Shown here in pieces: positions 1 to 64,000 of a DNA stretch of 64,000 bases. Each line of letters starts with the position of its first letter. Position 1 is the first letter of the stretch. The notes below the pieces were generated by a model. The model saw nothing but the letters and a program-made list of their open reading frames with translations, was not told the DNA's origin and did no database searches. Where the stretch lies: positions 5,180 to 69,179 of the forward strand of contig CAYSHI010000304.1 of the NCBI GenBank assembly GCA_964430745.1, in the 5' to 3' direction. The translations under genes were made by a program, and so were the position numbers. Source of the stretch: an uncultured Acidobacteriota bacterium (GTDB taxonomy: Bacteria; Acidobacteriota; UBA890).

Positions 1-803
1 CTGACGACCTCATCGACTCCACGATCCGGGCGTTCTGCGGCCCCACCGACAGCGTCGCGTTCCCCCGTCCGACGTTTTCCATGATCGAATCGTTCGCCGG
101 CATGAACGGGGTCCCCGCGATCGGCATCGACATGCCGCCTGGGTTCGAGCTCCGTGCCGACGATCTGCTGGCGCCGCGGGCTCAGGTGACCTACGTATGC
201 CGTCCCAACAACCCGACCGGCAACGCGTGCGCCCGAGCCGAGGTGGAGCGACTCGTCGATCGGGCGGCCGGACTCGTGATCATCGACGAGGCCTATGGCG
301 ACTTCTTCGAGGACCCCCTCGCCGCCTGGGCGCCGCAAACCGATCGAGCGGTTGTGTTCCGGACTATGTCGAAGGCCTTCGGGCTGGCCGGATTGCGCGT
401 CGGCATCGCCGTCGGGCCTCCGGCCTTGATCGAGGAGATCGAGAAATCGCGCGGCCCCTACAAGGTCGCGGTGGCGTCGGAATCGGCGGCCGCGGCGGCG
501 CTTCGAGAAGATGGCGACTGGGTGCGGTCCACGGTTGCCGAGGCGGTGGAGGCGCGTGAGTACCTCACGAAAGCGCTCACCGAGCTCGGCCTCGAGGTGT
601 ACCCCTCGGCGGCCAACTTCGTCTTGGTCGCCGCGCCGCACAACGACGCCATGGCTTACAGTCGCGAGCTTGCGGCTGCCGGAATCGGCGTCCGCCCCTT
701 CCCGGGCCTTCCCCACGCGGGCGACTGCGTCCGCGTCACCGCGGCACCGATCCCCTGGATTGATCGTCTGGTCGCACGCACGAAAAAGATGGTCGGCCGA
801 TGA
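1..803 (+). CDS. hisC: histidinol-phosphate aminotransferase, 5' end outside window
   Basis: Reading frame open from base 3; class I/II aminotransferase motif VCRPNNPTGN; directly upstream of hisH in a his operon. Confidence 0.8.
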   Translation, partial: DDLIDSTIRAFCGPTDSVAFPRPTFSMIESFAGMNGVPAIGIDMPPGFELRADDLLAPRAQVTYVCRPNNPTGNACARAEVERLVDRAAGLVIIDEAYGDFFEDPLAAWAPQTDRAVVFRTMSKAFGLAGLRVGIAVGPPALIEEIEKSRGPYKVAVASESAAAAALREDGDWVRSTVAEAVEAREYLTKALTELGLEVYPSAANFVLVAAPHNDAMAYSRELAAAGIGVRPFPGLPHAGDCVRVTAAPIPWIDRLVARTKKMVGR

Positions 804-1411
804 GAGTTTCTCTGTTCGACTACGGCACAGGCAATCTGCACTCCCTCGCCAAGGCGCTGGAACGCTACGGCGCTTCGGTTCGGATCGACGCGGACGCCGG
901 CGCGGTGCTCGACGCTGATGCCATGGTCCTGCCGGGCGTCGGCGCTTTCGGCGCCGCCGCCGCTCGGCTCGATGCCGCCCGCGACGACATCGTTGCGGCT
1001 CTGAACGAAGGCTTCCCGTGCTTGGGGATCTGCCTCGGCATGCAGCTCCTGTTCGAGCACAGCGAGGAGTCGCCCGGTCGCGGTCTCGGCTTCATCGGCG
1101 GGCGTGTGCGACGCCTGAAAGCCCACCGGCTTCCGCAGATGGGCTGGAACGACGTCGATACCGAAACCGCGGAGGGAGCCGGAGACCCCTTCTTCCGACG
1201 AACCGAGCGCGCCGTCGTCTATTACGCCAACACCTACGTGCCCGAGCCTGCGAGGCAGGAGAGGATCATCGCCTGGACAACCTACGAGGGCGACCGCTTT
1301 CCGGCCGCGGTTCGCAAGCGGCGCGTGTGGGGCGTTCAGTTCCATCCTGAAAAGAGCGCCGGCGACGGGCTCGCGATGCTCGAGAACTTCCTCCGCGAGG
1401 CGGCCGCATGA
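800..1411 (+). CDS. hisH: imidazole glycerol phosphate synthase, glutamine amidotransferase subunit
   Basis: 203 aa; GICLGMQLL catalytic Cys motif and HPEKS type I GATase; 4-bp overlap with hisC stop. Confidence 0.9.
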   Translation: MRVSLFDYGTGNLHSLAKALERYGASVRIDADAGAVLDADAMVLPGVGAFGAAAARLDAARDDIVAALNEGFPCLGICLGMQLLFEHSEESPGRGLGFIGGRVRRLKAHRLPQMGWNDVDTETAEGAGDPFFRRTERAVVYYANTYVPEPARQERIIAWTTYEGDRFPAAVRKRRVWGVQFHPEKSAGDGLAMLENFLREAAA

Positions 1412-1427
1412 TCACCGAGGTGCAACG

Positions 1428-2141
1428 ATGATCGTCCATGCCGCGATCGACCTTCGTCAGGGACGCGTGGTGCAGCTGATCGGCGGGCGGCCGGAGGCCG
1501 AGCGCATCAGCCTGCCGAATCCTGTCGCTGTGGCAGTCAGGTTCGTCGAGGAAGGCTTCGAGTCTCTGCATGTGATCGATCTCGATGCTGCGTTGGGCGA
1601 AGGATCCAACGGGCCCGCAGTACGCGAGATCATCGGCTCCGTCGGCGTACCGGTTCAGTTCGGTGGAGGCGTCCGCGACACGAATGCGCTGCGGGCGGCG
1701 CTGCTTGCAGGAGCAACGCGGGTGATCGTCGGAACGCGGGCGATCACCGACTTCGACTGGCTCGCGGAGGCAAGCCGTGCGCATCCCCGACGTGTGCTCG
1801 TCGCCGCCGACACGCGCGGTGAAACCATCGTCACTCACGGGTGGCGGCAAAGCACGTCTCTCGCTGCGGCTGATTTCTTCGATCAGGTCGGTGGATTGCC
1901 GCTCGCCGGCCTCCTGGTCACCGACGTCACGCGGGAGGGAAGCCTTGCGGGCATCGACGCCGCGAAGTTCGCGCGCATGGTGGCCGCGACAGACCTGCCG
2001 ATCATCGCCGCGGGCGGTGTCGGCTCGATCCAGGACCTTCGTGATCTCGACGGTGCCGGCGTCGCCGGCGCCGTCGTCGGCACGGCCCTGTACACCGGCG
2101 CCATCGATCCCGGCGCCGCCGCAAAGGAGTTCAAACGATGA
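1428..2141 (+). CDS. hisA: ProFAR isomerase
   Basis: 237 aa; IDLRQGRVVQL and VIVGTRAI motifs typical of HisA/HisF TIM barrel; operon position. Confidence 0.9.
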   Translation: MIVHAAIDLRQGRVVQLIGGRPEAERISLPNPVAVAVRFVEEGFESLHVIDLDAALGEGSNGPAVREIIGSVGVPVQFGGGVRDTNALRAALLAGATRVIVGTRAITDFDWLAEASRAHPRRVLVAADTRGETIVTHGWRQSTSLAAADFFDQVGGLPLAGLLVTDVTREGSLAGIDAAKFARMVAATDLPIIAAGGVGSIQDLRDLDGAGVAGAVVGTALYTGAIDPGAAAKEFKR

Positions 2142-2680
2142 GCAAGCTGCGGAGAAAGACGAGCGAGACGGAGATCATCGTTACGCTTCGCGCCGGAGGC
2201 GGCGACAGCTCGATCGCCACCACGGAGCCGTTTCTCGATCATATGCTCACCACGCTGGCGCGCTACGGCTCGCTCGACCTCGACGTGGAGGCGTCCGGCG
2301 ATCTGGCGCACCATCTCATCGAGGATGTCGGCATCACCATCGGCGCGGCGCTGCGCGACGAGACCCCGGAGGCCTGCGCCCGCTACGGCAGCGCCACCGT
2401 GCCGATGGACGACGCCCTGGTGCGGGTCGTCCTGGACAACGGCGGGCGCCCCTTCTACGAGGGTCCGCTCCCGGATCGCCACTACGATCACTTCTTTCGC
2501 TCGCTGGCCGATGCCGGTGCCATGACCCTTCACATGCAGGTGATCCGCGGAAGCGACCGCCACCACATCGTCGAGGCGGCGTTCAAGGCGTTCGGCATGG
2601 CGTTGCGACAGGCGCTGCGAACGACCGACAGGGTGTTCAGCACCAAAGGGTCGGTCACTCTCGAGAGACTGGAGGGCTGA
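2138..2680 (+). CDS. hisB: imidazoleglycerol-phosphate dehydratase
   Basis: 180 aa; SETEIIVTL and HHLIEDVGI, HHIVEA Mn-binding His motifs of IGPD. Confidence 0.9.
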   Translation: MSKLRRKTSETEIIVTLRAGGGDSSIATTEPFLDHMLTTLARYGSLDLDVEASGDLAHHLIEDVGITIGAALRDETPEACARYGSATVPMDDALVRVVLDNGGRPFYEGPLPDRHYDHFFRSLADAGAMTLHMQVIRGSDRHHIVEAAFKAFGMALRQALRTTDRVFSTKGSVTLERLEG

Positions 2681-2684
2681 GCGA

Positions 2685-3482
2685 ATGCTGCGCAAGCGCA
2701 TCATCGTTTGCCTCGACGTCCGCGACGGAGAGGTGGTCAAGGGCGTGAAGTTCGTCGAGCTCCGGCACATTGGCGATCCGGCGACGCTCGCCGCCCGCTA
2801 CCAGGAGGAGGGTGCCGACGAGGTCGTGCTTCTGGACATCTCCGCGTCGAGTGACGGACGCAAGACAATGCTCGACGTGGTCCGGCGGACGGCGGAACAA
2901 CTCTTCGTGCCGCTGACTGTCGGTGGCGGCATCAATTCGCTCGACGATATCGCCCGCGTCCTGCGGGCGGGCGCCGACAAGGTGAGCATCAACACCGCGG
3001 CGGTCCAAGCGCCGTCCTTGCTGACGCAGGCGGCCGCTCGTTTCGGTAGCCAGTGCGTGGTGGCGAGCATCGATGCAAAGCTCGAGGGCGACGAATCATC
3101 CGGGCGGCCGGTGCCGAGCGGCTATCGCGTCTTCACGCACGGAGGGAGGACGGCGACAGGCCTCGACGCCATCGAGTGGGCCGCGCAGTGCGCGGAGCTC
3201 GGGGCCGGCGAGATTCTGCTCACCGCGATCGAGAACGACGGCGGCCGCCACGGTTACGATCTGGTGCTGACCCGGGCGGTGGTCGAGGCCGTCTCGGTAC
3301 CGGTGGTCGCCAGCGGCGGCGCGGGCAACGCCGGCCACATGCGCGACGCGCTGCTTGCCGCAAAAGCCGCTGCCGCGCTCGCGGCGGGAATCTTCCACGA
3401 CGAGGTGGTCAGCGTCGGCGAGGTAAAGAAGATACTGGCGGCTGCAGGGGTTCCCGTGCGGCTCACCGAGGTGGCGGCATGA
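2685..3482 (+). CDS. hisF: imidazole glycerol phosphate synthase cyclase subunit
   Basis: 265 aa; [11 protein letters not shown]...VVKG and SGGAG motifs of HisF. Confidence 0.9.
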
Positions 3483-4273
3483 CGCCCGAAAGCCCGCGCG
3501 CCCTCCTCGACATCGCGCTCGACATCGCCCGGCGCGCCGGGGATCGGACGCTGCGCTATTTCCAGTCCGGGCCCGAGGTCGAGATCAAGGCCGACGCGTC
3601 GCCGGTAACCGTCGCCGACCGCGAAGCGGAGCAGCTCGCTCGCGAGCTCATCGAGAAGCGGTTCCCCTCAGATGGCATCGTCGGCGAGGAATTCGGCCGC
3701 ACCAACGCCGGAGCGGAGAGGACCTGGATTCTCGATCCGATCGACGGAACCTTGTCCTTTGTTCAGGGCGTGCCCCTGTACGGAGTGCTTGTTGCCGTCG
3801 AGCAAGGACGCGAAGCCATCGTCGGTGTCATGCATTTCCCGGCGTTGAATGAGTCCGTATACGCCGCCGTCGGCGAGGGTTGCTGGTGGAACGGTGCGAC
3901 CGCCCGCGTTTCGGAGACGGCATCTGTGGAGGAAGCGCTCGTCGTCTGCACCAACGCGGAGGAGATCGAGCGACGCGGGCACCGGTCGGGCTGGGACCTA
4001 CTGCGAGAGCGTGCACGCATGGTCCGCACCTGGGGCGACTGCTACGGCCACGCGCTCGTCGCGACGGGCAGGGCGGAAGCGATGATCGATCCGATCCTGG
4101 CCCGGTGGGACGCGGCCGCTCTCAAGCCGATCATCGAGGAGGCCGGCGGCCGATACACCGATTTCTCGGGCAACGACACCCAACACTCGGACAGCGGCAT
4201 CTCGACCAACGACGCACTGGCCGTCGAGGTGCGCCGCATCCTCGGAGCCAACATCGAGGACTCCCGACAATGA
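3479..4273 (+). CDS. hisN: inositol monophosphatase-family protein, likely histidinol-phosphatase
   Basis: ATG at 3479 overlaps hisF stop (ATGA); IMPase motifs WILDPIDGT and EE..GR; his operon context. The track ORF 3053..4273 is a spurious N-terminal extension. Confidence 0.7.
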   Translation: MTPESPRALLDIALDIARRAGDRTLRYFQSGPEVEIKADASPVTVADREAEQLARELIEKRFPSDGIVGEEFGRTNAGAERTWILDPIDGTLSFVQGVPLYGVLVAVEQGREAIVGVMHFPALNESVYAAVGEGCWWNGATARVSETASVEEALVVCTNAEEIERRGHRSGWDLLRERARMVRTWGDCYGHALVATGRAEAMIDPILARWDAAALKPIIEEAGGRYTDFSGNDTQHSDSGISTNDALAVEVRRILGANIEDSRQ

Positions 4274-4884
4274 TCATCCGAAGCAACGAAGAACTGGACG
4301 GCATCGACTTCGCCAAGGGAAACGGACTCATCCCCCTGGTGGCGCAGGAAGTAAACACCGGAGCGATACGCATGCTCGGCTACGCCGACCGGGCGGCGCT
4401 GGAGATCTCGCTCTCCTCCGGCTTCCTTCATTTCTGGTCGCGAAGCCGGAGCGCACTCTGGATGAAGGGCGCGACCAGCGGCAACACGCTCCGGCTCGTC
4501 TCGCTGCACGTCGATTGTGACAAGGACGCCGCGCTCGCACTGGTCCGGGCCGAGGGGCCGACCTGTCATACCGGGGCAGAGAGCTGCTTCGATGCCGCGC
4601 CGTTTCTGCAACAGCTCGACGTCGTCATCGAGCAGCGGGCCGTCGCCCGCGAGCGCTCGGCGGAAGAAGCCGGCTACACGAACCGCTTGCTGGCCGATCG
4701 CAACCTTCGCCTGAAGAAGATCGCCGAGGAGTCCGGCGAGCTCGTCCTCGCCTGCGCCGACGACGACGCCGGCGCGGTGGCCGAGGAGGCTGCCGATCTC
4801 CTGTACCATGCGCTCGTCGCATGTCGCGCCGCCGGCGTCGGCCTCTCTGACGTCGTTGAGACCCTCCGCAAACGACATTCGTGA
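4270..4884 (+). CDS. hisI: bifunctional phosphoribosyl-AMP cyclohydrolase / phosphoribosyl-ATP pyrophosphatase
   Basis: ATG at 4270 overlaps hisN stop; HisI region (cyclohydrolase-type Cys cluster) followed by HisE-like helical C-terminus (ELVLACADDD...EEAADLLYH). Confidence 0.85.
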   Translation: MIIRSNEELDGIDFAKGNGLIPLVAQEVNTGAIRMLGYADRAALEISLSSGFLHFWSRSRSALWMKGATSGNTLRLVSLHVDCDKDAALALVRAEGPTCHTGAESCFDAAPFLQQLDVVIEQRAVARERSAEEAGYTNRLLADRNLRLKKIAEESGELVLACADDDAGAVAEEAADLLYHALVACRAAGVGLSDVVETLRKRHS

Positions 4885-5300
4885 GCGAACCGTGACCGCA
4901 TCCGCTTCGGAGTCCAAGTTCTACGAGTTCACCCGCGAGCTCGTGGTCGCGCTCGAACGCCTCGAGACGGCATTTGAGGAGCGCGGCATCTTCCCTTGAG
5001 CGCCACCGGCTTGCTGATCATGCAACCGGCGTGCGAGAGTCTGTGAAGTTCGGTTTCGGACATTCGTGGCAATGATTCGGAGATATCAGTGGGAAAAGGT
5101 GATCGACGCACGCGACGCGGGAAGATCTGGCGCAGCTCGCACGGCAAGACTCGCACCCGTCAGCAAGAGCGGGCGCGGGCCCGCCAGCGACACGGCCCCA
5201 AGCCGTCGCAGCTTCAGCAGAAGAACAAAGATACTTAGCAGGCCGTGAAGCGGCCTCTACCTGCCCCCGCGGCGACCCCATGTGGGCGGGTGACGACCTG

Positions 5301-6635
5301 ATGCAGGCGTTCTCTTTCCTCCACTGTGCCGACCTTCATCTCGGGGCGCCGTTCCAGGGCCTGGCCGAGGTCCCCCCCAACCTCGCCAAACGCCTGCGCG
5401 AAGCGCCGATTCAGGCGCTCGACCGGATCGTCTCGACGGCCATCGAGCACCGTGTCGTCGCCGTGCTCGTCTCGGGCGACCTCTTCGACGCCGCCGACCG
5501 GAACTTGCGAGCGCAGATCCAGCTTCGCGACCGTTTGCGCAAGCTCGACGATGCCGGAATCCGCACGCTCATCGCCGCCGGCAACCACGACCCGCTCGGT
5601 AGCGCGGCGGCGAGCATCGACTACCCGCCGTCGGTCCATTTTTTCGGCACAGAGCTGGAGACCGTACCGCTGACCCGCGACGGGCAGCTCCTGGCACACG
5701 TCTATGGCATTTCGTATGGCGCTGCCTCGGTGTCGGAGAACCTCGCGCTCCGGTTCCCCCCCAACCCCGAAGGGCCGTTCTCGATCGCCATGTTGCACAC
5801 CAACGTCGGCGCCCGCGCGGAACATGAGGGCTATTCCCCTTGCTCTCTCGGGGACCTGGAGGCACGAGCCTTCGACTATTGGGCGCTGGGCCACGTCCAC
5901 AAGCGCGAGACGCTGCGCGCCACGCCCCCTGTCGTGCACTATCCGGGGAACACCCAGGGCTTGCACATGAAGGACGTCGGTCCGCGCGGGGCAACCCTGG
6001 TCGACGTGTCAACGTCGGGGTCGATCACATTGTCGCCGGTGTGGACGGACGCGGTGCGCTGGCACCGAGGGCGATCTTCCATCGACCGCTACGAGAGCAT
6101 CGACGACGTCATCACGGCGTTCGACGAGATCAGCTCGCGAACCGCGGCCGAGGCGCCCGACCGATTCCACATCATGCTCTGGACGCTGATGGGTTCCGGC
6201 AAGGTGCACGACAGCCTACGACGCGCGGATACCGTTGCGGGACTGCTGCAATCGCTGCGCGAGCGGCACGCGCCGGAGCCGGCTCCCGGCGCAATCTGGT
6301 TGCAACGCCTCGACGTCGCGACTCGCCCCATGCGCGACATCGAGGAGCTGCGCAAGCAGCAGGACTTGCTCGGCGATCTCTTACGTCTCGCGGAAGAAGC
6401 GCGCGAGAATCCGCCGGCGATGTCGCCCTCCGAGATCGGTGAGGACCTGATTCTAGAGGACCCGCCCGAGGTATCTACGGCGATCAGGGACGAGCTCGGC
6501 ACGCTCCTGGACGACCCACGACTGCGGGCGGTCCTCGGCGGCGACGCCTGGGGCGTTCTCGACTGGCAGAGTCTGCTGCGGCGCGCCGAGGTTCTGGCCG
6601 TTGAGGGACTCCTGGGCGACGACACTGAATCATGA
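5301..6635 (+). CDS. Mre11/SbcD-like metallophosphoesterase nuclease
   Basis: Calcineurin-like phosphoesterase motifs in order: FLHCADLHLG, GDLFD, GNHD, MLHTNV, GHVH. An alternative ATG lies at 5280. Confidence 0.8.
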   Translation: MQAFSFLHCADLHLGAPFQGLAEVPPNLAKRLREAPIQALDRIVSTAIEHRVVAVLVSGDLFDAADRNLRAQIQLRDRLRKLDDAGIRTLIAAGNHDPLGSAAASIDYPPSVHFFGTELETVPLTRDGQLLAHVYGISYGAASVSENLALRFPPNPEGPFSIAMLHTNVGARAEHEGYSPCSLGDLEARAFDYWALGHVHKRETLRATPPVVHYPGNTQGLHMKDVGPRGATLVDVSTSGSITLSPVWTDAVRWHRGRSSIDRYESIDDVITAFDEISSRTAAEAPDRFHIMLWTLMGSGKVHDSLRRADTVAGLLQSLRERHAPEPAPGAIWLQRLDVATRPMRDIEELRKQQDLLGDLLRLAEEARENPPAMSPSEIGEDLILEDPPEVSTAIRDELGTLLDDPRLRAVLGGDAWGVLDWQSLLRRAEVLAVEGLLGDDTES

Positions 6636-9148
6636 TATTTCGCCGCCTACATATCGACGGCTTCGGCATCTGGCGAGACCTCACGCTCGATGGCCTGACG
6701 CCGGGGCTCAACGTCTTCGTCGCCCCTAACGAGGGCGGCAAGACCACCTTGATGAGCTTCGCTCGTGCCGTCCTGTACGGGTTCCGTCAACGCAATCATG
6801 CGGAGCGCTACGAGCCGCTACGGGGCGGAAAGCACGGCGGCTATCTCGAAGTCGAGGAGGGAGGCAGCATCTACCGCATCGTGCGCACGCACGATCGCAG
6901 CTCGCCGGGCGCCCTTCAGGTAACCGACGGGGAGGGAACGGCGCTCCCCGAAAGCACGCTCCCGCGGCTGCTCGGAGGAACGACTCGCGAGCTCTACGAA
7001 AACGTCTTCGCGTTCGGACTCGCGGAGCTGCAGATGATCGAGTCGATGCGCAAAGAAGAAATCGCCTCGCACATTTACAGTGCCGGGATGGCTGCGGCGG
7101 GAGCCGACCCGCTGGGGTTTCGGCAACGTCTCGACGACAAGCGACGCGAATACTTCCTCGAACGCGGAAGAAACCAACAAGTGACCCGCATCTTCGACCG
7201 CATTCAAGCGTTGCAGCGCGACATCGAGCCGCTTCAACAGCTTCCCGAGGAGCACGGCCGCCTGCTCGATCAGGCGGCCACCCTGCGTGACCGCCTCGAG
7301 GGACTCGACGGCGAGCTCGAGATCAAGCAACGGGAGCTCGACGCGGCCCGCAGGGCACGGAGCTCCTGGGGCGATTACGAGGAACTGCTGGCGGCGGAAT
7401 CGTCGCTCGAGGCGCTCGGCGTGCCGCTGGCCTCGGCCAGCCACGCGGAGGCTTCCGACCTGCTTACTGACGGCGAAACCGCGGTGTTGCGCGAGGCGGG
7501 TCGCATCCGCAGCATGCTCGCCTCGACACCACGCCTGCGGGAGCTGCGCGCCGCCGCCGACAAACATGCTTCGGACGCCGACTCCTCGTTCGCCGCACTC
7601 CGTTCGCATCTGGACGATCTGGGCGAGAAGTGGTCCGTGAGGCGGATCCTGAAGACGAACGCGGGGCTGGAACAACGCGAAAAGGCGCGTGAATACGCCC
7701 GAGAGCTGCGTGAGGTCGAGTCCGAAATCGAGCACATCGCGGCACGCGCGGCCGAAGCTCACGATGCCTACGAGACCATCGTCAACCGGCCCGATCCGAT
7801 CAGCCGTGAAGCCGTGATGCTCACGTGGGCGGTGGCCGTGGCGTTGACCTTCTTCAGCGTGTTCATGCCCCTGCCCTCGCGCGTCGTCATTACCTCGGGT
7901 GTGGCGGCGGCCGGTTTCATCGCCGGGACGGTGGCCTACTGGTTGCGTTACCGCGGACGCCAGCAGCTCGATCATGAGCGGGTTGCTTCGGCGGATCGGG
8001 AAACCACGCTCTGGGCGCAACACGAGATCGCCGAAGAGAAGCAGCAGAAGAAGGAAACCGAGTGGCGCAGGTGGCTCAAGCGGCAGGGGCTGGACGCCGA
8101 GCTCACGCTCGACGGGGCCCTCGACCTGCTCGACCGGGTGCGCGAGGCGCAGGAGGTCGCGCGTCGGCACCGGGCGGCGGTCGCCAGCCGCGACAAGTCG
8201 CTCGAGGAGCTCTCGGTCGCTACCGGCAGAGTCAACGCGCTGCTTTCGGATCTCGGGCGAGAGACCGTGCAGGCCAACGAGCGCCCGATGGAAGCCGTTG
8301 AGCTGCACATCGGAAGGCTCGAAACGCTGCAAACCGAGCTCGACTCGGTGGAAGATCAGGACATGCGCTTGCGCAAGGAAATGCAACAGTACGTGCAATC
8401 CCGCGCGGCCTTGCGGGCAAGCGCCGGGGAGGAGGGTCTCGAGCAGCTGCGCGCCCGGCTCGAGGCGCTCGATCCGGACCAGATCGAGCGCGTTCTGCGG
8501 CACGCGGAGACTGCGGTCGCCGCTGTGCAGGCCCAACGCGACGGCGTCAACGAGCAACTGGGGGCCGTCTCCGAGCGCATTTCCCACCTCGAGGGCGACG
8601 GCGAGCTCGGCGATCTGCTGTTGCTGCGCGAGGAAGCTCGCTCCGCGCTCGCCGACGGCGTCAGGACATGGTCGGAGTACACGGCAGCCGCAACGCTGTT
8701 CGACCGAGCGAAGAAGATCTACGAGGAGCAGCGCCAACCGGAAGTACTGCGATTGGCATCCGGATACTTCAACACCATGACCGGCGGCGCGTATCTGCGG
8801 GTAATGGCGCCTCTCGGGGAGATCGACCTGCAGGTCGAGGAATCCAAGACGGGCAAGCGGAAGGGGCCCGAGGCGCTTTCTCGTGGAACCAAGGAACAGC
8901 TTTACCTGGCGATGCGGCTGGCACTCGCGGCGGTCTATGCCGAACAGATGGTCGCGTTGCCCCTCGTTGCCGACGATATTCTGGTGAACTTCGACGATGC
9001 CCGAGCGGCCGCAACCGCGTCGCTGCTGGGTGACTACGCCGACGCCTCGGTGCAGGTTTTGGCCTTCACCTGCCACCAGCGGCTGGCCGAGATGTTCGCC
9101 GCCGAGGCGCCGGGCGCGCGCATAATCGCGCTGCCGAAGCCGGCGTGA
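6632..9148 (+). CDS. Rad50/SbcC-like SMC-type ATPase (YhaN-like) with internal transmembrane hairpin
   Basis: ATGA overlap with upstream nuclease gene; N-terminal Walker A PNEGGKTT; long coiled-coil middle; C-terminal signature LSRGTKEQL and Walker B/D-loop LVADDILVNFDD; two hydrophobic helices (LTWAVAVALTFFSVF / GVAAAGFIAGTVAYWL) mid-protein; no CxxC hook. Confidence 0.8.
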   Translation: MIFRRLHIDGFGIWRDLTLDGLTPGLNVFVAPNEGGKTTLMSFARAVLYGFRQRNHAERYEPLRGGKHGGYLEVEEGGSIYRIVRTHDRSSPGALQVTDGEGTALPESTLPRLLGGTTRELYENVFAFGLAELQMIESMRKEEIASHIYSAGMAAAGADPLGFRQRLDDKRREYFLERGRNQQVTRIFDRIQALQRDIEPLQQLPEEHGRLLDQAATLRDRLEGLDGELEIKQRELDAARRARSSWGDYEELLAAESSLEALGVPLASASHAEASDLLTDGETAVLREAGRIRSMLASTPRLRELRAAADKHASDADSSFAALRSHLDDLGEKWSVRRILKTNAGLEQREKAREYARELREVESEIEHIAARAAEAHDAYETIVNRPDPISREAVMLTWAVAVALTFFSVFMPLPSRVVITSGVAAAGFIAGTVAYWLRYRGRQQLDHERVASADRETTLWAQHEIAEEKQQKKETEWRRWLKRQGLDAELTLDGALDLLDRVREAQEVARRHRAAVASRDKSLEELSVATGRVNALLSDLGRETVQANERPMEAVELHIGRLETLQTELDSVEDQDMRLRKEMQQYVQSRAALRASAGEEGLEQLRARLEALDPDQIERVLRHAETAVAAVQAQRDGVNEQLGAVSERISHLEGDGELGDLLLLREEARSALADGVRTWSEYTAAATLFDRAKKIYEEQRQPEVLRLASGYFNTMTGGAYLRVMAPLGEIDLQVEESKTGKRKGPEALSRGTKEQLYLAMRLALAAVYAEQMVALPLVADDILVNFDDARAAATASLLGDYADASVQVLAFTCHQRLAEMFAAEAPGARIIALPKPA

Positions 9149-9238
9149 GCCGGCCTGAGCCGGTTGTCTGTCGCGGGCGAATGAGGTAGGGATTAGCTGC
9201 TGAGAGACCATTTCGATCGACGCACTCCGGGGAATTTC

Positions 9239-9943
9239 ATGAGCGACAAGAAACACGCTTCGACGGATTCCAACGACTGCGGCAAGGAGACAAGGAGCAA
9301 CGTCTCGCGCCGCGGTTTCATCAAGGGGCTCAGCGCCGGGGGCATCGGCTCCGCGCTCGCTCCCACGGCGGTGTTGGGAGCCGGGACCATCGCCACCGCC
9401 GGAACGCTCACGGGAGGCTCGGCGCAAGAGGGCGAGGTTTCGGGCCCCGGGAAAGTGCCCATCCGACTGCAGGTCAACGGAGGGATGGTGTCCGTCGAGG
9501 TGGAGCCCCGCCAGACGCTGCTCGACGTGCTGCGGCAGGATCGCGGCGTAGACGGTGAGTACATCGACGTTACGGGGAACAAACGAGTCTGCGACCGCGC
9601 CAGTTGCGGCGCTTGTTCAATGCTCGTGGACGGCCGCCTGACCTACGGTTGCACGATGCTGGCAATCGAAGCTCAGGGGGTCGAGATCACGACCGTCGAA
9701 GGACTCGGCAGCCCCGATTCGATGCACGCGGTGCAGCAAGCGTTCGTAGAAATGGATGCCCTGATGTGCGGCTTCTGCACGCCGGGAATGGTGGTGGCAG
9801 TCGCGGCCTTGCTGGAGGACAACCCCGATCCGACACGAGAACAGATCCGCCGGGCACTCGACGGCAACCTGTGCCGCTGCGGCACCTATCCACGGATCTT
9901 CGAAGCCACCGAAACCGCCGCGGCACGGCTGAGGGGGGCCTGA
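9239..9943 (+). CDS. molybdenum hydroxylase small subunit, [2Fe-2S]-binding, Tat signal
   Basis: Twin-arginine motif SRRGFIKG; two Cys clusters CGACSMLV...C and CGFCTPG...CRCGTY typical of CoxS/PaoA/XdhA ferredoxin subunits. Confidence 0.85.
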   Translation: MSDKKHASTDSNDCGKETRSNVSRRGFIKGLSAGGIGSALAPTAVLGAGTIATAGTLTGGSAQEGEVSGPGKVPIRLQVNGGMVSVEVEPRQTLLDVLRQDRGVDGEYIDVTGNKRVCDRASCGACSMLVDGRLTYGCTMLAIEAQGVEITTVEGLGSPDSMHAVQQAFVEMDALMCGFCTPGMVVAVAALLEDNPDPTREQIRRALDGNLCRCGTYPRIFEATETAAARLRGA

Positions 9944-9945
9944 TC

Positions 9946-12288
9946 ATGGCGAAACGAACCGAAATCCCTGGTGTGCGACCCGGGCAGCCGCGCGACAGCG
10001 AATCCGTCCGCGAGCGCCTCGAGGTCGAGAACCCCCGTCTGCGAAAGGCTGCCGAAGCGGAACGAGCAGAAACCGTCGAGCGCTGGGCCCAGGATGCCGC
10101 ACAACCGCGCGAGTGGTCGTGGCCGAGCGAGCGTCGCCTCATCGGGCAGCGGATTCCGCGGCTCGATGGAGCGTGGAAGGCGACCGGCAGGGCGATCTAT
10201 TCGTACGACATCAACCGGCCCCGTATGTGCTACGGCAAGATGCTCCGTTCCCCGCACGGCCGGGCGAGCGTCGTCTCGATCGAGACCTCAGCGGCCGAGG
10301 CCGCGCCCGGCGTCGTCGCCGTCGAGACAATCGCCGAACCCGGAGCGACGCTTCGCTATCACGGCGACCCGATCGCGGCGGTGGCGGCAGAGACCGAAGA
10401 GCAGGCCCGCGATGCGTGCCGCATGATCGAGATCCGCTACGACCTCCTACCGCACGTGGTCACCGAGGAGGACGCGATGCTGCCCCGCGCGCCGCAGGTG
10501 CACGAGGACGGCAACATCCGGCTCGGCACCGCCCGAGAAGAGGGAGACATCGGCGCCGGCCTGGACGGCGCCGACGTGACCTTCGAAGGCGTGTTCCGCA
10601 CGCAGGTGCAGACCCACAGCTCACTCGAGACACACGGTGTCGTGGCCGAGTGGAACGGCGATCACCTGACGGTTTGGGCCTCGACTCAGGGGGTGCACGC
10701 CGTCAAGGACGGGTTGACCGGCTACTTCGAGATCCCCGCCACACAGGTGCATGTTCAGACCCCGGTGATGGGCGGCGGTTTCGGCTCGAAGCTCGGCTCC
10801 GGCATCGAGGATGCAATGGCTGCGGTGCTCGCTCGCCAGTCCGGCCGACCCGTGAAGATGCTGCTGGAACGGGACGAGGAGCACCTCGATACCGGTAACC
10901 GACCCTCCGCGGTCGCCCGCGTCCGCGCCGGCGTCTCCGCCGACGGGCGACTGACGGGATTCGAGGCCACCAGCTACGGCACCGGCGGGATCACCAGCGG
11001 CGCCAACTTCCCGTTGCCCTACATCTACTCGGTGCCGAACTCGCGCACCCAGGGATCCGCCATCTACATCAACGCGGGCAACCAGCGTGCCATGCGCGCC
11101 CCGGGGCACCCGCAGGGATCGTTCATCATGGAAGCGGTGATGGACGAGCTCGCCGCTCTCGTGAGCATGGATCCCGTGGAGTTCCGCAAGCTCAACGTGC
11201 CGACGGATTCGCTCTGGAGCGATCAGCTCGACCTCGGCGCCGAAGCGATCGGCTGGAGTGACAACTGGCATCCACCGGGGGACCCGACTCCGGGACCGAT
11301 CAAGAAGGGGCTGGGCTGCGCGATCTCGACCTGGGGCAGCGGCGGCGGTCGCACCCAGGCGTTCTGCCGCATCCATCCCGACGGCTCCGTGGAGATGAAC
11401 ACCGGCACCCAGGACATCGGCACGGGCACCCGCACCATCGTGGCGATCGTTACCGCCGAGATCCTCGGCTTGGAGGTCGAGGACATCACCGTCGGTATCG
11501 GCAACTCAGACTTCCCGTATTCCGGTTCCTCCGGCGGCTCTACGACGATCCCCTCGGTGTGCCCGGCCGTCCGCGTCACAGCGGGACTGGCGCTCGAAGC
11601 GCTGTTCGGTCGCATTGCCCCGGCGCTCGGCGCCAGTGCGGATCAGCTCGAGGCCCGCGTCGGCGGGATCGGCATCGTCGGCGACACGTCGACCTCCTGG
11701 AGCTGGAGGGAAGCCTGCTCGCGTCTCGGCACTGAACCGGTCTCCGTCGACGGCCAGTGGCAACCCGGCCTCTCGGCGCGCGGCGTGAACGGCGCACAGT
11801 TCGCCGCCGTTTCCGTCGATATCGAAACCGGCGTGGTTACCGTCGACAAGCTCGTTGCGCACCACGATTGCGGCATGGTCGTCGACGAGCTCACCGCGGA
11901 AAGCCAGGTCAACGGCGGCTTGATTATGGGACTGAGCTACGCGCTCTTCGAGGAGCGCATCATGGATCGACCGACCGGTCGCATGGTCAATCCCAACCTC
12001 GAGACCTACCACATCGCCGGCCCCTCGGACATGCCGGAGTTCGACGTCAACATGATGGATGTGCCCGACCGCGGCGTGCTCGGGCTCGGCGAACCCCCGA
12101 CGATCCCGACGGCCGCGGCCATCGCCAACGCGGTCGCGAACGCCATCGGGGTGCGCGTGCACTCGTTACCGATAACGCCCGAGAAGGTCGTAGCGGCGCT
12201 CGAAGAGGGCCCCGAGGCGACACTACAGGGAACTCGTTTCGATCTTCTCGACGCGGCCATCGCTGCAGAAGGGAGTGAAGGCCGATGA
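9946..12288 (+). CDS. molybdenum hydroxylase large subunit (molybdopterin-binding, aldehyde oxidase/xanthine dehydrogenase family)
   Basis: 780 aa; ATG at 9946 just after small-subunit stop; a/b hammerhead then Moco-binding domains (GGGFGSK, QGSAI..NAG..RAPG); the track ORF 9604.. is an N-terminal extension. Confidence 0.85.
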   Translation: MAKRTEIPGVRPGQPRDSESVRERLEVENPRLRKAAEAERAETVERWAQDAAQPREWSWPSERRLIGQRIPRLDGAWKATGRAIYSYDINRPRMCYGKMLRSPHGRASVVSIETSAAEAAPGVVAVETIAEPGATLRYHGDPIAAVAAETEEQARDACRMIEIRYDLLPHVVTEEDAMLPRAPQVHEDGNIRLGTAREEGDIGAGLDGADVTFEGVFRTQVQTHSSLETHGVVAEWNGDHLTVWASTQGVHAVKDGLTGYFEIPATQVHVQTPVMGGGFGSKLGSGIEDAMAAVLARQSGRPVKMLLERDEEHLDTGNRPSAVARVRAGVSADGRLTGFEATSYGTGGITSGANFPLPYIYSVPNSRTQGSAIYINAGNQRAMRAPGHPQGSFIMEAVMDELAALVSMDPVEFRKLNVPTDSLWSDQLDLGAEAIGWSDNWHPPGDPTPGPIKKGLGCAISTWGSGGGRTQAFCRIHPDGSVEMNTGTQDIGTGTRTIVAIVTAEILGLEVEDITVGIGNSDFPYSGSSGGSTTIPSVCPAVRVTAGLALEALFGRIAPALGASADQLEARVGGIGIVGDTSTSWSWREACSRLGTEPVSVDGQWQPGLSARGVNGAQFAAVSVDIETGVVTVDKLVAHHDCGMVVDELTAESQVNGGLIMGLSYALFEERIMDRPTGRMVNPNLETYHIAGPSDMPEFDVNMMDVPDRGVLGLGEPPTIPTAAAIANAVANAIGVRVHSLPITPEKVVAALEEGPEATLQGTRFDLLDAAIAAEGSEGR

Positions 12289-13295
12289 AAGCCTTCGAAT
12301 ACGTTGCTCCGACCAGCGTCGAAGGGGCGGTGAATCGTCTCGAAGAGCGGGCGGGTGAGTCGCAGCCGCTCGCCGGCGGCATGGACATCATCGGACTGAT
12401 GAAAGACTACGTGCTGCAGCCCGAGCGCATCGTCGCGCTGCGCGACGTCGGCGACTTGCGTGGCATCGAACCAACGGCGGACGGCGGACTACGCATCGGC
12501 GCCATGGTGACGGTGGCTGAGATCGCCGCCGACGAGCGCATCCGGGCGAACTGGCCGGCCCTCGCCGCAGCGGCCGGCGAAGTCGGCACGCCGCAGATCC
12601 GCAACCGCGGCACCATCGGCGGCAACCTCTGCCAGCGCCCGCGCTGCTGGTACTTTCGCTCCGAAGCCTTCACCTGCCTGCGCAAGGGCGGGGCCGCGTG
12701 CTTCGCCGTCGACGGCGACAATCGCTACCACGCCATCTTCGACACCGCCCCCTGCCCCATCGTGCATCCATCGAACTGCGCCATCGCGCTGCAGGCATAC
12801 GGGGCCGGCGTCACCGTTGCGGGGCCCGGCACCGCCGACGAGCCGGTCAGGCTCGAGAGCATGTCGATGGCCGACTTCTTCGTCCGCCCGGCGCGCAACA
12901 TCCGCCGCGAGAACGTGCTGACCGAAGATCAGATCGTCACCTCGATCGAGCTACCCGCGGCCGGCGGCGTGTCCGCTACGTACACCATCAAGCACAAGCA
13001 ATCGCACGACTGGCCGCAAGCGATGGCGACGGCGGTTCTCGAAATGGACGGCACCACCGTGACCTCCGCCAGCATCGTGATGGGCGCGGTGGCGCCGATT
13101 CCGTGGCGCTCGGACGCGGCGGAGCAGTCGATCACCGGCCAGACTGTCTCGGTGACCACCGCCGAGGCAGCCGCCGACGCGGCGGTCGCAGACGCCGAAC
13201 CACTCGACCACAACGCCTACAAGGTGCGGCTCGCTCGCACCGCGGTGAAGCGCGCCATCCTCGAGGCCGCCGGCATCGACTGGGCCACCGGGTAA
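12285..13295 (+). CDS. molybdenum hydroxylase FAD-binding medium subunit
   Basis: 336 aa; ATGA overlap with large subunit; FAD-binding PCMH motifs AGGMDIIGLMK and RNRGTIGGNLCQ (CoxM/PaoB/XdhB-like). Confidence 0.85.
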   Translation: MKAFEYVAPTSVEGAVNRLEERAGESQPLAGGMDIIGLMKDYVLQPERIVALRDVGDLRGIEPTADGGLRIGAMVTVAEIAADERIRANWPALAAAAGEVGTPQIRNRGTIGGNLCQRPRCWYFRSEAFTCLRKGGAACFAVDGDNRYHAIFDTAPCPIVHPSNCAIALQAYGAGVTVAGPGTADEPVRLESMSMADFFVRPARNIRRENVLTEDQIVTSIELPAAGGVSATYTIKHKQSHDWPQAMATAVLEMDGTTVTSASIVMGAVAPIPWRSDAAEQSITGQTVSVTTAEAAADAAVADAEPLDHNAYKVRLARTAVKRAILEAAGIDWATG

Positions 13296-13305
13296 GCAGG
13301 AGGCA

Positions 13306-13533
13306 ATGATGAGCGATTCGAATGTCCAGCCCAAGACGGCCGCCTGCCGCTGCTTTCGCACGCGCATGATGTTTCTCCCGGAGCAAGAAGCCGACCCGCA
13401 TACCTACGGCTTCGAGTTATCCGATGTGGGCCATGTCTGGTGCCAGAAGACGCTCCGCGTGATGGGCCCCGATGACGGGTTGGTGGCCGAGGAGAAGTGC
13501 GAGCCGGGAAGGCAGTGCTTCGAGGGCTTCTGA
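13306..13533 (+). CDS. small Cys-rich hypothetical protein (75 aa)
   Basis: Good RBS aggagg 8 bp upstream of ATG; 5 Cys (CRCF...C...C..C); no recognisable family. Confidence 0.4.
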   Translation: MMSDSNVQPKTAACRCFRTRMMFLPEQEADPHTYGFELSDVGHVWCQKTLRVMGPDDGLVAEEKCEPGRQCFEGF

Positions 13534-13616
13534 TTCGACCCCGTTCGGTTCCAGCCGCGTAAATCACGCCCCCGCAGGCTGATTTTGTCAGCCCTGCCCG
13601 ACGCCCGGGGTAGTGT

Positions 13617-13888
13617 TAGTGTGCTGTCTCCAACATAGCTTGACACTTGCAGAGGGAATTGCGGGCGAGATCAAGGAAGGGCGAGGAAGGCGATGCTTCG
13701 GCATCGTCGACGAGCCCTGACGCCGAGATCGCGCGCAATCTCCTCTGCCCGCAGGGTAGCGGCGGGACGGGGCGATTCCTTTGTCGCGGCCCCTCGACGA
13801 TGTTTGAACATCGCCGTCGTCGCCTCTCCGCGGACTCGCCCCGTCGCGCTCGCTACAAGTGTCAAGCTATGTTGGAGACAGCACACTA
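13617..13888. repeat. perfect 33-bp inverted repeat (13617-13649 / 13856-13888) flanking a 206-bp imperfectly palindromic core; MITE-like or cruciform element
   Basis: Left arm tagtgtgctgtctccaacatagcttgacacttg is the exact reverse complement of the right arm. The inner arms are also near-reverse-complementary, each with its own hairpin (gatgcttcggcatc / gatgtttgaacatc). Track ORFs beginning MSSYVGDSTL on both strands are mirror artefacts. Confidence 0.8.
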
Positions 13889-13958
13889 GAGTCGGTTTCT
13901 CGTCGCCCCTTGTCTGTCGAAATCACGATCACGCGGAGTCAAGATGGAGAACGTTACG

Positions 13959-14624
13959 ATGCGGAAAACTGCTGCCTGGACGGTGCTTGTAACCCTGGCG
14001 ATCTCGTCGATCGCGATTGCCGCGCCCACGTCGGACCTCGAAGGAGTCTACGTGGAGGCTCGCTCGGCGCAGGTGTTCATCGGCGGCTGCATCTGGAACT
14101 CCGAAGCCATGACGATAGGGCGCGAGGCGGTCATGGCATGGCGAATCGACAAGGGCTCCATCGAGGGTGTCGACGTCGCCGGTCTTTCGATCGTGGCCGC
14201 GATCGCCGGAGACGAGAACCTGGCGATCAATCCCGAAGCCGCCCGACGCACCGTTCTGTTTGTCGACCACCATGCGAGCAATGCGCAGCAGGAGGCGCTC
14301 GCCGACCGCTACGCGACGGACAACGCTCGCATGTTCGGCCAGGTAATCGAAGTCGTCGCCGTGCCGATCTCCTTCGTGGACACGCCCGAGGGCTATCGGG
14401 TGAACGCCGGCGACCAGGTGGAGCTCGAGGCCAAGGCGCTGCACGTCGATCACAAGGGCCTCAATCAGTGCGGTGAGGCACAGTGGTACGAGCCCTTCGT
14501 CGCGCTGAACGATTCCACTCTGGGCATCGCCGTCGAGCATTCCTATCAGGGCAAGACGCTCAGCACGCGGTGGAGCGACCCCGACAAGCAAAGCGCATTC
14601 TTCGGCCGCTTCGGCTCCTCATAG
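13959..14624 (+). CDS. secreted hypothetical protein
   Basis: Signal peptide MRKTAAWTVLVTLAISSIAIAAP; no recognised motif. Start taken at the second ATG of track ORF 13944. Confidence 0.55.
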   Translation: MRKTAAWTVLVTLAISSIAIAAPTSDLEGVYVEARSAQVFIGGCIWNSEAMTIGREAVMAWRIDKGSIEGVDVAGLSIVAAIAGDENLAINPEAARRTVLFVDHHASNAQQEALADRYATDNARMFGQVIEVVAVPISFVDTPEGYRVNAGDQVELEAKALHVDHKGLNQCGEAQWYEPFVALNDSTLGIAVEHSYQGKTLSTRWSDPDKQSAFFGRFGSS

Positions 14625-14648
14625 ACCTCACACGAACCGACACCAAAC

Positions 14649-15338
14649 ATGCCGATTGCCGCCATCTCGGCCGTCGTCGCGATTCTTCTCTGCGCGCCGG
14701 TCCCCACTCCTTCTCATTCGACGCCGACCCCGGCCGAAGATTACAAGCTCGCGGCCACCGAAAAGGCCCTCCCCGACGGCCTCAATGCCGCCATCTCGGA
14801 GCACGTCCGAACAACCGCTCTGACGGTATCGACGGCGACGGGCGAACCGCTGATGGACCTCTGGTTCGCCGCCGGGCTTCCGGCGGCCGAATCGCCGCCG
14901 GTCGATCCGGGAGTGGCCTACGGCACGCTCAACGAAGGGGTCGTGCTCGCCGTCATGCAGGTCCACAGGGAGCATCGCGACTACCGCGACCAGACCGTGC
15001 CCGCCGGAACGTACGTGGCGCGCTACTTGCGTCAGCCCGACGACGGCAACCACCTCGGTGAGACCACCTACCGCGACTTCGCCGTGCTGGTTCCGGCATC
15101 GGCGCGCACGGCCGGGCCGCAGCGGTTCGACGTGACGCTCGGCCAGGCGCTGCAGCTCAACACGCACCCGCTGGTGTGGGGGCTGTGGCCGGCCGACTTC
15201 GTCACCACGGCGGAGCAACCGGGCATCGGCCCGTTCGACGGCGACAAGTGGGCCGTCAAGCTCACGCTTCCCCGCGAGGATGGCAGCTCGCTACCGCTGG
15301 CCCTCGTCGTCGTGGGCCACGAGCGGCACTACGATTGA
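14649..15338 (+). CDS. secreted hypothetical protein
   Basis: Hydrophobic N-terminus MPIAAISAVVAILLCAPVP (signal or lipoprotein-like); 229 aa; no recognised family; tandem with the previous secreted ORF. Confidence 0.55.
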   Translation: MPIAAISAVVAILLCAPVPTPSHSTPTPAEDYKLAATEKALPDGLNAAISEHVRTTALTVSTATGEPLMDLWFAAGLPAAESPPVDPGVAYGTLNEGVVLAVMQVHREHRDYRDQTVPAGTYVARYLRQPDDGNHLGETTYRDFAVLVPASARTAGPQRFDVTLGQALQLNTHPLVWGLWPADFVTTAEQPGIGPFDGDKWAVKLTLPREDGSSLPLALVVVGHERHYD

Positions 15339-15355
15339 TCGTCCGAAAAGCGGTA

Positions 15356-15697
15356 GTGGATGACCACGAGGTCGCTTACACGCTGTGCCGCGTGCTGCCG
15401 GACACCGCCCTGGTGCTGCGCGACACGCTGCGCGAGGCGGACCGTATCTGGGCCCTTCACCTCGGCGCCGAGCTTCATGCGAAGTTGAAGGAATCCATCG
15501 ACGGCCAGAGCTTTTTCACCGGGCGTGTCCGTCTCGAGCCGGTGCCTCCGGAGCGGGAAATGGTTGGCGTGTGGCTTCCTCTGCCGCCTGATTTTGACAC
15601 CCATGTGCGCCCCCAATTAGTCGACTTTATCGAAGCTTTCGAAGCCGCGAGGGGAATGCGCGAGCCTCCGGAGGGCTGGCCCGGCTGGCACCTCTGA
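15356..15697 (+). CDS. hypothetical protein (possible GTG start); C-terminus encoded by tandem DNA repeat
   Basis: In-frame GTG at 15356 after the upstream stop; ends EPPEGWPGWHL within the first unit of a 33-bp tandem repeat. Weak support. Confidence 0.3.
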   Translation: MDDHEVAYTLCRVLPDTALVLRDTLREADRIWALHLGAELHAKLKESIDGQSFFTGRVRLEPVPPEREMVGVWLPLPPDFDTHVRPQLVDFIEAFEAARGMREPPEGWPGWHL

Positions 15698-15860
15698 GCC
15701 TACCGAGGGCTGGCCCCGGCGGGCACGAACCTCCCGAGGGCTCGCCCCGGCGGGCACCTCTGAGCCTCCCGAGGGTGGCTCCGGTTGGCGCCTCTGTTGC
15801 GAACGAGGCCGGCCCCGCCGGTACCTCGGAGACGCCGGAAGCCGGCCCCGACCGGCGACC
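15664..15860. repeat. tandem direct repeats, about 33-bp unit, at least 4 copies decaying 3'
   Basis: Units gcctccggagggctggcccggctggcacctctga / gcctaccgagggctggccccggcgggcacgaac / ctcccgagggctcgccccggcgggcacctctga / gcctcccgagggtggctccggttggcgcctctg, then degenerate copies. Confidence 0.6.
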
Positions 15861-16049
15861 GCGACCGCGATAACAGCGTGCTTGACACCCCCAAGTGGCG
15901 CACCTATTCTCGGTCTGTTGGAACGCACCCCGATTCTGTATGCTTTTCTCCGACGCCCCTGAGCCGGAGTCCACGGTAGCCGCCGGCGCCGTATCGACGA
16001 GAAAGCGACACATCCGCTGCCGGCCGTAGTTTGACGGGGGCTCGCTCCT

Positions 16050-17273
16050 TTGAAGCCTATGAACTCACTTGAACTGCACCGACAGAACCCTTCCCTCGAA
16101 CTCGCCCCGATCCTCCGCGTCGTCAAGTACATGGGGTTCGATAGCCACGCGCTCTCCGAGACCGAAGTCGAGAAGGTCCTCCACCTGTACCCGCAGTTCG
16201 AACGCGACCCCGAGTTGGTGGTCGGGATCGACGCCGTGTGCCGGTTGGCTGAGCTGGAACCCGATCGACTCGTCGAGATCCTCAGCTTGCATCGTCACGA
16301 GATCCCCTTCCTCGGGACCACGGCCCACCCGATGGTGCCGGCCTCCGCGATCGGCATGATCCGCGCCCTGGCCGATGGAGAAGACCCGCTGGCGTCCCAC
16401 GACGAGCAACTCTTCACGCTCACCGAGATGGCGGAGCGCACCGAGATCAGCCTCGCCAGCCTGTCGAAGTACGTCAAAGAGCAACCCGAGCGCGTTCCGT
16501 CGAAGCTCGTCGGCAAGATGCGCAAGTTCCCCAGCGCGGCGATTCCCGTCTTCCAGCAGATCAAGACCGAGAACCTCGGGCGCCGCGGCAACGGCCGGGA
16601 CCGCGTCGAGCGTCAGAAGGCCGCCGTTTCGCGCCGTTACGCCACCAAGTTCGCCGAGCTCGAGGCGCAACTCGAGGCAGCAGTCGAGGTCTCCAAGGAG
16701 CTCTCGCGGACTCTGAACCGGCTGGCGAACCAGGTCCGTCGGGCCCGGGCCGTCGCGGTGTCGGGCTCGAGGGTACACGAGGAACACCAGCCGAAGCGCG
16801 CGCGTCGTTCCGGTGGGCATCGTCCCGACACGATCGTCGCCGCCTGCAAGAGAGTGCTCGCCGAGGCCGACGGCCCCATGCGCGTTGCCGACATTACGGA
16901 GCGGGTCATAAGCATGGGCACACCGATCAACGCCAAGAATCCGAACGTGACGGTGTCATCGATACTTTCGTCGTACGACGACTTCGGGCGCGTTCGACGC
17001 GGCTATTACGAACTGCTGAAGCGCGACGCGGTCGGCGACACCCCGACGGCGGAGGAAGACCTCGACGCCCGCGCCGTGGCGAATGGCGCCGCGACCAACG
17101 GAGGCCCCGTCTCGTCTCCCGCTGAATCCTCCTCTCCGACAGAGCCCGCCCCGGAGGACGTGCTCGCCGGTCTACAGGCGGCAGCCGACTCCGAGGAGCG
17201 TTCCCACGACGCCGGCGACCGTGGGACGGGAACTCCGAGACTCGACCTCGGACCCTTCGGAGCCGCCGGCTGA
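16050..17273 (+). CDS. hypothetical protein with C-terminal HARE-HTH-like winged-helix domain and acidic/Ser-rich tail
   Basis: 407 aa; C-terminal segment TIVAACKRVLAEADGPMRVADITERVISMGTPINAKNPNVTVSSILSSYDDFGRVRRGYYELL matches the HARE-HTH pattern; upstream of the ECF sigma gene. Confidence 0.5.
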   Translation: MKPMNSLELHRQNPSLELAPILRVVKYMGFDSHALSETEVEKVLHLYPQFERDPELVVGIDAVCRLAELEPDRLVEILSLHRHEIPFLGTTAHPMVPASAIGMIRALADGEDPLASHDEQLFTLTEMAERTEISLASLSKYVKEQPERVPSKLVGKMRKFPSAAIPVFQQIKTENLGRRGNGRDRVERQKAAVSRRYATKFAELEAQLEAAVEVSKELSRTLNRLANQVRRARAVAVSGSRVHEEHQPKRARRSGGHRPDTIVAACKRVLAEADGPMRVADITERVISMGTPINAKNPNVTVSSILSSYDDFGRVRRGYYELLKRDAVGDTPTAEEDLDARAVANGAATNGGPVSSPAESSSPTEPAPEDVLAGLQAAADSEERSHDAGDRGTGTPRLDLGPFGAAG

Positions 17274-17465
17274 GGAGCCACCGAGCGGCCTCCGGCGGCG
17301 CACCGGCACGGCGACAATGGCATTTTGTTCTTGGTGCTGGAGGGCAACCTGTGGCACAAATGAGCACAGATCACCGTCGAGGAGCACGCAGCCAGCCCCA
17401 CCATTCTCCACGGTACGGCAGCCGCTCCGTGCGTCCCGGCCCAAGCTTCTGATGGTGCGAGCATC

Positions 17466-18023
17466 GTGGTAAGAAACCCAGAGGCAAACAAGAAACTGAC
17501 GCGAGCCGACCTGATTGCCGCCGCTGTCGAGCGGAATCGAGATATCTGGGTGCGCATGGCATTGCGCATCACGGCGGATCTGCACGACGCGGAGGACGCG
17601 GTGCAGGAGGCGATCTCCAAGGTCCTGACCGGGCCGGGGACGCTCATCGACGCCGATTCCGCGGGCCGCTATCTGACCCGCAGCGTCAGCCACTGCGCCA
17701 TCGATCGCGTGCGCGCCCGCAGCCGGCTCACCGGCTTTGCCGAAGCCGACGAGTCCGGGCCCCGGCTCGCACCGGTGGGCCCCGAACAGGAGGACCGGCT
17801 GCTGGCCGCCGAACAAACGCTCGTCCGACGTGAACAACTTCAACGCATGCTCGACGAGTTGCAGACCTTACCGAAGCACCAGCGGGAGGCCATCGAGCTT
17901 CTCGTCTTGCGCCAACCGCCGATGAAGTTGCGGGAGGCATCCGAGTACACCGGAGCGCCGATCTCCACGCTGCACAGCCGCCTGCAATCGGCGCTCGACA
18001 GCTTGAGAAAAAACCTATCGTAA
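17466..18023 (+). CDS. ECF-family RNA polymerase sigma factor (sigma-24)
   Basis: 185 aa; region 2 (DAEDAVQEAISKV) and region 4 HTH (REAIELLVLRQPPMKLREASEYTGAPISTLHSRL). Confidence 0.85.
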   Translation: MVRNPEANKKLTRADLIAAAVERNRDIWVRMALRITADLHDAEDAVQEAISKVLTGPGTLIDADSAGRYLTRSVSHCAIDRVRARSRLTGFAEADESGPRLAPVGPEQEDRLLAAEQTLVRREQLQRMLDELQTLPKHQREAIELLVLRQPPMKLREASEYTGAPISTLHSRLQSALDSLRKNLS

Positions 18024-18095
18024 AGACCCGTATGCACCCGTTACTAGGTTGAAGAGGCCGAACCCCCCAAGGCTTCCATACATACGAGAAATGCG

Positions 18096-18908
18096 ATGCT
18101 TTTGAACGCTGAAGAGCTGCTGGCGCTGGTAAACGGGGACACCGAGCCTGATCGGCTGGCCGATTTGCTTGATCGCCTCGAAAACTGCCCGGATAGCGCC
18201 GCTGCTCTCCAGGTTCTCGTGACGCTACGCGCCAACCGCGAAGAGGGCCTCGAGGCGCTCCGAGAGGCCGCGGAAACCGATCCCAAACGACTCATACAGC
18301 ACCCCTCATGGCGTAATCCGGCCAATCCGGCCACACGCTGGGGTATCCAGCCTCTCCGCCTCGCCGCCTCGATCGCGATCGTCGGAATCATGGGCATCCT
18401 GGCAGCCACGTCGTTCTTCGGGGTACTGGGAGACCACGTTTCGGTGGTCTCGCTGGCGACGATCGAGTTCCAGGACAACACGGTGCGCGAAGAGGTCTCG
18501 CCAATCGAGCCCACCGCGAGAATCGGTGATCCCGCGTTCCGGGACGTCTCCGATGCGATTTCCGAACAGCGTTACGAAGATGCTCGTGTACTCCTGAGCG
18601 GGATGTCGCCGGACGATGCCAGCAGGGTCGAGATGTATCGCGGGATGACAGAGTATTTCGCCGGGAACCACGAGGACGCACTCAAATCGTTCGCGAAGGT
18701 CGTCAGCGAAGATGACCCCAACGTGCGCCACCAGGCCTCCTGGTACGAGGCCAACGCCTACCTGGCCCTCAATCGGCCAATGGATGCATTGATCGCTTTC
18801 GAGAGGCTGAGCTCCGCAAAGGGTCTCCCTTTCGACGTGCAGGCCGCAGCGGCATACCGCGACCTCTGTGAGGCGCTGGGAATCAACAGTTCGGTGGGCA
18901 CGAGCTAA
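18096..18908 (+). CDS. putative anti-sigma factor (single TM, C-terminal TPR-like region)
   Basis: Immediately downstream of the ECF sigma gene; cytoplasmic N-terminal helical domain, TM helix IAIVGIMGILAATSFFGVL, periplasmic helical repeats. Confidence 0.5.
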   Translation: MLLNAEELLALVNGDTEPDRLADLLDRLENCPDSAAALQVLVTLRANREEGLEALREAAETDPKRLIQHPSWRNPANPATRWGIQPLRLAASIAIVGIMGILAATSFFGVLGDHVSVVSLATIEFQDNTVREEVSPIEPTARIGDPAFRDVSDAISEQRYEDARVLLSGMSPDDASRVEMYRGMTEYFAGNHEDALKSFAKVVSEDDPNVRHQASWYEANAYLALNRPMDALIAFERLSSAKGLPFDVQAAAAYRDLCEALGINSSVGTS

Positions 18909-19115
18909 GACACACCGCCGGAAGCCCCTGCGCCCGGCACCATGTCTCTACGGCCGTCACGCCTCGAAAGAGAGCGCCTACCCCGTTCCTGCTGGTTCCT
19001 TCCCCGCGCCGAGACCGGTGCATCTCCGCCCCCTCGAATAACGGTGCTGGAACCGAGATGGGCCAGCCGGTGACGAAAAAGCGCTGCCCCTTGGCCCCCG
19101 ACGCCCGTTCCCGCG

Positions 19116-19135
19116 GGTGCCGAAATATCGGCACC
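19116..19135. promoter_or_regulatory. 20-bp palindrome GGTGCCGAAATATCGGCACC, candidate enhancer (UAS) for a sigma54 activator
   Basis: Perfect 8-bp inverted arms with 4-nt spacer, about 120-135 bp upstream of the -24/-12 promoter. This geometry is typical of NtrC-type EBP sites. Confidence 0.4.
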
Positions 19136-19213
19136 TGCCCGCCAAGGTCTTCTCGGGCCGCCGATTTCACGTCATCTCGGCTTCGGCAACCTGCCCGTCG
19201 AATTCGCACAAAC

Positions 19214-19229
19214 CCCTATGAGCATAGGG
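19214..19229. promoter_or_regulatory. palindrome CCCTATGagCATAGGG between UAS and promoter
   Basis: Perfect 7-bp inverted repeat 23 bp upstream of the -24 element; possible second regulator or IHF-type site. Confidence 0.3.
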
Positions 19230-19251
19230 TTTCCTTCTATCGCGGACAGCC

Positions 19252-19267
19252 TGGCATGAGGCTTGCT
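19252..19267 (+). promoter_or_regulatory. sigma54 (-24/-12) promoter TGGCATG-N4-TTGCT
   Basis: Matches TGGCACG-N4-TTGCW at all but one position; GG and GC dinucleotides correctly spaced; 45 bp upstream of the NHL-repeat gene start. Confidence 0.6.
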
Positions 19268-19311
19268 ATTAAGAGGCGCAGAAGTTCACTGCAGCCAACA
19301 AGGAGCTTCAC

Positions 19312-20376
19312 ATGCCAAGGATCATCCAGCCGGTGGTATCGCCAAGGGGGCGTATCATCGTACTTACCGGCGCGACCCTGTGGCTCATCGCCGCGATGGT
19401 GCTTTCAGCGACACCCGACGGGGTGCGCGCAAGCACCGGCGATGTAACACGCACGTTCGCGACCAACATTGTTCACTCCCTGGACGAGCTCGACGGGGCT
19501 CCCGGGATCCTCTACTACCCACGCGTCGCCACGGACGCGCTCGGGCGCGCATACGTCGCCGACGAAGGCCAGCATCACGTCGTTCGCCTGGCTGCCGACC
19601 TCCGCACAGCGGAAACCGTCTTCGGCAGGGAAGGCGCGGGCCCAGGCGAGCTTCGGATGCCCCACGACGTCGCCACCGACAGCAAAGGAAACGTCTTCGT
19701 CGCCGACCTGGAACTGAACCGCATCATCAAGTTCGCCGACGACGGCACCTTCGTGCGCCAGATTGCGGCACCGGGCGCGGCGTCCCTGCTGGTGGACTCG
19801 CAGGATCGTCTCATCGCCTACCCGGCGCCCGGAACGGCCCTCCTGCAGCGCTACGACAACGATCTCGACGAGATCGATACGCTGCTGGAGAAACCCGATC
19901 CCAAGAGATATCGGTCGTCGCTGGGCGTGCTCCTTGCCATGGGACGAGACGATCATCTCTACGTGCTCGATCAGGCAGGCCCGACGCTTTCGGTTTACGA
20001 CCGCGAGATGAACCGGGTCGACGAGTGGAATGTCGAGCCACCGCAGCTCCGCGAATCTATCGACGCCCATCTGGAGACCATGCGGAAGCGGATGCCGGAA
20101 GGCTACACCGCGCACTGGAACGGCATTCAGTCGATGGCCATCGACCCGAGCGGCCAGCTTTTGGCTTTCTTCTACCTGGTGAAGGAATCCCCCGACGTCA
20201 AATACACCCAGGTGGCCTGGTACCAGGTCGACGGTACCCGCCTGTGGGTTGAAAAACGTAGCGGAAAGGTCCTGAGCGGCGCCCTGCTGCCCGGCGGCCA
20301 TATGGTCGAAGGAAACGCGGAAGAGGTTTTCGTCCGCAAGCTTCAAACCACCCCCACGACCTCGGGCAACAACTGA
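19312..20376 (+). CDS. NHL repeat-containing beta-propeller protein, N-terminal signal/anchor
   Basis: 354 aa; N-terminal hydrophobic segment IIVLTGATLWLIAAMVL; repeated blades with ...G.VFVAD..NRI.KF... NHL-like motifs. Confidence 0.7.
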   Translation: MPRIIQPVVSPRGRIIVLTGATLWLIAAMVLSATPDGVRASTGDVTRTFATNIVHSLDELDGAPGILYYPRVATDALGRAYVADEGQHHVVRLAADLRTAETVFGREGAGPGELRMPHDVATDSKGNVFVADLELNRIIKFADDGTFVRQIAAPGAASLLVDSQDRLIAYPAPGTALLQRYDNDLDEIDTLLEKPDPKRYRSSLGVLLAMGRDDHLYVLDQAGPTLSVYDREMNRVDEWNVEPPQLRESIDAHLETMRKRMPEGYTAHWNGIQSMAIDPSGQLLAFFYLVKESPDVKYTQVAWYQVDGTRLWVEKRSGKVLSGALLPGGHMVEGNAEEVFVRKLQTTPTTSGNN

Positions 20377-20416
20377 GATGCCTCCGACGGCCCAGCGGAA
20401 CACAAGGAGACAAACG

Positions 20417-20668
20417 ATGAGAAAGCAAGGAAAGCGCAACTGGTTCGATATCGCAACGACGTTGTGGGCGATCACGCTGGTGATCGTCGCCGTCACCTGG
20501 GTCGCCACGCCGGTCTTCGCCGGCGGCGGTCCCAACTGCATCGGCGTCTGCGTGGAAGAGGGTCTCTGCGAGGATGAGGGCGGCTGCAAGACCGCCGAGT
20601 ACGAAGGTGGGCAGTGCGGCGGCGACTGCCGCGATGGCGGCGAGTGGACGTGCCCGATGGGTGTCTAG
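20417..20668 (+). CDS. small membrane-anchored/secreted cysteine-rich peptide (83 aa, 8 Cys)
   Basis: RBS aaggag 8 bp upstream; N-terminal TM/signal WAITLVIVAVTWVATPVFAGGG then Gly/Glu/Cys-rich core CIGVCVEEGLCEDEGGCKTAEYEGGQCGGDCRDGGEWTC. Confidence 0.5.
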   Translation: MRKQGKRNWFDIATTLWAITLVIVAVTWVATPVFAGGGPNCIGVCVEEGLCEDEGGCKTAEYEGGQCGGDCRDGGEWTCPMGV

Positions 20669-20770
20669 GCAAGCCTCGCGCCATCACGATTGGCTGCGGT
20701 GAATGGCGCGCGCCGGCTGGCGGGTCTTCCCCCCTTGCACCTGCCAACCGGCGCCGCGCCAACCGCTAAA

Positions 20771-20814
20771 CGCTTCGCGGCGAGCCGACGGGCTTGCCGC
20801 GAAGCGCTTTTTTG
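20771..20814 (+). terminator. intrinsic terminator (possibly bidirectional)
   Basis: 11-bp GC stem cgcttcgcggc / gccgcgaagcg, 14-nt loop, followed by TTTTTT; lies between the convergent Cys-peptide gene and the sigma54 EBP gene. Confidence 0.6.
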
Positions 20815-20881
20815 TCCAAAAAATCGGCCCGCCGCGGCGCGCGGGAGGTGAGGCGCGCCGAGGGGGCCGCTTTCTTCGTTG

Positions 20882-22501
20882 CTATTGCACCCCGTAACGA
20901 CGCAGCTTCGACTGCAGCGTCGTGCGCGGGATGTCGAGCATCCGTGCCGCTTGGCTGATGTTGCCCTTGGCCATCGACAACACCTTACGCAGGTGGGCGG
21001 CGGTGGCACCGTCGAGGCTGAGGCTCTCGCGGCCGGCGCCGTTCCCGGCCCGCGCGAACGAACTCTTCCCGACCGTGCCCGCCGGCACAATCGCCAGGTC
21101 TGCAGCCGGGTAGACATCGGTGTTCCAGCCGCTCGAGCCGTCCATCGTCCGGCCGCTGCCGTTGTTGCGCCCGTTGCTCACCGAGCGCCCGTTGCTGTTC
21201 GATCTACCACTCCTGCCTGAACGCGGGTTGCCGTCGGACGGCGTGCGTCCGTTGGGGTTCCCGCTCCCGGAGGAGTCGTTTCCGGCCGCCCGAAACGCTC
21301 CCTGAAGACCCTCGGTGGCATCGGCCTCAGGTGCGCGCGTGGGCGAAGGAAGCAGCGTCAGCCGGGCGCCCGGCGCATGGCCACGAGGCGGATCCGACAG
21401 CCCCGGAAACGGAATGGACTCGATGCGTCCGGAGCAGGCCGTCGCGGCGGCGCGCAGCACGAGGTTGCGCAACTCGCGCACGTTGCCCGGAAACGGGTAC
21501 CCCAACAAGCTTCCGAGCGCTTCAGACACGAGCTCCAGCGATTGTCCCCAACGTTCCTCGAGAACACGGACGAAGTGACGTGCCAACACAGGGATGTCGT
21601 CTAGCCTGTGGCGCAACGGTGGTACATCGATCGTCAGCGACGTCAGGCGGTAGTAGAGATCGCTGCGGAACCGGCCTGCGGCTACGTCCGCCGCGAGATC
21701 GCGGTTGGTGGCGGCGATGATGCGTACGTCGATCCGCTGCATGCGTCCCTCGTCGCCGAGTTGCTGCATCTCGCCGTATTCGAGGACACGCAACAAGGCC
21801 GCCTGCAGACCCGGTCCCATCTCGCCGATCTCGTCGAGGAACAGTGTCGCCCCATCGGCAATCTCGAAGCGTCCGCGCTGGTCGCGGACGGCGCCCGTAA
21901 AGGCGCCACGACGATGCCCGAACAGCTCGCTGGCAATGAGCTCGTCCGGCACCGCGGCGCAGTTGATGGTGCTGAGCGGCAGGTCGTTGCGAGAGCTGAC
22001 GCAGTGCACCATCTGCGCGATGAGCTCCTTGCCGACGCCGGTTTCTCCCTGGATCAGCACGGGCTCGTCCAACGCTGCATAGCGGCGTGCCAGCATCTCG
22101 ACGTGTCGAATACCCGGGCTGTGCCCGACGATGGTCTGCTGCAGACCTTCATCGCCGAGGCACCGGCGCGCTTCCCAGGTTGCCAGCATCTCGGCAACCC
22201 GCGCAGCATGCTCGTGCGCCGATCCGTTGACGGGCTCGGCCGCCTCCAGACCGACAGTGCCGCATACGCGTCCGGCAAGATCGACCGGAACCTCTACGCC
22301 ATACGGGTACCGGGACGCCGCGGGATCTCCGGCCGCCTCGACGGTGTGGGCCTGGAGCTTCGCCCAGGCTCGTCGGGCGCCGGGGGCGGTGAGACAATCG
22401 CTCGCCGCCGCATGAAGTGCCGCCTCGCGATCCGCATCCTGCGGAGGACGGCATAGGAACTCCAACAGTCCAGACTCGGCCAGGTTACCGGCCTGCATCA
22501 T
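20882..22501 (-). CDS. sigma54-dependent transcriptional activator (EBP) with N-terminal sensory domain and long low-complexity linker
   Basis: AAA+ sigma54 activator motifs GETGVGKE, GAFTGA, ESELFGH..GAFTGA; C-terminal Fis-type HTH; a linker of roughly 110 aa rich in S/G/N/R with NGRS repeats. Confidence 0.9.
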   Translation of the reverse strand: MMQAGNLAESGLLEFLCRPPQDADREAALHAAASDCLTAPGARRAWAKLQAHTVEAAGDPAASRYPYGVEVPVDLAGRVCGTVGLEAAEPVNGSAHEHAARVAEMLATWEARRCLGDEGLQQTIVGHSPGIRHVEMLARRYAALDEPVLIQGETGVGKELIAQMVHCVSSRNDLPLSTINCAAVPDELIASELFGHRRGAFTGAVRDQRGRFEIADGATLFLDEIGEMGPGLQAALLRVLEYGEMQQLGDEGRMQRIDVRIIAATNRDLAADVAAGRFRSDLYYRLTSLTIDVPPLRHRLDDIPVLARHFVRVLEERWGQSLELVSEALGSLLGYPFPGNVRELRNLVLRAAATACSGRIESIPFPGLSDPPRGHAPGARLTLLPSPTRAPEADATEGLQGAFRAAGNDSSGSGNPNGRTPSDGNPRSGRSGRSNSNGRSVSNGRNNGSGRTMDGSSGWNTDVYPAADLAIVPAGTVGKSSFARAGNGAGRESLSLDGATAAHLRKVLSMAKGNISQAARMLDIPRTTLQSKLRRYGVQ

Positions 22502-22784
22502 GACTCACCTCCCCTTGCTTGTGCCTCCCCCGTCGTTAGGGTCAGATGCACCCCTACATTACATAACGGTCGGGGTGCCTCCCCTTACGACCGCATCTGC
22601 ATCTGACCGGCATTTTGGCTGCGGTAGGCTGCGGTGATCAGTGCTGATGCGTTCAAGACAGTGCACCAAAAAATGACACATTGCCAGCCCCCCACGGAGG
22701 TTCAAGGGCTACAATCGGCGCGACATTCATCACCATGCAAAACAGTGCCCGCGAACTCGCTATCGTTTGCGATCGGAGAGAGCG

Positions 22785-23396
22785 ATGCCTACCCGTCCAT
22801 TGCCGGCCGGCCTAGTGCTCATGGCTTCCGTCACGTTGCTCGTTCCCGCTGCCGCGACGGCGGGGCCGGAGTTGACGTTTTCGATCGGCGCGATCATCGG
22901 CGACTCGCTCACGGACGTCCTCCAGGTGCGCCCCGAGAACCTCACGGAGGGATTCCAGAACGCTCCGTTCTTCGCCGGACGCGTGGGCTGGAGCGCCTTC
23001 CCCTTCGCTATCGAGGGGACCTTGGCCTATAGCCCCAGTGCGGTGAACATTGCCGGCGTGGGCAGTCTCGACGCGAACCTCGTCTACGCCGAAGCGGAGC
23101 TGCAGATCCTCATCTTGCCGGGGCCGATCGCTCCGTTCGTGGGCGGCGGAATCGGCATCCACTCGATCGATATCCGCTCGCTCATCGTGCCGCGCGAAAC
23201 CGTCGTCGGCTACACCCTCGGCGGCGGACTCAAAGCAGCGTTCGGCTCACTCGGTCTGCGCGTGGACCTGCGCGACCACATCACGCCCCTGAAGGTCGCC
23301 GACCTTAGCGACGAGTTCCTCACCGTGATCGGCATCGTCAACAACACGACGATCCACAATGTGGAGTTGTCCGGAGGGATCACCATCCGCTTTTGA
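22785..23396 (+). CDS. outer-membrane beta-barrel protein (OmpA/OmpW-like porin family)
   Basis: Signal peptide ending AAATAG; alternating amphipathic strands; C-terminal ...GITIRF with terminal Phe typical of OMPs. Confidence 0.6.
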   Translation: MPTRPLPAGLVLMASVTLLVPAAATAGPELTFSIGAIIGDSLTDVLQVRPENLTEGFQNAPFFAGRVGWSAFPFAIEGTLAYSPSAVNIAGVGSLDANLVYAEAELQILILPGPIAPFVGGGIGIHSIDIRSLIVPRETVVGYTLGGGLKAAFGSLGLRVDLRDHITPLKVADLSDEFLTVIGIVNNTTIHNVELSGGITIRF

Positions 23397-23401
23397 AGTA
23401 G

Positions 23402-23520
23402 GCGAGCGCGGAGAGGGGCGATGGCTGCGTTGCGCTTGTTTCGATCGCTTCCGCGTACTGATGTACGCGTCCGCTCACGAAGACGGCGCGCGCCTTGCCC
23501 TCGCCCCTCTCCGCGCCCGC
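23402..23520. repeat. 20-bp inverted repeat (19/20) separated by 79 bp between convergent genes
   Basis: gcgagcgcggagaggggcga ... tcgcccctctccgcgcccgc; the spacer holds a further hairpin cgcgtactgatgtacgcg; probable structured terminator region. Confidence 0.4.
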
Positions 23521-23590
23521 TGCAGGTTTCTGTCGGGTTGCGGGGGCACCTCGGGTGCTCCCGCGCCTCGGCCGGCTGCTTCCACCGGCG

Positions 23591-24610
23591 CTAACGGAGA
23601 TTCTGGCGGAAGAAGCGGACTACCAGGAAGGCGTCGATGAGATAGAAGGGGGGGCGGCCCAGGGTGTAGTGGCCGCACGGGAGGATGGCCCGGCGGAAAC
23701 CGACCTCGGCGTCGCGCAGGGAATCGGCGAGGGCCTGCGCGTGCTGCGGAAGGAAGATCGGGTCGTAGGCTCCGGAGACCAGAAGCAGGGCGGGCTGCCG
23801 GTCGTACAGGCGGTCGGTGAAATGAGCCGGAGAGATCGGTGCCCAGCAGCGTCGCAGGGTCTCCAGGTCGATGTGCCCGTCGAGGCTCTCGCGGACGTGC
23901 CGCGTCGCCAGACCCTCCCACACGACATCGGCGAAGTACCCGGCGACATGATTGAATGCGGCGGCGTCGATCCCTTCCTCGTGTGTGAGGGCGAGGAAGC
24001 CGACACAGGATCCGAGGCTCGTGCCCATCAGGCCGATGCGCCGGTATCCCTGCGCCCGCAGCCAGGCCACCGCGAGGCGAACTTCAACCACCGCCCGCCG
24101 TACCTCCTGTAATGTCAATCCCAGCACCGGGCTGACCATGGCGTCCGCTCGCACCATACGCGGGGGGCGGCGATCCTCGTGGTAGGGCAGCGTCATTCGC
24201 AAGGCATCGAAACCGAATCGGCTGAGAATTCGGCACGCGCCCACCATCGAGTCTTCGTCGGCATTCCACTGCGGGATCACGACAATGGCGCGGCCGTCCG
24301 CGTCCGCGGCCTCGAACATGCGCGCCGACGCCCGCCGCACTTCGGGATCCTCGCTCGGAAGCGGAGAGTCGAAGGTGAGCCGGTGGCCGTCGAAGACCGC
24401 GCCCGACATCGCGCCGATCCGGTAAAAGTCGGTACTCGCGCGGCGCATCTCGGCCGCCATATCTGCCAGCTCCGAGCCGTCCGACACGCGCTGCGGATCG
24501 ACGAGGCCCGCGAGATGATCGACGCCCAGTCCGAATTCCTGGGATCGCCGATCGTCCGCGTGATCGTCGAAGATCGAACGCTCCCATCGGTGAAAGAAAC
24601 GACGCAGCAT
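23591..24610 (-). CDS. alpha/beta-fold hydrolase (esterase/lipase-like)
   Basis: 339 aa; nucleophile elbow GTSLGS (GxSxG); remainder consistent with an a/b hydrolase fold. Confidence 0.75.
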   Translation of the reverse strand: MLRRFFHRWERSIFDDHADDRRSQEFGLGVDHLAGLVDPQRVSDGSELADMAAEMRRASTDFYRIGAMSGAVFDGHRLTFDSPLPSEDPEVRRASARMFEAADADGRAIVVIPQWNADEDSMVGACRILSRFGFDALRMTLPYHEDRRPPRMVRADAMVSPVLGLTLQEVRRAVVEVRLAVAWLRAQGYRRIGLMGTSLGSCVGFLALTHEEGIDAAAFNHVAGYFADVVWEGLATRHVRESLDGHIDLETLRRCWAPISPAHFTDRLYDRQPALLLVSGAYDPIFLPQHAQALADSLRDAEVGFRRAILPCGHYTLGRPPFYLIDAFLVVRFFRQNLR

Positions 24611-24738
24611 GGCCCGCCGATGCTAGCAGGGCGCCGAAGCCGCGCCGACAAGGTGGCAATAACGGCCCGCGCTCGGTAGATTGCCGGCGGGCACTTACGT
24701 CGCCGGACAAGGGAGAGTTCGTCATTTCCGCATCGCCC

Positions 24739-26187
24739 CTGCCGCTACGGCGGACGAAAATCGTCTGTACGCTCGGCCCCGCCACGGAGAGCTTCGAGCA
24801 GATTCGCGCCCTGTTCGAGGCGGGCATGGACGTTGCCCGCCTGAACTTCTCGCACGGCACCATCGAGTGGCACCGTGAGCGGGCCCGCATGCTTCGGGCA
24901 ATCTCCGAGGATGCCGGACGGCCGATCGGCATTCTCCAGGACCTGCCGGGACCCAAGATCCGCGTCGGCGAGTTTCCCAAGGGTCCGGTGAAGCTCAAGG
25001 CGGGGAACACGTTCATCCTCAGCACCGACCCGGTCGACGGCAACAAGCGACGCGCCTCGATCAACCATCCCGAGCTCGCTGAGCAGGTACAGCCCGGCGA
25101 CCCGATCCTTCTGTCCGACGGCAACATCCAGATGACGGTGGAGTCGATCGACGAGCGCGGCATCGTCTGCAAGGTCACGGTGGGCGGCAGGCTCGGTCCG
25201 CACAAAGGCGTGAACCTGCCCACCCGCTCGCTCTCGATCCCGGCGATGACCGCCTACGACTACGAAGCTCTCGCCGCCGGTCTCGACATGGGCGTCGACT
25301 TCGTTGCCATGTCCTTCGTTCGCACCCGCGACGATGTCGAGCTGGCCCGCCAGGCGATGCGTGATCACGGCCGCGAGATTCCCATCATCGCCAAGATCGA
25401 AAAACACGAGGCGGTGGCCAATCTCGACGACATCATCGGCGCCGTCGACGGCGTCATGGTGGCGCGTGGCGACCTGGCGGTCGACATCCCGCTCTGGGAC
25501 GTACCGCAAGTGCAGAAACGAGTCATCGCGACGGCCAACAACGCAGCCAAGCCCGTGATCACGGCAACGCAGATGTTGCTGTCGATGGTCGACTCGCCAC
25601 GACCTGCCCGCGCCGAGACCAGCGACGTCGCCAACGCCCTGTACGACGGCACCGACGCCGTCATGCTCTCGGAGGAAACGGCCATAGGCCATCACGCCGT
25701 CGAGGCGGTCGACGTGATGGCGAAGATCTGTATCGCCACCGAGCGCGAGCGCTACAAGCCGGGCACTTTCAACAGCCTGCCGGAGCACCGCCGGCACCTC
25801 GTCCCGGACACGGTTGCCGCGGCTGCGTGCATGGTTGCCCGGCTCCTGCAGGCAACGGCACTGGTCGTCCCGACCCGGACCGGAAGCTCGGCGATAAAGA
25901 TCGCCGCCTGCAGGCCCACCCAGCCCATCGTCGCCATCGGAACCCACATCGAAGCGGTCAGTCGAATGACGCTGATCTGGGGAGTGATACCCATCTACGG
26001 TGAGGAGCTATTGACCCACGAGTCGATGCTCATGGAGGTCGAGCGGCGCGGCGAAGCAGCCGGCCTGCTCCACGACGGCGACCTCCTCGTGGTCACCGCG
26101 GGATTTCCGGTGGGTGGGCCCGGCAGCACCAACACGGTTACCGTCAAGACCGTGGGCGAACAGTTGATCACGATCGGCTCGGAATGA
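24739..26187 (+). CDS. pyk: pyruvate kinase
   Basis: Canonical N-terminus RRTKIVCTLGP then LNFSHG, MVARGDLAV. There is no ATG/GTG/TTG in frame upstream of MDVAR (24826). Best candidate start is CTG at 24739 giving (M)PLRRTKIV. Confidence 0.8.
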   Translation: MPLRRTKIVCTLGPATESFEQIRALFEAGMDVARLNFSHGTIEWHRERARMLRAISEDAGRPIGILQDLPGPKIRVGEFPKGPVKLKAGNTFILSTDPVDGNKRRASINHPELAEQVQPGDPILLSDGNIQMTVESIDERGIVCKVTVGGRLGPHKGVNLPTRSLSIPAMTAYDYEALAAGLDMGVDFVAMSFVRTRDDVELARQAMRDHGREIPIIAKIEKHEAVANLDDIIGAVDGVMVARGDLAVDIPLWDVPQVQKRVIATANNAAKPVITATQMLLSMVDSPRPARAETSDVANALYDGTDAVMLSEETAIGHHAVEAVDVMAKICIATERERYKPGTFNSLPEHRRHLVPDTVAAAACMVARLLQATALVVPTRTGSSAIKIAACRPTQPIVAIGTHIEAVSRMTLIWGVIPIYGEELLTHESMLMEVERRGEAAGLLHDGDLLVVTAGFPVGGPGSTNTVTVKTVGEQLITIGSE

Positions 26188-26291
26188 CGATGAGCTATTC
26201 CGCCATCGGCGCGAGGCGGTCCGAATCCGCGCGGACACACCTGGCGCCCACCACGGCCCGGTGGCACTGTTAGCCCCTCAACGGAGGCAGC

Positions 26292-27491
26292 TTGAACGAT
26301 TCTTCTCGCGGCATCGAACATACGCACCGTCGCCTGTCCACGCGGGTGGAGTGTTTCACCGAATCCGTGATTCGGGAGATGACGCGAAAGGCCATGGTGC
26401 ACGACGCCATCAACCTGGCGCAGGGGTTCCCCGACTTCCCAGCCCCGTCGGCGATCAAACAAGCGGCGATCGACGCGGTGAATGCGGACGTCAATCAATA
26501 CGCCATCACCTGGGGGGCCAAGAGCATCCGTGATGCGATCGCCGCGAAGTTCGGCGCCGACGCCTCGCTGGAGATCGACCCCGAACGCGAGCTCACCGTC
26601 ACCTGCGGGGCGACCGAAGCGATGATCGCCACCCTCCTCGCACTCATCAATCCGGGAGACGAGGTCGTCGTCTTCGAGCCGTTCTACGAGAACTATGGTC
26701 CAGACTCGATCCTCTCCGGGGCGAGCGTGCGCTACGTCCCACTGCGGGCGCCGGATTGGGAGATGGACCCCGCCGAGCTCGAGTCCGCCTTCAACGAGAA
26801 AACAAAAGCGGTCATCATCAACACGCCGAACAACCCCACGGGCAAGGTGTTCTCGGACGAGGAGCTTGAAGCCATCGCCCGCCTGTGCCGCCGATTCGAC
26901 GTCATCGCCATCACGGACGAGATCTACGAACACATCATCTATGGCGAGCCCGATGCGCCGCTGCAACACCGCTCGATGATCACGTTCGACGGCATGCGCG
27001 ACCGCACCGTCGTTATCAACGGTATGTCCAAGACCTATTCGGTGACCGGCTGGCGCGTGGGCTGGACGATCGCCGAACCGGGGATCACGGACGCCATCCG
27101 TAAGGTCCACGACTTCCTGACGGTCGGCGCCGCGGCGCCGCTTCAGGAAGCAGGCGTCGTCGCCCTCCGCCAACCCGCTGCCTATTATGATGAGCTCCGC
27201 GATGGATACCGGGCCCGGCGGGACCTACTGTGCGAGGCGCTGGAGCGCGCCGGTTTCGGCTTCACCGTGCCGCGGGGCGCCTATTACGTGATGACGGACA
27301 TCAGCTCCTTCGGCTACTCGGACGACCTTGCATTCTCCCGGTTTCTCGTGGAGAAGGTGGGCATTGCCGTCGTTCCGGGCTCCTCTTTCTACAACGCCCC
27401 GGAGCGCGGATCGCAGCAGGTGCGCTTCGCCTTCTGCAAGCGGAGAGAAACGCTCAGGGCTGCAGCCCAACGCCTCGAAAAACTTCGATAA
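26292..27491 (+). CDS. PLP-dependent class I aminotransferase (kynurenine/methionine aminotransferase-like)
   Basis: 399 aa, TTG start; NPTG motif INTPNNPTGKV; PLP lysine region NGMSKTYSVTGWRVGW. Confidence 0.85.
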   Translation: MNDSSRGIEHTHRRLSTRVECFTESVIREMTRKAMVHDAINLAQGFPDFPAPSAIKQAAIDAVNADVNQYAITWGAKSIRDAIAAKFGADASLEIDPERELTVTCGATEAMIATLLALINPGDEVVVFEPFYENYGPDSILSGASVRYVPLRAPDWEMDPAELESAFNEKTKAVIINTPNNPTGKVFSDEELEAIARLCRRFDVIAITDEIYEHIIYGEPDAPLQHRSMITFDGMRDRTVVINGMSKTYSVTGWRVGWTIAEPGITDAIRKVHDFLTVGAAAPLQEAGVVALRQPAAYYDELRDGYRARRDLLCEALERAGFGFTVPRGAYYVMTDISSFGYSDDLAFSRFLVEKVGIAVVPGSSFYNAPERGSQQVRFAFCKRRETLRAAAQRLEKLR

Positions 27492-27507
27492 CCCGGGAGT
27501 CGCTCAC

Positions 27508-27903
27508 ATGGCAGTACTCAAGCAAATCACCGTCTTTCTGGAGAATGTTCCCGGCCGTCTGGCGACGCTGTGCAATACCCTCGAGGAGCGCGGGGTGAAC
27601 CTGCAAGCGATGACCACTTCCGAAGCTTCGGAGTACGGCGTCGTGCGCATGATCGTCGATGACGTCGACACCGCCACCGATGCCCTACGACACGTCGACC
27701 TGCCGTTCTCGACCGTCGATGTGCTCGGCATCGAAGTCACCGACGAGCCCGGTGCGCTCGGCAAGGTCGCCGTCCGCCTCGCCGGCGCCGGATTGAACGT
27801 GGATTACGCCTACGTGACCGTAGCCAGCAAATCGGGCAACGCTCTGTGCGTCTTCAAGGTGCCCGACCCGCAACGGGCCGAGGAGATGCTGGCCGAAGGC
27901 TGA
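27508..27903 (+). CDS. ACT domain-containing protein
   Basis: 131 aa; two ACT-like bab units (ITVFLENVPGRLATL...; LGIEVTDEPGALGKVA). Confidence 0.65.
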   Translation: MAVLKQITVFLENVPGRLATLCNTLEERGVNLQAMTTSEASEYGVVRMIVDDVDTATDALRHVDLPFSTVDVLGIEVTDEPGALGKVAVRLAGAGLNVDYAYVTVASKSGNALCVFKVPDPQRAEEMLAEG

Positions 27904-27965
27904 TCGCCGGCGCCGGACGGCTCCCCGGCCGCGAGCTCGGGAAGCCCGGCAGCAACAGGTGCACC

Positions 27966-28391
27966 ATGGTCCCCCACCCGATTATCGTCGATTTCGCGGT
28001 CGCGCTGTTGGTTACCTCGGTTGCGTTCGACCTCCTCGCGTCGATCGTCGAGGAGCGCGACCTACGCGTGGTGTCCTGGTGGACCCTCATGATCGGCACC
28101 GTCGCCGCCGCCCTATCGGTCGTATCCGGCTACGTGGCCGCCAACCTGGCCGGCGACGAGGCCCGCGTGGTCGAGACGGTTACCCTGCATCGCAACCTGG
28201 GAATCACCACTTTGGCTTGCTTCTCGAGTTGTGCGCTCTGGCGGATCCGCCACCCCGGGACCTTTCCGCGGCGTTACCGTGACGCCTACTGGGCATTGAC
28301 GGCCATCGGCATGGCTGCACTGGTGGTTACCGCCTACTTCGGCGGAATCCTCGTCTTCCGCCTGGGGGTCGGCTACCTGCCGCCATCCTGA
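27966..28391 (+). CDS. DUF2231-family integral membrane protein
   Basis: 141 aa, 4 predicted TM helices; N-terminal HPIIVDFAVAL matches the HP..VHFP.AL start typical of DUF2231. Confidence 0.55.
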   Translation: MVPHPIIVDFAVALLVTSVAFDLLASIVEERDLRVVSWWTLMIGTVAAALSVVSGYVAANLAGDEARVVETVTLHRNLGITTLACFSSCALWRIRHPGTFPRRYRDAYWALTAIGMAALVVTAYFGGILVFRLGVGYLPPS

Positions 28392-28476
28392 CCGCGCGGC
28401 GGTCAGCGCGACGCCACACCGGCCCGACGACGGATGCGTTCGAAGAGAGCCGGCCCGCTGGCCGGTTCCCCGGAGA

Positions 28477-28505
28477 GTTGACACTCCGGAACCGACTTGT
28501 TTAAA
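28477..28505 (+). promoter_or_regulatory. candidate sigma70-type promoter TTGACA-N17-TTAAAG(T)
   Basis: Perfect -35 hexamer, 17-bp spacer, weak -10; would drive a roughly 150-nt transcript ending at the terminator at 28626. Confidence 0.35.
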
Positions 28506-28512
28506 GTACGGC

Positions 28513-28660
28513 CGGAGTTCGACGCAGCGCTCAAACGCTCAGTCGACAGGCCGTAAACCCTCGGGATGGCACGGCGTTTTCCCCCGCCAACGCCCCCACG
28601 CCTGGTGGGACGAAGGCCTGTTCTCGTGGCTCACGGGCCCGCGCTCGTGAGCCACTTTTT
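28513..28660 (+). ncRNA. candidate small RNA or 5' leader, non-coding, ending in an intrinsic terminator
   Basis: No plausible ORF. Bounded upstream by a TTGACA promoter-like site and downstream by a perfect 10-bp stem gtggctcacg/cgtgagccac plus TTTTT. Internal complementary segments (cggccggag...caggccg). Confidence 0.3.
28626..28660 (+). terminator. intrinsic (Rho-independent) terminator
   Basis: Perfect 10-bp stem, 10-nt loop, followed by TTTTT. Confidence 0.65.
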
Positions 28661-28820
28661 CGTCCCCTCGAACTCCCCCGCTGAGCGGTAGTCGCCTCCC
28701 CGTAGAGCCAGTGGTACGCTTGACTCTACCGGCGCGCAGCCCCCCCCAACCGGCTCCTTCTCGCGACGGTTTCGTTGGGTCCGGCTGTTCATATCCTTCA
28801 CCGATTCGAGAGGCCAACCC

Positions 28821-30110
28821 GTGTTCGCAGACCGGTTACAGCTGCTTGGAACCGAAAACGCCTTCAAGCTCGCCGATCATATCGGCCGCGTCCAGGCGGA
28901 TGGTCAGACTGTCGTCAAACTGAACCTCGGGGAGCCGGATTTCGATGCCCCCGCACACGTCGCCGCCGAGGCCAAGGCGCAGATCGATGCCGGCAACGGC
29001 CACTACTGCCATCCCGCCGGAATCGAACCGCTTCGACGCGCCATCGCTCATCAGGTGAGCGAGACGCGGAGATTGGACATCGACTTCCGCCGCGTGGTCG
29101 CCCACCCGGGCGGCAAGCCGTCGATCGCCTACAGCATGCTGGCCTACGTCAATCCCGGCGATGAGGTCATCTACCCCAGCCCCGGCTTTCCGGTCTACGA
29201 GTCGTGGGTAACGTTCGTCGGCGCCAAGCCCGTGCCCATGCGGTTGAAGGAGTCCGCCGGCTTCGCCATGACGGCCGATGATCTCGCCGCGCTGATCACG
29301 GACAAGACGAAGGTAATCATTCTCAACTCACCCGCCAATCCGACGGGAGGCTTGATCGAGCCCGACGCCCTGGCGGAAATGGCGGCCGTCATTCGCGACA
29401 AGGCGCCCGCCGACGTGCGCGTCTACTCCGACGAGATCTACGAGAACATCCTCTTCGATGGACGCACGCACTCGAGCATCGCCTCCGAACCCGGCATGGA
29501 GCCGATCACGCTCATCGCCTCCGGGCACTCGAAGTCGTTCGCCATGACGGGGTGGCGCCTCGGATACGTCGTGCTGCCGACGATCGAGGAGGCCGAGATT
29601 TTCAAGAACTTCAACATCAACCTCATCTCGTGCACGCCCCCGTTCATCCAGGAGGCGGGCCGCGTGGCGTTGGAGAGCCCCGAGAGCGCCGCGGCGATCA
29701 ACAAGATGGTCGACGCCTTCGACTCGCGGCGTAAGGTCGTGGTCGAGACCCTCAACAACATACCGGGGATCTCCTGCATCATGCCCAAGGGCGCGTTCTA
29801 CGTCTTTCCGAACGTCGCCGGGGCGTGCGAATCGCTGGGGGCAATCGAAGCGTTCGAGAACCTCCCGGCCGACCAGCAGGCAAAATCGAGCCCGTCCACG
29901 CTGCTGCAGATGTTCGCCCTCTATCGCTACGGGGTCGCGACGATGGACCGGCCTTCGTTCTGCCGCATCGGTAGCGAGGGTGAGCACTACCTGCGCCTGA
30001 GCACGGCTACGGGCCTGGATCAACTGAGCGAGGGCCTTTCGAGACTCGAGGCCGCAGTCAACGATCCCGACGGATTCGCTGATTTCGTCGCGCAGGGAGT
30101 TCCCGCCTGA
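28821..30110 (+). CDS. PLP-dependent class I aminotransferase (aspartate/aromatic-type)
   Basis: 429 aa, GTG start; NSPANPTG motif; PLP-lysine region SGHSKSFAMTGWRLGY. Confidence 0.85.
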   Translation: MFADRLQLLGTENAFKLADHIGRVQADGQTVVKLNLGEPDFDAPAHVAAEAKAQIDAGNGHYCHPAGIEPLRRAIAHQVSETRRLDIDFRRVVAHPGGKPSIAYSMLAYVNPGDEVIYPSPGFPVYESWVTFVGAKPVPMRLKESAGFAMTADDLAALITDKTKVIILNSPANPTGGLIEPDALAEMAAVIRDKAPADVRVYSDEIYENILFDGRTHSSIASEPGMEPITLIASGHSKSFAMTGWRLGYVVLPTIEEAEIFKNFNINLISCTPPFIQEAGRVALESPESAAAINKMVDAFDSRRKVVVETLNNIPGISCIMPKGAFYVFPNVAGACESLGAIEAFENLPADQQAKSSPSTLLQMFALYRYGVATMDRPSFCRIGSEGEHYLRLSTATGLDQLSEGLSRLEAAVNDPDGFADFVAQGVPA

Positions 30111-30260
30111 CCGAGGGATCACGAGACGGCGAAGCGTAACGCATCGCAAGCACGTAGGATTGTGCGGGGTCCCGCATTGTCGCCGGGACCCCGCCCCGCC
30201 CACACCCCGAAGGCCCGATCTCGTCGCGAGGGTCCGGCGGTGCGCTGAACGGAGATCATC

Positions 30261-31292
30261 TTGAGCCTTGGGAAGGTATTCGTAACCCGTCGCATCCGCG
30301 AGGCCGGCCTCGACCTGCTGGCCGAAGCAGGCGCCGAGTTCCGTGTCTGGCCGGGAGCGGAAAACGAAGGCCCGACGCCGGAAGAGGTCATCGAGGGCGC
30401 GCGTTGGGCCGACGTGCTGCTGTCGCTCCTGACCGAGCCGATCGGCCGCGAGGTGATGGAAGCGAACCCCATGCTGCGCGGTGTCGCCCAGTTTTCGGTC
30501 GGCTACGACAACATCGATACGAACGCGGCCACAGAGCTCGGCCTCCCGGTGAGCAACACCCCCGGAGTGCTGACGGACACCACCGCTGATCTCACCTGGG
30601 CACTGCTGCTGGCAGCATCCCGCAACATCGTTTCCGGTGATCGCTACATGCGCGGGGGTCATTACAAGCTCTGGGGTCCGAACCTTCTGCTCGGCGAGGA
30701 CGCCTCGCCCGGCGGGGACGAGCGTCGCAAGGTCCTCGGCGTGATCGGTTTCGGACGAATCGGCCAGGCCGTGGCGCGCCGCGCGCAAGGGTTCGATATG
30801 GATGTACTGGCGTACGATCCTTACGCGCGCGACCAGATCGAAGCCGACGAGCAGGCCCAATGGGCCGATTTCGAGGCGTTGCTGGAGAGCTCGGATTTCA
30901 TCACCATCCACACGCTGCTGAGCGAGGAAACGCGACACCTCATCGACGCCGCAGCGTTCGAGAAGATGAAACGGTCTGCATACATCGTCAATGCCGCCCG
31001 GGGTCCGATCATCGATGAGGCAGCGCTGGTGGAGGCTTTGAACTCCGGACAGATAGCGGGCGCCGGGTTGGACGTTTACGAACGGGAGCCGGAAATGGTC
31101 GCGGGCCTGGCGGCCTGCGGAAACGCCGTGCTGCTACCACACCTGGGGAGCGCGAGTCGGGGCACCCGAGACAAGATGGCAACCATGGCCGCCGACAACG
31201 TCCTCGCCATGCTGCGCGACGAGAAGGCGCCGAACTGCGTCAATCCGGAAGTCTACGAAACGGCCGCCTACGCCGGGCGAAGAGTTACCTGA
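30261..31292 (+). CDS. D-isomer-specific 2-hydroxyacid dehydrogenase (glyoxylate/hydroxypyruvate reductase-like)
   Basis: 343 aa, TTG start; NAD-binding GVIGFGRIG; catalytic region IVNAARG...D; HLGSA C-terminal motif. Confidence 0.85.
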   Translation: MSLGKVFVTRRIREAGLDLLAEAGAEFRVWPGAENEGPTPEEVIEGARWADVLLSLLTEPIGREVMEANPMLRGVAQFSVGYDNIDTNAATELGLPVSNTPGVLTDTTADLTWALLLAASRNIVSGDRYMRGGHYKLWGPNLLLGEDASPGGDERRKVLGVIGFGRIGQAVARRAQGFDMDVLAYDPYARDQIEADEQAQWADFEALLESSDFITIHTLLSEETRHLIDAAAFEKMKRSAYIVNAARGPIIDEAALVEALNSGQIAGAGLDVYEREPEMVAGLAACGNAVLLPHLGSASRGTRDKMATMAADNVLAMLRDEKAPNCVNPEVYETAAYAGRRVT

Positions 31293-31330
31293 CCCGTTAG
31301 ACTCCCAGCGAGATAACAAGAGGGGAAAAC

Positions 31331-31708
31331 GTGCGCTTCAAGGAGTCGGAAATCGATAACGCAATGCACCTGCGCGCCGGCGGACTCGCCTGGGGTCCTG
31401 AACCGGGCCACTATGTGTTCGACATCAACGGCGTAGTGCGGGCCGGGTCGCCGTTTCAAGCCGGGATCTTCTTGATCCACAGCACCAATACGTTCGAGGC
31501 CATGGTCGGCGGGCAAGACGAGATGTTCGAGAACTTCGTCTGGCTGCCTACCTGGGAGGACTGTCGCACCTGGCTCAAGGAGAAAGAAGTGTCGGACGAG
31601 CGCGTCCTCGCGGCATGGAAGCGTGGTTGCGACGCGGGCCTGAGCGATCGCGAGGCGCTGTACGCCCTCATCGCGAAGGTTCTGGAAGGGAGCGTCACGG
31701 CGAAATGA
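31331..31708 (+). CDS. hypothetical protein (125 aa)
   Basis: GTG start; stop overlaps downstream lipoprotein start (ATGA); no recognised motif. Confidence 0.4.
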   Translation: MRFKESEIDNAMHLRAGGLAWGPEPGHYVFDINGVVRAGSPFQAGIFLIHSTNTFEAMVGGQDEMFENFVWLPTWEDCRTWLKEKEVSDERVLAAWKRGCDAGLSDREALYALIAKVLEGSVTAK

Positions 31709-32607
31709 CGCGGAGCCTCGCGTTCATCTTGCTGCTTGCTCTCGCGGCGCAAGGCTGTGGAGAGACGCCGCGACAGTTCCGCCCACTACCCTCGGCGCTC
31801 GGTGATATCCGTGGCGTGGCGATGGGGTTCGAGAGGCTCCTGCCACTGGGCCCCCAGGAAGGCATCTATGCCGGCTGGATCAGGCTCGACAACGGCGACG
31901 TCGTGGGCCTCGGCACATTCAACGTCAACGCCGCGGGCCAACCGATCAACAGCGAAGGTCAGGTCATCGACCGCTTCAGCAGCGGGGTCAGCCTGTTCAA
32001 CTCGGTCAGCATCGTCATCACGGTCGAGCCCACCGGAGGAGCGGGCCCTGACGCCGGCGGCGGGGCCATCCTGCAGGGGCCCTTCCTCGACGGCATCGCG
32101 GAGCTCAGAGTTCCGGCACCGCTGTTCATCGAGCAAGCCTCTGGAAGCTACCGCGTATTCACGCCCACCGACGGACCCGACACGAACGAAAACTCCGGCG
32201 TCTGGAGCGTCGACACCGACGGCAACCCGACCCTCTTGCTACCGCCGCTCAACAACGTCTATTCGTACGAGGCCTACATGGTCATCGACGGGCAGCCGGT
32301 GACGATGGGTCGCTTCCTCTTTTCGGACCGAGCCGATTTCATCAATTTCTTCAGTGGACCGGAGCCGGCCCCCGATGTTCCCGGTGAAGACTTCCTCCAG
32401 AACGCCCCGGGAGGCCTCGTGTTTCCCACCGACCTGTCGGGGACGACGTTGCTTCTGACCCTCGAGCCGACCTTCGATGATACGGTCGACCCTTCACAGC
32501 TGGTGGTGTTGGAGGCGGTGATGCCGGCGGGCCTCCAGGGAGGCGAAACGGTCGCGTTGACCAACCGCACGGGGAGTTTCCCCACCGGAACGGCGGCGAT
32601 CTTCTGA
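31705..32607 (+). CDS. hypothetical lipoprotein
   Basis: Lipobox ...LLALAAQGC; Gly/Asp/Thr-rich, probably beta-rich periplasmic protein; translationally coupled on both sides. Confidence 0.5.
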   Translation: MTRSLAFILLLALAAQGCGETPRQFRPLPSALGDIRGVAMGFERLLPLGPQEGIYAGWIRLDNGDVVGLGTFNVNAAGQPINSEGQVIDRFSSGVSLFNSVSIVITVEPTGGAGPDAGGGAILQGPFLDGIAELRVPAPLFIEQASGSYRVFTPTDGPDTNENSGVWSVDTDGNPTLLLPPLNNVYSYEAYMVIDGQPVTMGRFLFSDRADFINFFSGPEPAPDVPGEDFLQNAPGGLVFPTDLSGTTLLLTLEPTFDDTVDPSQLVVLEAVMPAGLQGGETVALTNRTGSFPTGTAAIF

Positions 32608-33350
32608 TGCGACACGCAGACAGCCGAAACCGAAGGCGCCCGCGCCCCCAAACCTTGGTGCTGTTGGCCGCCGGACTCGCGGTGTGCGCCGGGCTGCCGT
32701 CAGAGGCCCATGCCGGGACGACGGCGTTCGTCGGCCTCGGTCGCATGGCGACCGCGGTGATCTCTCCTCCTGCTCCCGAGCCAACGACTCCGGAGCCGAC
32801 CGCGCCGGAAGTGGCGCAGCAGGAGGAAGGCCAACGGGAAGCTCCGCCGTTCACCGACCCTGCCTCCGGCGCCGTGTTTTCGATCTTCGGCGGATCCGTT
32901 TTTTCCGGGTCGAGCGCGTTTCAGACGGGCGCGGCACTCGCCTACTTCTTCGGTGAGAAGGCGACCTTCGGGTTCGAGGTGGAAGGCAACTTCGTCTTCG
33001 GCCCGGGCGGCAGAGTAGGCCAAGTGATGGGGAGCTTCGTCGTTCAGACCGGCGCCCGCACTTCCAAGTTCGTGCCTTACATCGCGGGCGGCGCCGGCTA
33101 CCTGACTGCTACCTCGAAGCTACCGGACGCTACTCAGGCGGTGCTCGACGACCTCGGCGTCGTCCGGGAGCCGGAAACGGAGCGGGCACCCTTCGTGCAC
33201 TTCGGCGGCGGGCTGCGCTTTTACATCAAGCCCACAGTGGCCTTCCGTGCCGACGTGCGCTTCGCCCAGGTCGCGCTTGACCTCAGGGTCGTAGGAAGAA
33301 GCAACTACCCGATGCGCCGGATTGCCGGGATGCTGAGCTGGGATTTCTGA
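32607..33350 (+). CDS. outer-membrane beta-barrel protein
   Basis: Signal peptide ...SEAHAGT; Pro-rich linker; amphipathic beta-strands; C-terminal ...MLSWDF terminal Phe. Confidence 0.5.
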   Translation: MRHADSRNRRRPRPQTLVLLAAGLAVCAGLPSEAHAGTTAFVGLGRMATAVISPPAPEPTTPEPTAPEVAQQEEGQREAPPFTDPASGAVFSIFGGSVFSGSSAFQTGAALAYFFGEKATFGFEVEGNFVFGPGGRVGQVMGSFVVQTGARTSKFVPYIAGGAGYLTATSKLPDATQAVLDDLGVVREPETERAPFVHFGGGLRFYIKPTVAFRADVRFAQVALDLRVVGRSNYPMRRIAGMLSWDF

Positions 33351-33393
33351 GGCAAGGGTCGCTCGGGCCGTTGGTGCGGGCCGGGTCTTCGCG

Positions 33394-33521
33394 TCGAGAA
33401 AAGTGACGGACGAGCGGCCGCCGGACCGGCCGCCGGCCTGGGAGTCGAGCGAGGGGTCCCCTGGTTTTTCCCCTTCCGTCCAACGGTCATCCCATTTGGC
33501 GAGCCGGCCCGACCGCCGCTC
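33394..33521. repeat. perfect 16-bp inverted repeat gtgacggacgagcggc / gccgctcgtccgtcac with 96-bp spacer, between convergent genes
   Basis: Exact reverse complements; the spacer is itself GC-rich and partially self-complementary. Confidence 0.4.
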
Positions 33522-33757
33522 GTCCGTCACGCCCATCATAGTTAGCAAGCGCGATGCCAAACCGGGGGCGGCGCTGCTGCTCGCGCTCTCGCAAGGAGCC
33601 GAAACCTCCGTAGACGTGGCCTCGGGCCCGCTACGGGTCCTCGAAAAACGAAACTTCGGGCACCGAGAGACCTCGCCACGTGTCCGAAGAGCGGCAAGTG
33701 TCCGCATGTCGACGCCCGCCGGCGGTCACATCGTGGGATGGGAATGACGCTATGTCG

Positions 33758-35296
33758 TCATTCTGGTGCGTCGTGCTCGCCGATGCCGTATCGACGCAAC
33801 TTGTGATAGAGCGACGTACGCGGGATCCCGAGCAACTCGGCCGCGCGCGACTTGTTGCCTCCGCTGACCGCCAGAGCGCGGCGGATGTGCGCCTCGACCA
33901 GTCGATCCAGCGGAACGACCGACGAGTCATCCGGAGCCGTCACGGAGCCCTCCGATGGGTCCGGATCCGGGCGCGACTCGGCCGGGCCGGGCGGCGAAGC
34001 GAGCGGTCGGCCGGAGAGTGACGGCGCCAGATCGGTCACCTGCACGGCGTCGCTTTCGGCGAGCACCGCCGCCCGGTGGACGGCGTTGCGCAGCTCGCGC
34101 ACGTTCCCCGGCCAGTCGTGTTCCTGGAGCTTTCGCAGTGCCGGCGCCGTGAATCTTTCCGGACCGCGGCCGTTCGCAAGCCGAAACGCGCGCAGGAAAT
34201 GCTCCGCCAGCAGGGGAACATCTTCCACGCGCGCCCGCAACGGCGGGACGCGCACGTCGAAAACGTTGAGACGAAACAGGAGGTCCTCGCGGAAGCTCCC
34301 CGCGGCAACGAGGTCGGGCAGGTCCTGATTGCTGGCCGCGATGATGCGAACGTCGATGCGCCGGGTGCCCCGTTCCTCTCCGACCTTCTGAACCTCGCCC
34401 TGCTCGAGGACCCGCAACAGCATCACCTGGAGCCTTGGGCTCATCGACTCGACCTCGTCGAGAAACAGGGTGCCGCCGTCGGCCAGCTCGAGCTTTCCGG
34501 CCTTGTCGCGATGCGCCCCCGTGAAGGCGCCGCGGACGTGCCCGAAGAGCTCCGACGCAAGCAACTCTTCCGCGAAGGCGCCGCAATTGACGATGAGTAA
34601 CTCCTGGTCGCGCCGGCTGGAAAAATAGTGGATGGCGTGGGCCAACAGCTCCTTGCCGACGCCGCTCTCACCCGTCAGCAGCACAGGCTCGCGCGTCGGC
34701 GCCACACGTTTGACAAGGGTCTCGATGTTGCGGATGGCGTCGGAGATGCCGACGATCTCCACGTTGTAGCCGCGTCTACGCGAGAACTCCGAAAGCCACT
34801 GCCGGGAGACGAACAAGGACACCGCCTCGGCAAGGTCCTCGAGACGGCCCTGATGCTCGGCATCGTAATGACCGAGCTGCAGCGACTCGACGGAAAGCAC
34901 GCCGATGGGCTTTCCCTGCAGGCGAATCGGCACCGCGAGATTTGCTCGTGCCCCTTTGAAGGCACGGAAATAGTAGGGATCCTTCGCCACATCGTTGGCC
35001 AGGTACGGCTCGTTGTTGCGATAGACCCAGGTGATGATCCCGGGTGATTCCTTGTCCTGGGCGAGCAGATTGGGCAGCTCGTCCAGCAACTCGCCTTCCT
35101 CGTGGGCCGAGACCACGCGTACTTCGTCGTTTTCCTGTTCGAGGACGTAAATGCTCCCGAAGTCGCTGCCGGTCAGCTTGCGCGCGACGTCCACGAAATC
35201 GGCCATGATCCCCTTGACCGTCTGATCCCGCCGCGGCCAGCCGTCGACAACGATCTTGTGGAGGATCTCCTGAGAAAGCGCGGTCGCTCGGGTCAT
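33758..35296 (-). CDS. sigma54-dependent transcriptional activator with N-terminal GAF domain
   Basis: Start at internal ATG 35296 (the 50 aa upstream in track ORF are an extension); GAF-like N-terminus; GESGVGKE, GAFTGA, Fis-type HTH C-terminus. Confidence 0.9.
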   Translation of the reverse strand: MTRATALSQEILHKIVVDGWPRRDQTVKGIMADFVDVARKLTGSDFGSIYVLEQENDEVRVVSAHEEGELLDELPNLLAQDKESPGIITWVYRNNEPYLANDVAKDPYYFRAFKGARANLAVPIRLQGKPIGVLSVESLQLGHYDAEHQGRLEDLAEAVSLFVSRQWLSEFSRRRGYNVEIVGISDAIRNIETLVKRVAPTREPVLLTGESGVGKELLAHAIHYFSSRRDQELLIVNCGAFAEELLASELFGHVRGAFTGAHRDKAGKLELADGGTLFLDEVESMSPRLQVMLLRVLEQGEVQKVGEERGTRRIDVRIIAASNQDLPDLVAAGSFREDLLFRLNVFDVRVPPLRARVEDVPLLAEHFLRAFRLANGRGPERFTAPALRKLQEHDWPGNVRELRNAVHRAAVLAESDAVQVTDLAPSLSGRPLASPPGPAESRPDPDPSEGSVTAPDDSSVVPLDRLVEAHIRRALAVSGGNKSRAAELLGIPRTSLYHKLRRYGIGEHDAPE

Positions 35297-35300
35297 GGGC

Positions 35301-36737
35301 TCATTGTAGTGGGGCGGTCGCGTCTCGAGGGACGCTCGGTGGGCCGTCAACGCGAAACTGATACGACGATGGATACCAGTGCAACGCCCACGACTCGAGG
35401 ATATTGCTTCCGAGTACGGCGATCGGAGCGACACCCCCATCGACACCCCACCCGGCCAGCGAGGCCGGACGCCAGGAGACGTCGGAGCGCCATGCTCCCA
35501 GCATCAGATTCGCCGGCGCCGAATTGCTCCCCGGAAGCACCTCGAAGGAGTCGGAGTCCAACCGTGAGGTCTCGCCCGGATCGATCCCCGCGGCGACGAC
35601 AGCGTCGGACACGCGGGGAAACAAGAGCACCTGTGTCCCCACGCCTTCGCGCGCCACCCGCGCCCTCAACCAGGCGAGCGTGGAGCCGGTCAACGGGGCG
35701 GAAAGCGAGTCGACGTCGGCGGCACGAGGGGGCGGGGCGATGATCAGTTGGGCGCGCAGCGGGAGCAGCGTCCAGCGCGCACCGACCAGCAGATCAGCCC
35801 CGATCACGCCGTCAACCCCGGGCGGCGCGTCCGCGACGGCGACCACGACGCTGCGCACGGAGAGGTCACCGAAATCCACTGAGGGAATCGCCACCTGGCG
35901 TGACGAGAGAATCGAGGGCCAGCGAGATGTCGCAGCTCTGCCGCCCCCGGGCGCTCCATCAACCGGCAACCCAACCGCGCGGACAAGCTCCTCGGAGATC
36001 AGGCTCTGACGAAACGTGAGGTCGAGCTTCAACCGGGCTGCGCTACCTGAGACGACCGCTTCCACCGCCCAGCCTCCGCCTTCCAGCGGATGCATCGGGA
36101 GGATCTCGGGCCCACCCGTCCACTGCTGCGGCGGGCCTTCGATTCGAGCGGCTGCCGCTCCCATAGCGTCCGCGGCCCGGCCCCGCGAAGTCCCACGCTC
36201 CGCGGCTCCCCAGGCGAGCATCTCGCGTCCGGCCGCGGCGGCGTCTCCAGCCACCCAGGCCGCGCTGGCGAGCACCGCGTGCGCGACTCCGGCTCCCTCC
36301 TCGGCGGCCAATCCCGCTCGCGCCATTTCGACGGCGGTACTCCAATCGGCCGCGCTCGCCCGCGCCACCGCCACGCCGACGTGTCCCTCGACGAGGCCGG
36401 CCTCCAGAGCACGGCGGAAGTGAGTCTCCGCACTGCGCACGGCGCCGTTGCGCCATAGCGCCCAGCCGTATACCAGGTCTGCCTGCGGTCCGCTGTATTG
36501 TCGCTGCAGCAGTTCGGCGCGCGTCAGCGCCTGCCGGACCCGATCCTGTTCGAGCAACGTACGGACTTCGCTGATCGACGGAGCCAACGTTCCGGCGTCG
36601 GCAGCGAACTCGAACCTACACCCCCCCAGCATCGCGCAAAGGGTGCCAACGATGATCAGTGTCCGGCCCGGGCTTCGGGCCCGGCCATTTTCACTTTCCC
36701 CGCGCGATGGTATATTCACGCCGATAGGGATCTCCAT
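35301..36737 (-). CDS. hypothetical lipoprotein with TPR-like N-terminal region
   Basis: Lipobox-like LIIVGTLCAMLGGC; Ala-rich helical repeats; C-terminal beta-rich domain. The true start may lie downstream of the annotated ATG. Confidence 0.45.
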   Translation of the reverse strand: MEIPIGVNIPSRGESENGRARSPGRTLIIVGTLCAMLGGCRFEFAADAGTLAPSISEVRTLLEQDRVRQALTRAELLQRQYSGPQADLVYGWALWRNGAVRSAETHFRRALEAGLVEGHVGVAVARASAADWSTAVEMARAGLAAEEGAGVAHAVLASAAWVAGDAAAAGREMLAWGAAERGTSRGRAADAMGAAAARIEGPPQQWTGGPEILPMHPLEGGGWAVEAVVSGSAARLKLDLTFRQSLISEELVRAVGLPVDGAPGGGRAATSRWPSILSSRQVAIPSVDFGDLSVRSVVVAVADAPPGVDGVIGADLLVGARWTLLPLRAQLIIAPPPRAADVDSLSAPLTGSTLAWLRARVAREGVGTQVLLFPRVSDAVVAAGIDPGETSRLDSDSFEVLPGSNSAPANLMLGAWRSDVSWRPASLAGWGVDGGVAPIAVLGSNILESWALHWYPSSYQFRVDGPPSVPRDATAPLQ

Positions 36738-36978
36738 GAAGCTGCGTAACTACATCACGCGCTGGCAGGAATTTCGTGAATGGTCGGAGACCAACCGACC
36801 CGAAATCATTTCGGATGTGGAGAGCCTGGGCCACGAGCTCCGGCATTCCATCGAAGCCTACCGTCAGGCCAGGGGGCCTGAAGAGCGGCAGGACACGATG
36901 GATTCGATCAAAGCCTACTACGACGAAGTTGTTGAGTGGCATATGCGCGAGATCATCGCGAAACTCGACAACGTTTAG
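36736..36978 (+). CDS. small hypothetical protein (80 aa), lower GC than surroundings
   Basis: ATG overlaps the divergent gene start; -10-like TATATT about 25 bp upstream; Trp/Glu-rich; no known motif. Confidence 0.35.
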   Translation: MKLRNYITRWQEFREWSETNRPEIISDVESLGHELRHSIEAYRQARGPEERQDTMDSIKAYYDEVVEWHMREIIAKLDNV

Positions 36979-37067
36979 GCCATCATCGCTCCCATTGTCG
37001 CGAATCCGACAGCTTAGAACCTTGACTGCAGCCTTGTAGGTGGGCTTCGGCCGAAGACCGTAAAGCA

Positions 37068-38090
37068 GTGGACGGCCTGGCGAAGGACAACGAGGCAGGA
37101 GTCGAGGACGACTTCGACACGATCGCTCGACTCGCGAGCGACTTTCGTGCATCCCGTGTTGTGCTGACGGCCGTCGAGCTGAATCTCTTTTCGCTTCTCG
37201 GAACCGAACGGCTGCAGACGGAGACCCTTGCGCGGCGCGCACACGCGCAAGAGCGCGGTGTCGAGCTGCTCGCAAACGCCCTCGTCGGACTCGGGCTCCT
37301 ATCGCTCGATGAGCATGGATACGCGTGCACCCCGTCGTCTCGCCGCTATCTCGACGAAACTTCTCCCGACTACCGGGGCCGTGTCATCCGGCTGGCGAGC
37401 TGGTGGTGGACACGCTGGTCGGATCTGACCGACATCGTCCGCAACGGAAACGCGCCCGACGGCCCTCCGACGGAGATGCTGGAAGATTTCACCCTCGCCA
37501 TGCAACAGGGCAAACCGCGGGCCGGCTCCCTGTTGGCAGAGAAGCTCGACCTCCACGGAGTATCGCGAATCGTTGATCTCGGCGGCGGACCGGGAGCCTT
37601 CGCGGAAGCTCTGGCGGCGACGTTGCCGGAAGCGCAGATCGTGGTCGTCGACAGACCCGAGGTCATCGACATCGCTCGGCGCCACCTGCCGGCGAGCCTC
37701 CTCGACCGGCGAATCGTCTTCGTCGCCCATGATTTCGTCAACGAAGGAATCCCCCTCGCCGGCGACGCGCCGGCTCCCTACGACCTGGCAATACTCTCGT
37801 CGGTTGTCCACCTCCTCGGCGAGGAAGAAAACGCTGCTCTGCTGAAGCGGGTGCGCGACGCTCTCGCCCCCGGCGGGCGCATCGCAATTCGCGACTTCCT
37901 CGTCGACGAAAAGGGTGTCGCCCCGCTCGACGCTGCTTTGCTCGCGGTCACGATGCTCGTTTCGAGCCGTCGAGGGCGTTGCTACAGCTTCGCCCGCATC
38001 AAGGAATGGCTCCACGCGGCCGGGTTCGGCGAGGTGGAGAAGAGCGAATTCGACGGACCGGCAGTGTTGATCACGGCCCGCCGTGCGTAG
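37068..38090 (+). CDS. class I SAM-dependent O-methyltransferase with N-terminal dimerisation domain
   Basis: 340 aa; SAM motif VDLGGGPGAF; architecture of plant/actinomycete-type small-molecule OMTs (CrtF/ASMT-like). Confidence 0.8.
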   Translation: MDGLAKDNEAGVEDDFDTIARLASDFRASRVVLTAVELNLFSLLGTERLQTETLARRAHAQERGVELLANALVGLGLLSLDEHGYACTPSSRRYLDETSPDYRGRVIRLASWWWTRWSDLTDIVRNGNAPDGPPTEMLEDFTLAMQQGKPRAGSLLAEKLDLHGVSRIVDLGGGPGAFAEALAATLPEAQIVVVDRPEVIDIARRHLPASLLDRRIVFVAHDFVNEGIPLAGDAPAPYDLAILSSVVHLLGEEENAALLKRVRDALAPGGRIAIRDFLVDEKGVAPLDAALLAVTMLVSSRRGRCYSFARIKEWLHAAGFGEVEKSEFDGPAVLITARRA

Positions 38091-38427
38091 CCGCGGCACC
38101 GCTTTCTGCACCGACGTACGCCCACGCCGAAACCTCGCGCGCCGACAGGACCGTCTTCACCTGTAGGCTCAGACGCTCGTATTCGCCATCCTCGGTGTTT
38201 TCGAACGCGTCCAGCTTGGCGATGTCGGACGGCTCGATGCCTTCGAGCAAGAGGCCGACGATCATCGCGCCAGCCTGCGCGACGGCCCGGAAACAGCCCG
38301 TCTCCGGCGTCATGCGGCGCGAGAATCCTCCCAGCACCGCGGGCTCGGACGGCGGCACGCGTCCGAGAACCTGGCGCAGGACCGGAGGTTTGCACAGCTC
38401 ACCGTAGACGAACAGGCTCGTCGGCAC
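38071..38427 (-). CDS. gamma-glutamylcyclotransferase-like (AIG2/GGCT fold) protein
   Basis: LFVYGEL motif near N-terminus; start assigned to in-frame GTG at 38427, the rest of track ORF 38071..38946 being a spurious extension; 3' end overlaps the convergent OMT gene by 20 bp. Confidence 0.5.
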   Translation of the reverse strand: MPTSLFVYGELCKPPVLRQVLGRVPPSEPAVLGGFSRRMTPETGCFRAVAQAGAMIVGLLLEGIEPSDIAKLDAFENTEDGEYERLSLQVKTVLSAREVSAWAYVGAESGAAATHGGP

Positions 38428-38447
38428 TCGAAACTCCGTTGCCCGAG

Positions 38448-38873
38448 TCAGGGACCGTCCACCTCCGACGCGGCGCTGTCCAAACGGTCGGCCAGCTCGA
38501 TGAGCTTGCGCCGCTGAGGGAAACTGAGGCTCGCGCCGACGTCTCGCTCGAGGTCCCGCAAGACGGCCGAGGCGTCGAATGCAAGCTGCGCGAGACGGTC
38601 GCAGTCGACACCCGAGTGACCGGTGGATCCATCGGAGGCGCCTTTCCTCCGGCCTCGGGCAGTCTTCTTCGCCCCGCCGGCGCTGGTCGTCGTCTTGTCC
38701 GTACCGGCGCCGCGTGACTGGTCCTCCGTCCAGCGCTCCAGCTCCCCGGGATCGAAGCGGACGTTGAAACCGATCTTGCGGTACGGGACCCGGTCGAGCC
38801 GCACCCACTCGTACAACGTCTTGGGGCGAATCCCGAGGTACTCCGCAGCTTCTTCGACCTTCCAGAGACCCAT
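38448..38873 (-). CDS. excisionase-family (HTH_17) DNA-binding protein with basic C-terminal tail
   Basis: Start at internal ATG 38873; VEEAAEYLGIRPKTLYEWVRLDRVPYRKIGFNVRFDPGELERW matches the excisionase/MerR-like HTH_17 pattern. Confidence 0.6.
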   Translation of the reverse strand: MGLWKVEEAAEYLGIRPKTLYEWVRLDRVPYRKIGFNVRFDPGELERWTEDQSRGAGTDKTTTSAGGAKKTARGRRKGASDGSTGHSGVDCDRLAQLAFDASAVLRDLERDVGASLSFPQRRKLIELADRLDSAASEVDGP

Positions 38874-39038
38874 TGCACCTCGGAATTGTGGAGACGGCGT
38901 CCTCAACAAGTACGCCCACGCTACCGCCGCGTCGTCGTCCCTTCAAGCGCGTCCGTTGCCGCCTCCCGACGCGGCGACTATACTCGAATTTCTTTTCAGG
39001 ATTTGTGAGTCGACGCCCTCTCGCCCCCGTTCACGGCC

Positions 39039-39596
39039 ATGACCGACGCCTCCGAAGCGCAGCTCAACGTCACCCCCTTGCGCCCGACCCACGTCCTGCG
39101 CAGCGAGCACCGCCAGATCGACGAGCAACTCGACGTGCTGTCCGCCGCGCTACGCCGTCTCGGCGATGGAGGGCCTGCCCCCGACGTGCTGGATCGGATC
39201 GAGAGCGTGGCCGGGTACATCGACGGCGAGATGGCCCTCCACCACCGAAAGGAAGAGGACTGCCTGTTTCCTTTCCTCGAGGGGTTCCTGGCCTCGGAGA
39301 ACCTTCATTTGGATGCACGCATCGCCGATCACGAGGACCTCAACATCATGAACGGCAAGTTCAAGGAGGCCCTCAACGAATGCCGCGAGCTGGCGGGCGG
39401 CCGACGCGCGGCGTTCTCGGCGCAGATGCTGCGCGGCTACGGCCTCTACATCGTGCACCTGGTGCGCGAGCACCTCCTGAAGGAGGACCAGATCCTCTTT
39501 CTCGTCGCGGACGAGTACCTCACGCCCGAACAGGAGGCGGAGATCCTCTCGCGCTTCGCCGCCATCGACCGAGCCGGCCAGCGCTCGGAAGGGTGA
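39039..39596 (+). CDS. hemerythrin-like domain protein
   Basis: 185 aa; HHE cation-binding pattern (H..H..E...H, HHRKEEDCLFP, HLVREH). Confidence 0.7.
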   Translation: MTDASEAQLNVTPLRPTHVLRSEHRQIDEQLDVLSAALRRLGDGGPAPDVLDRIESVAGYIDGEMALHHRKEEDCLFPFLEGFLASENLHLDARIADHEDLNIMNGKFKEALNECRELAGGRRAAFSAQMLRGYGLYIVHLVREHLLKEDQILFLVADEYLTPEQEAEILSRFAAIDRAGQRSEG

Positions 39597-39982
39597 GCGC
39601 GCCTCGCCCCTCGATCGCCCGTAAGCGGGAAGAGCAGGGCCGCCTCTTCTGGGTGTGGCTGCTGACGCTGCCCCTCCTCCTGCTGTTGGGCGCGAGTCGC
39701 GTGTTCGGGGCCCCCTGGCCCAATCCGCTCACGCAGCGGATCGGTTTCGTGGTGCTGGCGTTTCCGGTGTTGTTCGTCGTCGGAGAACCGTTGTTCGCGG
39801 CCGCCCGCGCGGCAATCGAGCGGCGGCGCCCCAACCTCTCACTGATCGTGGCGGGCATGGCCGCAGCAGGCTACGGCTGTGGTCTGCTGGCCATCTTCAC
39901 GTCCGCACCCCCACTGGCAGGCGCATCAGCACTGCTGGTTTCTGTGTACCTGACTCTTCGATACATCACAAGTAGGTATTGA
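39593..39982 (+). CDS. small integral membrane protein, hypothetical
   Basis: GTG at 39593 overlaps hemerythrin stop (GTGA); 3-4 hydrophobic helices; no known motif. Confidence 0.4.
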   Translation: MSAPRPSIARKREEQGRLFWVWLLTLPLLLLLGASRVFGAPWPNPLTQRIGFVVLAFPVLFVVGEPLFAAARAAIERRRPNLSLIVAGMAAAGYGCGLLAIFTSAPPLAGASALLVSVYLTLRYITSRY

Positions 39983-40220
39983 TGTGCAATGTTATGAAAC
40001 TCTATTATCAGGTACGTCTAGAGTTTCTTAGAGAGTCAGGACAGACAATCAGGGGACCGAACAGAACTCGGCTGACGGCAATCGGCCTGCCACGTAATCG
40101 GCTCACCCGCCGATAGCACGGCACCGCAGCCACGACGCCTCAACGCATTCTGCGCGACACCGGGAAGTCCGCTGAACGTGGAGTGATAAGTGCGCCATTG
40201 AAGCCTCGAGAGCAATCCTC

Positions 40221-41042
40221 ATGGATTCGGCGATGAACACGCAGATCGGAGTCTATCTAGAGCACTGGGGCCTGGCGGGTAAGCCATTCGAGAACGTCCC
40301 GGACCCCGAAAGCGTTTACCTGTCGGAAAGCCACAGCCAGGCGGTCGACCTGCTTGAATACGCGATCCGCGAGCGCAAATCGGCGGCGCTACTGACCGGC
40401 GAATACGGCACCGGGAAAACGACCATGGTGCGCGTGCTGCTCTCCAAGGTCGACCTCGAGCAGTTCAGCACCGTGCTGATCAATTACCCGTTGGTCGAGG
40501 GCGAGGCCCTCTTCCGAAACATGCTCCGGCAAATGGACGCGGAGCCCGCCGAAGACACCAACAAGAGCGATCTGTACGCCGAGTTGGGGTCGTGCTTTCT
40601 CAACAACGCCTCCCGCGGTCTGCACAATCTCGTCGTGCTCGACGAAGCCCAGTCGCTGCCGGCCGACTCTCTGTACGAAGAGCTGCGGCTGTTGCTCAAC
40701 TTCCAGCTCAATGACCGGAACCTGGTAACCCTCCTGCTCGTGGGACAGGACGACCTCTGGAACCGAGTTTCCCAACTGCCGCAGCTCGCGGACCGTTTCA
40801 CCGTCAAGTGTCGGCTTCAGGAGCTCGACCTCGAACAGACCGTCAGCTACATCCGTCACCGTCTCGAGCATTTTGCGGGAGACCCGAAGATCTTCTCCGA
40901 TGACGCTCTGCAGCTCATCCACGACAGCTCGAAGGGAATTCCCCGTCGCATCAACAACCTCTGCGACCTGTCGCTGCTCATGGGTTTCCAACGCCAGCTC
41001 AAGGTTGTCGGGCCCGAAATCGTGAAGACCATATGGGTGTGA
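40221..41042 (+). CDS. ExeA/GspA-like AAA ATPase (PEP-CTERM/EPS-locus-type secretion ATPase)
   Basis: 273 aa; Walker A GEYGTGKTT, Walker B VVLDEAQ; AAA_22 architecture as in ExeA-like ATPases found at EPS/exosortase loci. Confidence 0.8.
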   Translation: MDSAMNTQIGVYLEHWGLAGKPFENVPDPESVYLSESHSQAVDLLEYAIRERKSAALLTGEYGTGKTTMVRVLLSKVDLEQFSTVLINYPLVEGEALFRNMLRQMDAEPAEDTNKSDLYAELGSCFLNNASRGLHNLVVLDEAQSLPADSLYEELRLLLNFQLNDRNLVTLLLVGQDDLWNRVSQLPQLADRFTVKCRLQELDLEQTVSYIRHRLEHFAGDPKIFSDDALQLIHDSSKGIPRRINNLCDLSLLMGFQRQLKVVGPEIVKTIWV

Positions 41043-41046
41043 TGAA

Positions 41047-42330
41047 ATGACGAACCTCATCGATTTCATCAAGTCATACGATGAGCTTCGCAAGGACGCC
41101 CGGCCGGCCGAGGGGGAGGCCGGCAACGCCGACGAGAAGCAACCGGAGAGCGCCGGCAATGCGACCGACGCCACTCAACCCGCGTCGGCCGCTCAACCCG
41201 CGTCACCGGCCGCCGTCGCGCCGCCCGCATCTCCGGCGCCGCCCGCATCTCCGGCGCCGGTCGCATCTCCGGCGCCGGTCGCACCGCCCTCGCCGGCCTC
41301 CGGCGTCGAGGTGGCCCCTTCGCCGGCCGATGCCCGCTCCGCGGAGGACATGGCGACCGCGGCGCGAGAGCTCTACGGTCGCGCGGTAATGGCCGTGTCG
41401 CGCCTGTTCGAAGCGGCGGTGATGGAGAAGCTGACCCCGGGCAGGCTGATGGCGACCGTCAACGAGCTCGAAACAATCAGTCCGGAGATCGTTCGCTCGA
41501 CCGCTCAGGGGCGGGACCTCCTGCGCGAGGCGATGGGAACCTACACTGAGGGAGAAGGATTCATCCTGCCGCATTCCGTAAACGTGGCAATCCTCGCCGT
41601 CCATCTCGGACGAGAGCTCGAGCTCGCCGAATCCGGACTATCGCAGCTCTGTCTCGCCGGATTCGTCCACGATGTCGGTAGCGTGCAGCTGCCCTCCGGA
41701 CTGCTGACCAAGGCCGACAGCCTGACCCCGAGCGAATGGGAGCTGATGCGCTCGCGGCCGACGCGCAGCTACGAGATGCTGCACGCTCTGGGCGGACGCT
41801 ACGAGCTTGTGGCCGAGATTTCCCGCCAGGTTTACGAGCGCCTCGACGGAAGCGGCTACCCTCGCGGCCTCCGGGAGGACGAGATCCTACCCGAAGCTCG
41901 GATTCTCGGAACCGTCGACTTCTTCGAGTCCTTCGCCCACCCGAGGCCGTACAGAGCCACCGTTCCCGGCAGCGCCAATCACGGCATCCAGATGCTCATG
42001 CAGATGGCCGACAAGTTCGGCTCCGCGACACTGAAAGCATTGGTGGGAAGCATCGGGTTGTTCCCGATCGGCAGCTACGTGCGCCTCAGCGGCGGCGAGA
42101 TCGGGCGGGTCGTGGACGTAAAGAGAGAGAACCCCATGCGCCCACAGGTCGAGGTGCTCCTCACCGCCGAGCGACGGCCGCCGCGAGAATCCCGCACTCT
42201 GGATCTCCTGTCGATTCCGCATATTTACGTTTCGCGGGCGCTGACCGCGTCAGATCTACGGGAACTCGGCCTACTTCCGCCACCCAGCGAAATGCCACCC
42301 CTGTCCGGCCCCGAAGACAGCCGGTCGTAG
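41047..42330 (+). CDS. HD-GYP domain protein (c-di-GMP phosphodiesterase family) with Pro/Ala-rich repeat N-terminus
   Basis: HD motif FVHDVGS and GYP motif DGSGYPRGL; N-terminal PASPAP tandem repeats encoded by an 18-bp DNA repeat near 41206-41290. Confidence 0.8.
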   Translation: MTNLIDFIKSYDELRKDARPAEGEAGNADEKQPESAGNATDATQPASAAQPASPAAVAPPASPAPPASPAPVASPAPVAPPSPASGVEVAPSPADARSAEDMATAARELYGRAVMAVSRLFEAAVMEKLTPGRLMATVNELETISPEIVRSTAQGRDLLREAMGTYTEGEGFILPHSVNVAILAVHLGRELELAESGLSQLCLAGFVHDVGSVQLPSGLLTKADSLTPSEWELMRSRPTRSYEMLHALGGRYELVAEISRQVYERLDGSGYPRGLREDEILPEARILGTVDFFESFAHPRPYRATVPGSANHGIQMLMQMADKFGSATLKALVGSIGLFPIGSYVRLSGGEIGRVVDVKRENPMRPQVEVLLTAERRPPRESRTLDLLSIPHIYVSRALTASDLRELGLLPPPSEMPPLSGPEDSRS

Positions 42331-42338
42331 GAGGAATC

Positions 42339-43655
42339 GTGCGGCCCCGAGACAATCAACGTTACTCCTACGGAATCGCGAGCCCGCGCGCTCCTTGGCG
42401 TCGCGTCGCGAAGCCGTTGGCGGTTCTGTTCACGCTTCAGTTGTCCGGCATCGGTTGCGCGGCTCGTGCGCCGGAGTTGGCGACACCGACACGACCCGAC
42501 GAGCTCGCCCCACTGCTCGCGGTGTACGAGGAACAGCTCGACCAACAGGGAATCACACTCGAGGGCGCGGAAGACTACGTCATCGGGCGCTCCGAGTCTC
42601 CACTGCCCCCCGCCGAAGCGCCGGCCGACACGTGGCCAGCCGACATGGAGGCAGCGGGCGACGAGGTAGCCGGGACCGAAGCAGACGGATACGAAGCAAC
42701 GGTCAACGAGGCGACCGAGGGAGCCGGCGCCGATGGACCTACCGCCGCCGTCTCACCGTTCCAGGACACCGGGGGGCAGATGACCTTCAAGGTGGTCGAC
42801 GGTGTCGCCGAGTACGTCTTCGGGCCCGGCGACGTCGTACAGGTGATCACCTACCTGGGCCCGGAGCCTCCCACGACGACCACTCACCGCGTGCAAGCCG
42901 ACGGCAATATCCAGATCGCCCGCTTCGGCCTGGGCTCGGTTGTCGCCGCCGGTGCGACCCCCACCGAGCTGACCCGCGTCCTGACCGGGATGTTCCGGCA
43001 GTACGTTCCGGCCGGCTTGGCGGAAGTCCGTGTCGAGGAGTACAACGCGTGGTCGGCGACGCTGACCGGAGAGATACGCAACACGCCCAACGGAGGGGCC
43101 GGCAATTATCCGATCCGAGGCCGCATCTCTCTCGGTGAGTTCATCAACGCCTACGGCGGCCCGACCCCGAATGCCGACCTTGGCGACGTTCGCGTCGTGC
43201 GTCAGGGAAACGAGTTGCGTTTCGACCTGGCCTCGATTCTCGCGGGCGCGGCGGACGACCCCCCGGTGCGGGCGGGCGACATCGTGCAGGTCGCGTCGAT
43301 CGCACAGGGATCGAGCCGCATGTTCATCTTCGGAGAGGTCCGGGAACCCGGCGTCTATACCTACAGCGAGGGGATTTCCGTACTCGACGCCATAGCTCAG
43401 GCAGGTGGCTGGACGCAGACCGCAAAGCGAGACGCGGTATACGTTTCACGGCCGACCTCGGGGGAAGTGATACCCGTCAACCTCGACGTGACGCTCGGCG
43501 CCGGGCAGGTAGCCAGCGCGCCGGCTCTCGAACCCGGGGATTTCGTCGTCGTTCCGTTCTCTCCGGACCGCAGCCAGAAGATCCGCGACTGGGTCGGCAT
43601 CGCCAGCCTCATCCTCAGCGCCCTTACGATCCTAGAGCTCATACGCCGCGACTGA
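42339..43655 (+). CDS. polysaccharide export outer-membrane lipoprotein (Wza-like, SLBB domains)
   Basis: GTG start with RBS ggagga; lipobox LSGIGC; Poly_export/SLBB-like repeats (GDVVQVITY..., GDIVQVA...); the track ORF 41736.. is an extension. Confidence 0.8.
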   Translation: MRPRDNQRYSYGIASPRAPWRRVAKPLAVLFTLQLSGIGCAARAPELATPTRPDELAPLLAVYEEQLDQQGITLEGAEDYVIGRSESPLPPAEAPADTWPADMEAAGDEVAGTEADGYEATVNEATEGAGADGPTAAVSPFQDTGGQMTFKVVDGVAEYVFGPGDVVQVITYLGPEPPTTTTHRVQADGNIQIARFGLGSVVAAGATPTELTRVLTGMFRQYVPAGLAEVRVEEYNAWSATLTGEIRNTPNGGAGNYPIRGRISLGEFINAYGGPTPNADLGDVRVVRQGNELRFDLASILAGAADDPPVRAGDIVQVASIAQGSSRMFIFGEVREPGVYTYSEGISVLDAIAQAGGWTQTAKRDAVYVSRPTSGEVIPVNLDVTLGAGQVASAPALEPGDFVVVPFSPDRSQKIRDWVGIASLILSALTILELIRRD

Positions 43656-43656
43656 C

Positions 43657-45870
43657 ATGCACTACGAACTGAACCTCCGCGACTACGTCCGCATCTTCCA
43701 GAAACGCAAGTGGACAATCATCCTGATGCCGGTACTCGCCGGGCTGCTGGGGTACTTCCTCACCCAGGCGCCGACGACGATATACGAGGCGACCGGGCGC
43801 TTGAGAATCGTCTCGCGGGGTCAACAAATGGACCTCATGCTGCAGACCTTCTACTACTACGAAGAGGGGAATCGCCTCGACACGCACGCCGAAGTAATGA
43901 TGAGCCGAGAGGTGCTCAAGGAGGTGGCCACGGAACTGGGCCTGATCAATCGCACCAATGCCGACGGCTCGCCGGTCACCGACGCGGACATCGCAGACGA
44001 CGAAGCATGGAGGGGACAGTTGGCGCGTCTGCGCGAGGCCATCACGCCGAGGGCCGTCTCCGGCACCAGCATCCTGGAGGTCACCGTGGGCCTCCCCGAC
44101 CAAGCCCAGGCAATCTCGTATCTGAATGTCCTGCTCGATACCTACGCGGCGCGGAACCGGTATCAGATCAACCAGGATGTCATCGAAGGCAAGCGCTTCC
44201 TCGTTGATCGGCTTGCCATGATCGAGGCCGACCTGGACCGATCCCAGCAGCGGCTCTCCGACTTCATGCTCGAGAACGCCGAGCGCCTGAGCTTGGGCAC
44301 CGACGAGATCGCGGTGACGCAGCGCGAGCTACAGCGCGTGCAGCGCCGACTCGCGGACACACGGGCGGTGATTACGGTGCTCGATCAGGCCCGCGCCAGC
44401 AACTCACTGCCGCCCGGAGGATTGCTCGCCAACATGGGGGCGGACGACACTACGCTGGCCACCTTCGGACCGACTCTGCGAGCACTGGATGAGAGACGCA
44501 CCGAGCTTCTGACCTACCAGGCAGAGTCTTCACCCGAGGTCCTGGCGGTCGAGAACGAGATCCGAGCAACTGCGGAGTCCCTGCGAGAGTTCTTCGCGGT
44601 TGCGGCGGATGAGCTCGAGCGTGAGCGTGACCGCCTGCGTGAGAGGTTCCTGGCGATGCCGGCCAACGACGCGGAGCTCGAGCGGCTGCGGCGCGAGGTA
44701 GCGCTGAACGCTGAGATCCACACGCAGATACGTTCCAACCTGGAGCAGGCGAATCTGCGGGACGTTAAGCAAACCCAGGAGATCCAGATCATCGAGCGTG
44801 CGATCGACGCATCACCCGTGATCGAGTCCGGTCGTGCCAACCGAAGCCTCATTGCCGCCGTCATCGGACTGATGCTCGGAATCGTCGTGGCGCTCCTCGT
44901 GGAGACGCTCGACACGTCGATCGGCGCCATCGAGGACATCGAATCACTCCTCACCCTACCGGTTATCGGCATCGTCCCGACCATCGACTTCGACGAAGTC
45001 CGAACCGTCATCCGAGGCACATCGCCGCAGTTGCTCGAGAACCCCGACATCGATCAGATGGCGTCGCTGGTCACGCACTACGATCCGCGGTCGCCGGTTG
45101 CCGAGGCGTATCGAGCGTTGCGAACCAACGTCGAGAAATTGCGCGACGCCGCCGATGCCAAGGCCATCATGGTGACCAGCTCCGTGCTCGAAGAGGGCAA
45201 AACAACGACCTCCGCGAACCTGGCGCTGGCGTTCGCCCAGATGGGCCGCAAGACGATCCTGGTGGCGGCGGATCTACGACGACCCCATACGCACCGAGTG
45301 TTCGGCCTGGACAAGGAGCCCGGTCTCGCCGATGTGCTCACCGGCGGAATGACCTGGGAAGCGGCCACGCGCGGCCTCTCCGACATCCTTCTCGGCGACC
45401 TGCCGATGGACATCGTGATGCTCACGCCGGGGATGGACAACCTCCACATCCTGCCTTCCGGCTCGAACCCTCTGAACCCGGCGGAGCTGCTCAGCGGCCG
45501 GGCGATGAGCAACGTGATTACCGAGCTTCGGCAGGTATTCGACGTCATCGTCATCGACACCCCGCCGATCATCCCGGTCACGGACTCAGCGGTGCTGGCC
45601 GAGCACACCGACGGCATCGTGCTGGTCTACGAGGTGGGCAAGGTAGGCCGCGACGTCCTGCGCCGCGCCAAGGGCCACTTCGACAACGCCAAGGCCGACG
45701 TCTGGGGCATCGTCATGAACGACGTCCGCGCAGAGGCCGAGACCACGCTGCGCGACACGGACTACTACTACTATCACCACCGTTACGAGGAGGAGCAGTC
45801 GGGCTCGGCCTCGGGTGTCTTCGGAGGCCTGGGAAGAGCGGCGTCGAAGATCCTGGGTCGCCGCGCCTGA
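43657..45870 (+). CDS. polysaccharide co-polymerase / tyrosine autokinase (Wzc-like)
   Basis: 737 aa; N-terminal TM plus Wzz domain, coiled coil, second TM, C-terminal P-loop VTSSVLEEGKTTTSANLA, Walker B DVIVIDTPP, Tyr-rich tail DYYYYHHRY. Confidence 0.85.
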   Translation: MHYELNLRDYVRIFQKRKWTIILMPVLAGLLGYFLTQAPTTIYEATGRLRIVSRGQQMDLMLQTFYYYEEGNRLDTHAEVMMSREVLKEVATELGLINRTNADGSPVTDADIADDEAWRGQLARLREAITPRAVSGTSILEVTVGLPDQAQAISYLNVLLDTYAARNRYQINQDVIEGKRFLVDRLAMIEADLDRSQQRLSDFMLENAERLSLGTDEIAVTQRELQRVQRRLADTRAVITVLDQARASNSLPPGGLLANMGADDTTLATFGPTLRALDERRTELLTYQAESSPEVLAVENEIRATAESLREFFAVAADELERERDRLRERFLAMPANDAELERLRREVALNAEIHTQIRSNLEQANLRDVKQTQEIQIIERAIDASPVIESGRANRSLIAAVIGLMLGIVVALLVETLDTSIGAIEDIESLLTLPVIGIVPTIDFDEVRTVIRGTSPQLLENPDIDQMASLVTHYDPRSPVAEAYRALRTNVEKLRDAADAKAIMVTSSVLEEGKTTTSANLALAFAQMGRKTILVAADLRRPHTHRVFGLDKEPGLADVLTGGMTWEAATRGLSDILLGDLPMDIVMLTPGMDNLHILPSGSNPLNPAELLSGRAMSNVITELRQVFDVIVIDTPPIIPVTDSAVLAEHTDGIVLVYEVGKVGRDVLRRAKGHFDNAKADVWGIVMNDVRAEAETTLRDTDYYYYHHRYEEEQSGSASGVFGGLGRAASKILGRRA

Positions 45871-45885
45871 GGAGGGTCGCGCCTC

Positions 45886-47331
45886 ATGGCCTCTACGACC
45901 ACCGCCTCGACGAGCCTCAAGCACCCACCGAACCGGTCGGCGTCGCTGTCGCCGAATGCTGTCGGCATCATAGCGATTCTGATTCTCGCCCCCCTGATCG
46001 CCCTGTTGGCGGCGTCGGCTGAGCTCACCACCATCGGCATCTTCGCCGCGGCTCTGCTGCTGCTACTCGTCGTCCTGTGGTCGTCCGAGGCGACGTTTTA
46101 CGTGCTGATCCTGTCGATGCTGCTGTCGCCGGAGTTCATTGTCGGTCAGCTCGGCGGCGAGTCGGCGGCGACGGCGAGCCGCGGCGTGACGCTGCGACTC
46201 GACGACTACGTCATCCTCATCATCTCGTTCGCCTGGCTGATCCGCCTGGCGGTGTTCAAGGAGGCGGCGCTGCTGCGGCGCACCCCGCTGAACGCGCCGA
46301 TTCTCGTTTACCTGACCTTCGCCGCGCTGGTCACGCTCTGGGGCGGGATGATGGAGCGACTGAACCTGCTGACCGGGGTCTTCTTCATCCTCAAGTATCT
46401 CGAATACGCGTTCATCTATTTTCTCGTGGTGAACTACGTTCGCGATCGCACGCAGGTACGCCGGCTGTTGATCGCCGTGCTGGCGACCGCGGTGATCATC
46501 TCGATCATCGGCTTGGCTCAGATCCCGGCTGGTGGCCGCATCAGCGCGCCGTTCGAGGGTGAGCGGGGGGAGCCGAACACCCTGGGTGGCTACCTCGTCT
46601 TCACCATGGCGTTGGCGCTCGCGTACCTGGGAGAGGCGCGCACGGCAAAGGAGCGCTTCGCGTGGCTCGCCGCGGTGGCCATCATGACGGTGCCGCTGGC
46701 ATTCACGTATTCGCGAACATCGTGGCTCGCGTTTGTGGTCATGTTGTGCGCCACCATCCTCCTGAGCAGAAACAAGACGATCTTCCTGCTGCTCATCTCG
46801 GCGGGGCTGGTATTCCTTGTGCTGTCCCCGCCTCAGGCGCTCCTGGAACGCGCCACGTACACGCTCAGCTCGCACCGGGACAGCGTGTCGTTCCTGGGCT
46901 ACACCATCGAACCCTCGGCAGCCGCGCGCCTCGAAGCGTGGGTCACCGCCGCTCGCGTTCTGACCAAATATCCGGTTACCGGCGCAGGCGTGACCGGCGC
47001 CGGACTGATCGACGCGCAGTACCCGAGAATCCTGGCCGAGACCGGCCTCATCGGGTTCGGGCTCTTCTGCTGGATGGTCTGGCGCTTGTTCGGAACCGGC
47101 TTTCGACTGCGCCGCCTCGCATGCAACCGCACGGAGTCCGTTCTGGCGGCGGGCTTTCTCGCCGGCTTCGCCGGCATCTTGATGCACGGCATCGGCGCGA
47201 ACACGTTCATCATCGTCCGGATCATGGAACCGATGTGGATGATTGTCGGCCTGATCGGCGCGTCCCTGCTGATGCACCAGGACCAGAGCCGACAGACACC
47301 GGGCGCCGCAGCGCCCGGTGTGGAAGCCTGA
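45886..47331 (+). CDS. O-antigen ligase/polymerase-family membrane protein (Wzy-like)
   Basis: 481 aa, roughly 10-12 TM helices; large loop with conserved R/H between late helices, typical of the Wzy_C family. Confidence 0.7.
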   Translation: MASTTTASTSLKHPPNRSASLSPNAVGIIAILILAPLIALLAASAELTTIGIFAAALLLLLVVLWSSEATFYVLILSMLLSPEFIVGQLGGESAATASRGVTLRLDDYVILIISFAWLIRLAVFKEAALLRRTPLNAPILVYLTFAALVTLWGGMMERLNLLTGVFFILKYLEYAFIYFLVVNYVRDRTQVRRLLIAVLATAVIISIIGLAQIPAGGRISAPFEGERGEPNTLGGYLVFTMALALAYLGEARTAKERFAWLAAVAIMTVPLAFTYSRTSWLAFVVMLCATILLSRNKTIFLLLISAGLVFLVLSPPQALLERATYTLSSHRDSVSFLGYTIEPSAAARLEAWVTAARVLTKYPVTGAGVTGAGLIDAQYPRILAETGLIGFGLFCWMVWRLFGTGFRLRRLACNRTESVLAAGFLAGFAGILMHGIGANTFIIVRIMEPMWMIVGLIGASLLMHQDQSRQTPGAAAPGVEA

Positions 47332-48460
47332 AGGGCGCGGCGTGGGTGCATCAACGACTACGGCCGGTCGCAAGGTCTTCTACGTCTCGCACCACTCGAG
47401 CATCGTCGGAGGCGGCGAGATCAGCCTGTTGACGCTGATCGAGGGGCTCCGAGATACCGAGTGGTCGCCGACACTGGTGCTGCCGGAGCGTGGGCAGCTG
47501 TCAGAGATGGCGATCGAGGCGGGCGCCTCGATATTGGAGGCTCCCATGCCCACGCTGCGTCGACCCGGCCGATCGGTGCTGGCTTCGTTACGATCGATCC
47601 GTCGCCAGATGAAGGCCGCGTGTCCCGATATCGTGCACGCCAACGGCACCCGGGCGATGTTCTACGGGGGGCTTGGAGCCCGTGCCGCCGGCTGCCCGTC
47701 GATCTGGCACTTGCGCATCCTCGAGAAAGACAAACGGTTCGATCCGATTCTCGTGCGTCTGGCGACCGCTTCGATCGCCGTGTCCGAAGCAGCGCGCGCT
47801 CGGCTGGAAGCCTGGCCGGGCGCTCTTGGAAGGTGCCGGGTCGTCCCCAATGGTATCGACCTGGCCTCTTTCGCAGCCTCGACGCCGCGCCGGGAAACGA
47901 GAGAAATTCTCGGGATCCGCCCCGATTCCACCGCCGTCGTTTCCGTGAGTCGGTTGGTCGATTTCAAACGGCTCGACCTGCTGCTCGAGGCCCTGGCGCG
48001 ATTACGCCCTCAGAATCCCGACCTCGAGTGCGTCATCGTGGGAAAGGGGCCGGAAGAAGCAGCGTTGCGTGAACGCGCGGCGCGACCCGACCTCGCGGGG
48101 GCCGTGGTCTTCGCGGGCCACCGGGACAATATCGCCGACATCCTCTCGGCGTGCGACTTGTTCGTCCTCACCTCGCCTGTCGAATCGTTCGCACGCTCGG
48201 TCATCGAGGCCATGGCGATGGAGCTGCCGGTGGTCGCCCCCGAGGCGGGCGGCCCCTCGGAGATCGTCGTGCACCAGAAAACCGGCCTGATGGTCAGACC
48301 CGGTGATGTCGACACGCTGGCCGACGCGATCGCCCGGCTGTTGGACGAACCGCAGCAGCGCAGGACGATGGGACTGTCCGGGAGACGGCGTGCGGAGGAG
48401 AACTACTCCCGGAAGACACACACCGAGAACGTGCTCAGCTGTTACGAGGAGCTCCTGTGA
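47318..48460 (+). CDS. glycosyltransferase family 4
   Basis: GT-B fold; C-terminal EX7E region FVLTSPVESFARSVIEAMAMELPVVA; start uncertain (ATG 47318 or GTG 47342). Confidence 0.8.
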   Translation: MWKPEGRGVGASTTTAGRKVFYVSHHSSIVGGGEISLLTLIEGLRDTEWSPTLVLPERGQLSEMAIEAGASILEAPMPTLRRPGRSVLASLRSIRRQMKAACPDIVHANGTRAMFYGGLGARAAGCPSIWHLRILEKDKRFDPILVRLATASIAVSEAARARLEAWPGALGRCRVVPNGIDLASFAASTPRRETREILGIRPDSTAVVSVSRLVDFKRLDLLLEALARLRPQNPDLECVIVGKGPEEAALRERAARPDLAGAVVFAGHRDNIADILSACDLFVLTSPVESFARSVIEAMAMELPVVAPEAGGPSEIVVHQKTGLMVRPGDVDTLADAIARLLDEPQQRRTMGLSGRRRAEENYSRKTHTENVLSCYEELL

Positions 48461-49608
48461 TGGCGGTGCGCGATCGAGATCGGCCCGATGCGACCATGAC
48501 GGCCGGCCGACGAATCGGCGTCGACGTCCGCGAGTGGAAGCCGGGCACTTCCACAGGAATCGCCCGAGTCCTCACGGGATTCCTCGCCTGGGCCGCCGAT
48601 AACTCGCCGCACGACTTCGTGCTGTTCGGCAATCAGCATACGGAGATCAGGGTAAGCACAGACAGGATGATCGCGCGCATGGAAGACGAATCCAGCCGCT
48701 TGCTCTGGGACCAGATGACACTGCCGCGGCTGCTCGCGGAGAGCAAAGCAGACGTCTTCTTGTCTCCCTACTACAAAGGCCCGTTGAAGGCTCCCTGCCC
48801 TGTCGTCGTCACCGCCAACGACCTCATCGAGGTGCACTATCCCGGTGGCTCAGCGCTCAAGCGACTCATGCTCCCCGGATGGATGCGGCTCATGTCACGG
48901 CGTGCCTCCCGTGTCTTGACGCTGTCGGAATACTCGCGGCGAGATCTGGTGGAGACACTCGGCTTGGACAGCTCTCGCATCAGCGTGGTTCCGGTCGGGG
49001 TCGACGAGCGATTCTTCGACGCGCCGTCGGATGCACGGCGGGAGCAGCCCCGGCGCGCGCTCGACATCCCCCCGGGCTATGTGCTGTACGTCGGCCGCTG
49101 TGCGGATCACAAGAACGTCCGCACGCTGGTGCGCGCCTGGAGCGCCTTGCCCGACGCCGTGCGCAACAAACACCCGCTGGTGTTGGCCGGCGGTGACGTC
49201 GACATGTTTCGGGAGCTTGCGGACGGTTCGAACCCATCCGTGTCGATACCGGGGTTCATCGACGACGACGAACTGGCAGCGCTCTACCGCGACGCAGCGG
49301 TGATGTGCTTCCCCTCGCTGTATGAAGGCTTCGGCCTCCCACCTCTCGAGGCCATGGCTTGCGGCACCCCCGTCGTTGCGTCGAATGCCACCTCGCTTCC
49401 GGAGGTCCTCGGCGACGCGGCACTGCTCCTCGACCCACTCGACGAAGAAGGCTGGTGTGTCGGGCTGAGCAACGTCCTTCACGATGGCGAGCTGCGCCAA
49501 GAGCTGATCTCGGCGGGCAGAAGACGCGCCGCGAAGTACACCACCGCACGAGCGGCCGAGCTGATGCTGGACAACCTCCTCGCAGTGGCGTGCCGGGAGG
49601 AAACATGA
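48457..49608 (+). CDS. glycosyltransferase family 4
   Basis: 383 aa; EX7E motif [25 protein letters not shown]; overlaps neighbours by 4 bp. Confidence 0.8.
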
Positions 49609-50840
49609 AAACCCTCTTGTTGACGTTCGACTACCCTCCGATGATCGGCGGAATCGCGAACGCTCTCGGAACCCTGTGGGAACGCTCGGGATGCCACGAG
49701 TCGGTTGTCCTGGCACCGGCCGGCAAGGGCGCAGGCGAGCTCGACGGCGCCGGGCGGAGTACCACCGTGCGCTTCCCGGTCGTCGCCGGAAACGGTGTCG
49801 CGAGCAAGCTCATCAACTTGTCTTCCGGGCTCGCGTGGTTCACCTATTGTGCGATCCGCTTTCGTCCACAGTTGGTCATCGCCGGGCAGATCCGTCGCGC
49901 CGGCCCGATTGCCCGCCTGTGGAGCATCGTCACCCGCAGGCCCTACTACTTGTGGGTATACGGCGGCGAGACCAGCCCCGACTTCACCCGTTCCGCCCGC
50001 GCGACGGCGTACTTGCAGCGTGTCCTGCGAGGGGCGCGCGTCGTCTTCACCATCTCGCCCTACACGACCCGCCTGATGTCGGACTTCGGAATCCCCGGAT
50101 CCCGGATCGTCGAGGTCCCGCTGGGCACACGCCATGATGTCGGCCCGCGCCCGAAGGATCGAGGATACACGGACAAGCTGGGGCTCCACGGAAAACTCGT
50201 GTTCCTGACGGTGGGACGGTTGGTCGAGCGGAAGGGCGTCGACACAATGCTGCGAGCCCTCGCCGAGATCGATGCGGAGCTACCGGCCTGGCGCTACCTC
50301 GTGGTCTCGGACGGCCCGTATCGCGTCGCTCTGGAAGAGCTGGCCTCCCGCCTCGGGATCGCCGACAGGGTGACGTTCACCGGGTACGTCGACGACGCGG
50401 AGCTGGCGACCTATTACAACCTCTCCGATGTCTTCTGCATGCCGAACCGCGAGGTAGTGACTCAGGGCGGCTCCAGCCTCTCCGTCGAGGGCTTCGGCAT
50501 GGTCTTCGTCGACGCCGCGGCGTGCGGCAAGCCGGTCATCGGCGGCCGCTCGGGCGGCGCTGTTGACGCCATCTCGCACGGCGTGAACGGATTCCTCGTT
50601 GCACCCGGCGACGTGGAAGATCTGAAACGCGCCATCGTTCGGCTCGCCGACGCCGGAGTCCGCGCGACCATGGGCAAGGCCGGTTTGGAGCTCGCCTCTC
50701 GTTTCGACTGGAGTCGATCGGCGAGCGTCCTTCGTCCTTATCTCAGCGGCGAGAAGCGACCCGGGTTCGACGGCGACGCGCGGTCGCGGCTCGGCGACGA
50801 AGATCAGCAGCGCTTCGGCGGCGAGGAGGAACGCGGATGA
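49605..50840 (+). CDS. glycosyltransferase family 4
   Basis: ATG 49605 (ATGA overlap); motif CMPNREVVTQGGSSLSVEGFGMVFVDAAACGKPVIG; the track ORF 49359.. is an extension. Confidence 0.8.
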   Translation: MKTLLLTFDYPPMIGGIANALGTLWERSGCHESVVLAPAGKGAGELDGAGRSTTVRFPVVAGNGVASKLINLSSGLAWFTYCAIRFRPQLVIAGQIRRAGPIARLWSIVTRRPYYLWVYGGETSPDFTRSARATAYLQRVLRGARVVFTISPYTTRLMSDFGIPGSRIVEVPLGTRHDVGPRPKDRGYTDKLGLHGKLVFLTVGRLVERKGVDTMLRALAEIDAELPAWRYLVVSDGPYRVALEELASRLGIADRVTFTGYVDDAELATYYNLSDVFCMPNREVVTQGGSSLSVEGFGMVFVDAAACGKPVIGGRSGGAVDAISHGVNGFLVAPGDVEDLKRAIVRLADAGVRATMGKAGLELASRFDWSRSASVLRPYLSGEKRPGFDGDARSRLGDEDQQRFGGEEERG

Positions 50841-51976
50841 AGGTCCTTCACTTGATCACGCGTCTCGATCCCGGAGGGTCCGCCGAGAACACGCTGCTCA
50901 CCTGCCACCACCTCGTAGAGAACGGCTGGCAAGCGCGGCTCGCCGCCGGTCCCGGCTGGACCGGCAAGGAGGCCAACGTCGGAGACGCCCGCGTGCCGGT
51001 GTTGCTGATCCCGACGATGCAGCGAGATCCTTCGCCGATCGCCGACGCGCGGGCCTTCTGGCAGATCTATCGCATCCTGCGGCGTGAACGCCCGACGATC
51101 CTTCACACGCACTCGGCGAAAGCGGGCGTGCTCGGCCGTTGGGCCGGCGTAGCAGCCCGCGTACCGGTGATCGTTCACACTCCTCACGGACACGTGCTCT
51201 ACGGGTACGCACGCGGTCTGAAGAACTGGATCTACCTGCTTGCCGAGCGGATGTGCGCGCCGGTTTCCGATTCCCTCGTGGCGCTGAGCGAAGGCGAGAA
51301 GCGGGAGTCGGCGGAGGCCGGAATCGGCGCATTGAAAAAATGGACCGTGGTTCCCAGCGGCGTGGACGTCGACGGGATCGAACGGAGGCCCGAGCGCCCC
51401 GCCGGCGCCAAGGTCAGGGTCGGCACCGTCGCCCGCCTCGAACACGTCAAAGGTGTCGATGTGCTGGTTCGGGCCGCGAGCGTGCTCTCGTCCCAAGATC
51501 TGCCGGATCACGAAATCCTCGTCTGGGGAGAGGGCCGGGAGCGGCAGGAGCTCGTCGATCTGACGGCACGGCTCGATGTCGGCCACCGCGTTCGCTTCGT
51601 CGGCACGGAGCAGCCGGTCGAAGAGTTCCTCGGCAGCCTGGACGTCTACACCCAGCCTTCGCGCAACGAAGGAATGGGGCGGGCGCTGGTGCTCGCCCAG
51701 GCCGCCGGACTACCCGTGGCGGCGAGCAGTGTGTGCGGCATTCCCGATGTGGTTCGCGACGGCGAAACCGGCCTGCTGGTGCCACCGGATCAGCCCGAGG
51801 CGCTCGCGGGCGCTATCGCCCGATTCGTGCGGGACCCTTCTACCCGAGACGGTTTCGGCGACGCCGCGCGATCGTGGATCATGTCCCACGACGAAACGGG
51901 CTACCCGAGGTTCAGCACGGCGGCGATGCTCTGGCGCCTCGAAGCGTTGTACCAACAGCTGTCCGAGGACCGATGA
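50837..51976 (+). CDS. glycosyltransferase family 4
   Basis: 379 aa; motif TQPSRNEGMGRALVLAQAAGLPVAAS. Confidence 0.8.
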   Translation: MKVLHLITRLDPGGSAENTLLTCHHLVENGWQARLAAGPGWTGKEANVGDARVPVLLIPTMQRDPSPIADARAFWQIYRILRRERPTILHTHSAKAGVLGRWAGVAARVPVIVHTPHGHVLYGYARGLKNWIYLLAERMCAPVSDSLVALSEGEKRESAEAGIGALKKWTVVPSGVDVDGIERRPERPAGAKVRVGTVARLEHVKGVDVLVRAASVLSSQDLPDHEILVWGEGRERQELVDLTARLDVGHRVRFVGTEQPVEEFLGSLDVYTQPSRNEGMGRALVLAQAAGLPVAASSVCGIPDVVRDGETGLLVPPDQPEALAGAIARFVRDPSTRDGFGDAARSWIMSHDETGYPRFSTAAMLWRLEALYQQLSEDR

Positions 51977-53622
51977 AGCGGGCGATGCAGGGCGTCGTTC
52001 GATGGATCGCCGCGGCCCTTGTCGGCGTCGCATTCGCGGCGATTCCGGCGGAAGCGGGTTTGGCGCCCCAGGAATCGTCATCGCCGCGAGTAACAGCCGT
52101 GGAACCAGCGGCAGCCATCGGCGCTCGGAAACATGACGCCGGCCCGGACCAGCTCGTGGCCGCCGTTCACGTGCACTCGAGCGCCAGCAGCGGGGCGCTG
52201 CCGATGCCAGAGCTCGCTCAGCTGGCGCGACAATCCGGCCTTGACGTGCTCGTACTCGGAGAGAACCTTGGCTACGAGTTCCGCTACGCGCCCGCGGGCC
52301 TGCGTATGTTCGGCGAGGCCCGCGTCACGACGGAAACGCTCGAACGCCACGGGATAGCCCGCTTTCTGGAGGAGGTCGCCGCAGCTCGCGTCGCGCAACC
52401 GGATCTGCTTCTGCTCGCGGGCGCCGAAGTGCCGCCATACTACTACTGGACGGGGAGCCTGCTGCAGGGTGATCTGACGTTGCGCGACCTGCAACGCAAC
52501 ATCCTGCTGATCGCGCCGGTGGACGCATCGACGGACGCGACCCACGCGTTCTTCCGGGACGTCCCGGCCGTCGGGAATCCCCACCACCGCGAATACGGGA
52601 CACGTAGTCTCGCGCTATTGGTCCCGGGGTTGCTGTGTGTCGGATTCGCGGCCCGATTGCTGACTCGACCCGCATCCGGCGCTCCCTCGCGGAGGCCGGC
52701 CGCGCCCGCGGCTGCCCTGCTCACCGTCGGCACGATATTGCTGTACATGAATTTCCCCTACTCGGCCCCCGTGCTCGCCCCCTATTCACCGGGCGCCGCC
52801 GCACGGGCAGCCGAGAGCGTGCTGTCCCACGCGCGAGACCACGGCGGCCTGGGCTATTGGTCGATGCCGCAGGCGGTTGCCGAAAGCGAGCGCGGGGTGG
52901 GCCCGGTGACGGTTCGGCTGTCAACGGTTCCCTACCCCGAGGTGCTCGCCGAGCCGAGCGCGTACACGGGCTTCGGGGGCGTATACGCGGATACGGTGAC
53001 GTTGTGGGAAGCGGGCGATGCCTGGGACAAGGCGATTCTCGCTTTCCAGTCGGGCCGGCGCGATCGGCCGCCCTGGATCATGGGGGAGTCCGCCTTTCAC
53101 TACCCCGGCCAGGCGGGCAAGCATATCGGCGACGTCGTCACCGTCCTGCTCGTCGAAGAACAGACCGAGCATGCTGTCTTCACGGCCCTCTCCGAGGGGA
53201 GCAGCTACGCTCTGCGACGCGATCGAGGTCATCCCGATATACGGCTCGGCGAGTTCTCGATCATCCGCACCGGTACGGTCGACGCACGCCACCGTGAGGA
53301 GCCGGACACGTCGAGCGCACCGGCCTCCGCGCCGGAGGCGAAGCGAGCCGGTCAGACTTTGGCGGTACTAACGCCCGAAGCCATCGAAACCGAGCTTGTC
53401 GTGCAGGTGTACGATACGGCGGGCTCGCGGACACCCATTGACGTCGAGATCATTCGCAACGGTGAGGTGCACCGGCGAGTCGCGGGGGCAACGCCGTTTG
53501 AACAACGCTGGCGAGAGACGCTTGCCGCCGGCGACAGGAGCGCCTACTACCGGGTCGTCGTGCGCGCGACGCGCGCCGCGTACCTCGTCTCCAACCCCAT
53601 ATTCATCGAGCGCGACCGTTGA
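51973..53622 (+). CDS. exported PHP-like metal-dependent phosphoesterase domain protein
   Basis: ATG 51973 (ATGA overlap); signal peptide; VHVHSSASSGALP resembles the PHP/CpsB H-x-H-x-x-S-D-G start motif; internal TM; family assignment tentative. Confidence 0.45.
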   Translation: MKRAMQGVVRWIAAALVGVAFAAIPAEAGLAPQESSSPRVTAVEPAAAIGARKHDAGPDQLVAAVHVHSSASSGALPMPELAQLARQSGLDVLVLGENLGYEFRYAPAGLRMFGEARVTTETLERHGIARFLEEVAAARVAQPDLLLLAGAEVPPYYYWTGSLLQGDLTLRDLQRNILLIAPVDASTDATHAFFRDVPAVGNPHHREYGTRSLALLVPGLLCVGFAARLLTRPASGAPSRRPAAPAAALLTVGTILLYMNFPYSAPVLAPYSPGAAARAAESVLSHARDHGGLGYWSMPQAVAESERGVGPVTVRLSTVPYPEVLAEPSAYTGFGGVYADTVTLWEAGDAWDKAILAFQSGRRDRPPWIMGESAFHYPGQAGKHIGDVVTVLLVEEQTEHAVFTALSEGSSYALRRDRGHPDIRLGEFSIIRTGTVDARHREEPDTSSAPASAPEAKRAGQTLAVLTPEAIETELVVQVYDTAGSRTPIDVEIIRNGEVHRRVAGATPFEQRWRETLAAGDRSAYYRVVVRATRAAYLVSNPIFIERDR

Positions 53623-53653
53623 GCGTCGGCTGCTCGGTGCGAGCCCATCGCCC

Positions 53654-54346
53654 ATGACAATCCTCGCGGCACACCAACCTCAATACCTGCCCTGGCTCGG
53701 CTTCTTCGACAAGCTCGACCAGGCGGACGTGTTCGTCCTCCTGGACGACGTGCAGTTCAAGAAGAACGAATGGCAGAACCGAAACCGCATCAAGGGTCCG
53801 GCGGGGCCACAGTGGCTGACCGTCCCCGTGCGTCACAAGTTCCCCCAGTCGATCGCCGAGGTCGAGGTGAGGGAGGGCGAGCCCTGGCGACGGAAGCACC
53901 TGCGCGCACTGGAAACCAACTACGGCAAGGCGCCCTTCTTCGAGGCCGAGATGCAGCTCTTGGCGGAGTTGTTGGAGCGTCCGTGGACGCACCTCGCGCC
54001 GCTGAACATCGAGCTGACCCGCCGCCTTGTCGAGCGGCTGGGCATTCGCACCGACATTCGGATGAGCTCCGAGCTCTCGGCGCGCCGGCACCCGACGCTC
54101 CGACTCGTCGACCTGTGTCTCGGACTCGGAGCGGACATGTATCTATCCGGAGCCGGAGGCGACTATCTGGAGCGGGAGGCGTTCGATGCGTCCGGCGTCG
54201 GCCTCCGGTTCCAGCAGTTCACCCATCCGAGCTACGGCCAACTTCACGGTGAATTCGAGCCCTGCCTGTCGGTGGTCGACCTCCTGATGAACTGCGGCGA
54301 CGAGAGTCTTTCCGTCATTCAATCCGGTAGAATTGCCCCGTCATGA
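53654..54346 (+). CDS. WbqC-family protein
   Basis: 230 aa; AHQPQYLPWLGFFDKLDQADVFVLLDDVQF matches the WbqC-like N-terminus; common in O-antigen/EPS clusters. Confidence 0.7.
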   Translation: MTILAAHQPQYLPWLGFFDKLDQADVFVLLDDVQFKKNEWQNRNRIKGPAGPQWLTVPVRHKFPQSIAEVEVREGEPWRRKHLRALETNYGKAPFFEAEMQLLAELLERPWTHLAPLNIELTRRLVERLGIRTDIRMSSELSARRHPTLRLVDLCLGLGADMYLSGAGGDYLEREAFDASGVGLRFQQFTHPSYGQLHGEFEPCLSVVDLLMNCGDESLSVIQSGRIAPS

Positions 54347-54969
54347 GAATACTTGCGCTGGGTTGCCACCCCGATGACATCGAGTTCGGCTGCGGCGGAA
54401 CACTGTCGAAGTACGCCAGGGCCGGCCACGAGATCTACATGATGGTCATGACGCAGGGTCACGCGGGCGGCGATGACAGCCTGCGCCGGGCCGAGCAGGA
54501 AACCGCGGCGAAGATCCTCGGCTGCAAGAAGCTCTTCTGGGGCAACTACCGCGACACGGAGCTTCCGTTGAGTCGCAAGCTGATCCAGGGCATCGAGGAG
54601 GTGATCGAACAGGTCGCGCCATCGTTCATCTTCGTCCACTACGGCGACGACACACACCAGGACCACCGCGTGCTGTCGCAGGCAACCGTGACGGCTACCC
54701 GCTACACCCGCAACGTGCTGTTCTACGAGGGGCCGACGACGCAGAACTTCATCCCCACGGTCTTTGTTGCCATCAACGACGTCATCGCCCACAAGATCGA
54801 AGCGCTCGAGGCACACGCGTCGCAGGTGCGCAAAACGAACATCGGCGACCTCAATATCGTCGAGCTGGTCGAAGCCGCATCGCTCTTTCGAGGGACCCAG
54901 GCGCGCATCAAGCACGCCGAAGGATTCTCGCCTTTGCGCCTGTTCATCAACGTGTCGGCCGGGGAGTAA
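54343..54969 (+). CDS. PIG-L/LmbE-family deacetylase
   Basis: 208 aa; ILALGCHPDDIEFGCGGT and HQDH motifs. Confidence 0.8.
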   Translation: MRILALGCHPDDIEFGCGGTLSKYARAGHEIYMMVMTQGHAGGDDSLRRAEQETAAKILGCKKLFWGNYRDTELPLSRKLIQGIEEVIEQVAPSFIFVHYGDDTHQDHRVLSQATVTATRYTRNVLFYEGPTTQNFIPTVFVAINDVIAHKIEALEAHASQVRKTNIGDLNIVELVEAASLFRGTQARIKHAEGFSPLRLFINVSAGE

Positions 54970-54971
54970 CC

Positions 54972-56099
54972 TTGCCGGAGGCTGGCCCAACCGGCGACGC
55001 CATGACCGCAGACCACATCGCGACGATTCCCCATTCCCGCCCTCTGCTGGGCGCGGAAGAAGCGGCAGCGGCGGCCGATGTGCTCCGGTCCGGACAGCTT
55101 TCGCAAGGCCCGCGGGTCGCCGCGCTCGAGGCCGCGACCGCTGTCGCCGTCGACGCGGCGCCTTCGACCGAGCACGCCGCCACCCACGCGGTGGCCGTTT
55201 CATCGGGAACGGCGGCGCTCTATGTCGCGCTCAAGGCGCTCGGCGTGGCCGGCGGCGACGAGGTCTTGATCCCCGCGTTCGCGTGCGCCAGCCTGCACCA
55301 GGCGGTCGTTCACGCGCGCGCGACACCACGATTCATCGATTGTGACCCGCACTCACTGAACCCCGATGCGGACGACGCCCGACGAAAGCTCAGCTCGCGC
55401 ACCACCGCCTGCATCGTGCCCCATCTGTTCGGACTGCCGGCCGACATCGCGGCTTTCTCGGCCCTGGACGTCCCGGTTGTCGAGGACTGCGCCCAGACTC
55501 TCGGAGTGTCCGTCGGCGATCGCCGCGTCGGGAGCTTCGGAGTGCTGACCGTGTGCTCGTTCTACGCCACAAAGCTCGTCGCCGGCGGCGAGGGGGGCAT
55601 GGTCCTGTCGCGCGATCGTCGCCTCACCGATGCCGCCCGCTCGTTGCGTGACTGCGAGCAGTCGGACGCAGCGGAGGCCGCCTTCAACTTCAAGATGAGC
55701 GACCTTCACGCGGCCATCGCCCAGGTGCAGCTCCGCCGTCTCGACGACATCCTGCGCCGACGCCGCCTGCTTGCAGGCGCCTACCGCGAGGCCCTCGAAG
55801 ACGCCGGCGTGGACCTACCCGTCGAGCCGACGGCCGGCGGCCACGCCTGGTTCCGGTTCGTCGTCGGACTCCGCGCTACCGACATCGGCTCGCTGATCGA
55901 CCGCTGCGACCGACGAGGCCTGTCGTGCCGACGCCCCGTTGGCCGTCTGGCACCGGGAGTCGACCTGGACGCCCTTCCGGGCTGTCGCTCGGCATGGGAA
56001 GAAAGCTGCTCGCTTCCCCTCTATCCCGCGCTTTCCGACATCGAAGCCCGCCAGGTGCCCGAACGGTTCAAGGCGGCACTCGGAGGCGCCGATGACTAG
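54972..56099 (+). CDS. DegT/DnrJ/EryC1/StrS-family sugar aminotransferase
   Basis: SRPLLG..E start region and PLP fold; an alternative ATG lies at 55002. Confidence 0.8.
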   Translation: MPEAGPTGDAMTADHIATIPHSRPLLGAEEAAAAADVLRSGQLSQGPRVAALEAATAVAVDAAPSTEHAATHAVAVSSGTAALYVALKALGVAGGDEVLIPAFACASLHQAVVHARATPRFIDCDPHSLNPDADDARRKLSSRTTACIVPHLFGLPADIAAFSALDVPVVEDCAQTLGVSVGDRRVGSFGVLTVCSFYATKLVAGGEGGMVLSRDRRLTDAARSLRDCEQSDAAEAAFNFKMSDLHAAIAQVQLRRLDDILRRRRLLAGAYREALEDAGVDLPVEPTAGGHAWFRFVVGLRATDIGSLIDRCDRRGLSCRRPVGRLAPGVDLDALPGCRSAWEESCSLPLYPALSDIEARQVPERFKAALGGADD

Positions 56100-56168
56100 C
56101 CGCGTTCGCTCCCGAGACCGCCGAAGCGATCGGCGGCAGAGAGCCACGAACCACTCCCGGAGAGAGCG

Positions 56169-57734
56169 ATGACGAACCGAGAGCGCCTGCTGAGCTTCGC
56201 TTTGGCCGTGGTCGCCATCGTCTTGCTCCTGCCGCCGATCAGCGGTCTGTTTTTCGTCGCGGGAAACCGCTGGGTGTATGTGTTGGCGCTCAGCTTCTGT
56301 ATTTCCGGCGCCACCACTCCGGTGATTCGAGACGTTGCCGTCAGGATCGGGGCGGTCGACAAGCCCGACGGCGCGGAAGGCCGGAAGATCCACCAACGTT
56401 CGACCGCCCTGCTCGGCGGCGTCGCCGTCTGGTTCGGGATCGTCGGCGCACTCGTTGCCAACGGCGTGTGGCCCGCGGGGCTCGCCCCGGTTCTCGCCAC
56501 GGGCACGATTCTGCTCGTTTTTTCCGCCGCCGACGACGTGCGCCCGATCCGCACCTCCCTGAAGCTGGTAGCGTTTCTGGTGTGCGCCGCGTTCGCCGTG
56601 TCCGCGGGAGCCCAAGCCTCCATCTTTCCCCCGTCGCCGCTGGGCACGGCCGCGAATCTGCTCCTCAGCTTCGTGTGGATCGTCGGCATCTTCAACGCGC
56701 TGAACTTCCTCGATGGCATGGACGGGCTCGCCGCGGGCCTGTCGGTCGTTATCGCCGTTCTGATGGGCGTCGTCGCTTTCGAAACATCGCAGCCGGGGAT
56801 CGGCTGGGCCACGGCGGCAATCGCCGGCGCCTGCCTCGGCTTCATTCCCTACAACTTTCGCCCGGGCGGCCGCGCGACGATCTTTCTCGGCGACGCCGGC
56901 AGCAACTTCCTCGGCTTCGTCCTCGCCAGCCTGGCATTGTTGGGGTTCTGGGCCGAGGCCGACCCTCTGGTGGCGATCAGCAACCCGATTCTCATCTTCT
57001 CGGTGCTGATCTACGACATGACGTACATCACCATCGACCGCATTGCTTCGGGCAAGGTCCGTTCGTTCCACGACTGGATCGACTACACGGGCCAAGACCA
57101 CCTTCACCATCGGACCGCTGCCGTACTCGCCGGGCGCGGCAAGGCGGTGCTCTTCATCCTGATGATGAACACGGCGCTCGGCATCGCAGCTCTGGCGCTG
57201 CGCGGCGCAGACCGGGTCACGGCGGTCTTCTTGCTCGTTCAGGCGCTGTTGATCCTCAGCCTCATCACCATGCTCGAACGCCGTGGGAAGGGGCTCATCA
57301 GCGCTCTCTTGAAACAGGAGCCCCACATCAGCCGAGACCCGAACCGGCCGCCCGTCCTGGTCGTCGACTTCGACGGCACCATCGCGCTCTGGGCGCCCTC
57401 AGGCTATCCCGATATCGGCGAGCCGATCGAAGGCGCCCACCGATTCCTGCGGCTGCTCAAGAGCGAGGGCTGGAAGATCGTGATCAACAGCTGCAGAAGC
57501 GGCGTCGATCATGAAACTCGGATGGTCCGCTGGCTCACGGACCACAACATCCCGTTCGACGAGGTCAACCACAACTCGGATTATCCGTGGGCCAAGGGCA
57601 AGCCCGTCGGCGACGTCTACCTCGACGACCGCGGCGTTCGCTTCGAAGGCCGCTGGGACGCCGCTTATCAGAAGGTCCAGGAGTTGCTCCACCTCGCCGG
57701 CCAAAACGAGATCGCCTGCCGCGACGACGACTGA
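56169..57734 (+). CDS. polyprenyl-phosphate sugar-1-phosphate transferase (WecA/MraY family) fused to C-terminal HAD-like hydrolase domain
   Basis: About 10 TM helices with FNALNFLDGMDGLAAG (NxxNxxDGxDGL); C-terminal 120 aa soluble domain with DFDGT and GDVYLDDRG HAD motifs. Confidence 0.75.
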   Translation: MTNRERLLSFALAVVAIVLLLPPISGLFFVAGNRWVYVLALSFCISGATTPVIRDVAVRIGAVDKPDGAEGRKIHQRSTALLGGVAVWFGIVGALVANGVWPAGLAPVLATGTILLVFSAADDVRPIRTSLKLVAFLVCAAFAVSAGAQASIFPPSPLGTAANLLLSFVWIVGIFNALNFLDGMDGLAAGLSVVIAVLMGVVAFETSQPGIGWATAAIAGACLGFIPYNFRPGGRATIFLGDAGSNFLGFVLASLALLGFWAEADPLVAISNPILIFSVLIYDMTYITIDRIASGKVRSFHDWIDYTGQDHLHHRTAAVLAGRGKAVLFILMMNTALGIAALALRGADRVTAVFLLVQALLILSLITMLERRGKGLISALLKQEPHISRDPNRPPVLVVDFDGTIALWAPSGYPDIGEPIEGAHRFLRLLKSEGWKIVINSCRSGVDHETRMVRWLTDHNIPFDEVNHNSDYPWAKGKPVGDVYLDDRGVRFEGRWDAAYQKVQELLHLAGQNEIACRDDD

Positions 57735-57773
57735 TCTCCGCCCGGAGATGTCGCTCGTTCGGACTGTCGACGC

Positions 57774-58871
57774 TCAGCGCAGAAGCGCCGCCTCCACCAC
57801 CATCCCCGGGCCGAAGCCCACCGCGACACAAGGTCTCGGCGCCTCATTGCGGCGCAGGTCTTCGAGGATGAACAGCAGCGTCGCGGCCGACATGTTGCCG
57901 TACTCCGACAGTACCCGCCGGGACACCGCCATCGCTTGGTCGTCGAGACCCATGGCATCGGCGAAGGCGGTGAGAATGCGCGGGCCGCCGGGGTGTACCG
58001 CCCAGGTGGCAACGTCATCCACTTCGAGGTCGTTGGCCTCCAGCCATGCGCGCAACCAGTCGGCAAGGTTTCGCCGGATGAGCTCGGGAACACGCGCCGA
58101 GAGCGTCATGTGAAATCCGTGGTCGCCGATGTTCCAGGTCATCGCGTCGCCTGAATCGGGCATCAGCAATGTTCCGCTCGCGGTGGCGGACCACTCCGTT
58201 TCCGATGCCGCGGCCGGGTCCGCAAGGCCCACCAGCGCACCCGCGCCATCGGCGAACAAAGAGTTGGCGACGATCTTCTGAGCGTCCCAGCCGTAGAAGA
58301 AATGCAAGGTGCACAACTCGACGGCACACAGCAGCACGCGGGCCTCGGGATCGGCGCGGGTGAACGACCGCGCCACACGCAAGCCGTTGAGCGCCCCGTG
58401 GCAACCCATGAATCCCACATGGGTGCGCTGCACGGTTCGCGGGAGGTCGAGGCCCTCGATCAAGGCGGCGTCGATCCCCGGCGCGAGGAATCCCGTGCAC
58501 GACACCGTCACGACATGAGTAAAGTCACGCGGCGCGATCCCGGAGTCGTCGATCGCTCGGCGCGCCGCCAGCTCGGCCAGGCGAGGCGCCTCCGTCTCGT
58601 AGACCCGCATGCGCTCGCGCGTCGTCGGGCCGAGGTCACGGGCGTCTCGGGCACGGTGATAGAGAGCCTGGCGTGAGAACGGCTCACCCTCGGGACTCTG
58701 CAGCAGAACGCTGTGCCGTTTGCGCACACCGGCGCGACGGTAGAGAGCCGGGATGACGCGTCGCTTCTTCTCGTCGCCGTGGCAAAATGACTGGTTCACC
58801 TCGGCGACGTCGTCCTGCGTGATCGAGAAATCCGGCGAAGCGGTGCCGATCCCGGCGATTGTCAGGCTCAT
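57774..58871 (-). CDS. type III polyketide synthase (chalcone/stilbene synthase family)
   Basis: 365 aa; active-site Cys region VVTVSCTGFLAPG, FMGCHGALNGL, C-terminal GFGPG signature. Confidence 0.85.
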   Translation of the reverse strand: MSLTIAGIGTASPDFSITQDDVAEVNQSFCHGDEKKRRVIPALYRRAGVRKRHSVLLQSPEGEPFSRQALYHRARDARDLGPTTRERMRVYETEAPRLAELAARRAIDDSGIAPRDFTHVVTVSCTGFLAPGIDAALIEGLDLPRTVQRTHVGFMGCHGALNGLRVARSFTRADPEARVLLCAVELCTLHFFYGWDAQKIVANSLFADGAGALVGLADPAAASETEWSATASGTLLMPDSGDAMTWNIGDHGFHMTLSARVPELIRRNLADWLRAWLEANDLEVDDVATWAVHPGGPRILTAFADAMGLDDQAMAVSRRVLSEYGNMSAATLLFILEDLRRNEAPRPCVAVGFGPGMVVEAALLR

Positions 58872-60133
58872 GCCGGCCTCCCCTCATCGACCGGCGCCGC
58901 GTGCAGAAGCTGAACGAACGGAGCGCCGAGCGCCGGACGGCGCTCCAGCGTCCGGATGACCGCGCGCACTAACGGCGGACGGCGCAACAGCCATGCAAGT
59001 GCTCGACAAGCGCGCTGCGACCGTGCCAGTTCCCGCCTGTGAACGTGGCTCCATACGCCCACCAGATCATCCGACCAACGCTCCAACGCCCGCTCCAGGA
59101 TCGGCCCGAGGCTCACCGCCGATCGGACGGCCCAACCGATCCCTTCGCCCGTGAATGGCTCGACGTAACCCGCTGCGTCCCCGGCGGAAAACACTCGCTC
59201 AGCGGCAAGCCGAGGCGGGCGTTGGTCGAGGCGCGGAGTACCTGCCCAACGAGCGCGCGCCAATCCTTCGACGGGATCGAAGCCGGCGCCCTGCAGTATC
59301 CTCTGAGCAGTCTCCGCCAGACCCTCCTGGCGGACGGCCCGCGGATCGAGCGCCGCGGCGACGTTCAAGAGGCCGGCCTCGAGACGGACCACACCTACAT
59401 AACCCTCTTTCCCGACAGCCATGAAGATGGTTCCCGGCCGATAACCCGGCACGGGGGCGTCGATCGTGGCACTGCAGCCGATGCGCGATCCGACACGAAC
59501 CGTTCCGCTCCCGGCAGCCGGCGCAGGATCGCGCTGTTGCCGAGCGAGCAACCTGCTGCCGAGTCCGGATGCGTCGATCACGATCCGGGCGGCCACGTCG
59601 TGGCGGGCACCCGCCGAGCGCAGCACCGCGTGGCGCCGGTCGGCGTCAGCGGCGCCTATCGCAGCGCTGTGCGCAGGCAGGAAGTCCGCTCCGGCCTCCA
59701 CCGCCTCGGCAACCAGGGCGGCGTCCATGGCGCGCCGCGAGATCGACAGCCCCACCGGGAGGGACAGCTCCGCGGCGCGACTCCATCCTCCCAGTCGCAG
59801 GCGGCGCACCTCTCTCCCACCGAGGGCCGCGACAACTCGTCCCAGGCCGGCGGCGTCCATGGCCGCCAGTGTTCGGGCGCTCAAGCACCCCCCGCAAACC
59901 TTGTCGCGAGGAAACGTGCTGCGGTCGACGAGCAGGACGCTTCGACCGTTGACCGCCGCCTGCCGTGAGATCAAGGCGCCTGCCGGACCCGCCCCAATGA
60001 CCATGACGTCCCACAAACGGTCACTCGCAGTCGCCGCGCTCGTCGTCGCCGCGTTCGTCCTCGCAGTCGCCCCGTTCGTCGTCGCCGTCGCCGCGTTCGT
60101 CGTTGCCGCGCTCGCCGTCGCCGCGGCGGTCAT
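58868..60133 (-). CDS. FAD-dependent oxidoreductase (geranylgeranyl-reductase/flavin monooxygenase-like) with Thr/Ala-rich N-terminal repeat
   Basis: ATGA overlaps with both neighbours; DVMVIGAGPAG...CGG dinucleotide-binding motif; N-terminal 36 aa TA-rich tract encoded by a 15-21-bp tandem repeat (60001-60125). Confidence 0.75.
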   Translation of the reverse strand: MTAAATASAATTNAATATTNGATARTNAATTSAATASDRLWDVMVIGAGPAGALISRQAAVNGRSVLLVDRSTFPRDKVCGGCLSARTLAAMDAAGLGRVVAALGGREVRRLRLGGWSRAAELSLPVGLSISRRAMDAALVAEAVEAGADFLPAHSAAIGAADADRRHAVLRSAGARHDVAARIVIDASGLGSRLLARQQRDPAPAAGSGTVRVGSRIGCSATIDAPVPGYRPGTIFMAVGKEGYVGVVRLEAGLLNVAAALDPRAVRQEGLAETAQRILQGAGFDPVEGLARARWAGTPRLDQRPPRLAAERVFSAGDAAGYVEPFTGEGIGWAVRSAVSLGPILERALERWSDDLVGVWSHVHRRELARSQRACRALAWLLRRPPLVRAVIRTLERRPALGAPFVQLLHAAPVDEGRPA

Positions 60134-60795
60134 GGCTTGACCCAGGTGAGGCTGTAGCGACGAGGCCAGCAGCGCCTCACGCGCGCCGACAGCCCTGCGC
60201 GCTGCGCCAAGCCAACGGCCTCCGAGGGCGTGAAGGAGGCACGCACCGATATCGGCCCGTCGTTGCGGGCGACACCGGATCGGGTAAGAACGCGCAGGCC
60301 GGCGTAGGCGAGGGCATAGCCGATCCGACTTCGTTCGAGATCCTGGACAACGAGCATGCGCCGCGTCGCCGCCGCCATCCGCGCCAACAGGCCGACGGCC
60401 TGCGCCTCGTCGAGGTGATGCAAGAAGAGCGTGCTGCAGATTACGTCGGCGTCCCTCGGCAGGTCATCACAAAGCACATCGAGGTGGAAGAACCGTGCCG
60501 TCGAACCCGACTCCGCCGCCCTCTCGGTGGCCATCGCCACAGCAACCGGGCTGGCGTCGCACCCGCTTACCTCCAGGCCGACGCCCGCTCGTTTCGCCCG
60601 GTTCTCGAGACCTACGGCCACATCCCCACCCCCACAGGCAATATCGAGCACGCGCCACGGACGCTCGGCCCGACGCGGCATCAACGAACGGATGTCTGAC
60701 CACAGGTGCGCAGCGCTGCGCGATACGTGATTGACGCGTCGTAGGGCCTCGAGGGCGCGCCGGTGGCGAGACTCGTCGAGATTCGGCGAGTCCAT
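60130..60795 (-). CDS. class I SAM-dependent methyltransferase
   Basis: Start at internal ATG 60795; SAM motif VLDIACGGGDV; first gene of the MT-oxidoreductase-PKS operon. Confidence 0.7.
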   Translation of the reverse strand: MDSPNLDESRHRRALEALRRVNHVSRSAAHLWSDIRSLMPRRAERPWRVLDIACGGGDVAVGLENRAKRAGVGLEVSGCDASPVAVAMATERAAESGSTARFFHLDVLCDDLPRDADVICSTLFLHHLDEAQAVGLLARMAAATRRMLVVQDLERSRIGYALAYAGLRVLTRSGVARNDGPISVRASFTPSEAVGLAQRAGLSARVRRCWPRRYSLTWVKP

Positions 60796-61000
60796 GATCT
60801 CGGGTTGGCGACAGCGTCGAAGATGGTGCACGCAACGAGTATAGTCAGGTGCCGCGCCGTCGTGCCGAGCCGACCTCGGGCGGGTATTCGCCGGCTGACA
60901 GACCTTCGGCGAAGTTCCGCCCCCGGTGAGGGGTTTCCGGCGGGGCGCTAGCTGCGTACACTTGCGCACAGCAACGCGCACTTATGCGCAGGATTTCACC

Positions 61001-61029
61001 TTGACACTCTAGCGATCGATCCATAGAGT
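61001..61029 (+). promoter_or_regulatory. sigma70-type promoter TTGACA-N17-TAGAGT with embedded 24-bp near-palindrome (operator)
   Basis: Perfect -35, 17-bp spacer, good -10. Spacer plus -10 form actctagcGATCGATCcatagagt (20/24 symmetric). Three TGCGCA-like half-sites just upstream (60963-60990). Confidence 0.5.
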
Positions 61030-61149
61030 AGAACACACTTGAGCTTGTTCATACGCACCCGTGAACAGCCCTCGCCTGCCGGGAGTTCCTCGCTCCAGAG
61101 CAGTTGGAGGGAGGCGCGGACACTGTCCGGTACGCTGAAGGAGAATGCA

Positions 61150-61341
61150 ATGCAGGAAACGCGACCAACCATCATGACGCTGGACGAAGTAGCCAAGTTT
61201 CTTCGTCTGCACAAATCCACCGTGTATCGGATGGCGCGCGAGGGACGGCTACCCGGCAACAAGGTGGCCGGACAGTGGCGTTTCAAGAAGGAGCGCTTGG
61301 TCGAGTGGTTCGAGAAGCAGCAGGAATTGGGCGAGCTCTGA
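61150..61341 (+). CDS. excisionase-family (HTH_17) DNA-binding protein (63 aa)
   Basis: RBS aaggag; PTIMTLDEVAKFLRLHKSTVYRMAREGRLPGNKVAGQWRFKKERLVEWF; paralog of 63064..63294. Confidence 0.6.
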   Translation: MQETRPTIMTLDEVAKFLRLHKSTVYRMAREGRLPGNKVAGQWRFKKERLVEWFEKQQELGEL

Positions 61342-61462
61342 CGCCCCAACCCCCTCACGGGGGGCCCGACAGTGGCCCCGGCCCAGCCAGCTTGAAGCTC
61401 CCGCGCTCTTGGAAAGCCTCCGGCACCCGGGGCAGGCGCGTCGATGAATCCTACGCTTCTAC

Positions 61463-62029
61463 TCAGCCGAAGAGCGCGTGGTGCAGCTCGGGGCCGAGTT
61501 CCCGAGCGTCGTCCTCGCTGAGCTCCGTAAGCCGGTAAGGCAGCAGCGGGGGGCTCTCCACCTCGTGCAGGAAGTAGTCGGGACCCACGAGGAACTCGCG
61601 CCGGGCCGGAAGGTAATACACGGTCGCCACACGTACCTCCGGCGTATTTCGGCGCGCCGTGCGCCGCAGATACCTCATGACCTCGTAGATCGTGCGCCCG
61701 GTGTTGAAAACGTCGTCTACGAGCAGCAGTTGATCATCCGCTTCGACGACATCGAGCACGTGCTCGAAGCCCTTGATGTCGAAACCGTCGCCGTGGAGCA
61801 CTCCCTCGAGCGACTGCGTGCGAATGGCCGTGTGGTACGGATCGTGGCCCTTCCAGCGAAAGAACTCCTGGATCACGATTCCCGGGGGAGCGCCGCCTCG
61901 CCACAACCCGATGAGAAAATCGGGCCGATATCCGTCGTCCCATATGCGGCGGGCCAACCGAAAACAATCGATGAGGTAGTCGTTGGGGTCGACGACACGG
62001 CGTCGGCTCGCCCCTTCCGCCTCGCTCAC
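61463..62029 (-). CDS. type I phosphoribosyltransferase-family protein (purine PRTase-like)
   Basis: 188 aa; PRPP-binding motif LLLVDDVFNTGRT. Confidence 0.7.
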   Translation of the reverse strand: MSEAEGASRRRVVDPNDYLIDCFRLARRIWDDGYRPDFLIGLWRGGAPPGIVIQEFFRWKGHDPYHTAIRTQSLEGVLHGDGFDIKGFEHVLDVVEADDQLLLVDDVFNTGRTIYEVMRYLRRTARRNTPEVRVATVYYLPARREFLVGPDYFLHEVESPPLLPYRLTELSEDDARELGPELHHALFG

Positions 62030-62757
62030 GCCGCCGGCGGGGGGAGCTTCGGGATGCGCAGCTTGTGGGCATTCTTGCTCCGCCGCTCCTCGACGCAGGC
62101 CGCCAGCGCTTCACTCCCCTCGCCGCCCACGAGATAGCGATCCAGGTCGTCGTACGAAAACCCTAGCTCCTCTTCGTCCGACTGCCCCGGCCACATTCCC
62201 GCGCTCGGCGGCTTGGAGATGACCGAATCCGGGACACCGAGGTACGACGCCAACTCGCAGACCTCGTGCTTGACGAGGTGGCCGAGCGGCAGCAAATCGA
62301 CGCCTCCATCGCCATATTTGGTGAAATAGCCGAGCGTGAGCTCCGTGCGGTTCCCGGTGCCAACAACGAGGTACCGATTGCGAGCCGCGAAAAAGTACAC
62401 GGCCGCCATGCGCAGGCGAGGTTTGAGATTGTTCAGCGGCAGGTCATCGTGACTACCCTGCCCGGGCTCGCCGAGAGTCTGCACGAAGGCCCGAAAAACG
62501 GGGCTGAGGTCGACTTCACGGTACTTTAGACGAAACTTCTCGATCAGCAGCAGGGCGTCGTCTCGGTCGCGCGCATCGGACTCGATCGGCATGATAACGG
62601 CCAGGTGCTCATCGCGGAACGCCCGACGCGCCAAAACGGCCACGGTGGCGGAGTCCACCCCACCGGAAAGGCCGAAAACCACGCCGCGACAGCCCGCGGC
62701 CTCGACTTCAGAACGCAGCCAGTTGACCAGACTGTCGGAAAGTTGCTCGGCGTTCAC
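62026..62757 (-). CDS. nadE: NH3-dependent NAD+ synthetase
   Basis: 243 aa; PP-loop ATP pyrophosphatase motif GLSGGVDS; 4-bp overlap with downstream PRTase. Confidence 0.85.
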   Translation of the reverse strand: MNAEQLSDSLVNWLRSEVEAAGCRGVVFGLSGGVDSATVAVLARRAFRDEHLAVIMPIESDARDRDDALLLIEKFRLKYREVDLSPVFRAFVQTLGEPGQGSHDDLPLNNLKPRLRMAAVYFFAARNRYLVVGTGNRTELTLGYFTKYGDGGVDLLPLGHLVKHEVCELASYLGVPDSVISKPPSAGMWPGQSDEEELGFSYDDLDRYLVGGEGSEALAACVEERRSKNAHKLRIPKLPPPAA

Positions 62758-63063
62758 CTCGGATCTCCGATCACGAGACGGGCGGGACCAACCATGTGTC
62801 CCCGAAGGGTGACCCGGATGTTAGGGGAGCCGGATGTAGCGGTCAATCGCGTTGTCACTGCCCTCCGCGCGACCGGACCGAGAGACCTGGTGACGCGGAC
62901 GAAACGCAGTGAAAAGCCTCTTGAGCACATAAGAACGCCTTATCAGACAAAATTGGAGAGCTTTCATGTGTGCTTTGGCGTATTGCACAGATCTGCTACA
63001 CTAAACCCCAGATTTGGAGATTATTGATTACTAACTCACAACTCCACACACTCTGCGGGACCA

Positions 63064-63294
63064 ATGGTTATGACGGACTCAACAAAGGCGAGCGTCGAAC
63101 GACGCCCCACAATCATGACCCTCGACGAGGTCGCCAAGTACCTCCGGGTCCACAAGTCGACCGTCTACCGGATGGCGCGGGAGGGTGCGATTCCTTCGAC
63201 GAAGGTCGCCAACCAGTGGCGCTTCAAGAAGGCCCGGATCGACGAGTGGTTGATGGAGCGAGAGCGCGAGGGCGACGTCGACTTCGACGAATAG
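63064..63294 (+). CDS. excisionase-family (HTH_17) DNA-binding protein (76 aa)
   Basis: PTIMTLDEVAKYLRVHKSTVYRMAREGAIPSTKVANQWRFKKARIDEWL; preceded by an AT-rich roughly 180-bp region (62880-63060). Confidence 0.6.
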   Translation: MVMTDSTKASVERRPTIMTLDEVAKYLRVHKSTVYRMAREGAIPSTKVANQWRFKKARIDEWLMEREREGDVDFDE

Positions 63295-63373
63295 CCCGGT
63301 TCGCAGGGCACGATCGTGCCCACCGGCCCGGCACCGGCCGCAACTGAACAAGCCCCAGGGGCTGGGCTGACGG

Positions 63374-64000
63374 TTAGCTGGTTATCGCCCCGCGTACCTC
63401 GTCGTACGTCACCACGTTGTACTGCTCGTGTAGCTCGCGAACGAGCGACTCGAAAAGGCTGCCCCGCCGCTGGTTGAGAATGTCCCCGCGGAGCGTCTCC
63501 TTCTCGACGGCGAACTGCCCCCAATCCGGCTGTACGTGTGCGGTAACGCGGAAAAGCGCGTACCCCTGATCCACCTCCACCGGTCCGCCGGTCTCGCCCT
63601 CGCCCAGCTCGAACGCCGCCAGCACCAGGGCCGGCTGACTGCCGAGGTCCGGCACCACGCCATGGCGGGGGATCAGCTCGGTGGATCGGCCCGCCGCGCC
63701 GACTTCCTCTGCCAGAACGTTGAACGGCTCGCCCTGCCGCAATCGCTCGCCCAGGTCCGCGGCGACCTCGCCGGCTCTTTCCTCGGCGAGCTGGCGAATG
63801 AGGTCGGCCCGCACGGCGGCCTCCACCTCGGAAAACTCGGGATCATGCGCCTCCGCGACCTCGTCGACGCGGAAGATCACGTACCCGTCACCGAAGCGGA
63901 TAGGCTCGGAGACGCGACCGCGACCGGTCGCGAAAGCCTGGCGGGCGAAGTCGGCAGAGAGAACTTCCGGAAGTCCGGCCGCCTGAGTGAACATCGGGCT
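63374..64000 (-). CDS. peptidyl-prolyl cis-trans isomerase/chaperone (SurA/PpiD-like), N-terminal part outside window
   Basis: C-terminal parvulin-like and chaperone-like region; the ORF continues beyond the window end. Confidence 0.5.
   Translation of the reverse strand, partial: SPMFTQAAGLPEVLSADFARQAFATGRGRVSEPIRFGDGYVIFRVDEVAEAHDPEFSEVEAAVRADLIRQLAEERAGEVAADLGERLRQGEPFNVLAEEVGAAGRSTELIPRHGVVPDLGSQPALVLAAFELGEGETGGPVEVDQGYALFRVTAHVQPDWGQFAVEKETLRGDILNQRRGSLFESLVRELHEQYNVVTYDEVRGAITS

Follow-up and report, generated by a model that had tools for sequence, protein, structure and literature searches.

The window analysed here, a stretch of 64,000 nucleotides, contains two overlapping genes that resemble those for Mre11 and Rad50, and the first-pass annotation of this DNA had proposed that the ATPase carries a transmembrane hairpin in place of the zinc hook. 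The locus raises the questions of (i) whether the pair is a canonical SbcCD or belongs to another family; (ii) whether the hydrophobic segment of the ATPase is a membrane anchor; and (iii) whether such a complex would act at the envelope, in DNA uptake or defence, rather than in recombinational repair.

Identity of the nuclease–ATPase pair

The upstream gene (5301–6635; all parts of the pair described here lie on the forward strand) encodes a YhaO/SbcF-like Mre11-family nuclease of 444 aa, with phosphoesterase and capping domains followed by C-terminal helices, and the downstream gene (6632–9148) encodes a YhaN/SbcE-like Rad50/SMC-type ABC ATPase of 838 aa. That the two are translationally coupled, as proposed earlier, follows from direct reading of the sequence: the nuclease stop and the ATPase start share an ATGA overlap (6632–6635). 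The same 4-nt overlap is present in our Bacillaceae comparator, an Alkalihalobacillus locus (L029) whose products are orthologues standing in for the B. subtilis proteins. The nuclease ORF begins with an ATG at 5301 (MQAFSF...), and a second in-frame ATG lies upstream at 5280; since the homologues are 444 aa long and begin MxAFSF, we placed the start at 5301 and set the upstream codon aside. Both ORFs have a coding signal (GC3 0.81–0.83 versus GC2 0.45–0.47). An antisense ORF of 869 aa (6818–9427) is a high-GC artefact.

The nuclease matches Pfam Metallophos (E 6.7e-10), and the top 50 PDB matches found by Foldseek for its AF2 model (pLDDT 88.7) are all Mre11 or SbcD. All of the phosphoesterase motifs previously noted in this SbcD-like gene align to the metal ligands of P. 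furiosus Mre11 (PfMre11). Motif I, D11-L-H13 (5331–5339), corresponds to D8/H10 of PfMre11 and is nearly invariant (alignment A3), while the remaining motifs are invariant among 45 homologues: motif II, G59-D60 (5475–5480; GD of PfMre11); motif III, G94-N-H-D97 (5580–5591; GNHD); motif IV, H166 (5796–5798; MLH); and motif V, G197-H-V-H200 (5889–5900; GHIH), in which G197, H198 and H200 are the invariant residues.

Residues 1–200 of the ATPase match Pfam AAA_27 (PF13514) with a score of 65.4 bits (cut-off 22), and AAA_23 was also matched. The best PDB match of its AF2 model (pLDDT 85.4) is Rad50 7zr1 (E 4.5e-15), the family profile matches P. furiosus Rad50 (PfRad50) at 1.8e-10, and the JGI label on close homologues is 'uncharacterized protein YhaN'. 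The Walker A, signature and Walker B/D-loop motifs listed in the first-pass annotation were all located, as was an H-loop. In alignments of 32 and 65 homologues, the family motifs NExGKTT, LSRGTxEQL, DD[IV]LVNFD and TCH are invariant, and the window ATPase has all four: Walker A is APNEGGKTT (residues 31–39; 6722–6748), with N33, E34, G36, K37 and T39 invariant; the ABC signature is LSRGTKEQL (749–757; 8876–8902), with S750, G752 and Q756 invariant, equivalent to LSGGERIAL of PfRad50; Walker B and the D-loop are LVADDILVNFD (778–788; 8963–8995), with D781, D782 and D788 invariant, equivalent to LILDEPTPYLD; and the H-loop is T813-C-H815 (9068–9076), with C814 and H815 invariant. Walker B thus reads DD where Rad50 has DE, D782 pairing with the glutamate of LILDE in PfRad50. 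As this replacement of the catalytic glutamate by aspartate is family-wide, the kinetics of the ATPase may differ from those of Rad50.

Given the Mre11 and Rad50 folds and the weak NCBIfam matches to SbcD, Mre11 and Rad50 models, the pair might be taken for canonical SbcCD in diverged form, an orthologue whose hook has been lost. However, the scores fall far below the respective cut-offs, both for the nuclease (Mre11_Sulfo 57.9 versus 500; TIGR00619, SbcD, 52.9 versus 77.65) and in the comparisons with PRK10966 (32.3 versus 450) and Rad50 PRK03918 (29.1 versus 700). The window ATPase lacks a CxxC, and NExGKTT, RYEPLRGGxHGG and DD[IV]LVNFD are family-specific, invariant motifs that it has in common with the YhaN-position protein of L029. 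Furthermore, the family by itself numbers more than 14,000 clusters at 50% identity, and B. subtilis has SbcCD as well as SbcEF (PMC2811018). We consider this reading extremely unlikely. The evidence instead supports a Mre11/Rad50-like nuclease–ATPase pair of the YhaO/YhaN type and excludes a hook-containing SbcC; besides the AAA_27 match and the Foldseek results, the nuclease resembles the YhaO-position protein of L029 over its full length, C-terminal domain included (29% identity, E 3e-70). The locus is an unremarkable chromosomal example of the YhaO/YhaN (SbcF/SbcE) pair for DNA-end processing, which is widespread but has been little studied.

The hydrophobic hairpin at the coiled-coil apex

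C814 is the only cysteine of the ATPase, and neither this protein nor any of the 120 listed homologues contains a CxxC hook, in agreement with the earlier description of the apex. Mid-protein, where that description placed two consecutive hydrophobic helices, we find AVMLTWAVAVALTFFSVFMPLPS (residues 394–416), R417 and VVITSGVAAAGFIAGTVAYWL (residues 418–438). Only one of the 45 residues from 394 to 438 is charged (2%), versus 35% in both coiled-coil arms. By hydropathy and AF2, the first part is a predicted transmembrane helix with its turn, P412-L-P-S416 (7811–7879), and the second a predicted transmembrane helix (7883–7945) that runs into the descending coiled-coil helix; in the AF2 model, a helix at 392–411 is followed by a P-L turn and by a helix at 414–484, so that the second hydrophobic helix is continuous with the descending arm. 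The helices are joined by a five-residue turn (PLPSR) containing P412 and P414, and R439-Y-R-G-R443 comes directly after helix 2. Helix 1 has a Kyte–Doolittle 19-mer peak of 2.14 and a simple Hessa sum of -0.88 kcal/mol; for helix 2, which is rich in Gly, Ala, Ser and Thr, the values are 1.73 and a marginal +2.6 kcal/mol, and elsewhere in the ATPase the Hessa sums are at least +6.6 kcal/mol.

A hydrophobic stretch of the same length is found mid-protein in 118 of the 120 homologues and in 140 of 141 independent cluster representatives, and the hairpin extends across at least eight bacterial phyla and the methanogenic archaea. Judged by this recurrence, the stretch in the window ATPase is not a product of chance.

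A soluble complex, in which the segment is a buried, hook-like dimerisation core forming a two-protomer four-helix bundle at the apex, would account for the marginal score of helix 2 and for the mobile, nucleoid-located foci of SbcE-YFP in B. subtilis, whose isolated central domain is described simply as insoluble (PMC2811018). The abundance of GxxxG, present in 84 of 107 hydrophobic stretches versus 35 ± 4 in shuffled ones, would suit tight helix packing of this kind, but the excess is gone in a distant subset (27 of 48, versus 23.8 ± 2.8). Furthermore, the stretch measures 40–54 aa in 98 of the 120 homologues, a length that fits two membrane spans; its hydrophobicity is kept while its sequence diverges, and Kyte–Doolittle peaks reach 2.5–3.1 in many family members. 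Both flanks are rich in lysine and arginine, which together number 2.4 and 3.5 per 12 residues, and the C side has a net charge of +1.8; helix 1 opens with a Trp or a P-x-W-P motif in the homologues, at least 90% of sequences retaining W399. Since basic flanks, the Trp or P-x-W-P opening and a charge-poor stretch of constrained length are features of a lipid interface, unlike those of a soluble bundle, we consider a soluble apex unlikely. Segment 394–438 is accordingly predicted to be a two-helix membrane anchor at the coiled-coil tip, where Rad50 has its zinc hook. The anchoring proposed at first reading thus holds on every sequence criterion applied, with insertion itself a prediction from hydropathy scales and conservation. 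The term 'membrane anchor' is absent from the searchable literature on the SbcE/YhaN central domain, and a membrane location of SbcE is nowhere reported in PMC2811018.

A minority branch of AAA_27 proteins (a Sphingorhabdus plasmid protein, P0090, P0110 and L051) has no hydrophobic segment, so the chemistry of the head does not depend on the anchor. The first-pass annotation had called a membrane tether unusual; this is true in comparison with canonical Mre11-Rad50 and SbcCD, but within its own family the tether is the rule. As the hairpin is general across a very large family, the window locus is not special in having one.

Genomic context and the question of defence

The nuclease and ATPase genes occur together in about 70 of 80 loci. 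No third conserved partner gene was found across these 80 loci; the most recurrent neighbour, a repair-type UvrD/AddA-like helicase, is present in at most nine. In the window, the pair is flanked by the his operon, the gene for ribosomal protein Thx and a xanthine-dehydrogenase-type operon, the genes 3' of the pair encoding Fer2_2, MoCoBD and FAD_binding_5. A relative with an ATPase 86% identical to that of the window has the pair in the equivalent place, following the his operon; in another, at 41% identity, the oxidoreductase genes downstream are conserved. A yhaM-like OB/HD exonuclease gene was not found downstream in the window, and most non-Firmicute loci also lack one; likewise, positions 4885–5300 contain no LexA box (GAACN4GTTC or GTTCN7GTTC). 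An operon with yhaM and LexA control is a Bacillus feature rather than a family-wide one.

Placement at the membrane could also serve to meet entering DNA, as part of a system for defence against phages or plasmids, in the manner of Lamassu, Wadjet or Gabija, and a defence role had indeed been suggested for this locus. The only PADLOC matches are weak ones of the ATPase (E ≥ 3.8e-6): LmuB (E 3.8e-6, 24 bits) is matched in the coiled coil, and GajA/PtuA just in the P-loop. These matches, lower-ranking Foldseek matches to JetC and LmuB, and the genes for Fic and HipA that adjoin the relative on the Sphingorhabdus plasmid, itself without transmembrane helices, are consistent with this idea. However, the nuclease has no PADLOC match, and for none of the SMC-like anti-phage systems considered (Lamassu, Wadjet, Gabija, PbeABC) did we find a significant model match together with partner genes and an island or mobile context. 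Only 63 of 72,556 plasmid records matched, in no case over 80% or more of the query, and of the five matching phage records, four are unannotated 'Listeria phage' contigs of 5.6–23.4 kb that may be host DNA. With a housekeeping, syntenic context, a repair-type helicase as the recurrent neighbour and SOS regulation of the B. subtilis operon, yhaONM belonging to the LexA regulon (PMC2731908), a defence role is very unlikely. In the window genome, the pair is best seen as a housekeeping module of the chromosome, passed on by vertical inheritance, and neither a mobile nor a defence element.

Proposed mechanism and comparison with known systems

The pair probably forms a complex of the YhaO/YhaN (SbcF/SbcE) family, a divergent machine of the Mre11-Rad50 type with a membrane hairpin at its apex. 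The nuclease would be a Mn2+-dependent Mre11-fold phosphoesterase whose C-terminal helices, to judge from the fold and from the YhaN-YhaO interaction seen in B. subtilis two-hybrid assays (PMC2731908), probably bind the base of the ATPase coiled coil; the N- and C-terminal halves of the ATPase, a Rad50/SMC-type ABC protein, would make one head, linked by a long antiparallel coiled coil. At its tip, the two helices of about 20 hydrophobic residues, with the PLPSR turn between them, may form a hairpin embedded in the cytoplasmic membrane. Because the flanks are K/R-rich on both sides, both of its ends would be cytoplasmic, leaving the nuclease–ATPase heads suspended in the cytoplasm from a coiled coil some tens of nanometres long. 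Two hairpins could pair in the bilayer and so dimerise the apex in place of the zinc hook. ATP-driven engagement of the heads would hold DNA in a clamp, with its ends processed by the nuclease as in Mre11-Rad50/SbcCD; such processing would be confined to DNA near the membrane.

By analogy with B. subtilis, where genetics, microscopy and two-hybrid data point to a nuclease–ATPase complex that takes part in both transformation and the repair of double-strand breaks (PMC2811018, PMC2731908), the window pair is likely to serve in the presynaptic processing of double-strand breaks for repair and, where the host is competent, in handling incoming DNA. Deletion of sbcE reduces chromosomal transformation to 5% and renders cells sensitive to double-strand breaks; in competent cells, SbcE and SbcF gather at the pole, ComK being needed for SbcE, and foci of SbcE-YFP on the nucleoid cross from one pole to the other within a minute (PMC2811018). 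The envelope or DNA-uptake role suggested earlier thus has a precedent in SbcE, but one shared with double-strand-break repair, and the proposal that such a role would replace recombinational repair is contradicted by SbcE, the only family member studied so far, which takes part in both processes. It is possible, if doubtful, that the hairpin is an ancient pan-prokaryotic replacement of the zinc hook that closes a Rad50-like ring in the bilayer, yielding a machine for DNA ends at the membrane. If so, its targets would be DNA entering by transformation, conjugation or phage infection, or chromosome ends attached to the membrane, and YhaON would represent a second, spatially separate and almost unstudied end-processing pathway across Bacteria and methanogenic Archaea.

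Like Lamassu LmuB, Wadjet JetC and Gabija GajA, the window ATPase is a coiled-coil ABC ATPase with a nuclease partner; the window pair differs from these systems in that model matches are weak and partial, system partners and a defence island are lacking, and the distribution of the family is vertical and chromosomal. With Mre11-Rad50 and E. coli SbcCD it shares the Mre11 phosphoesterase fold and catalytic residues, adjacent co-translated genes, and a Rad50-type ABC head (Walker A, signature, D-loop, H-loop) on a long antiparallel coiled coil, whereas the predicted transmembrane hairpin in place of a zinc hook, DD in place of DE, the family-specific head motifs and scores far under the SbcC, SbcD and Rad50 cut-offs set it apart.

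From SbcE/SbcF of B. subtilis, the window pair differs in its acidobacterial host, in lacking the downstream yhaM-like gene and a recognisable upstream LexA box, and, using L029 as proxy (syntenic with yhaO-yhaN-yhaM, in the gene order Metallophos, 410 aa; AAA_27, 972 aa; a two-component pair; OB+HD, 322 aa, YhaM-like; prsA), in an ATPase of 838 rather than 972 aa, with heads only 32% and 41% identical (E 2e-26 and 3e-39) and unalignable coiled coils. Nevertheless, the two have in common a module of nuclease followed by ATPase, an AAA_27 head with shared invariant motifs, and, as in SbcE, whose central domain is conserved, hydrophobic and insoluble (PMC2811018), a CxxC-free hydrophobic central domain that separates the two arms of the coiled coil and contains a conserved proline.

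The gene pair and its chromosomal setting

The nuclease gene (444 codons, 5301–6635, + strand) and the ATPase gene (838 codons, 6632–9148, + strand) share an ATGA at 6632–6635, and both ORFs combine a GC3 of 0.81–0.83 with a GC2 of 0.45–0.47, as genuine genes of this genome do, within a window of 64–69% G+C. A second in-frame ATG at 5280 would extend the nuclease by seven residues; we placed the start at the ATG at 5301, with the protein beginning MQAFSFLHCADLHLG, because close homologues are 444 residues long and have the N-terminus MxAFSF. An 869-codon ORF on the minus strand (6818–9427), antisense to the whole ATPase gene, was rejected as a high-GC shadow since its codon-position G+C is not gene-like.

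Upstream of the pair lies a his operon (81–4884; hisC/H/A/B/F, an inositol-monophosphatase-type gene and hisIE), followed by the gene for ribosomal protein Thx (bTHX; 5089–5238, + strand, 49 codons, VGKGDRRTRRGKIWRSSHGKTR; Pfam PF17070, E = 1.9e-11), which is easily missed by mechanical ORF lists that apply a length cut-off and ends 62 nt before the nuclease gene. One base past the Thx stop, a 6-bp G+C-rich hairpin, AGGCCG-tgaag-CGGCCT (5240–5256, + strand), with no T-run and not called by the consensus terminator scan, could act as a U-tract-less terminator between the Thx and nuclease genes. Downstream, a 2Fe-2S/molybdopterin/FAD oxidoreductase trio (Fer2_2, MoCoBD, FAD_binding_5) and then a DUF1326 gene occupy 9239–14621.

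This oxidoreductase/DUF1326 block is kept in the comparison locus L001, whose ATPase is 41% identical, and the pair follows the same his operon in L086 (ATPase 86% identical), where a glutamate dehydrogenase gene stands in place of Thx and the oxidoreductase trio is absent. The retention of flanking genes, downstream in L001 and upstream in L086, points to vertical inheritance; the closest named relatives are Acidobacteriota MAGs. Across 80 loci, no conserved third gene was found beside the pair. The sole recurrent neighbour is a UvrD/PcrA- or AddA-like helicase, present in nine of them (L026, L061, L037, L072, L050, L015, L012, L019 and L048), mostly upstream of the pair and on the same strand; that of L015 has a PD-(D/E)XK nuclease domain, as in AddA.

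Within the window, neither phmmer nor profile searches detected a second Mre11-like or Rad50-like gene. LexA boxes of the Gram-positive (GAACN4GTTC) and alphaproteobacterial/Acidobacterium (GTTCN7GTTC) types are both absent from 4885–5300, and their window-wide counts are those of chance. Farther along, the window carries two minus-strand sigma-54 activators (20885–22501 and 33761–35446) and an exopolysaccharide-type cluster (43657–57731) that includes a Wzz/GNVR tyrosine-kinase-like protein (43657–45867), a Wzy_C O-antigen-ligase-like protein (45886–47328) and a Glycos_transf_4 protein (56169–57731).

Nuclease and ATPase head

The nuclease contains a Pfam Metallophos domain (E = 6.7e-10), and its metal-binding and catalytic residues (D11/H13, D60, N95/H96, H166, H198/H200) all match those of P. 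furiosus Mre11 in an alignment and are invariant or nearly so among 45 homologues. The AlphaFold model built from the alignment of these homologues is confident (pLDDT 88.7, pTM 0.79); when it was searched against the PDB with Foldseek, each of the top 50 matches was an Mre11 or SbcD chain (best 5dny_A, E = 7.5e-17), including full-length Mre11 chains of Mre11-Rad50 complexes with up to ~450 aligned columns. The nuclease itself lacks a hydrophobic segment, with Kyte-Doolittle values of at most 1.25 and simple Hessa sums of +9.6 or more.

For the ATPase, Pfam AAA_27, the head domain of YhaN-type proteins, scored 65.4 bits, where the cut-off is 22; AAA_23 was also matched, and close homologues carry the JGI label 'uncharacterized protein YhaN'. 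The motifs named in the first-pass annotation were all located: Walker A at residues 31–39, the signature at 749–757 and Walker B/D-loop at 778–788 (window 8963–8995); an H-loop lies at 813–815. In the AlphaFold model (pLDDT 85.4; pTM 0.48, as a long rod would lead one to expect) the ABC head is split and the helices are long; Rad50 7zr1 ranks first among its PDB matches (E = 4.5e-15), and Smc5/6, MukB and JetC come next.

The family profile also matches P. furiosus Rad50 (E = 1.8e-10), and in that alignment the family Walker B, lvlDDiLVNFD, falls onto LILDEPTPYLD, with DD in place of DE. By this alignment D782 is an invariant aspartate at the position of the catalytic glutamate, which suggests altered, possibly slow, ATP hydrolysis. 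The head has, in addition, a nearly invariant family-specific motif, RYEPLRGGxHGG (residues 59–70, window 6806–6841), without an alignable counterpart in Rad50; in this region G65, G69 and G70 are invariant, and R54, Y60, P62 and H68 occur in at least 90% of sequences. The coiled-coil arms are unequal in the AF2 model, with ~200 residues ascending (183–384) and ~280 descending (439–716), and the modeled helices 439–484, 493–540 and 552–601 could fold back with 346–384 as a membrane-proximal bundle.

The central hydrophobic hairpin

The first reading of the sequence had reported two hydrophobic helices in place of a CxxC hook, and closer analysis bears this out. The 838-residue ATPase has a single cysteine (C814) and no CxxC, and residues 394–438 (AVMLTWAVAVALTFFSVFMPLPS-R-VVITSGVAAAGFIAGTVAYWL), flanked by NRPDPISRE on the N-side and RYRGR on the C-side, form a hydrophobic hairpin that is predicted to be transmembrane, a term used here for a prediction from hydropathy scales, charge content, conservation and AlphaFold helices. 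The share of charged residues is 2% here versus 35% in each coiled-coil arm, and Kyte-Doolittle 19-mer values peak over it at 2.14 and 1.73. On the Hessa scale, helix 1 has a simple sum of −0.9 kcal/mol and helix 2 one of +2.6 kcal/mol, while every other 19-mer of the ATPase scores at least +6.6; helix 2 is therefore marginal on its own, as second helices of hairpins commonly are. AlphaFold places a helix at 392–411, a two-residue break at P412-L413 and a helix at 414–484, so that helix 2 is continuous with the descending arm. Transmembrane helices are presumably also annotated for YhaN in sequence databases.

A mid-protein hydrophobic peak is present in 118 of the 120 best homologues and CxxC in none of them. 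In 98 of the 120 the hydrophobic stretch measures 40–54 residues, which fits two membrane-spanning helices and a minimal turn; the flanks hold 2.4 and 3.5 K/R per 12 residues (C-side net charge +1.8), as would fit a hairpin with both ends in the cytoplasm. Among distant members the segment is not conserved in sequence; its length and hydrophobicity are kept, as are a Trp at its start (often P-x-W-P) and an Arg/Lys right after it. Set beside the marginal score of helix 2 on the one hand and these flanks and lengths on the other, a soluble hydrophobic bundle at the apex appears to us a rather unlikely reading of the segment. GxxxG motifs were considered as a sign of hairpin dimerization and rejected: they are enriched overall and not in the distant subset, and the excess reflects shared ancestry.

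A profile search run exhaustively against 1.84 billion cluster representatives returned 14,172 proteins at E ≤ 1e-30. Among the matches listed, 140 of 141 new representatives show the mid-protein peak, and the one exception reaches 1.59 against a threshold of 1.6. A membrane tether, at first regarded as unusual, is thus a predicted trait of the family. Loci bearing the pair occur in Bacteria (Acidobacteriota, Planctomycetota, Chloroflexota, Nitrospirota, Nitrospinota, Desulfobacterota, Myxococcota and Bacillota) and in Archaea (Methanosarcinales/Methanomicrobiales).

A minority AAA_27/'YhaN family' branch is without the hydrophobic segment and without CxxC as well: the homologues P0090 and P0110, the L051 protein and a Sphingorhabdus 'YhaN family protein' (L084 3013–6498, from plasmid NZ_CP022549.1; Kyte-Doolittle maximum 0.9). 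CxxC motifs in L051 and L007 were rejected as hooks, being off the apex and incidental. The Sphingorhabdus copy adjoins AAA ATPase, Fic protein and HipA-type genes, a setting more defence-like or toxin-like than that of the anchored branch. A role in defence had been proposed for the window pair too; however, PADLOC matches are weak and partial for the ATPase and nil for the nuclease, only 63 of 72,556 plasmid records hold the family (none at ≥80% query coverage, and some are mislabelled chromosomes), and it is nearly absent from phages. We accordingly regard a defence system as improbable.

Relation to YhaO/YhaN and to Mre11-Rad50

The YhaO/YhaN (SbcF/SbcE) family was named in 2009. As a stand-in for the B. 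subtilis proteins we used an Alkalihalobacillus bogoriensis locus (L029), in which a 410-residue Metallophos gene overlaps a 972-residue AAA_27 gene and is followed by a two-component pair, a 322-residue OB+HD protein (YhaM architecture) and prsA, an order that we take to be that around yhaO-yhaN-yhaM in Bacillus. Between the window nuclease and its L029 counterpart the alignment is full-length (29% identity, E = 3e-70), and the ATPase heads are 32% and 41% identical. Furthermore, the window pair falls far below the cut-offs of the NCBIfam SbcD, Mre11 and Rad50 models. NCBIfam is uninformative as a test for YhaN, because even the Bacillaceae protein and a PGAP-named 'YhaN family protein' match no model there. 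With the Mre11/SbcD fold on one side and these scores and the conserved motifs on the other, we give hardly any credence to a degenerate SbcCD. Of the first-pass interpretation, the YhaO/YhaN type and the predicted hairpin in place of the hook thus stand, and the tether as something unusual for this locus and the suggestion of defence go too far. The pair adds a further chromosomal example to a named family, in an Acidobacteriota-like genome, and has little significance for this window alone.

Krishnamurthy et al. (PMC2811018), who named YhaN SbcE and YhaO SbcF, noted that SbcE lacks CxxC and has a 'unique central domain' that is conserved, hydrophobic and insoluble, with a conserved proline. 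Deletion of sbcE reduced chromosomal transformation to 5% and caused double-strand-break sensitivity, synergistic with recN and sbcC; in competent cells SbcE and SbcF collect at the pole, SbcE in a ComK-dependent manner (PMC2811018). The yhaONM operon is a member of the LexA regulon, and YhaN and YhaO bind each other in two-hybrid screens (PMC2731908). In the literature searched, the segment is described as no more than an 'insoluble, hydrophobic central domain', and the description 'membrane hairpin' was not found.

We propose that the hairpin is embedded in the cytoplasmic membrane, its two ends on the inner side, and that two hairpins may associate, replacing dimerization through the zinc hook. 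The heads would then be tethered by a coiled coil a few tens of nanometres long, and might clamp and cut DNA ends close to the membrane. Should the anchor prove real, these cells keep an Mre11-Rad50-type nuclease at the membrane, which bears on (i) the processing of incoming DNA and membrane-proximal breaks; and (ii) the closing of SMC-like rings without hinge or hook.

The part worth pursuing is this under-studied, family-wide predicted anchor, in a family that is very large and crosses domains. While Mre11-Rad50 dimerizes through zinc at the tip of the coil, the YhaN family almost always has a predicted membrane hairpin exactly there; and where P. furiosus Rad50 has the catalytic glutamate of Walker B, the YhaN family has an invariant aspartate, a second testable feature.

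Follow-up and report, generated by a model that had tools for sequence, protein, structure and literature searches.

In a 64,000-nucleotide stretch of DNA from an uncultured Acidobacteriota bacterium (the window), a palindrome lies between a set of molybdenum-hydroxylase genes and a gene for a DUF1326 protein. A sequence-only reading had proposed either that its arms are the terminal inverted repeats of a non-autonomous transposable element or that it marks a structured regulatory RNA or DNA element, and the locus raises the question of which of the two it is. Our analysis indicates that it is very probably a 268-bp miniature inverted-repeat transposable element (MITE), which duplicates TA upon insertion and belongs to a family derived from insertion sequences (IS) of the IS630/Tc1-mariner family. 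As expected of a MITE, it is short and without a transposase, has terminal inverted repeats, shows a TA duplication when filled and empty sites are compared, and has copies at unrelated sites. Its derivation is indicated by ends that resemble those of IS630-family IS and by insertion at TA, with CTAG preferred.

Boundaries of the element and its insertion site

The arms, at 13617-13649 and 13856-13888, are complementary to each other at 33 of 33 positions, as had been stated from the sequence alone, and pair at 97% when extended to 36 nt (repeat finder). With up to three mismatches permitted, they are the only two matches to the arm in the 64-kb window, against a chance expectation of 0. The TTGACA hexamer previously noticed within each arm was located at 13640-13645 (plus strand) and 13860-13865 (minus strand), facing inward in both cases. 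The element measures 268 bp and has 64% G+C; counting the TA at each end, it occupies 272 bp. Because of this small size, and because tblastn with a related IS transposase found no transposase in the 64-kb window, the element appears to be non-autonomous. The features of the locus are listed below.

13309..13533, plus strand: conserved 74-aa ORF, the last of the molybdenum-hydroxylase cluster, outside the element (same gene order in L024, L025 and L026)
13617..13618, no strand: TA, left copy of the duplicated target dinucleotide (junction alignment with the empty sites L025 and L024)
13619..13649, plus strand: left terminal inverted repeat, 31 nt (33 nt with TA), including TTGACA (33/33 complementarity; match to the IS left end)
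13650..13752, no strand: left inner hairpin, about 100 nt, imperfect, apex GATG-CTTCGG-CATC at 13692-13705 (inverted repeat; MFE folds; copies)
13753..13855, no strand: right inner hairpin, about 100 nt, imperfect, apex GATG-TTTGAA-CATC at 13799-13812 (inverted repeat; copies)
13856..13886, minus strand: right terminal inverted repeat, copied like the left one from the IS left end, its TTGACA on the minus strand at 13860-13865 (complementarity; IS comparison)
13887..13888, no strand: TA, right copy of the duplicated target dinucleotide (junction alignments; other copies and ISs bounded by TA...TA)
13959..14624, plus strand: DUF1326 gene, probable ATG at 13959, 70 nt 3′ of the element and outside it (Pfam DUF1326, E = 1.9e-16)

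Upstream of the element lie genes for the 2Fe-2S, MoCo-binding and FAD-binding subunits of the molybdenum hydroxylase and a small conserved ORF; downstream, the DUF1326 gene is followed by one for a 229-aa protein. The genes within about 13 kb of the element are housekeeping genes. The small ORF is on record as 74 aa from 13309, not as 75 aa from 13306, and the exact 336-aa and 75-aa upstream proteins were absent from the records searched. The exact 74-aa protein is encoded on L031 and L032, two contigs that both break inside the element. Translation of the DUF1326 gene probably starts at ATG 13959 and not at the ATG of the longest ORF (13944), since the orthologues are 220 aa long and share a conserved GGAGA ribosome-binding site and a ATGCGGAA start.

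Through close DUF1326 homologues, three syntenic relatives lacking the element were found (L024, L025 and L026), in which the DUF1326 orthologues have 66-84% protein identity. All three share the order of molybdenum-hydroxylase genes, 74-aa ORF, DUF1326 gene and next gene, with an intergenic region of 118-266 nt from which the element is absent. Without the element and one TA, the window's intergenic region comes to about 151 nt and is colinear with the relatives across the junction, and the removal restores their site, TGTTAGAGTC. Deleting 13619-13888 from the window leaves GGGGTAGTGT-TA-GAGTCGG, which corresponds to the empty sites GGGGCGATGC-TA-GAGTCAG in L025 and GGGTGATGT-TA-GACTTGG in L024. 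Since the filled site minus the element aligns with the empty sites, insertion took place at the TA of a TTAG/CTAG target, with duplication of the TA. The search for empty sites, which had been suggested as a test of the transposon proposal, was thus positive at the orthologous position in three relatives, with TA as the target-site duplication. A 6-bp direct repeat, TAGTGT, had also been reported to abut the left arm. It is present in tandem (13611-13616 and 13617-13622), but the relatives have CGATGC or TGATGT where the window has the flanking TAGTGT, which belongs to the native flank and is not a target-site duplication.

The palindrome represents mobile DNA that arrived recently at this locus rather than a regulatory device conserved in the molybdenum-hydroxylase/DUF1326 neighborhood, and annotation and comparative work on the locus can treat it as mobile DNA.

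The native intergenic region itself contains a 15-nt direct repeat that flanks the insertion (13561-13575, AAATCACGCCCCCGC; 13920-13934, AAATCACGATCACGC; 80% identical). Its upstream copy sits in a block kept in the relatives, TAAATCA[A/C]GCC..CGCAGGC, and this conserved block may be a regulatory site.

Copies of the family and the origin of the arms

Public metagenome contigs and genomes were scanned for the family with a 20-mer from the arm. Matches came from 19 metagenome contigs and from a single genome. The latter, an Acidobacteriota MAG, has one copy by exact 20-mer match and is the sole representative genome holding the element. Judged by unrelated flanks, these matches represent no fewer than 10 and no more than 16 distinct loci. 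Additional copies, the result that a BLASTN search was expected to give for a mobile element, were therefore present with approximately 10 to 16 unrelated flanks in the metagenome contigs and the MAG. BLAST of pieces of the window showed arms 100% identical in nearly all loci and interiors 91-100% identical, and none of the other element loci shared the window's own flanks. With the ends oriented alike, homology sets in abruptly at the junction of (C/T)TA and GTGTGCT, and every outer flank is different. The genes in these flanks are mutually unrelated; they encode a sigma-54 activator, an FtsX permease, a Yip1 protein, a metallophosphoesterase and a DUF4136 protein. Together with the extra copies, the empty sites and the match to an IS630-family left end described below support the proposal that the arms are terminal inverted repeats of a non-autonomous element, and we infer from these comparisons that the element is mobile. 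The metagenome contigs further suggest that a single genome can contain multiple copies.

Four copies are complete (those of the window, L023, L016 and L012), and a further 12 are represented by single ends. L023, L016 and L012 are 93-96% identical to the window copy, and some part-copies are 100% identical; L012 is a 175-bp variant from which the left hairpin is deleted. One complete copy is embedded in a 1.4-Mb MAG contig. The left hairpin was detected at 91-100% identity in L005, L014, L015, L016, L022 and L023, and the right hairpin at 90-98% identity in L006, L008, L012, L016, L018, L019 and L023. Among 11 copies and part-copies, none of the 66 arm columns varies.

Every copy has TA at its ends, and the complete copies L012, L016 and L023 all read TA...TA. 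Among 19 distinct ends, the TA is adjoined on its outer side by C in 15, by T in 3 and by G in 1. The target appears to be CTAG-like, and the excess of C agrees with the CTAG preference that Tenzen & Ohtsubo 1991 reported for IS630, as related in PMC2170065. For ISY100, duplication of TA was demonstrated in vitro (PMC2170065).

Roughly one-third of the distinct MITE ends coincide exactly with stop codons of real genes (L012, 2305-2307 and 2477-2479; L015, 3309-3311; L020, 58-60; L023, 4878-4880; L005, 1659-1661). The regenerated stop codon TAG consists of the duplicated TA and the first G of the element. In L012, the convergent sigma-54 activator and FtsX permease genes both finish in the terminal TAGs of the element. 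As a background, 3.4% of all TA views in the window end a long open frame, compared to 16% of the CTA[AG] sites; because of the latter proportion, the CTAG preference accounts for most of the coincidence.

Several further arm matches were of other kinds. L009 carries at 2289-2321 a solo arm that adjoins a protease-like gene; with neither a partner arm nor a transposase, it was rejected as an autonomous parent and is a degenerate member of the family. L004 (1196-1222) and L017 (18-44) represent one locus, in which the outermost arm bases are CATCTAGGCT compared to the usual TAGTGTGCT. L011 (2843-2865) and L013 (1125-1147), contigs of 40% G+C from a different kind of sample, match the arm exactly over 23 nt but have no inverted partner and no transposase at these matches; they were treated as unrelated to the family, and the match is probably due to chance or to an unrelated element. 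In L021 (approximately 3260-3290), a full copy is immediately adjoined on its outer side by a 19-bp mini-palindrome, GTGTCCTGTCCCAGCACAC, with TA on each side. In this palindrome, about 10 nt from the left end are fused to about 8 nt from the right end; it resembles either what an internal deletion leaves of an element or the scar of excision repair, with a second element inserted at its TA. A plasmid or phage origin was considered and rejected: there was no plasmid match, the phage matches were 45-nt chance hits to Rhodococcus tape-measure genes, and the arm was absent from viral contigs.

The check for a cognate transposase, proposed together with the transposon reading, led to a type of IS630-family IS whose left end matches the arm. 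L007 contains at 240-1383 a 1.14-kb IS bounded by CTA...TAG, in which the arm is followed by a 360-aa ORF and not by hairpins. This ORF matches NCBIfam transpos_IS630 (1.7e-83) and Pfam DDE_3 (2e-23) and has helix-turn-helix domains. The left end of the IS agrees with the arm at 27 of 29 positions, including TTGACA. Four related ISs (L027-L030), with transposases 86-92% identical and the same ends, are likewise bounded by CTA...TAG; the left end of L028 agrees with the arm at 26 of 27 positions. ISs of the L007/L028 type come from similar metagenomes. Since the right end of the IS has only its first 16-18 nt in common with the arm, both MITE arms are copies of the IS left end. Among the ISs compared, none had an end exactly equal to the arm (GTGTGCTGTCTCCAACATAGCTTGACA). 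In the ISs, TTGACA stands 17 nt upstream of TAGGCT, just before the start of the transposase gene, and looks like the −35 element of the transposase promoter, with TAGGCT resembling a −10 element. The MITE has no −10 element at 17-nt spacing from TTGACA.

For the IS630 family, in vitro and in vivo work (PMC2170065 and references therein) has established that the transposase binds the ends and that transposition proceeds by cut-and-paste, with duplication of TA and a preference for CTAG. The element presumably would be mobilized in the same way. An IS630-family transposase encoded elsewhere would bind both arms, excise the element by double-strand cuts and paste it into TA, preferably CTAG, duplicating the TA. 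At this locus, the element entered a TTAG in the intergenic stretch that separates the 74-aa ORF from the DUF1326 gene, and it did so only in the lineage to which this genome belongs. The perfection of the arms could mean that only intact-ended copies multiply and that the family is young. The interior hairpins would be carried along as cargo of no demonstrated function, and after the insertion, the interior would have been flipped in one of two nearly identical strains (see below).

The precedent for a bacterial MITE of IS630 origin is RUP (repeat unit of pneumococcus), an element mobilized by IS630-Spn1, which likewise has ends resembling those of an IS630-family IS and inserts at TA (PMC2229807). 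By analogy, the two would share the logic of a non-autonomous element that borrows an IS630-type transposase. They show no sequence relationship, however. RUP is 107 bp long and A+T-rich, with nine contiguous repeat pairs and about 108 copies in one genome, whereas the element described here has 268 bp, 64% G+C, perfect arms of 31-33 bp that both come from the left end of the IS, and two additional internal hairpins of about 100 nt. With IS630 and ISY100, it has in common the TA duplication and the CTAG-like preference (PMC2170065); these are ISs of 1.1-1.2 kb with transposase-bound ends and a single DDE transposase (PMC2170065), and L007 and L027-L030 are members of the IS630 family according to NCBIfam. 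The window element, in contrast, encodes no transposase and is a derivative, not an IS. The Correia/NEMIS elements of Neisseria are also small, with long terminal inverted repeats (24-26 bp) and a TA at each terminus; long stem-loops form in their transcripts, and their insertions lie near genes (PMC2229807). They differ in their length (107-155 bp), the frequent presence of an IHF site, the lack of an identified parent IS and their unrelated sequences, and effects on transcripts are documented for the Correia elements alone. Bacterial MITEs have been reviewed as A+T-rich and shorter than 200 bp (PMC2229807), of which the present element, with its G+C content, its length and its two long internal hairpins, is atypical. 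This kind of mobile DNA is ordinary, and what is unusual here is the combination of 33-bp perfect arms, a G+C-rich two-hairpin interior and a documented inversion. The comparison documents an IS630-derived MITE family, with parent IS type, target and boundaries defined, in uncultured Acidobacteriota-like genomes; the host phylum is poorly studied.

Orientation of the interior

When the exact DUF1326 protein was looked up, three short metagenome contigs were retrieved, each ending within the element, and every contig of the window's locus breaks there. One of the three, L002, showed 0 mismatches over 260 nt to an allele flipped in silico, compared to 81 mismatches to the window orientation. Beyond the flip, L002 and the window differ at a single base in 1795 nt. 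L031, assembled like L002 from sample ERZ27295545, reads from the left flank through the arm into the right hairpin in reverse-complemented form. The contigs at the left junction (L031) and at the right junction (L002) are thus both flipped and mutually consistent. L003 (sample ERZ27295567) has the orientation of the window. A flip was seen at one of the three loci sampled more than once.

The breaks within the element indicate that assemblers struggle at this site, and MITEs with long perfect arms do break metagenome assemblies. Both the family and the flip might thus be artefacts of metagenome assembly at an inverted repeat, with only one locus in one orientation existing in reality. We give next to no credence to this explanation. 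In contigs of different projects, complete copies are embedded, each between two different flanks; the flanking genes are real and differ between copies, and the flip is seen alike in two independent contigs from one sample. Moreover, at k = 141 and with a repeat of 33 bp, the junction k-mers should derive from the reads, if the assembler works as we suppose. We infer that the inversion is real, because both flipped contigs were assembled at k = 141 and the repeat has a length of just 33 bp.

Short segments bounded by inverted repeats that occur in both orientations in natural populations are known as invertons (fimS and the invertible promoters of Bacteroides), and the two orientations of the present interior (flipped in L031 and L002, unflipped in L003 and the window) are a feature in common with them. 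In such a case, a site-specific recombinase would flip the 206-bp interior between the 33-bp repeats and thereby switch the expression of the DUF1326 operon. The occurrence of both orientations at the window's locus, in strains 1 base apart in 1795, speaks for this possibility, and it was initially adopted as the main explanation on account of the flipped interior. It was dropped because of the unrelated flanks, the empty sites and the IS630-derived arms, and we consider it very unlikely. Invertons are fixed chromosomal switches with an internal promoter and a dedicated recombinase. The segment studied here, however, is missing from the same position in relatives and adjoins unrelated genes at at least 10 loci, and its repeats correspond to one end of an IS630-family IS. 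A search for tyrosine and serine recombinases within about 13 kb found none, as judged by the absence of Phage_integrase and Resolvase domains among the 19 ORFs searched between 2685 and 27491. A consensus scan of both strands of 13200-14300 gave 0 sigma-70-like sites and hence no orientation-dependent promoter match. A single flip beside a single point difference in 1.8 kb requires only a low rate, for which recombination between 33-bp repeats would suffice, and the flip was confined to one of the three loci mentioned above.

For the IS630-derived MITE, the interior was most likely inverted by recombination or template switching between the perfect arms, without a regulatory purpose; recombination at the arms is favored because no recombinase is encoded nearby. 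If MITE interiors can flip in this way, read-based inverton finders would score them as phase-variable switches, although no dedicated switch is needed. A mobile invertible cassette is conceivable as well, in which the arms would have two roles, as the ends bound by the transposase and as the sites of crossover in frequent flipping, a reaction that the IS630-type transposase itself might catalyze. This idea seems to us quite improbable. If it were true, a change of orientation would alter the effect of the two unlike hairpins on neighboring genes, e.g., through one-way termination or mRNA processing, and each new insertion would create a new phase-variable locus. Literature searches for invertons together with MITEs, and for Acidobacteria together with IS630 and MITE, returned nothing.

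Interior hairpins and their fold

The interior halves had been described as reverse complements of each other, although imperfect ones. This holds for the central ~45 nt, to which the similarity between the halves is restricted. The chief symmetry lies elsewhere: over the whole length, the left half and the reverse-complemented right half match at 65 of 103 positions, a value equal to the best of 200 shuffles. Each half instead pairs with itself (13649-13668 with 13729-13748 at 85%, and 13762-13779 with 13832-13849 at 89%; repeat finder) and, as had been noticed, carries a small hairpin of its own, GATGCTTCGGCATC at 13692-13705 and GATGTTTGAACATC at 13799-13812. The interior thus consists mainly of two separate hairpins of about 100 nt and not of a single palindrome. 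Because the strongest symmetry is found within each half, the fold is Y-shaped, with a stem of 33-40 bp that bears two imperfect hairpins of about 100 nt; the left inner hairpin is visible in the MFE folds. Folding of both RNA strands, one of the checks suggested earlier, showed them to be far more stable than shuffled sequences (z = −13.9 and −13.6), and the same was true for DNA (z = −11.5).

This stability on both strands, the intergenic position 70 nt upstream of a gene, and the closing pair of the apical hairpins (C-G in one and T-A in the other, both still paired) would all fit a locally evolved element, such as a cis-regulatory RNA, a terminator, an insulator or a cruciform protein-binding site, that serves the molybdenum-hydroxylase and DUF1326 genes and has a fold kept by selection. 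The divergence of the two hairpins had indeed been taken as a sign of selection on structure. Among 11 copies and part-copies, however, 0 compensatory base-pair changes were detected, i.e., no pair had changed on both sides, and the left stem of the window copy shows three uncompensated changes absent from the other copies. Variable columns amounted to 12 of 146 at paired and 14 of 60 at unpaired interior positions. The copies give no apparent sign of a selected fold and may simply be young. No Rfam family matched at or above its gathering threshold; the best hit, the plant miRNA hairpin MIR1437, reached 45.5 bits compared to a gathering score of 168. The region contains no terminator-like consensus site. 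Relatives with the same synteny lack the element, and the same sequence occurs in unrelated contexts. On this comparative evidence, the empty orthologous sites appear to largely refute a local structured element, and the proposal of a regulatory RNA or DNA element fails on its absence from the orthologous position, the lack of an Rfam match and the lack of covariation; we regard it as having a very slim chance of being correct. A retron-like or other structured RNA was discarded because there was no Rfam match, no reverse transcriptase nearby and no covariation. An origin of the interior from an IS or from other hairpins of the window was also discarded, as BLAST showed that the IS shares the arms only and gave nothing significant within the window.

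The tips of the two hairpins behave differently from the rest of the element. At both tips, the six bases between GATG and CATC vary in nearly every copy (13696-13701 and 13803-13808 in the window, and the same positions in L006, L008, L012, L015, L016, L018, L019, L022 and L023). Four variants occur among 5 independent left tips and six among 8 right tips, in contrast to the invariant arms, while the remaining interior differs by a few percent. In L016, the right tip reads as the left tip reverse-complemented, pointing to conversion between the hairpins.

Two other long imperfect hairpins are present in the window just 3′ of genes (23402-23520 and 33403-33530), with arms of 24-28 nt and spacers of about 71 nt. 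They are unrelated in sequence to the MITE interior and may represent terminators or another type of repeat.

Follow-up and report, generated by a model that had tools for sequence, protein, structure and literature searches.

A conserved operon encoding an NHL propeller and a small Cys protein, probably under sigma54 control, with an enhancer palindrome that may double as a terminator

The locus described here is probably a bicistronic operon that is controlled by sigma54 and by its own activator, a convergently encoded sigma54 EBP, is conserved across an uncultured lineage (probably of Acidobacteriota), and appears to specify a pair of envelope proteins. It lies within a window of 64,000 nucleotides, which is the whole stretch of DNA analyzed. 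Judged from sequence, the operon is real and conserved, and its regulation follows a textbook pattern. The promoter, the core of an upstream palindrome, the gene for an NHL-repeat propeller, a small Cys gene and the convergent EBP gene were found in every orthologous locus recovered (lowest NHL identity 34%), and the NHL gene, the small ORF and the EBP gene occur together at every locus long enough for co-occurrence to be judged. This cross-genome comparison strongly supports dedicated sigma54 control of the NHL and Cys genes with a convergent activator, as the first-pass annotation had proposed. Gene adjacency alone is no proof of functional linkage, since all relatives share the gene order of the whole region, 15 to 20 kb that run from SbcCD to pyruvate kinase. 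An ECF sigma/anti-sigma operon adjoins the sigma54 operon on its upstream side.

The -24/-12 promoter TGGCATGAGGCTTGCT (19252-19267, plus strand) reads TGGCATG-AGGC-TTGCT and matches TGGCAY-N5-TTGCW exactly. A scan of the 64-kb window found two exact matches where 0.04 are expected, the other being at 33544-33559 on the minus strand, so the promoter call stands while its description as the only one in the window does not. All 16 orthologous loci carry TGGCAY-N5-TTGCT at the equivalent place, 39 to 51 nucleotides ahead of the start codon, and in the window 45 nucleotides separate the promoter from the operon. Transcription is predicted to start near 19278. The predicted +1 is spanned by a conserved inverted repeat, GGCGCAG...CTGCAGCC (19275-19296, plus strand), which is predicted to fold into a hairpin in the majority of orthologs. 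Its arms covary (GGCTGCA with TGCAGCC, GCTGCG with CGCAGC, GCTGT with ACAGC), and its right arm, TCACTGCAGCC, ranks with the most strongly conserved blocks in the alignment of ortholog upstream regions. This repeat may be either a 5' UTR stem-loop or an operator.

The candidate EBP-binding site, or enhancer (UAS), is a palindrome with the core GTGCCGA-AATA-TCGGCAC at 19113-19138 (plus strand), which can also form an RNA hairpin. The 20-mer noted at first (19116-19135) is present, although it is not perfect: nine of its ten positions pair, because the AATA center is not self-complementary. Its arms reach 11 nucleotides (19113-19123 and 19128-19138) if one G.T pair is included. The palindrome does lie upstream of the promoter, with its center ~128 nucleotides from the -24 element and roughly at -150 from the predicted start site, which makes the earlier figure of about -125 imprecise. 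It is the only such palindrome in the window.

Conservation of this element is strict. The core (GTGCCGA-N4-TCGGCAC) is without change in 13 to 15 orthologous loci; among 13 aligned loci with NHL identities down to 34-36%, it is invariant, in contrast to the unconserved intergenic sequence around it. Even in distant relatives the sequence of the inner 8 bp of either arm stays fixed; these positions correspond to an EBP-type half-site, which sets the element apart from Rho-independent terminators. Palindrome and promoter are 123 to 136 nucleotides apart in 14 of 15 orthologous loci, mostly 131 to 136, and 144 nucleotides apart in the fifteenth, which contains an N-gap. Outside this family, at least 120 metagenome contigs matched TGCCGA-N4-TCGGCA at 101 to 131 nucleotides before a sigma54 promoter. 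Among the matches listed, the element is mostly upstream of unrelated genes, and EBP genes adjoin many of them. The TGCCGA half-site thus precedes sigma54 promoters at more than 100 unrelated metagenomic loci, and the adjoining EBPs share an RTTLQS helix: (K/P)RTTLQS(K/R) is found in 24 of 26 complete EBPs at half-site loci among the matches listed (two are orthologs of the EBP studied here). The recognition helix of our EBP, PRTTLQSKLRRYG, fits this pattern, whereas the other EBP of the window carries PRTSLYHK in its place; controls for the background frequency of the helix among EBPs numbered only two.

Further repeats lie between the palindrome and the promoter. Half-sites CGCCGA (19159-19164), CGTCA (19170-19174) and TCGGCA (19183-19188) on the plus strand are conserved in an alignment of 15 upstream regions, in most of which, as read by eye, the spacing GCCGA-N18-TCGGCA recurs; this segment (19159-19188) is possibly a second, weaker EBP site. 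The second palindrome of the first-pass annotation, CCCTATGagCATAGGG (19214-19229, plus strand), does exist in this window, but in the upstream alignment the majority of orthologs lack a corresponding inverted repeat, and only its left-hand GTAAaCCCC is loosely conserved there. It is probably window-specific and incidental.

The presumed activator is a sigma54 EBP of 539 amino acids encoded on the minus strand (20882-22501), with Pfam matches to Sigma54_activat (1.5e-61), AAA_lid_14 and HTH_8. The protein is a complete EBP: a 115-residue N-terminal domain in which Cys are conserved is followed by an AAA+ domain bearing the GAFTGA loop, a low-complexity linker and a Fis-type HTH. The linker is rich in Asn, Gly, Ser and Arg and is roughly 130 amino acids long; in an alignment of eight orthologs it varies in length and sequence, while the other three domains are near-invariant, and total lengths of orthologs range from 487 to 549 amino acids. 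The N-terminal domain, in which that alignment reveals three conserved Cys (two invariant, the third nearly so), gave neither a significant Pfam match nor a sequence match in the PDB, and these searches found no receiver domain in the EBP. This unclassified, Cys-containing domain may gate the activity of the protein. EBP dimers would occupy the TGCCGA-N4-TCGGCA palindrome, and possibly also the half-sites beyond it, then assemble into a hexamer that loops to the closed E-sigma54 complex, and ATP hydrolysis via the GAFTGA loop would open the promoter.

This arrangement resembles classical single-operon regulons of bEBPs and sigma54 such as PspF-pspA, ZraR-zraP and OrpR-orp, in which a -24/-12 promoter lies downstream of an inverted-repeat enhancer about 100 to 150 bp away and the gene beside the target specifies an AAA+ activator that has GAFTGA and ends in a Fis-type HTH. 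As in those systems, the regulon is apparently very small (one such palindrome in the 64-kb window) and the targets would be envelope proteins. However, the N-terminal domain could be assigned to no known family of sensors, the targets are not homologs of PspA or ZraP, and the enhancer is embedded in a putative terminator hairpin of the upstream operon.

This last feature is a point that the first-pass annotation missed: the palindrome may have a dual role, as enhancer and as terminator. As plus-strand RNA, 19113-19138 has a predicted folding energy of -23.8 kcal/mol (z = -3.4). Orthologs carry a GC-rich stem of 11 to 20 bp with a 4-nucleotide loop, located 35 to 60 nucleotides past the anti-sigma stop codon and followed by a T-rich tail in 12 of 14 cases, as in Rho-independent terminators. 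In the stem alignment 87% of cells pair, and GC and AU pairs replace each other at four positions with hardly any unpaired cells; the pairs that covary lie beyond the palindrome core. Covariation is 0.286 compared with 0.157 in shuffled alignments, none of 500 of which reaches the observed value. The wobbles in orthologs are five G.U and no A.C, again consistent with an RNA stem. Symmetric changes in the arms could in principle reflect co-evolution with a dimeric binding protein instead, and only the 5:0 bias toward G.U over A.C argues for RNA in that comparison. From the covarying stem extensions, the G.U-only wobbles and the U-tails of orthologs, we infer that the enhancer palindrome also serves the ECF sigma/anti-sigma operon upstream as an intrinsic terminator in those loci, where the hairpin and U-tract of the plus-strand transcript would end transcription. 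The copy in this window, unlike typical Rho-independent terminators, has lost its U-tail and lies ~208 nucleotides past the anti-sigma stop codon, and termination here is therefore doubtful.

These same features, namely the extended covarying stem, the wobble bias, the U-tail and the position shortly after the anti-sigma gene, could also mean that the palindrome is a terminator and nothing else, and that the EBP binds elsewhere, such as at the conserved half-sites in 19159-19188, or regulates a distant promoter. We regard this as quite unlikely. A plain terminator needs no invariant core of 16 to 18 nucleotides, which here persists despite protein identities of ~35-50%; nor does pure termination explain a fixed distance of ~134 nucleotides to the sigma54 promoter. 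Moreover, many unrelated loci have this pair of half-sites ahead of a sigma54 promoter without an extended stem or T-tail, and the EBPs adjoining those loci share the recognition helix of this one.

The first gene of the operon (19312-20376, plus strand; AAGGAG ribosome-binding site at 19300-19305) encodes a 354-residue protein in which one repeat passes the Pfam threshold for NHL (2.2e-10), consistent with the exported propeller first proposed. Its AlphaFold2 (AF2) model (pLDDT 85.5) has a hydrophobic helix at residues 20-32 followed by a six-bladed propeller, and the protein is predicted to be exported, potentially through the Sec pathway, or membrane-tethered by that helix. The best Foldseek matches are the NHL domains of TRIM71, Brat and TRIM2 (E down to 1e-15). 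The same fold is found in PAL, virginiamycin B lyase and the PknD sensor domain (E from 1e-15 to 1e-10 across these systems), with target-normalized TM-scores of 0.53-0.76 (0.7-0.76 for isolated NHL domains). Unlike these propellers, to which its identity is 13-20%, the protein stands alone and is N-terminally anchored or exported. Among ~35 orthologs (42-100% identity), the densest invariant run is the N-terminal tail and hydrophobic helix (M1, P7, S10, G13, R14, L18, G20, T22, L25, L31, S32, A33 and P35). The propeller contains no Cys, and the family alignment has no invariant His and therefore no PAL-type Zn site (Zn-His3 in PAL); a binding or sensing module is more likely than a metalloenzyme.

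The second gene (20417-20668, plus strand) has an AAGGAG-type site 7 nucleotides upstream and follows the NHL gene in all loci compared, confirming the tight linkage described earlier. Its 83-residue product has a basic N-terminus, a hydrophobic helix, a VFA|G signal-peptidase-type site and an acidic core of 48 residues, with seven Cys, not eight as first counted (C-x3-C-x3-5-C-x5-6-C-x9-11-C-x3-C-x6-8-C). The ORF is conserved in relatives, which goes against the spurious ORF that the first-pass annotation would have accepted had conservation been absent: homologs form 41 clusters in which the Cys positions are kept, and a library of 1.84 billion proteins contains 37 representatives. No RiPP, Pfam or NCBIfam family was matched, and the family is, on these searches, rare (~40 clusters) and undescribed. 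The hydrophobic N-terminal segment is more conserved than the core, which varies except for Cys and Gly, and the C-termini are not conserved. The AF2 model (pLDDT 75.6) has helices at 7-30 and 41-48 and three strands, and its best PDB match (E = 0.8) reveals no structural neighbor. The predicted fold, a CxxxC helix packed on a three-stranded sheet, is like that of CS-alpha/beta defensin-like peptides, although these carry CxC where the mini-protein has a second CxxxC, in a strand. A profile of the Cys-rich core also picks up repeated stretches in large PAN-domain-repeat proteins, as a likeness to the PAN/apple core would have it, but the mini-protein itself does not match the Pfam PAN models, and its core is only ~45 residues with seven Cys and strongly anionic, unlike other small disulfide-rich domains. 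It may be exported via Sec and fold in the periplasm as a small disulfide-stabilized alpha/beta domain.

Behind the two genes is the intrinsic terminator already called by the first-pass annotation, a strong hairpin (20771-20806, plus strand; 16-bp stem with 12 GC pairs) followed by TTTTTT within CTTTTTTG (full extent 20771-20813). Back to back with it is a terminator-like hairpin of the EBP gene, CCCGCGCGCCGCGGCGGG followed by CCGATTTTTT (hairpin at 20845-20828, full extent 20845-20818, minus strand).

Fold, topology and composition suggest that the NHL protein and the mini-protein are an inducible envelope pair; ZraP and Psp are sigma54-dependent envelope responses. A more specific proposal is a metal or redox envelope-stress module in which the mini-protein binds or buffers thiophilic metal ions or buffers redox, and the Cys of the EBP N-terminal domain sense the same stress. 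The mini-protein core has an odd number of conserved Cys, leaving at least one free thiol, and ~10 acidic residues; the EBP has its own conserved Cys; an ECF sigma/anti-sigma pair adjoins; and precedents are ZraR/ZraP and OrpR, an EBP that senses through Cys/Fe-S and whose regulon is a single locus (PMC8359166). We nevertheless consider this proposal unlikely, for the mini-protein lacks His and metallothionein-type CxC or CC clusters, its compact predicted fold is consistent with structural disulfides, the conserved neighborhood contains no metal transporter or resistance gene, and a standard 4Fe-4S site needs more than three Cys.

It is also rather improbable that the tethered propeller and the mini-protein are a sensor/ligand pair feeding back on the EBP or the anti-sigma factor, as PspA/B/C do on PspF. 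NHL propellers serve elsewhere as extracytoplasmic sensor domains, for example in PknD, the EBP lacks a receiver domain, and in both products, including the putative 19-residue cytoplasmic tail of the NHL protein, conservation peaks in the N-terminal segment. However, each N-terminus is also compatible with a signal peptide whose cleavage would remove that segment, and synteny with the anti-sigma gene is inseparable from overall conservation of gene order. The earlier guess of a bacteriocin- or RiPP-like peptide, taken here with the propeller as its processing or immunity partner, which the conserved N-terminal region before a variable core and the presence of the peptide-processing PAL among structural matches (highest query-normalized TM-score, 0.63) might favor, is very improbable given the absence of a maturase, radical-SAM enzyme, protease or ABC exporter from the conserved neighborhood, the basic-hydrophobic Sec-type leader with an AxA site, a mature net charge of ~-8 where antimicrobial peptides are cationic, the lack of family matches, the variable C-termini and the missing Zn site.

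We return to the envelope pair under sigma54 control. Termination at the palindrome hairpin, as suggested by the orthologs, would insulate the operon from the ECF sigma/anti-sigma operon upstream, and the NHL propeller and mini-protein together may constitute an inducible envelope module loosely comparable to Psp or ZraP.

The NHL-repeat and mini-protein genes lie behind a predicted sigma54 promoter, TGGCATGAGGCTTGCT (19252-19267, plus strand). The criterion for such promoters was a spacing of exactly 10 nt between the GG and GC doublets of TGGCAC-N5-TTGCW, and this site has no mismatches to TGGCAY-N5-TTGCW. Exact consensus matches number two in the window, compared with 0.04 expected from shuffles; allowing one mismatch gives four, compared with 1.6 expected. 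The first-pass annotation had proposed a -24/-12 promoter here, and the exact consensus, together with conservation of sequence and position in all 16 orthologous loci (39 to 51 nt 5' of the start codon), bears this out. It had also counted this as the only sigma54 promoter in the window, but there is a second exact site, TGGCATCGCGCTTGCT, at 33544-33559 (minus strand).

This second promoter is just 3' of a gene (33758-35446, minus strand) for a sigma54 enhancer-binding protein (EBP) of GAF-AAA+-HTH architecture. What follows it is not an ORF but an extended hairpin of ~130 nucleotides (region 33395-33559) that ends in CACUUUUCUC, with a minimum free energy of -90.9 kcal/mol (z = -6.1) and no Rfam match. 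The whole window has no Rfam matches at the gathering threshold. The region 33395-33559 (minus strand) is a candidate sigma54-dependent small RNA.

When 15 orthologous regions upstream of the NHL gene are aligned, the intergenic DNA is mostly unconserved, with a few sharply conserved islands: the core of a palindrome, half-sites downstream of it, the promoter TGGCAY-N5-TTGCT, an inverted repeat at +1 and the ribosome-binding site. The invariant palindrome core is gGTGCCGAnATnTCGGCAc, and the 20-mer in the window is GGTGCCGAAATATCGGCACC (19116-19135). Described at first pass as perfect, this 20-mer pairs at only nine of ten positions, its AATA centre not being self-complementary. Each arm reaches 11 nucleotides (left, 19113-19123; right, 19128-19138), and one of the pairs is G.T.

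As RNA, the palindrome is predicted to form a hairpin downstream of an operon that encodes an ECF sigma factor and a TPR anti-sigma factor. The window copy has an 11-bp GC-rich stem (-23.8 kcal/mol, z = -3.4), and across loci, complementary bases that differ from locus to locus lengthen the stem from the invariant 8-bp arms to 11 to 20 bp. Among 13 aligned loci, 87% of stem cells are paired. Covariation is 0.286, compared with 0.157 in shuffles (0 of 500 reach the observed value) and 0.06 to 0.21 in slid registers, and pairs 10/35 and 12/33 are G-C in some loci and A-U in others, with zero unpaired cells. Single-sided changes in the well-paired stem produce G.U on the plus strand in five of five cases and A.C in none, the pattern expected of a stem formed by plus-strand RNA. 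In orthologs, the hairpin lies 35 to 60 nucleotides past the anti-sigma stop codon, and a T-rich tail follows it in 12 of 14 (four to eight T in 12 nucleotides). The corresponding tail in the window, CCGCCAAGGTCT, has two T in 12 nucleotides and is not a U-rich tract. We predict from these features that the hairpin ends transcription of the ECF sigma/anti-sigma operon as a Rho-independent terminator, present in the window without the U-rich tail, and such a terminator would insulate the cassette operon from ECF-driven transcription.

The window also has ~200 extra nucleotides (18909-19112) between the anti-sigma stop codon and the hairpin. This stretch holds a partial direct repeat of the left flank of the hairpin (18982-18999 versus 19104-19121, 83% identical). 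The hairpin itself no longer has its T-tail in the window.

Because the core of the palindrome is invariant and its distance to the sigma54 promoter is fixed, it probably has a role beyond that of an ordinary terminator. A sigma54 enhancer should be an inverted repeat that keeps both its sequence and its place, 80 to 200 bp 5' of the promoter, and the palindrome has these properties. Its spacing to the promoter is 123 to 136 nucleotides in 14 of 15 loci, mostly 131 to 136; the remaining locus, at 144 nucleotides, contains an N-gap. We scanned metagenomes for the half-site pair TGCCGA-N4-TCGGCA followed 101 to 131 nucleotides later by TGGCAY-N5-TTGC, and at least 120 contigs (L092-L211) carry this arrangement. 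NHL loci make up ten of those listed, and the rest precede unrelated genes. Among the matches listed, these include sulfatase, STAS-domain and small-ORF genes, and the half-site pairs before them do not have the extended stem.

On many of these contigs an EBP gene is adjacent to the half-site pair, and 24 of the 26 complete EBPs at the listed half-site loci (two of the 24 being orthologs of the cassette EBP) have the recognition helix (K/P)RTTLQS(K/R), a correlation whose background is only two control EBPs. The recognition helix of the cassette EBP, PRTTLQSKLRRYG, carries the same RTTLQS motif. The other EBP in the window has the helix PRTSLYHK and no such palindrome nearby. With up to two mismatches allowed, the palindrome occurs once in the 64-kb window and once in each 9- to 17-kb orthologous locus, save for one extra two-mismatch chance match elsewhere in the orthologous locus L090; over that span of DNA, a single copy is consistent with a small, dedicated regulon. 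We interpret the palindrome as the enhancer to which the cassette EBP would bind, belonging to a widespread enhancer type that has been built into the upstream terminator in the lineage of this cassette. Recognition of the TGCCGA half-site by an RTTLQS helix may be a general rule for one EBP subgroup.

The conserved half-sites (19159-19188) are situated between palindrome and promoter and consist of CGCCGA ~30 nucleotides past the palindrome, CGTCA, and TCGGCA 18 nucleotides further. The spacing GCCGA-N18-TCGGCA is found in most orthologs, and these half-sites may be a second EBP site. A second palindrome reported at first pass, CCCTATGagCATAGGG (19214-19229), is indeed present in the window, but the inverted repeat is not kept in orthologs. 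The left arm of the inverted repeat at 19275-19296 starts 8 to 12 nucleotides after the C of the -12 element, and the repeat therefore straddles the predicted start site. Orthologs have GGCTGCA-N8-10-TGCAGCC at this position, with arms that covary. RNAalifold gave no structure for the 5' UTR on a MAFFT alignment, in which the left arms were misaligned, and per-sequence folds were used instead. The repeat may be a 5' UTR stem-loop or an operator for another regulator.

The ORFs agree with their earlier description: the NHL gene (19312-20376, plus strand; ribosome-binding site AAGGAG at 19300-19305), the mini-protein gene (20417-20668, plus strand), which has its own AAGGAG-type ribosome-binding site, and the convergent EBP gene (20882-22501, minus strand). 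The terminator placed after the first two genes is also found, and is strong, with a stem of 16 pairs (20771-20806, plus strand) followed by TTTTTT. Back to back with it is a terminator-like hairpin with a T-run for the EBP gene (20845-20818, minus strand). Checked across genomes, as proposed, these three genes do co-occur: the mini-protein gene directly follows the NHL gene on every contig with an ortholog of either protein, and the convergent EBP gene is present in all ten loci that are long enough, including loci at 34 to 36% NHL identity. Gene order is collinear in all orthologous loci, running through SbcD, SbcC, a small ORF, a HARE-HTH protein, the ECF sigma factor, the TPR anti-sigma factor, the NHL protein, the mini-protein, the convergent EBP, a 203-amino-acid OMP-like protein, a hydrolase and pyruvate kinase. 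Since this whole stretch is collinear in all relatives, adjacency alone is weak evidence of functional coupling, and it is the predicted regulatory DNA, not adjacency, that links the parts of the cassette.

Two neighboring features of the window were also observed. Genes for a molybdoenzyme of the xanthine-dehydrogenase/CO-dehydrogenase family ([2Fe-2S], MoCo-binding and FAD subunits; 9239-13295, plus strand) lie between SbcC and the HARE-HTH protein and are absent at that position in orthologous loci, pointing to a lineage-specific insertion. Two genes from the EBP, an ORF at 23591-24610 (minus strand) matches the NCBIfam entry "RcgR family putative quorum lactone hydrolase" with 196 bits, against a curated cut-off of 182, and is kept in most orthologous loci.

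The EBP has Sigma54_activat (PF00158, 1.5e-61), AAA_lid_14 and Fis-type HTH_8 (PF02954, 7.6e-09) domains, and a GAFTGA loop that is invariant in eight orthologs. The 115-amino-acid N-domain, the AAA+ domain and the HTH are all near-invariant in these orthologs, and the N-domain contains two invariant Cys residues and one that is nearly invariant. The low-complexity linker, rich in Asn, Gly, Ser and Arg, is present as had been noted, but it is not peculiar to the window: its length and sequence vary among the eight orthologs, which makes it a lineage-wide, fast-evolving spacer. Residues 1-121 have no significant Pfam match (best E = 0.11) and no sequence match in the PDB, no NCBIfam equivalog reaches its cut-off, and no recognisable N-terminal regulatory domain (receiver, GAF, PAS, V4R and similar) was found. 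Compared with textbook bacterial EBP/sigma54 systems, the cassette has the features that can be tested by sequence, except for a recognisable sensor domain in the EBP. A Cys/Fe-S-sensing EBP whose regulon is a single locus has a precedent in OrpR (PMC8359166).

The divergent intergenic region between the EBP and OMP-like genes (22502-22784) is unusually conserved across six loci. Within it, an 11-nucleotide inverted repeat has its arms at 22540-22550 and 22598-22608, and GGGGAGGCA boxes recur in the EBP leader; the consensus structure of the region is only weakly supported.

One Pfam NHL repeat in the NHL protein scores above threshold (40.5 bits, against a cut-off of 20). There are ~35 full-length orthologs at 42 to 100% identity, one of which (48% identical) is labelled Acidobacteriota, and two more, at 34 to 36%, are among the metagenome-scan matches listed. 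When contigs were scanned with the NHL alignment as profile, generic NHL proteins dominated the matches, and no true orthologs were among them. The AlphaFold2 model made from the ortholog alignment (pLDDT 85.5) has a hydrophobic helix (20-32) and a six-bladed propeller, whose best Foldseek matches in the PDB are the NHL domains of TRIM71, Brat and TRIM2; PAL and virginiamycin B lyase ranked lower. The propeller is thus a member of the NHL fold class, and it fails the test for PAL-like catalytic residues. PAL has a His3 Zn site, whereas this family has no such conserved residues: no His is found among the 34 invariant columns of a 35-sequence alignment. The SGL score is 17.8 bits, below the cut-off of 26.3, and the orthologs listed contain no Cys. 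Nothing here points to a metal site like that of PAL, and assignment to the PAL, SGL-lactonase or virginiamycin B lyase enzymes is not supported.

Invariant and near-invariant columns of the NHL protein cluster most densely in the N-terminal tail and hydrophobic helix. For both exported proteins, the tail and hydrophobic segment (19312-19420 and 20417-20520) are more conserved than the mature domains. Conservation of this degree is unusual for ordinary signal peptides, and hints at a retained membrane anchor, an interaction between the two segments or a specialised targeting signal. A Tat signal was rejected, as there is no RR motif. Psp-like feedback by the products is an alternative reading to which we assign a low probability.

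An HMM search of the 83-amino-acid mini-protein, proposed at first pass, reveals a rare family. A single-sequence search retrieved three close homologues, a profile from 13 syntenic copies retrieved 41 clusters, and an HMM searched exhaustively against 1.84 billion representatives gave 37 matches. About 30 of the 37 are small proteins of the same design, and seven (six of them checked with Pfam) are large PAN-domain-repeat proteins in which repeated 35-amino-acid stretches resemble the Cys core. Membership in the PAN/apple class calls for a Pfam PAN match across a domain of ~70-80 amino acids, and Pfam PAN models match no members of the mini-protein family. The family has no match in Pfam or NCBIfam and, on this comparison, belongs to no described family.

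Aligned members share a basic N-terminus, a strongly conserved hydrophobic segment (WFDIxTxxWAIALVxxA), a PAFA-type signal-peptidase site and a Gly/acidic core. The core conserves only the Cys pattern C-x3-C-x3-5-C-x5-6-C-x9-11-C-x3-C-x6-8-C and a few Gly residues. The window protein had been credited with eight Cys, but we count seven; eight occur in the core in loci with 34 to 36% NHL identity. The predicted mature peptide in the window has 48 amino acids and a net charge of approximately -8. Its AlphaFold2 model (pLDDT 75.6 overall, ~85 in the core) consists of a hydrophobic helix (7-30), a short helix with the first CxxxC and three strands, and Foldseek found nothing significant in the PDB (best E = 0.8). 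A 99%-identical mini-protein from another sample (P0001, on contig L001) carries Trp where the third conserved Cys would be. A single TGC-to-TGG change at this otherwise invariant Cys accounts for it, and is a natural variant or else an error of sequencing.

Metal or redox buffering by the products is also judged to have a low probability. Metallothioneins have dense CxC/CC clusters, are cytoplasmic and are without regular secondary structure; the mini-protein differs on all three counts, with CxxxC-type spacing, a predicted alpha/beta fold and predicted export, and a metallothionein-like peptide is not supported. The suggestion of a bacteriocin-like peptide is disfavoured, as is a RiPP precursor more generally, because the conserved neighbors include no maturase, protease or exporter, the protein begins with a hydrophobic helix and an AxA site rather than a RiPP leader, and no RiPP family in Pfam or NCBIfam matches. 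A small subunit analogous to QHNDH gamma or the MADH light chain was dismissed because radical-SAM and cytochrome genes are not present, and PAL-type amidation because there is neither a conserved C-terminal Gly nor a His3 site.

Read from its DNA, the locus comprises a sigma54 promoter with an enhancer-like palindrome, a gene for a complete EBP and a bicistronic operon that ends in its own terminator; both products have predicted export signals. The EBP would bind the palindrome, oligomerise and remodel E-sigma54 at 19252-19267, with its N-domain, which is of no known family, gating activation; the propeller and mini-protein could then act jointly in the envelope. Overall, the first-pass description is borne out in part, once its details are corrected. 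The conserved promoter, palindrome and EBP support the dedicated sigma54 control suggested at first pass, but the accompanying speculation on what the products do is, as a whole, unsupported. In our view the products are more likely to be an envelope module for binding or sensing than an enzyme or a bacteriocin. A more elaborate proposal, which we consider quite improbable, is an undescribed sigma54 envelope response made up of two new protein families, in which an anchored NHL propeller has a conserved cytoplasmic tail that feeds back on a Cys-sensing EBP, the acidic 7-Cys mini-protein is periplasmic with free thiols, and the enhancer inside the ECF terminator hairpin couples EBP occupancy with termination or read-through of the ECF operon. 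If true, this coupling would constitute cross-talk between two alternative-sigma systems.

Literature searches on the half-site, on NHL proteins with sigma54 and on Acidobacteria found no paper on the NHL/mini-protein pairing or the half-site. We regard the cassette as solidly real, although of interest mainly to researchers of sigma54 regulation or small secreted proteins, and it leaves the established view of sigma54 regulation unchanged. It offers, as we read it, a case in which a single palindrome is both terminator and enhancer, and TGCCGA-N4-TCGGCA is a likely half-site for a broad group of RTTLQS-helix EBPs that could aid regulon prediction in metagenomes. In an uncultured lineage that has been little studied, the locus represents a sigma54 regulon that is cleanly delimited and validated by comparison, and it defines a family of exported 7-Cys mini-proteins that is rare, unannotated and strictly paired with one particular NHL propeller.
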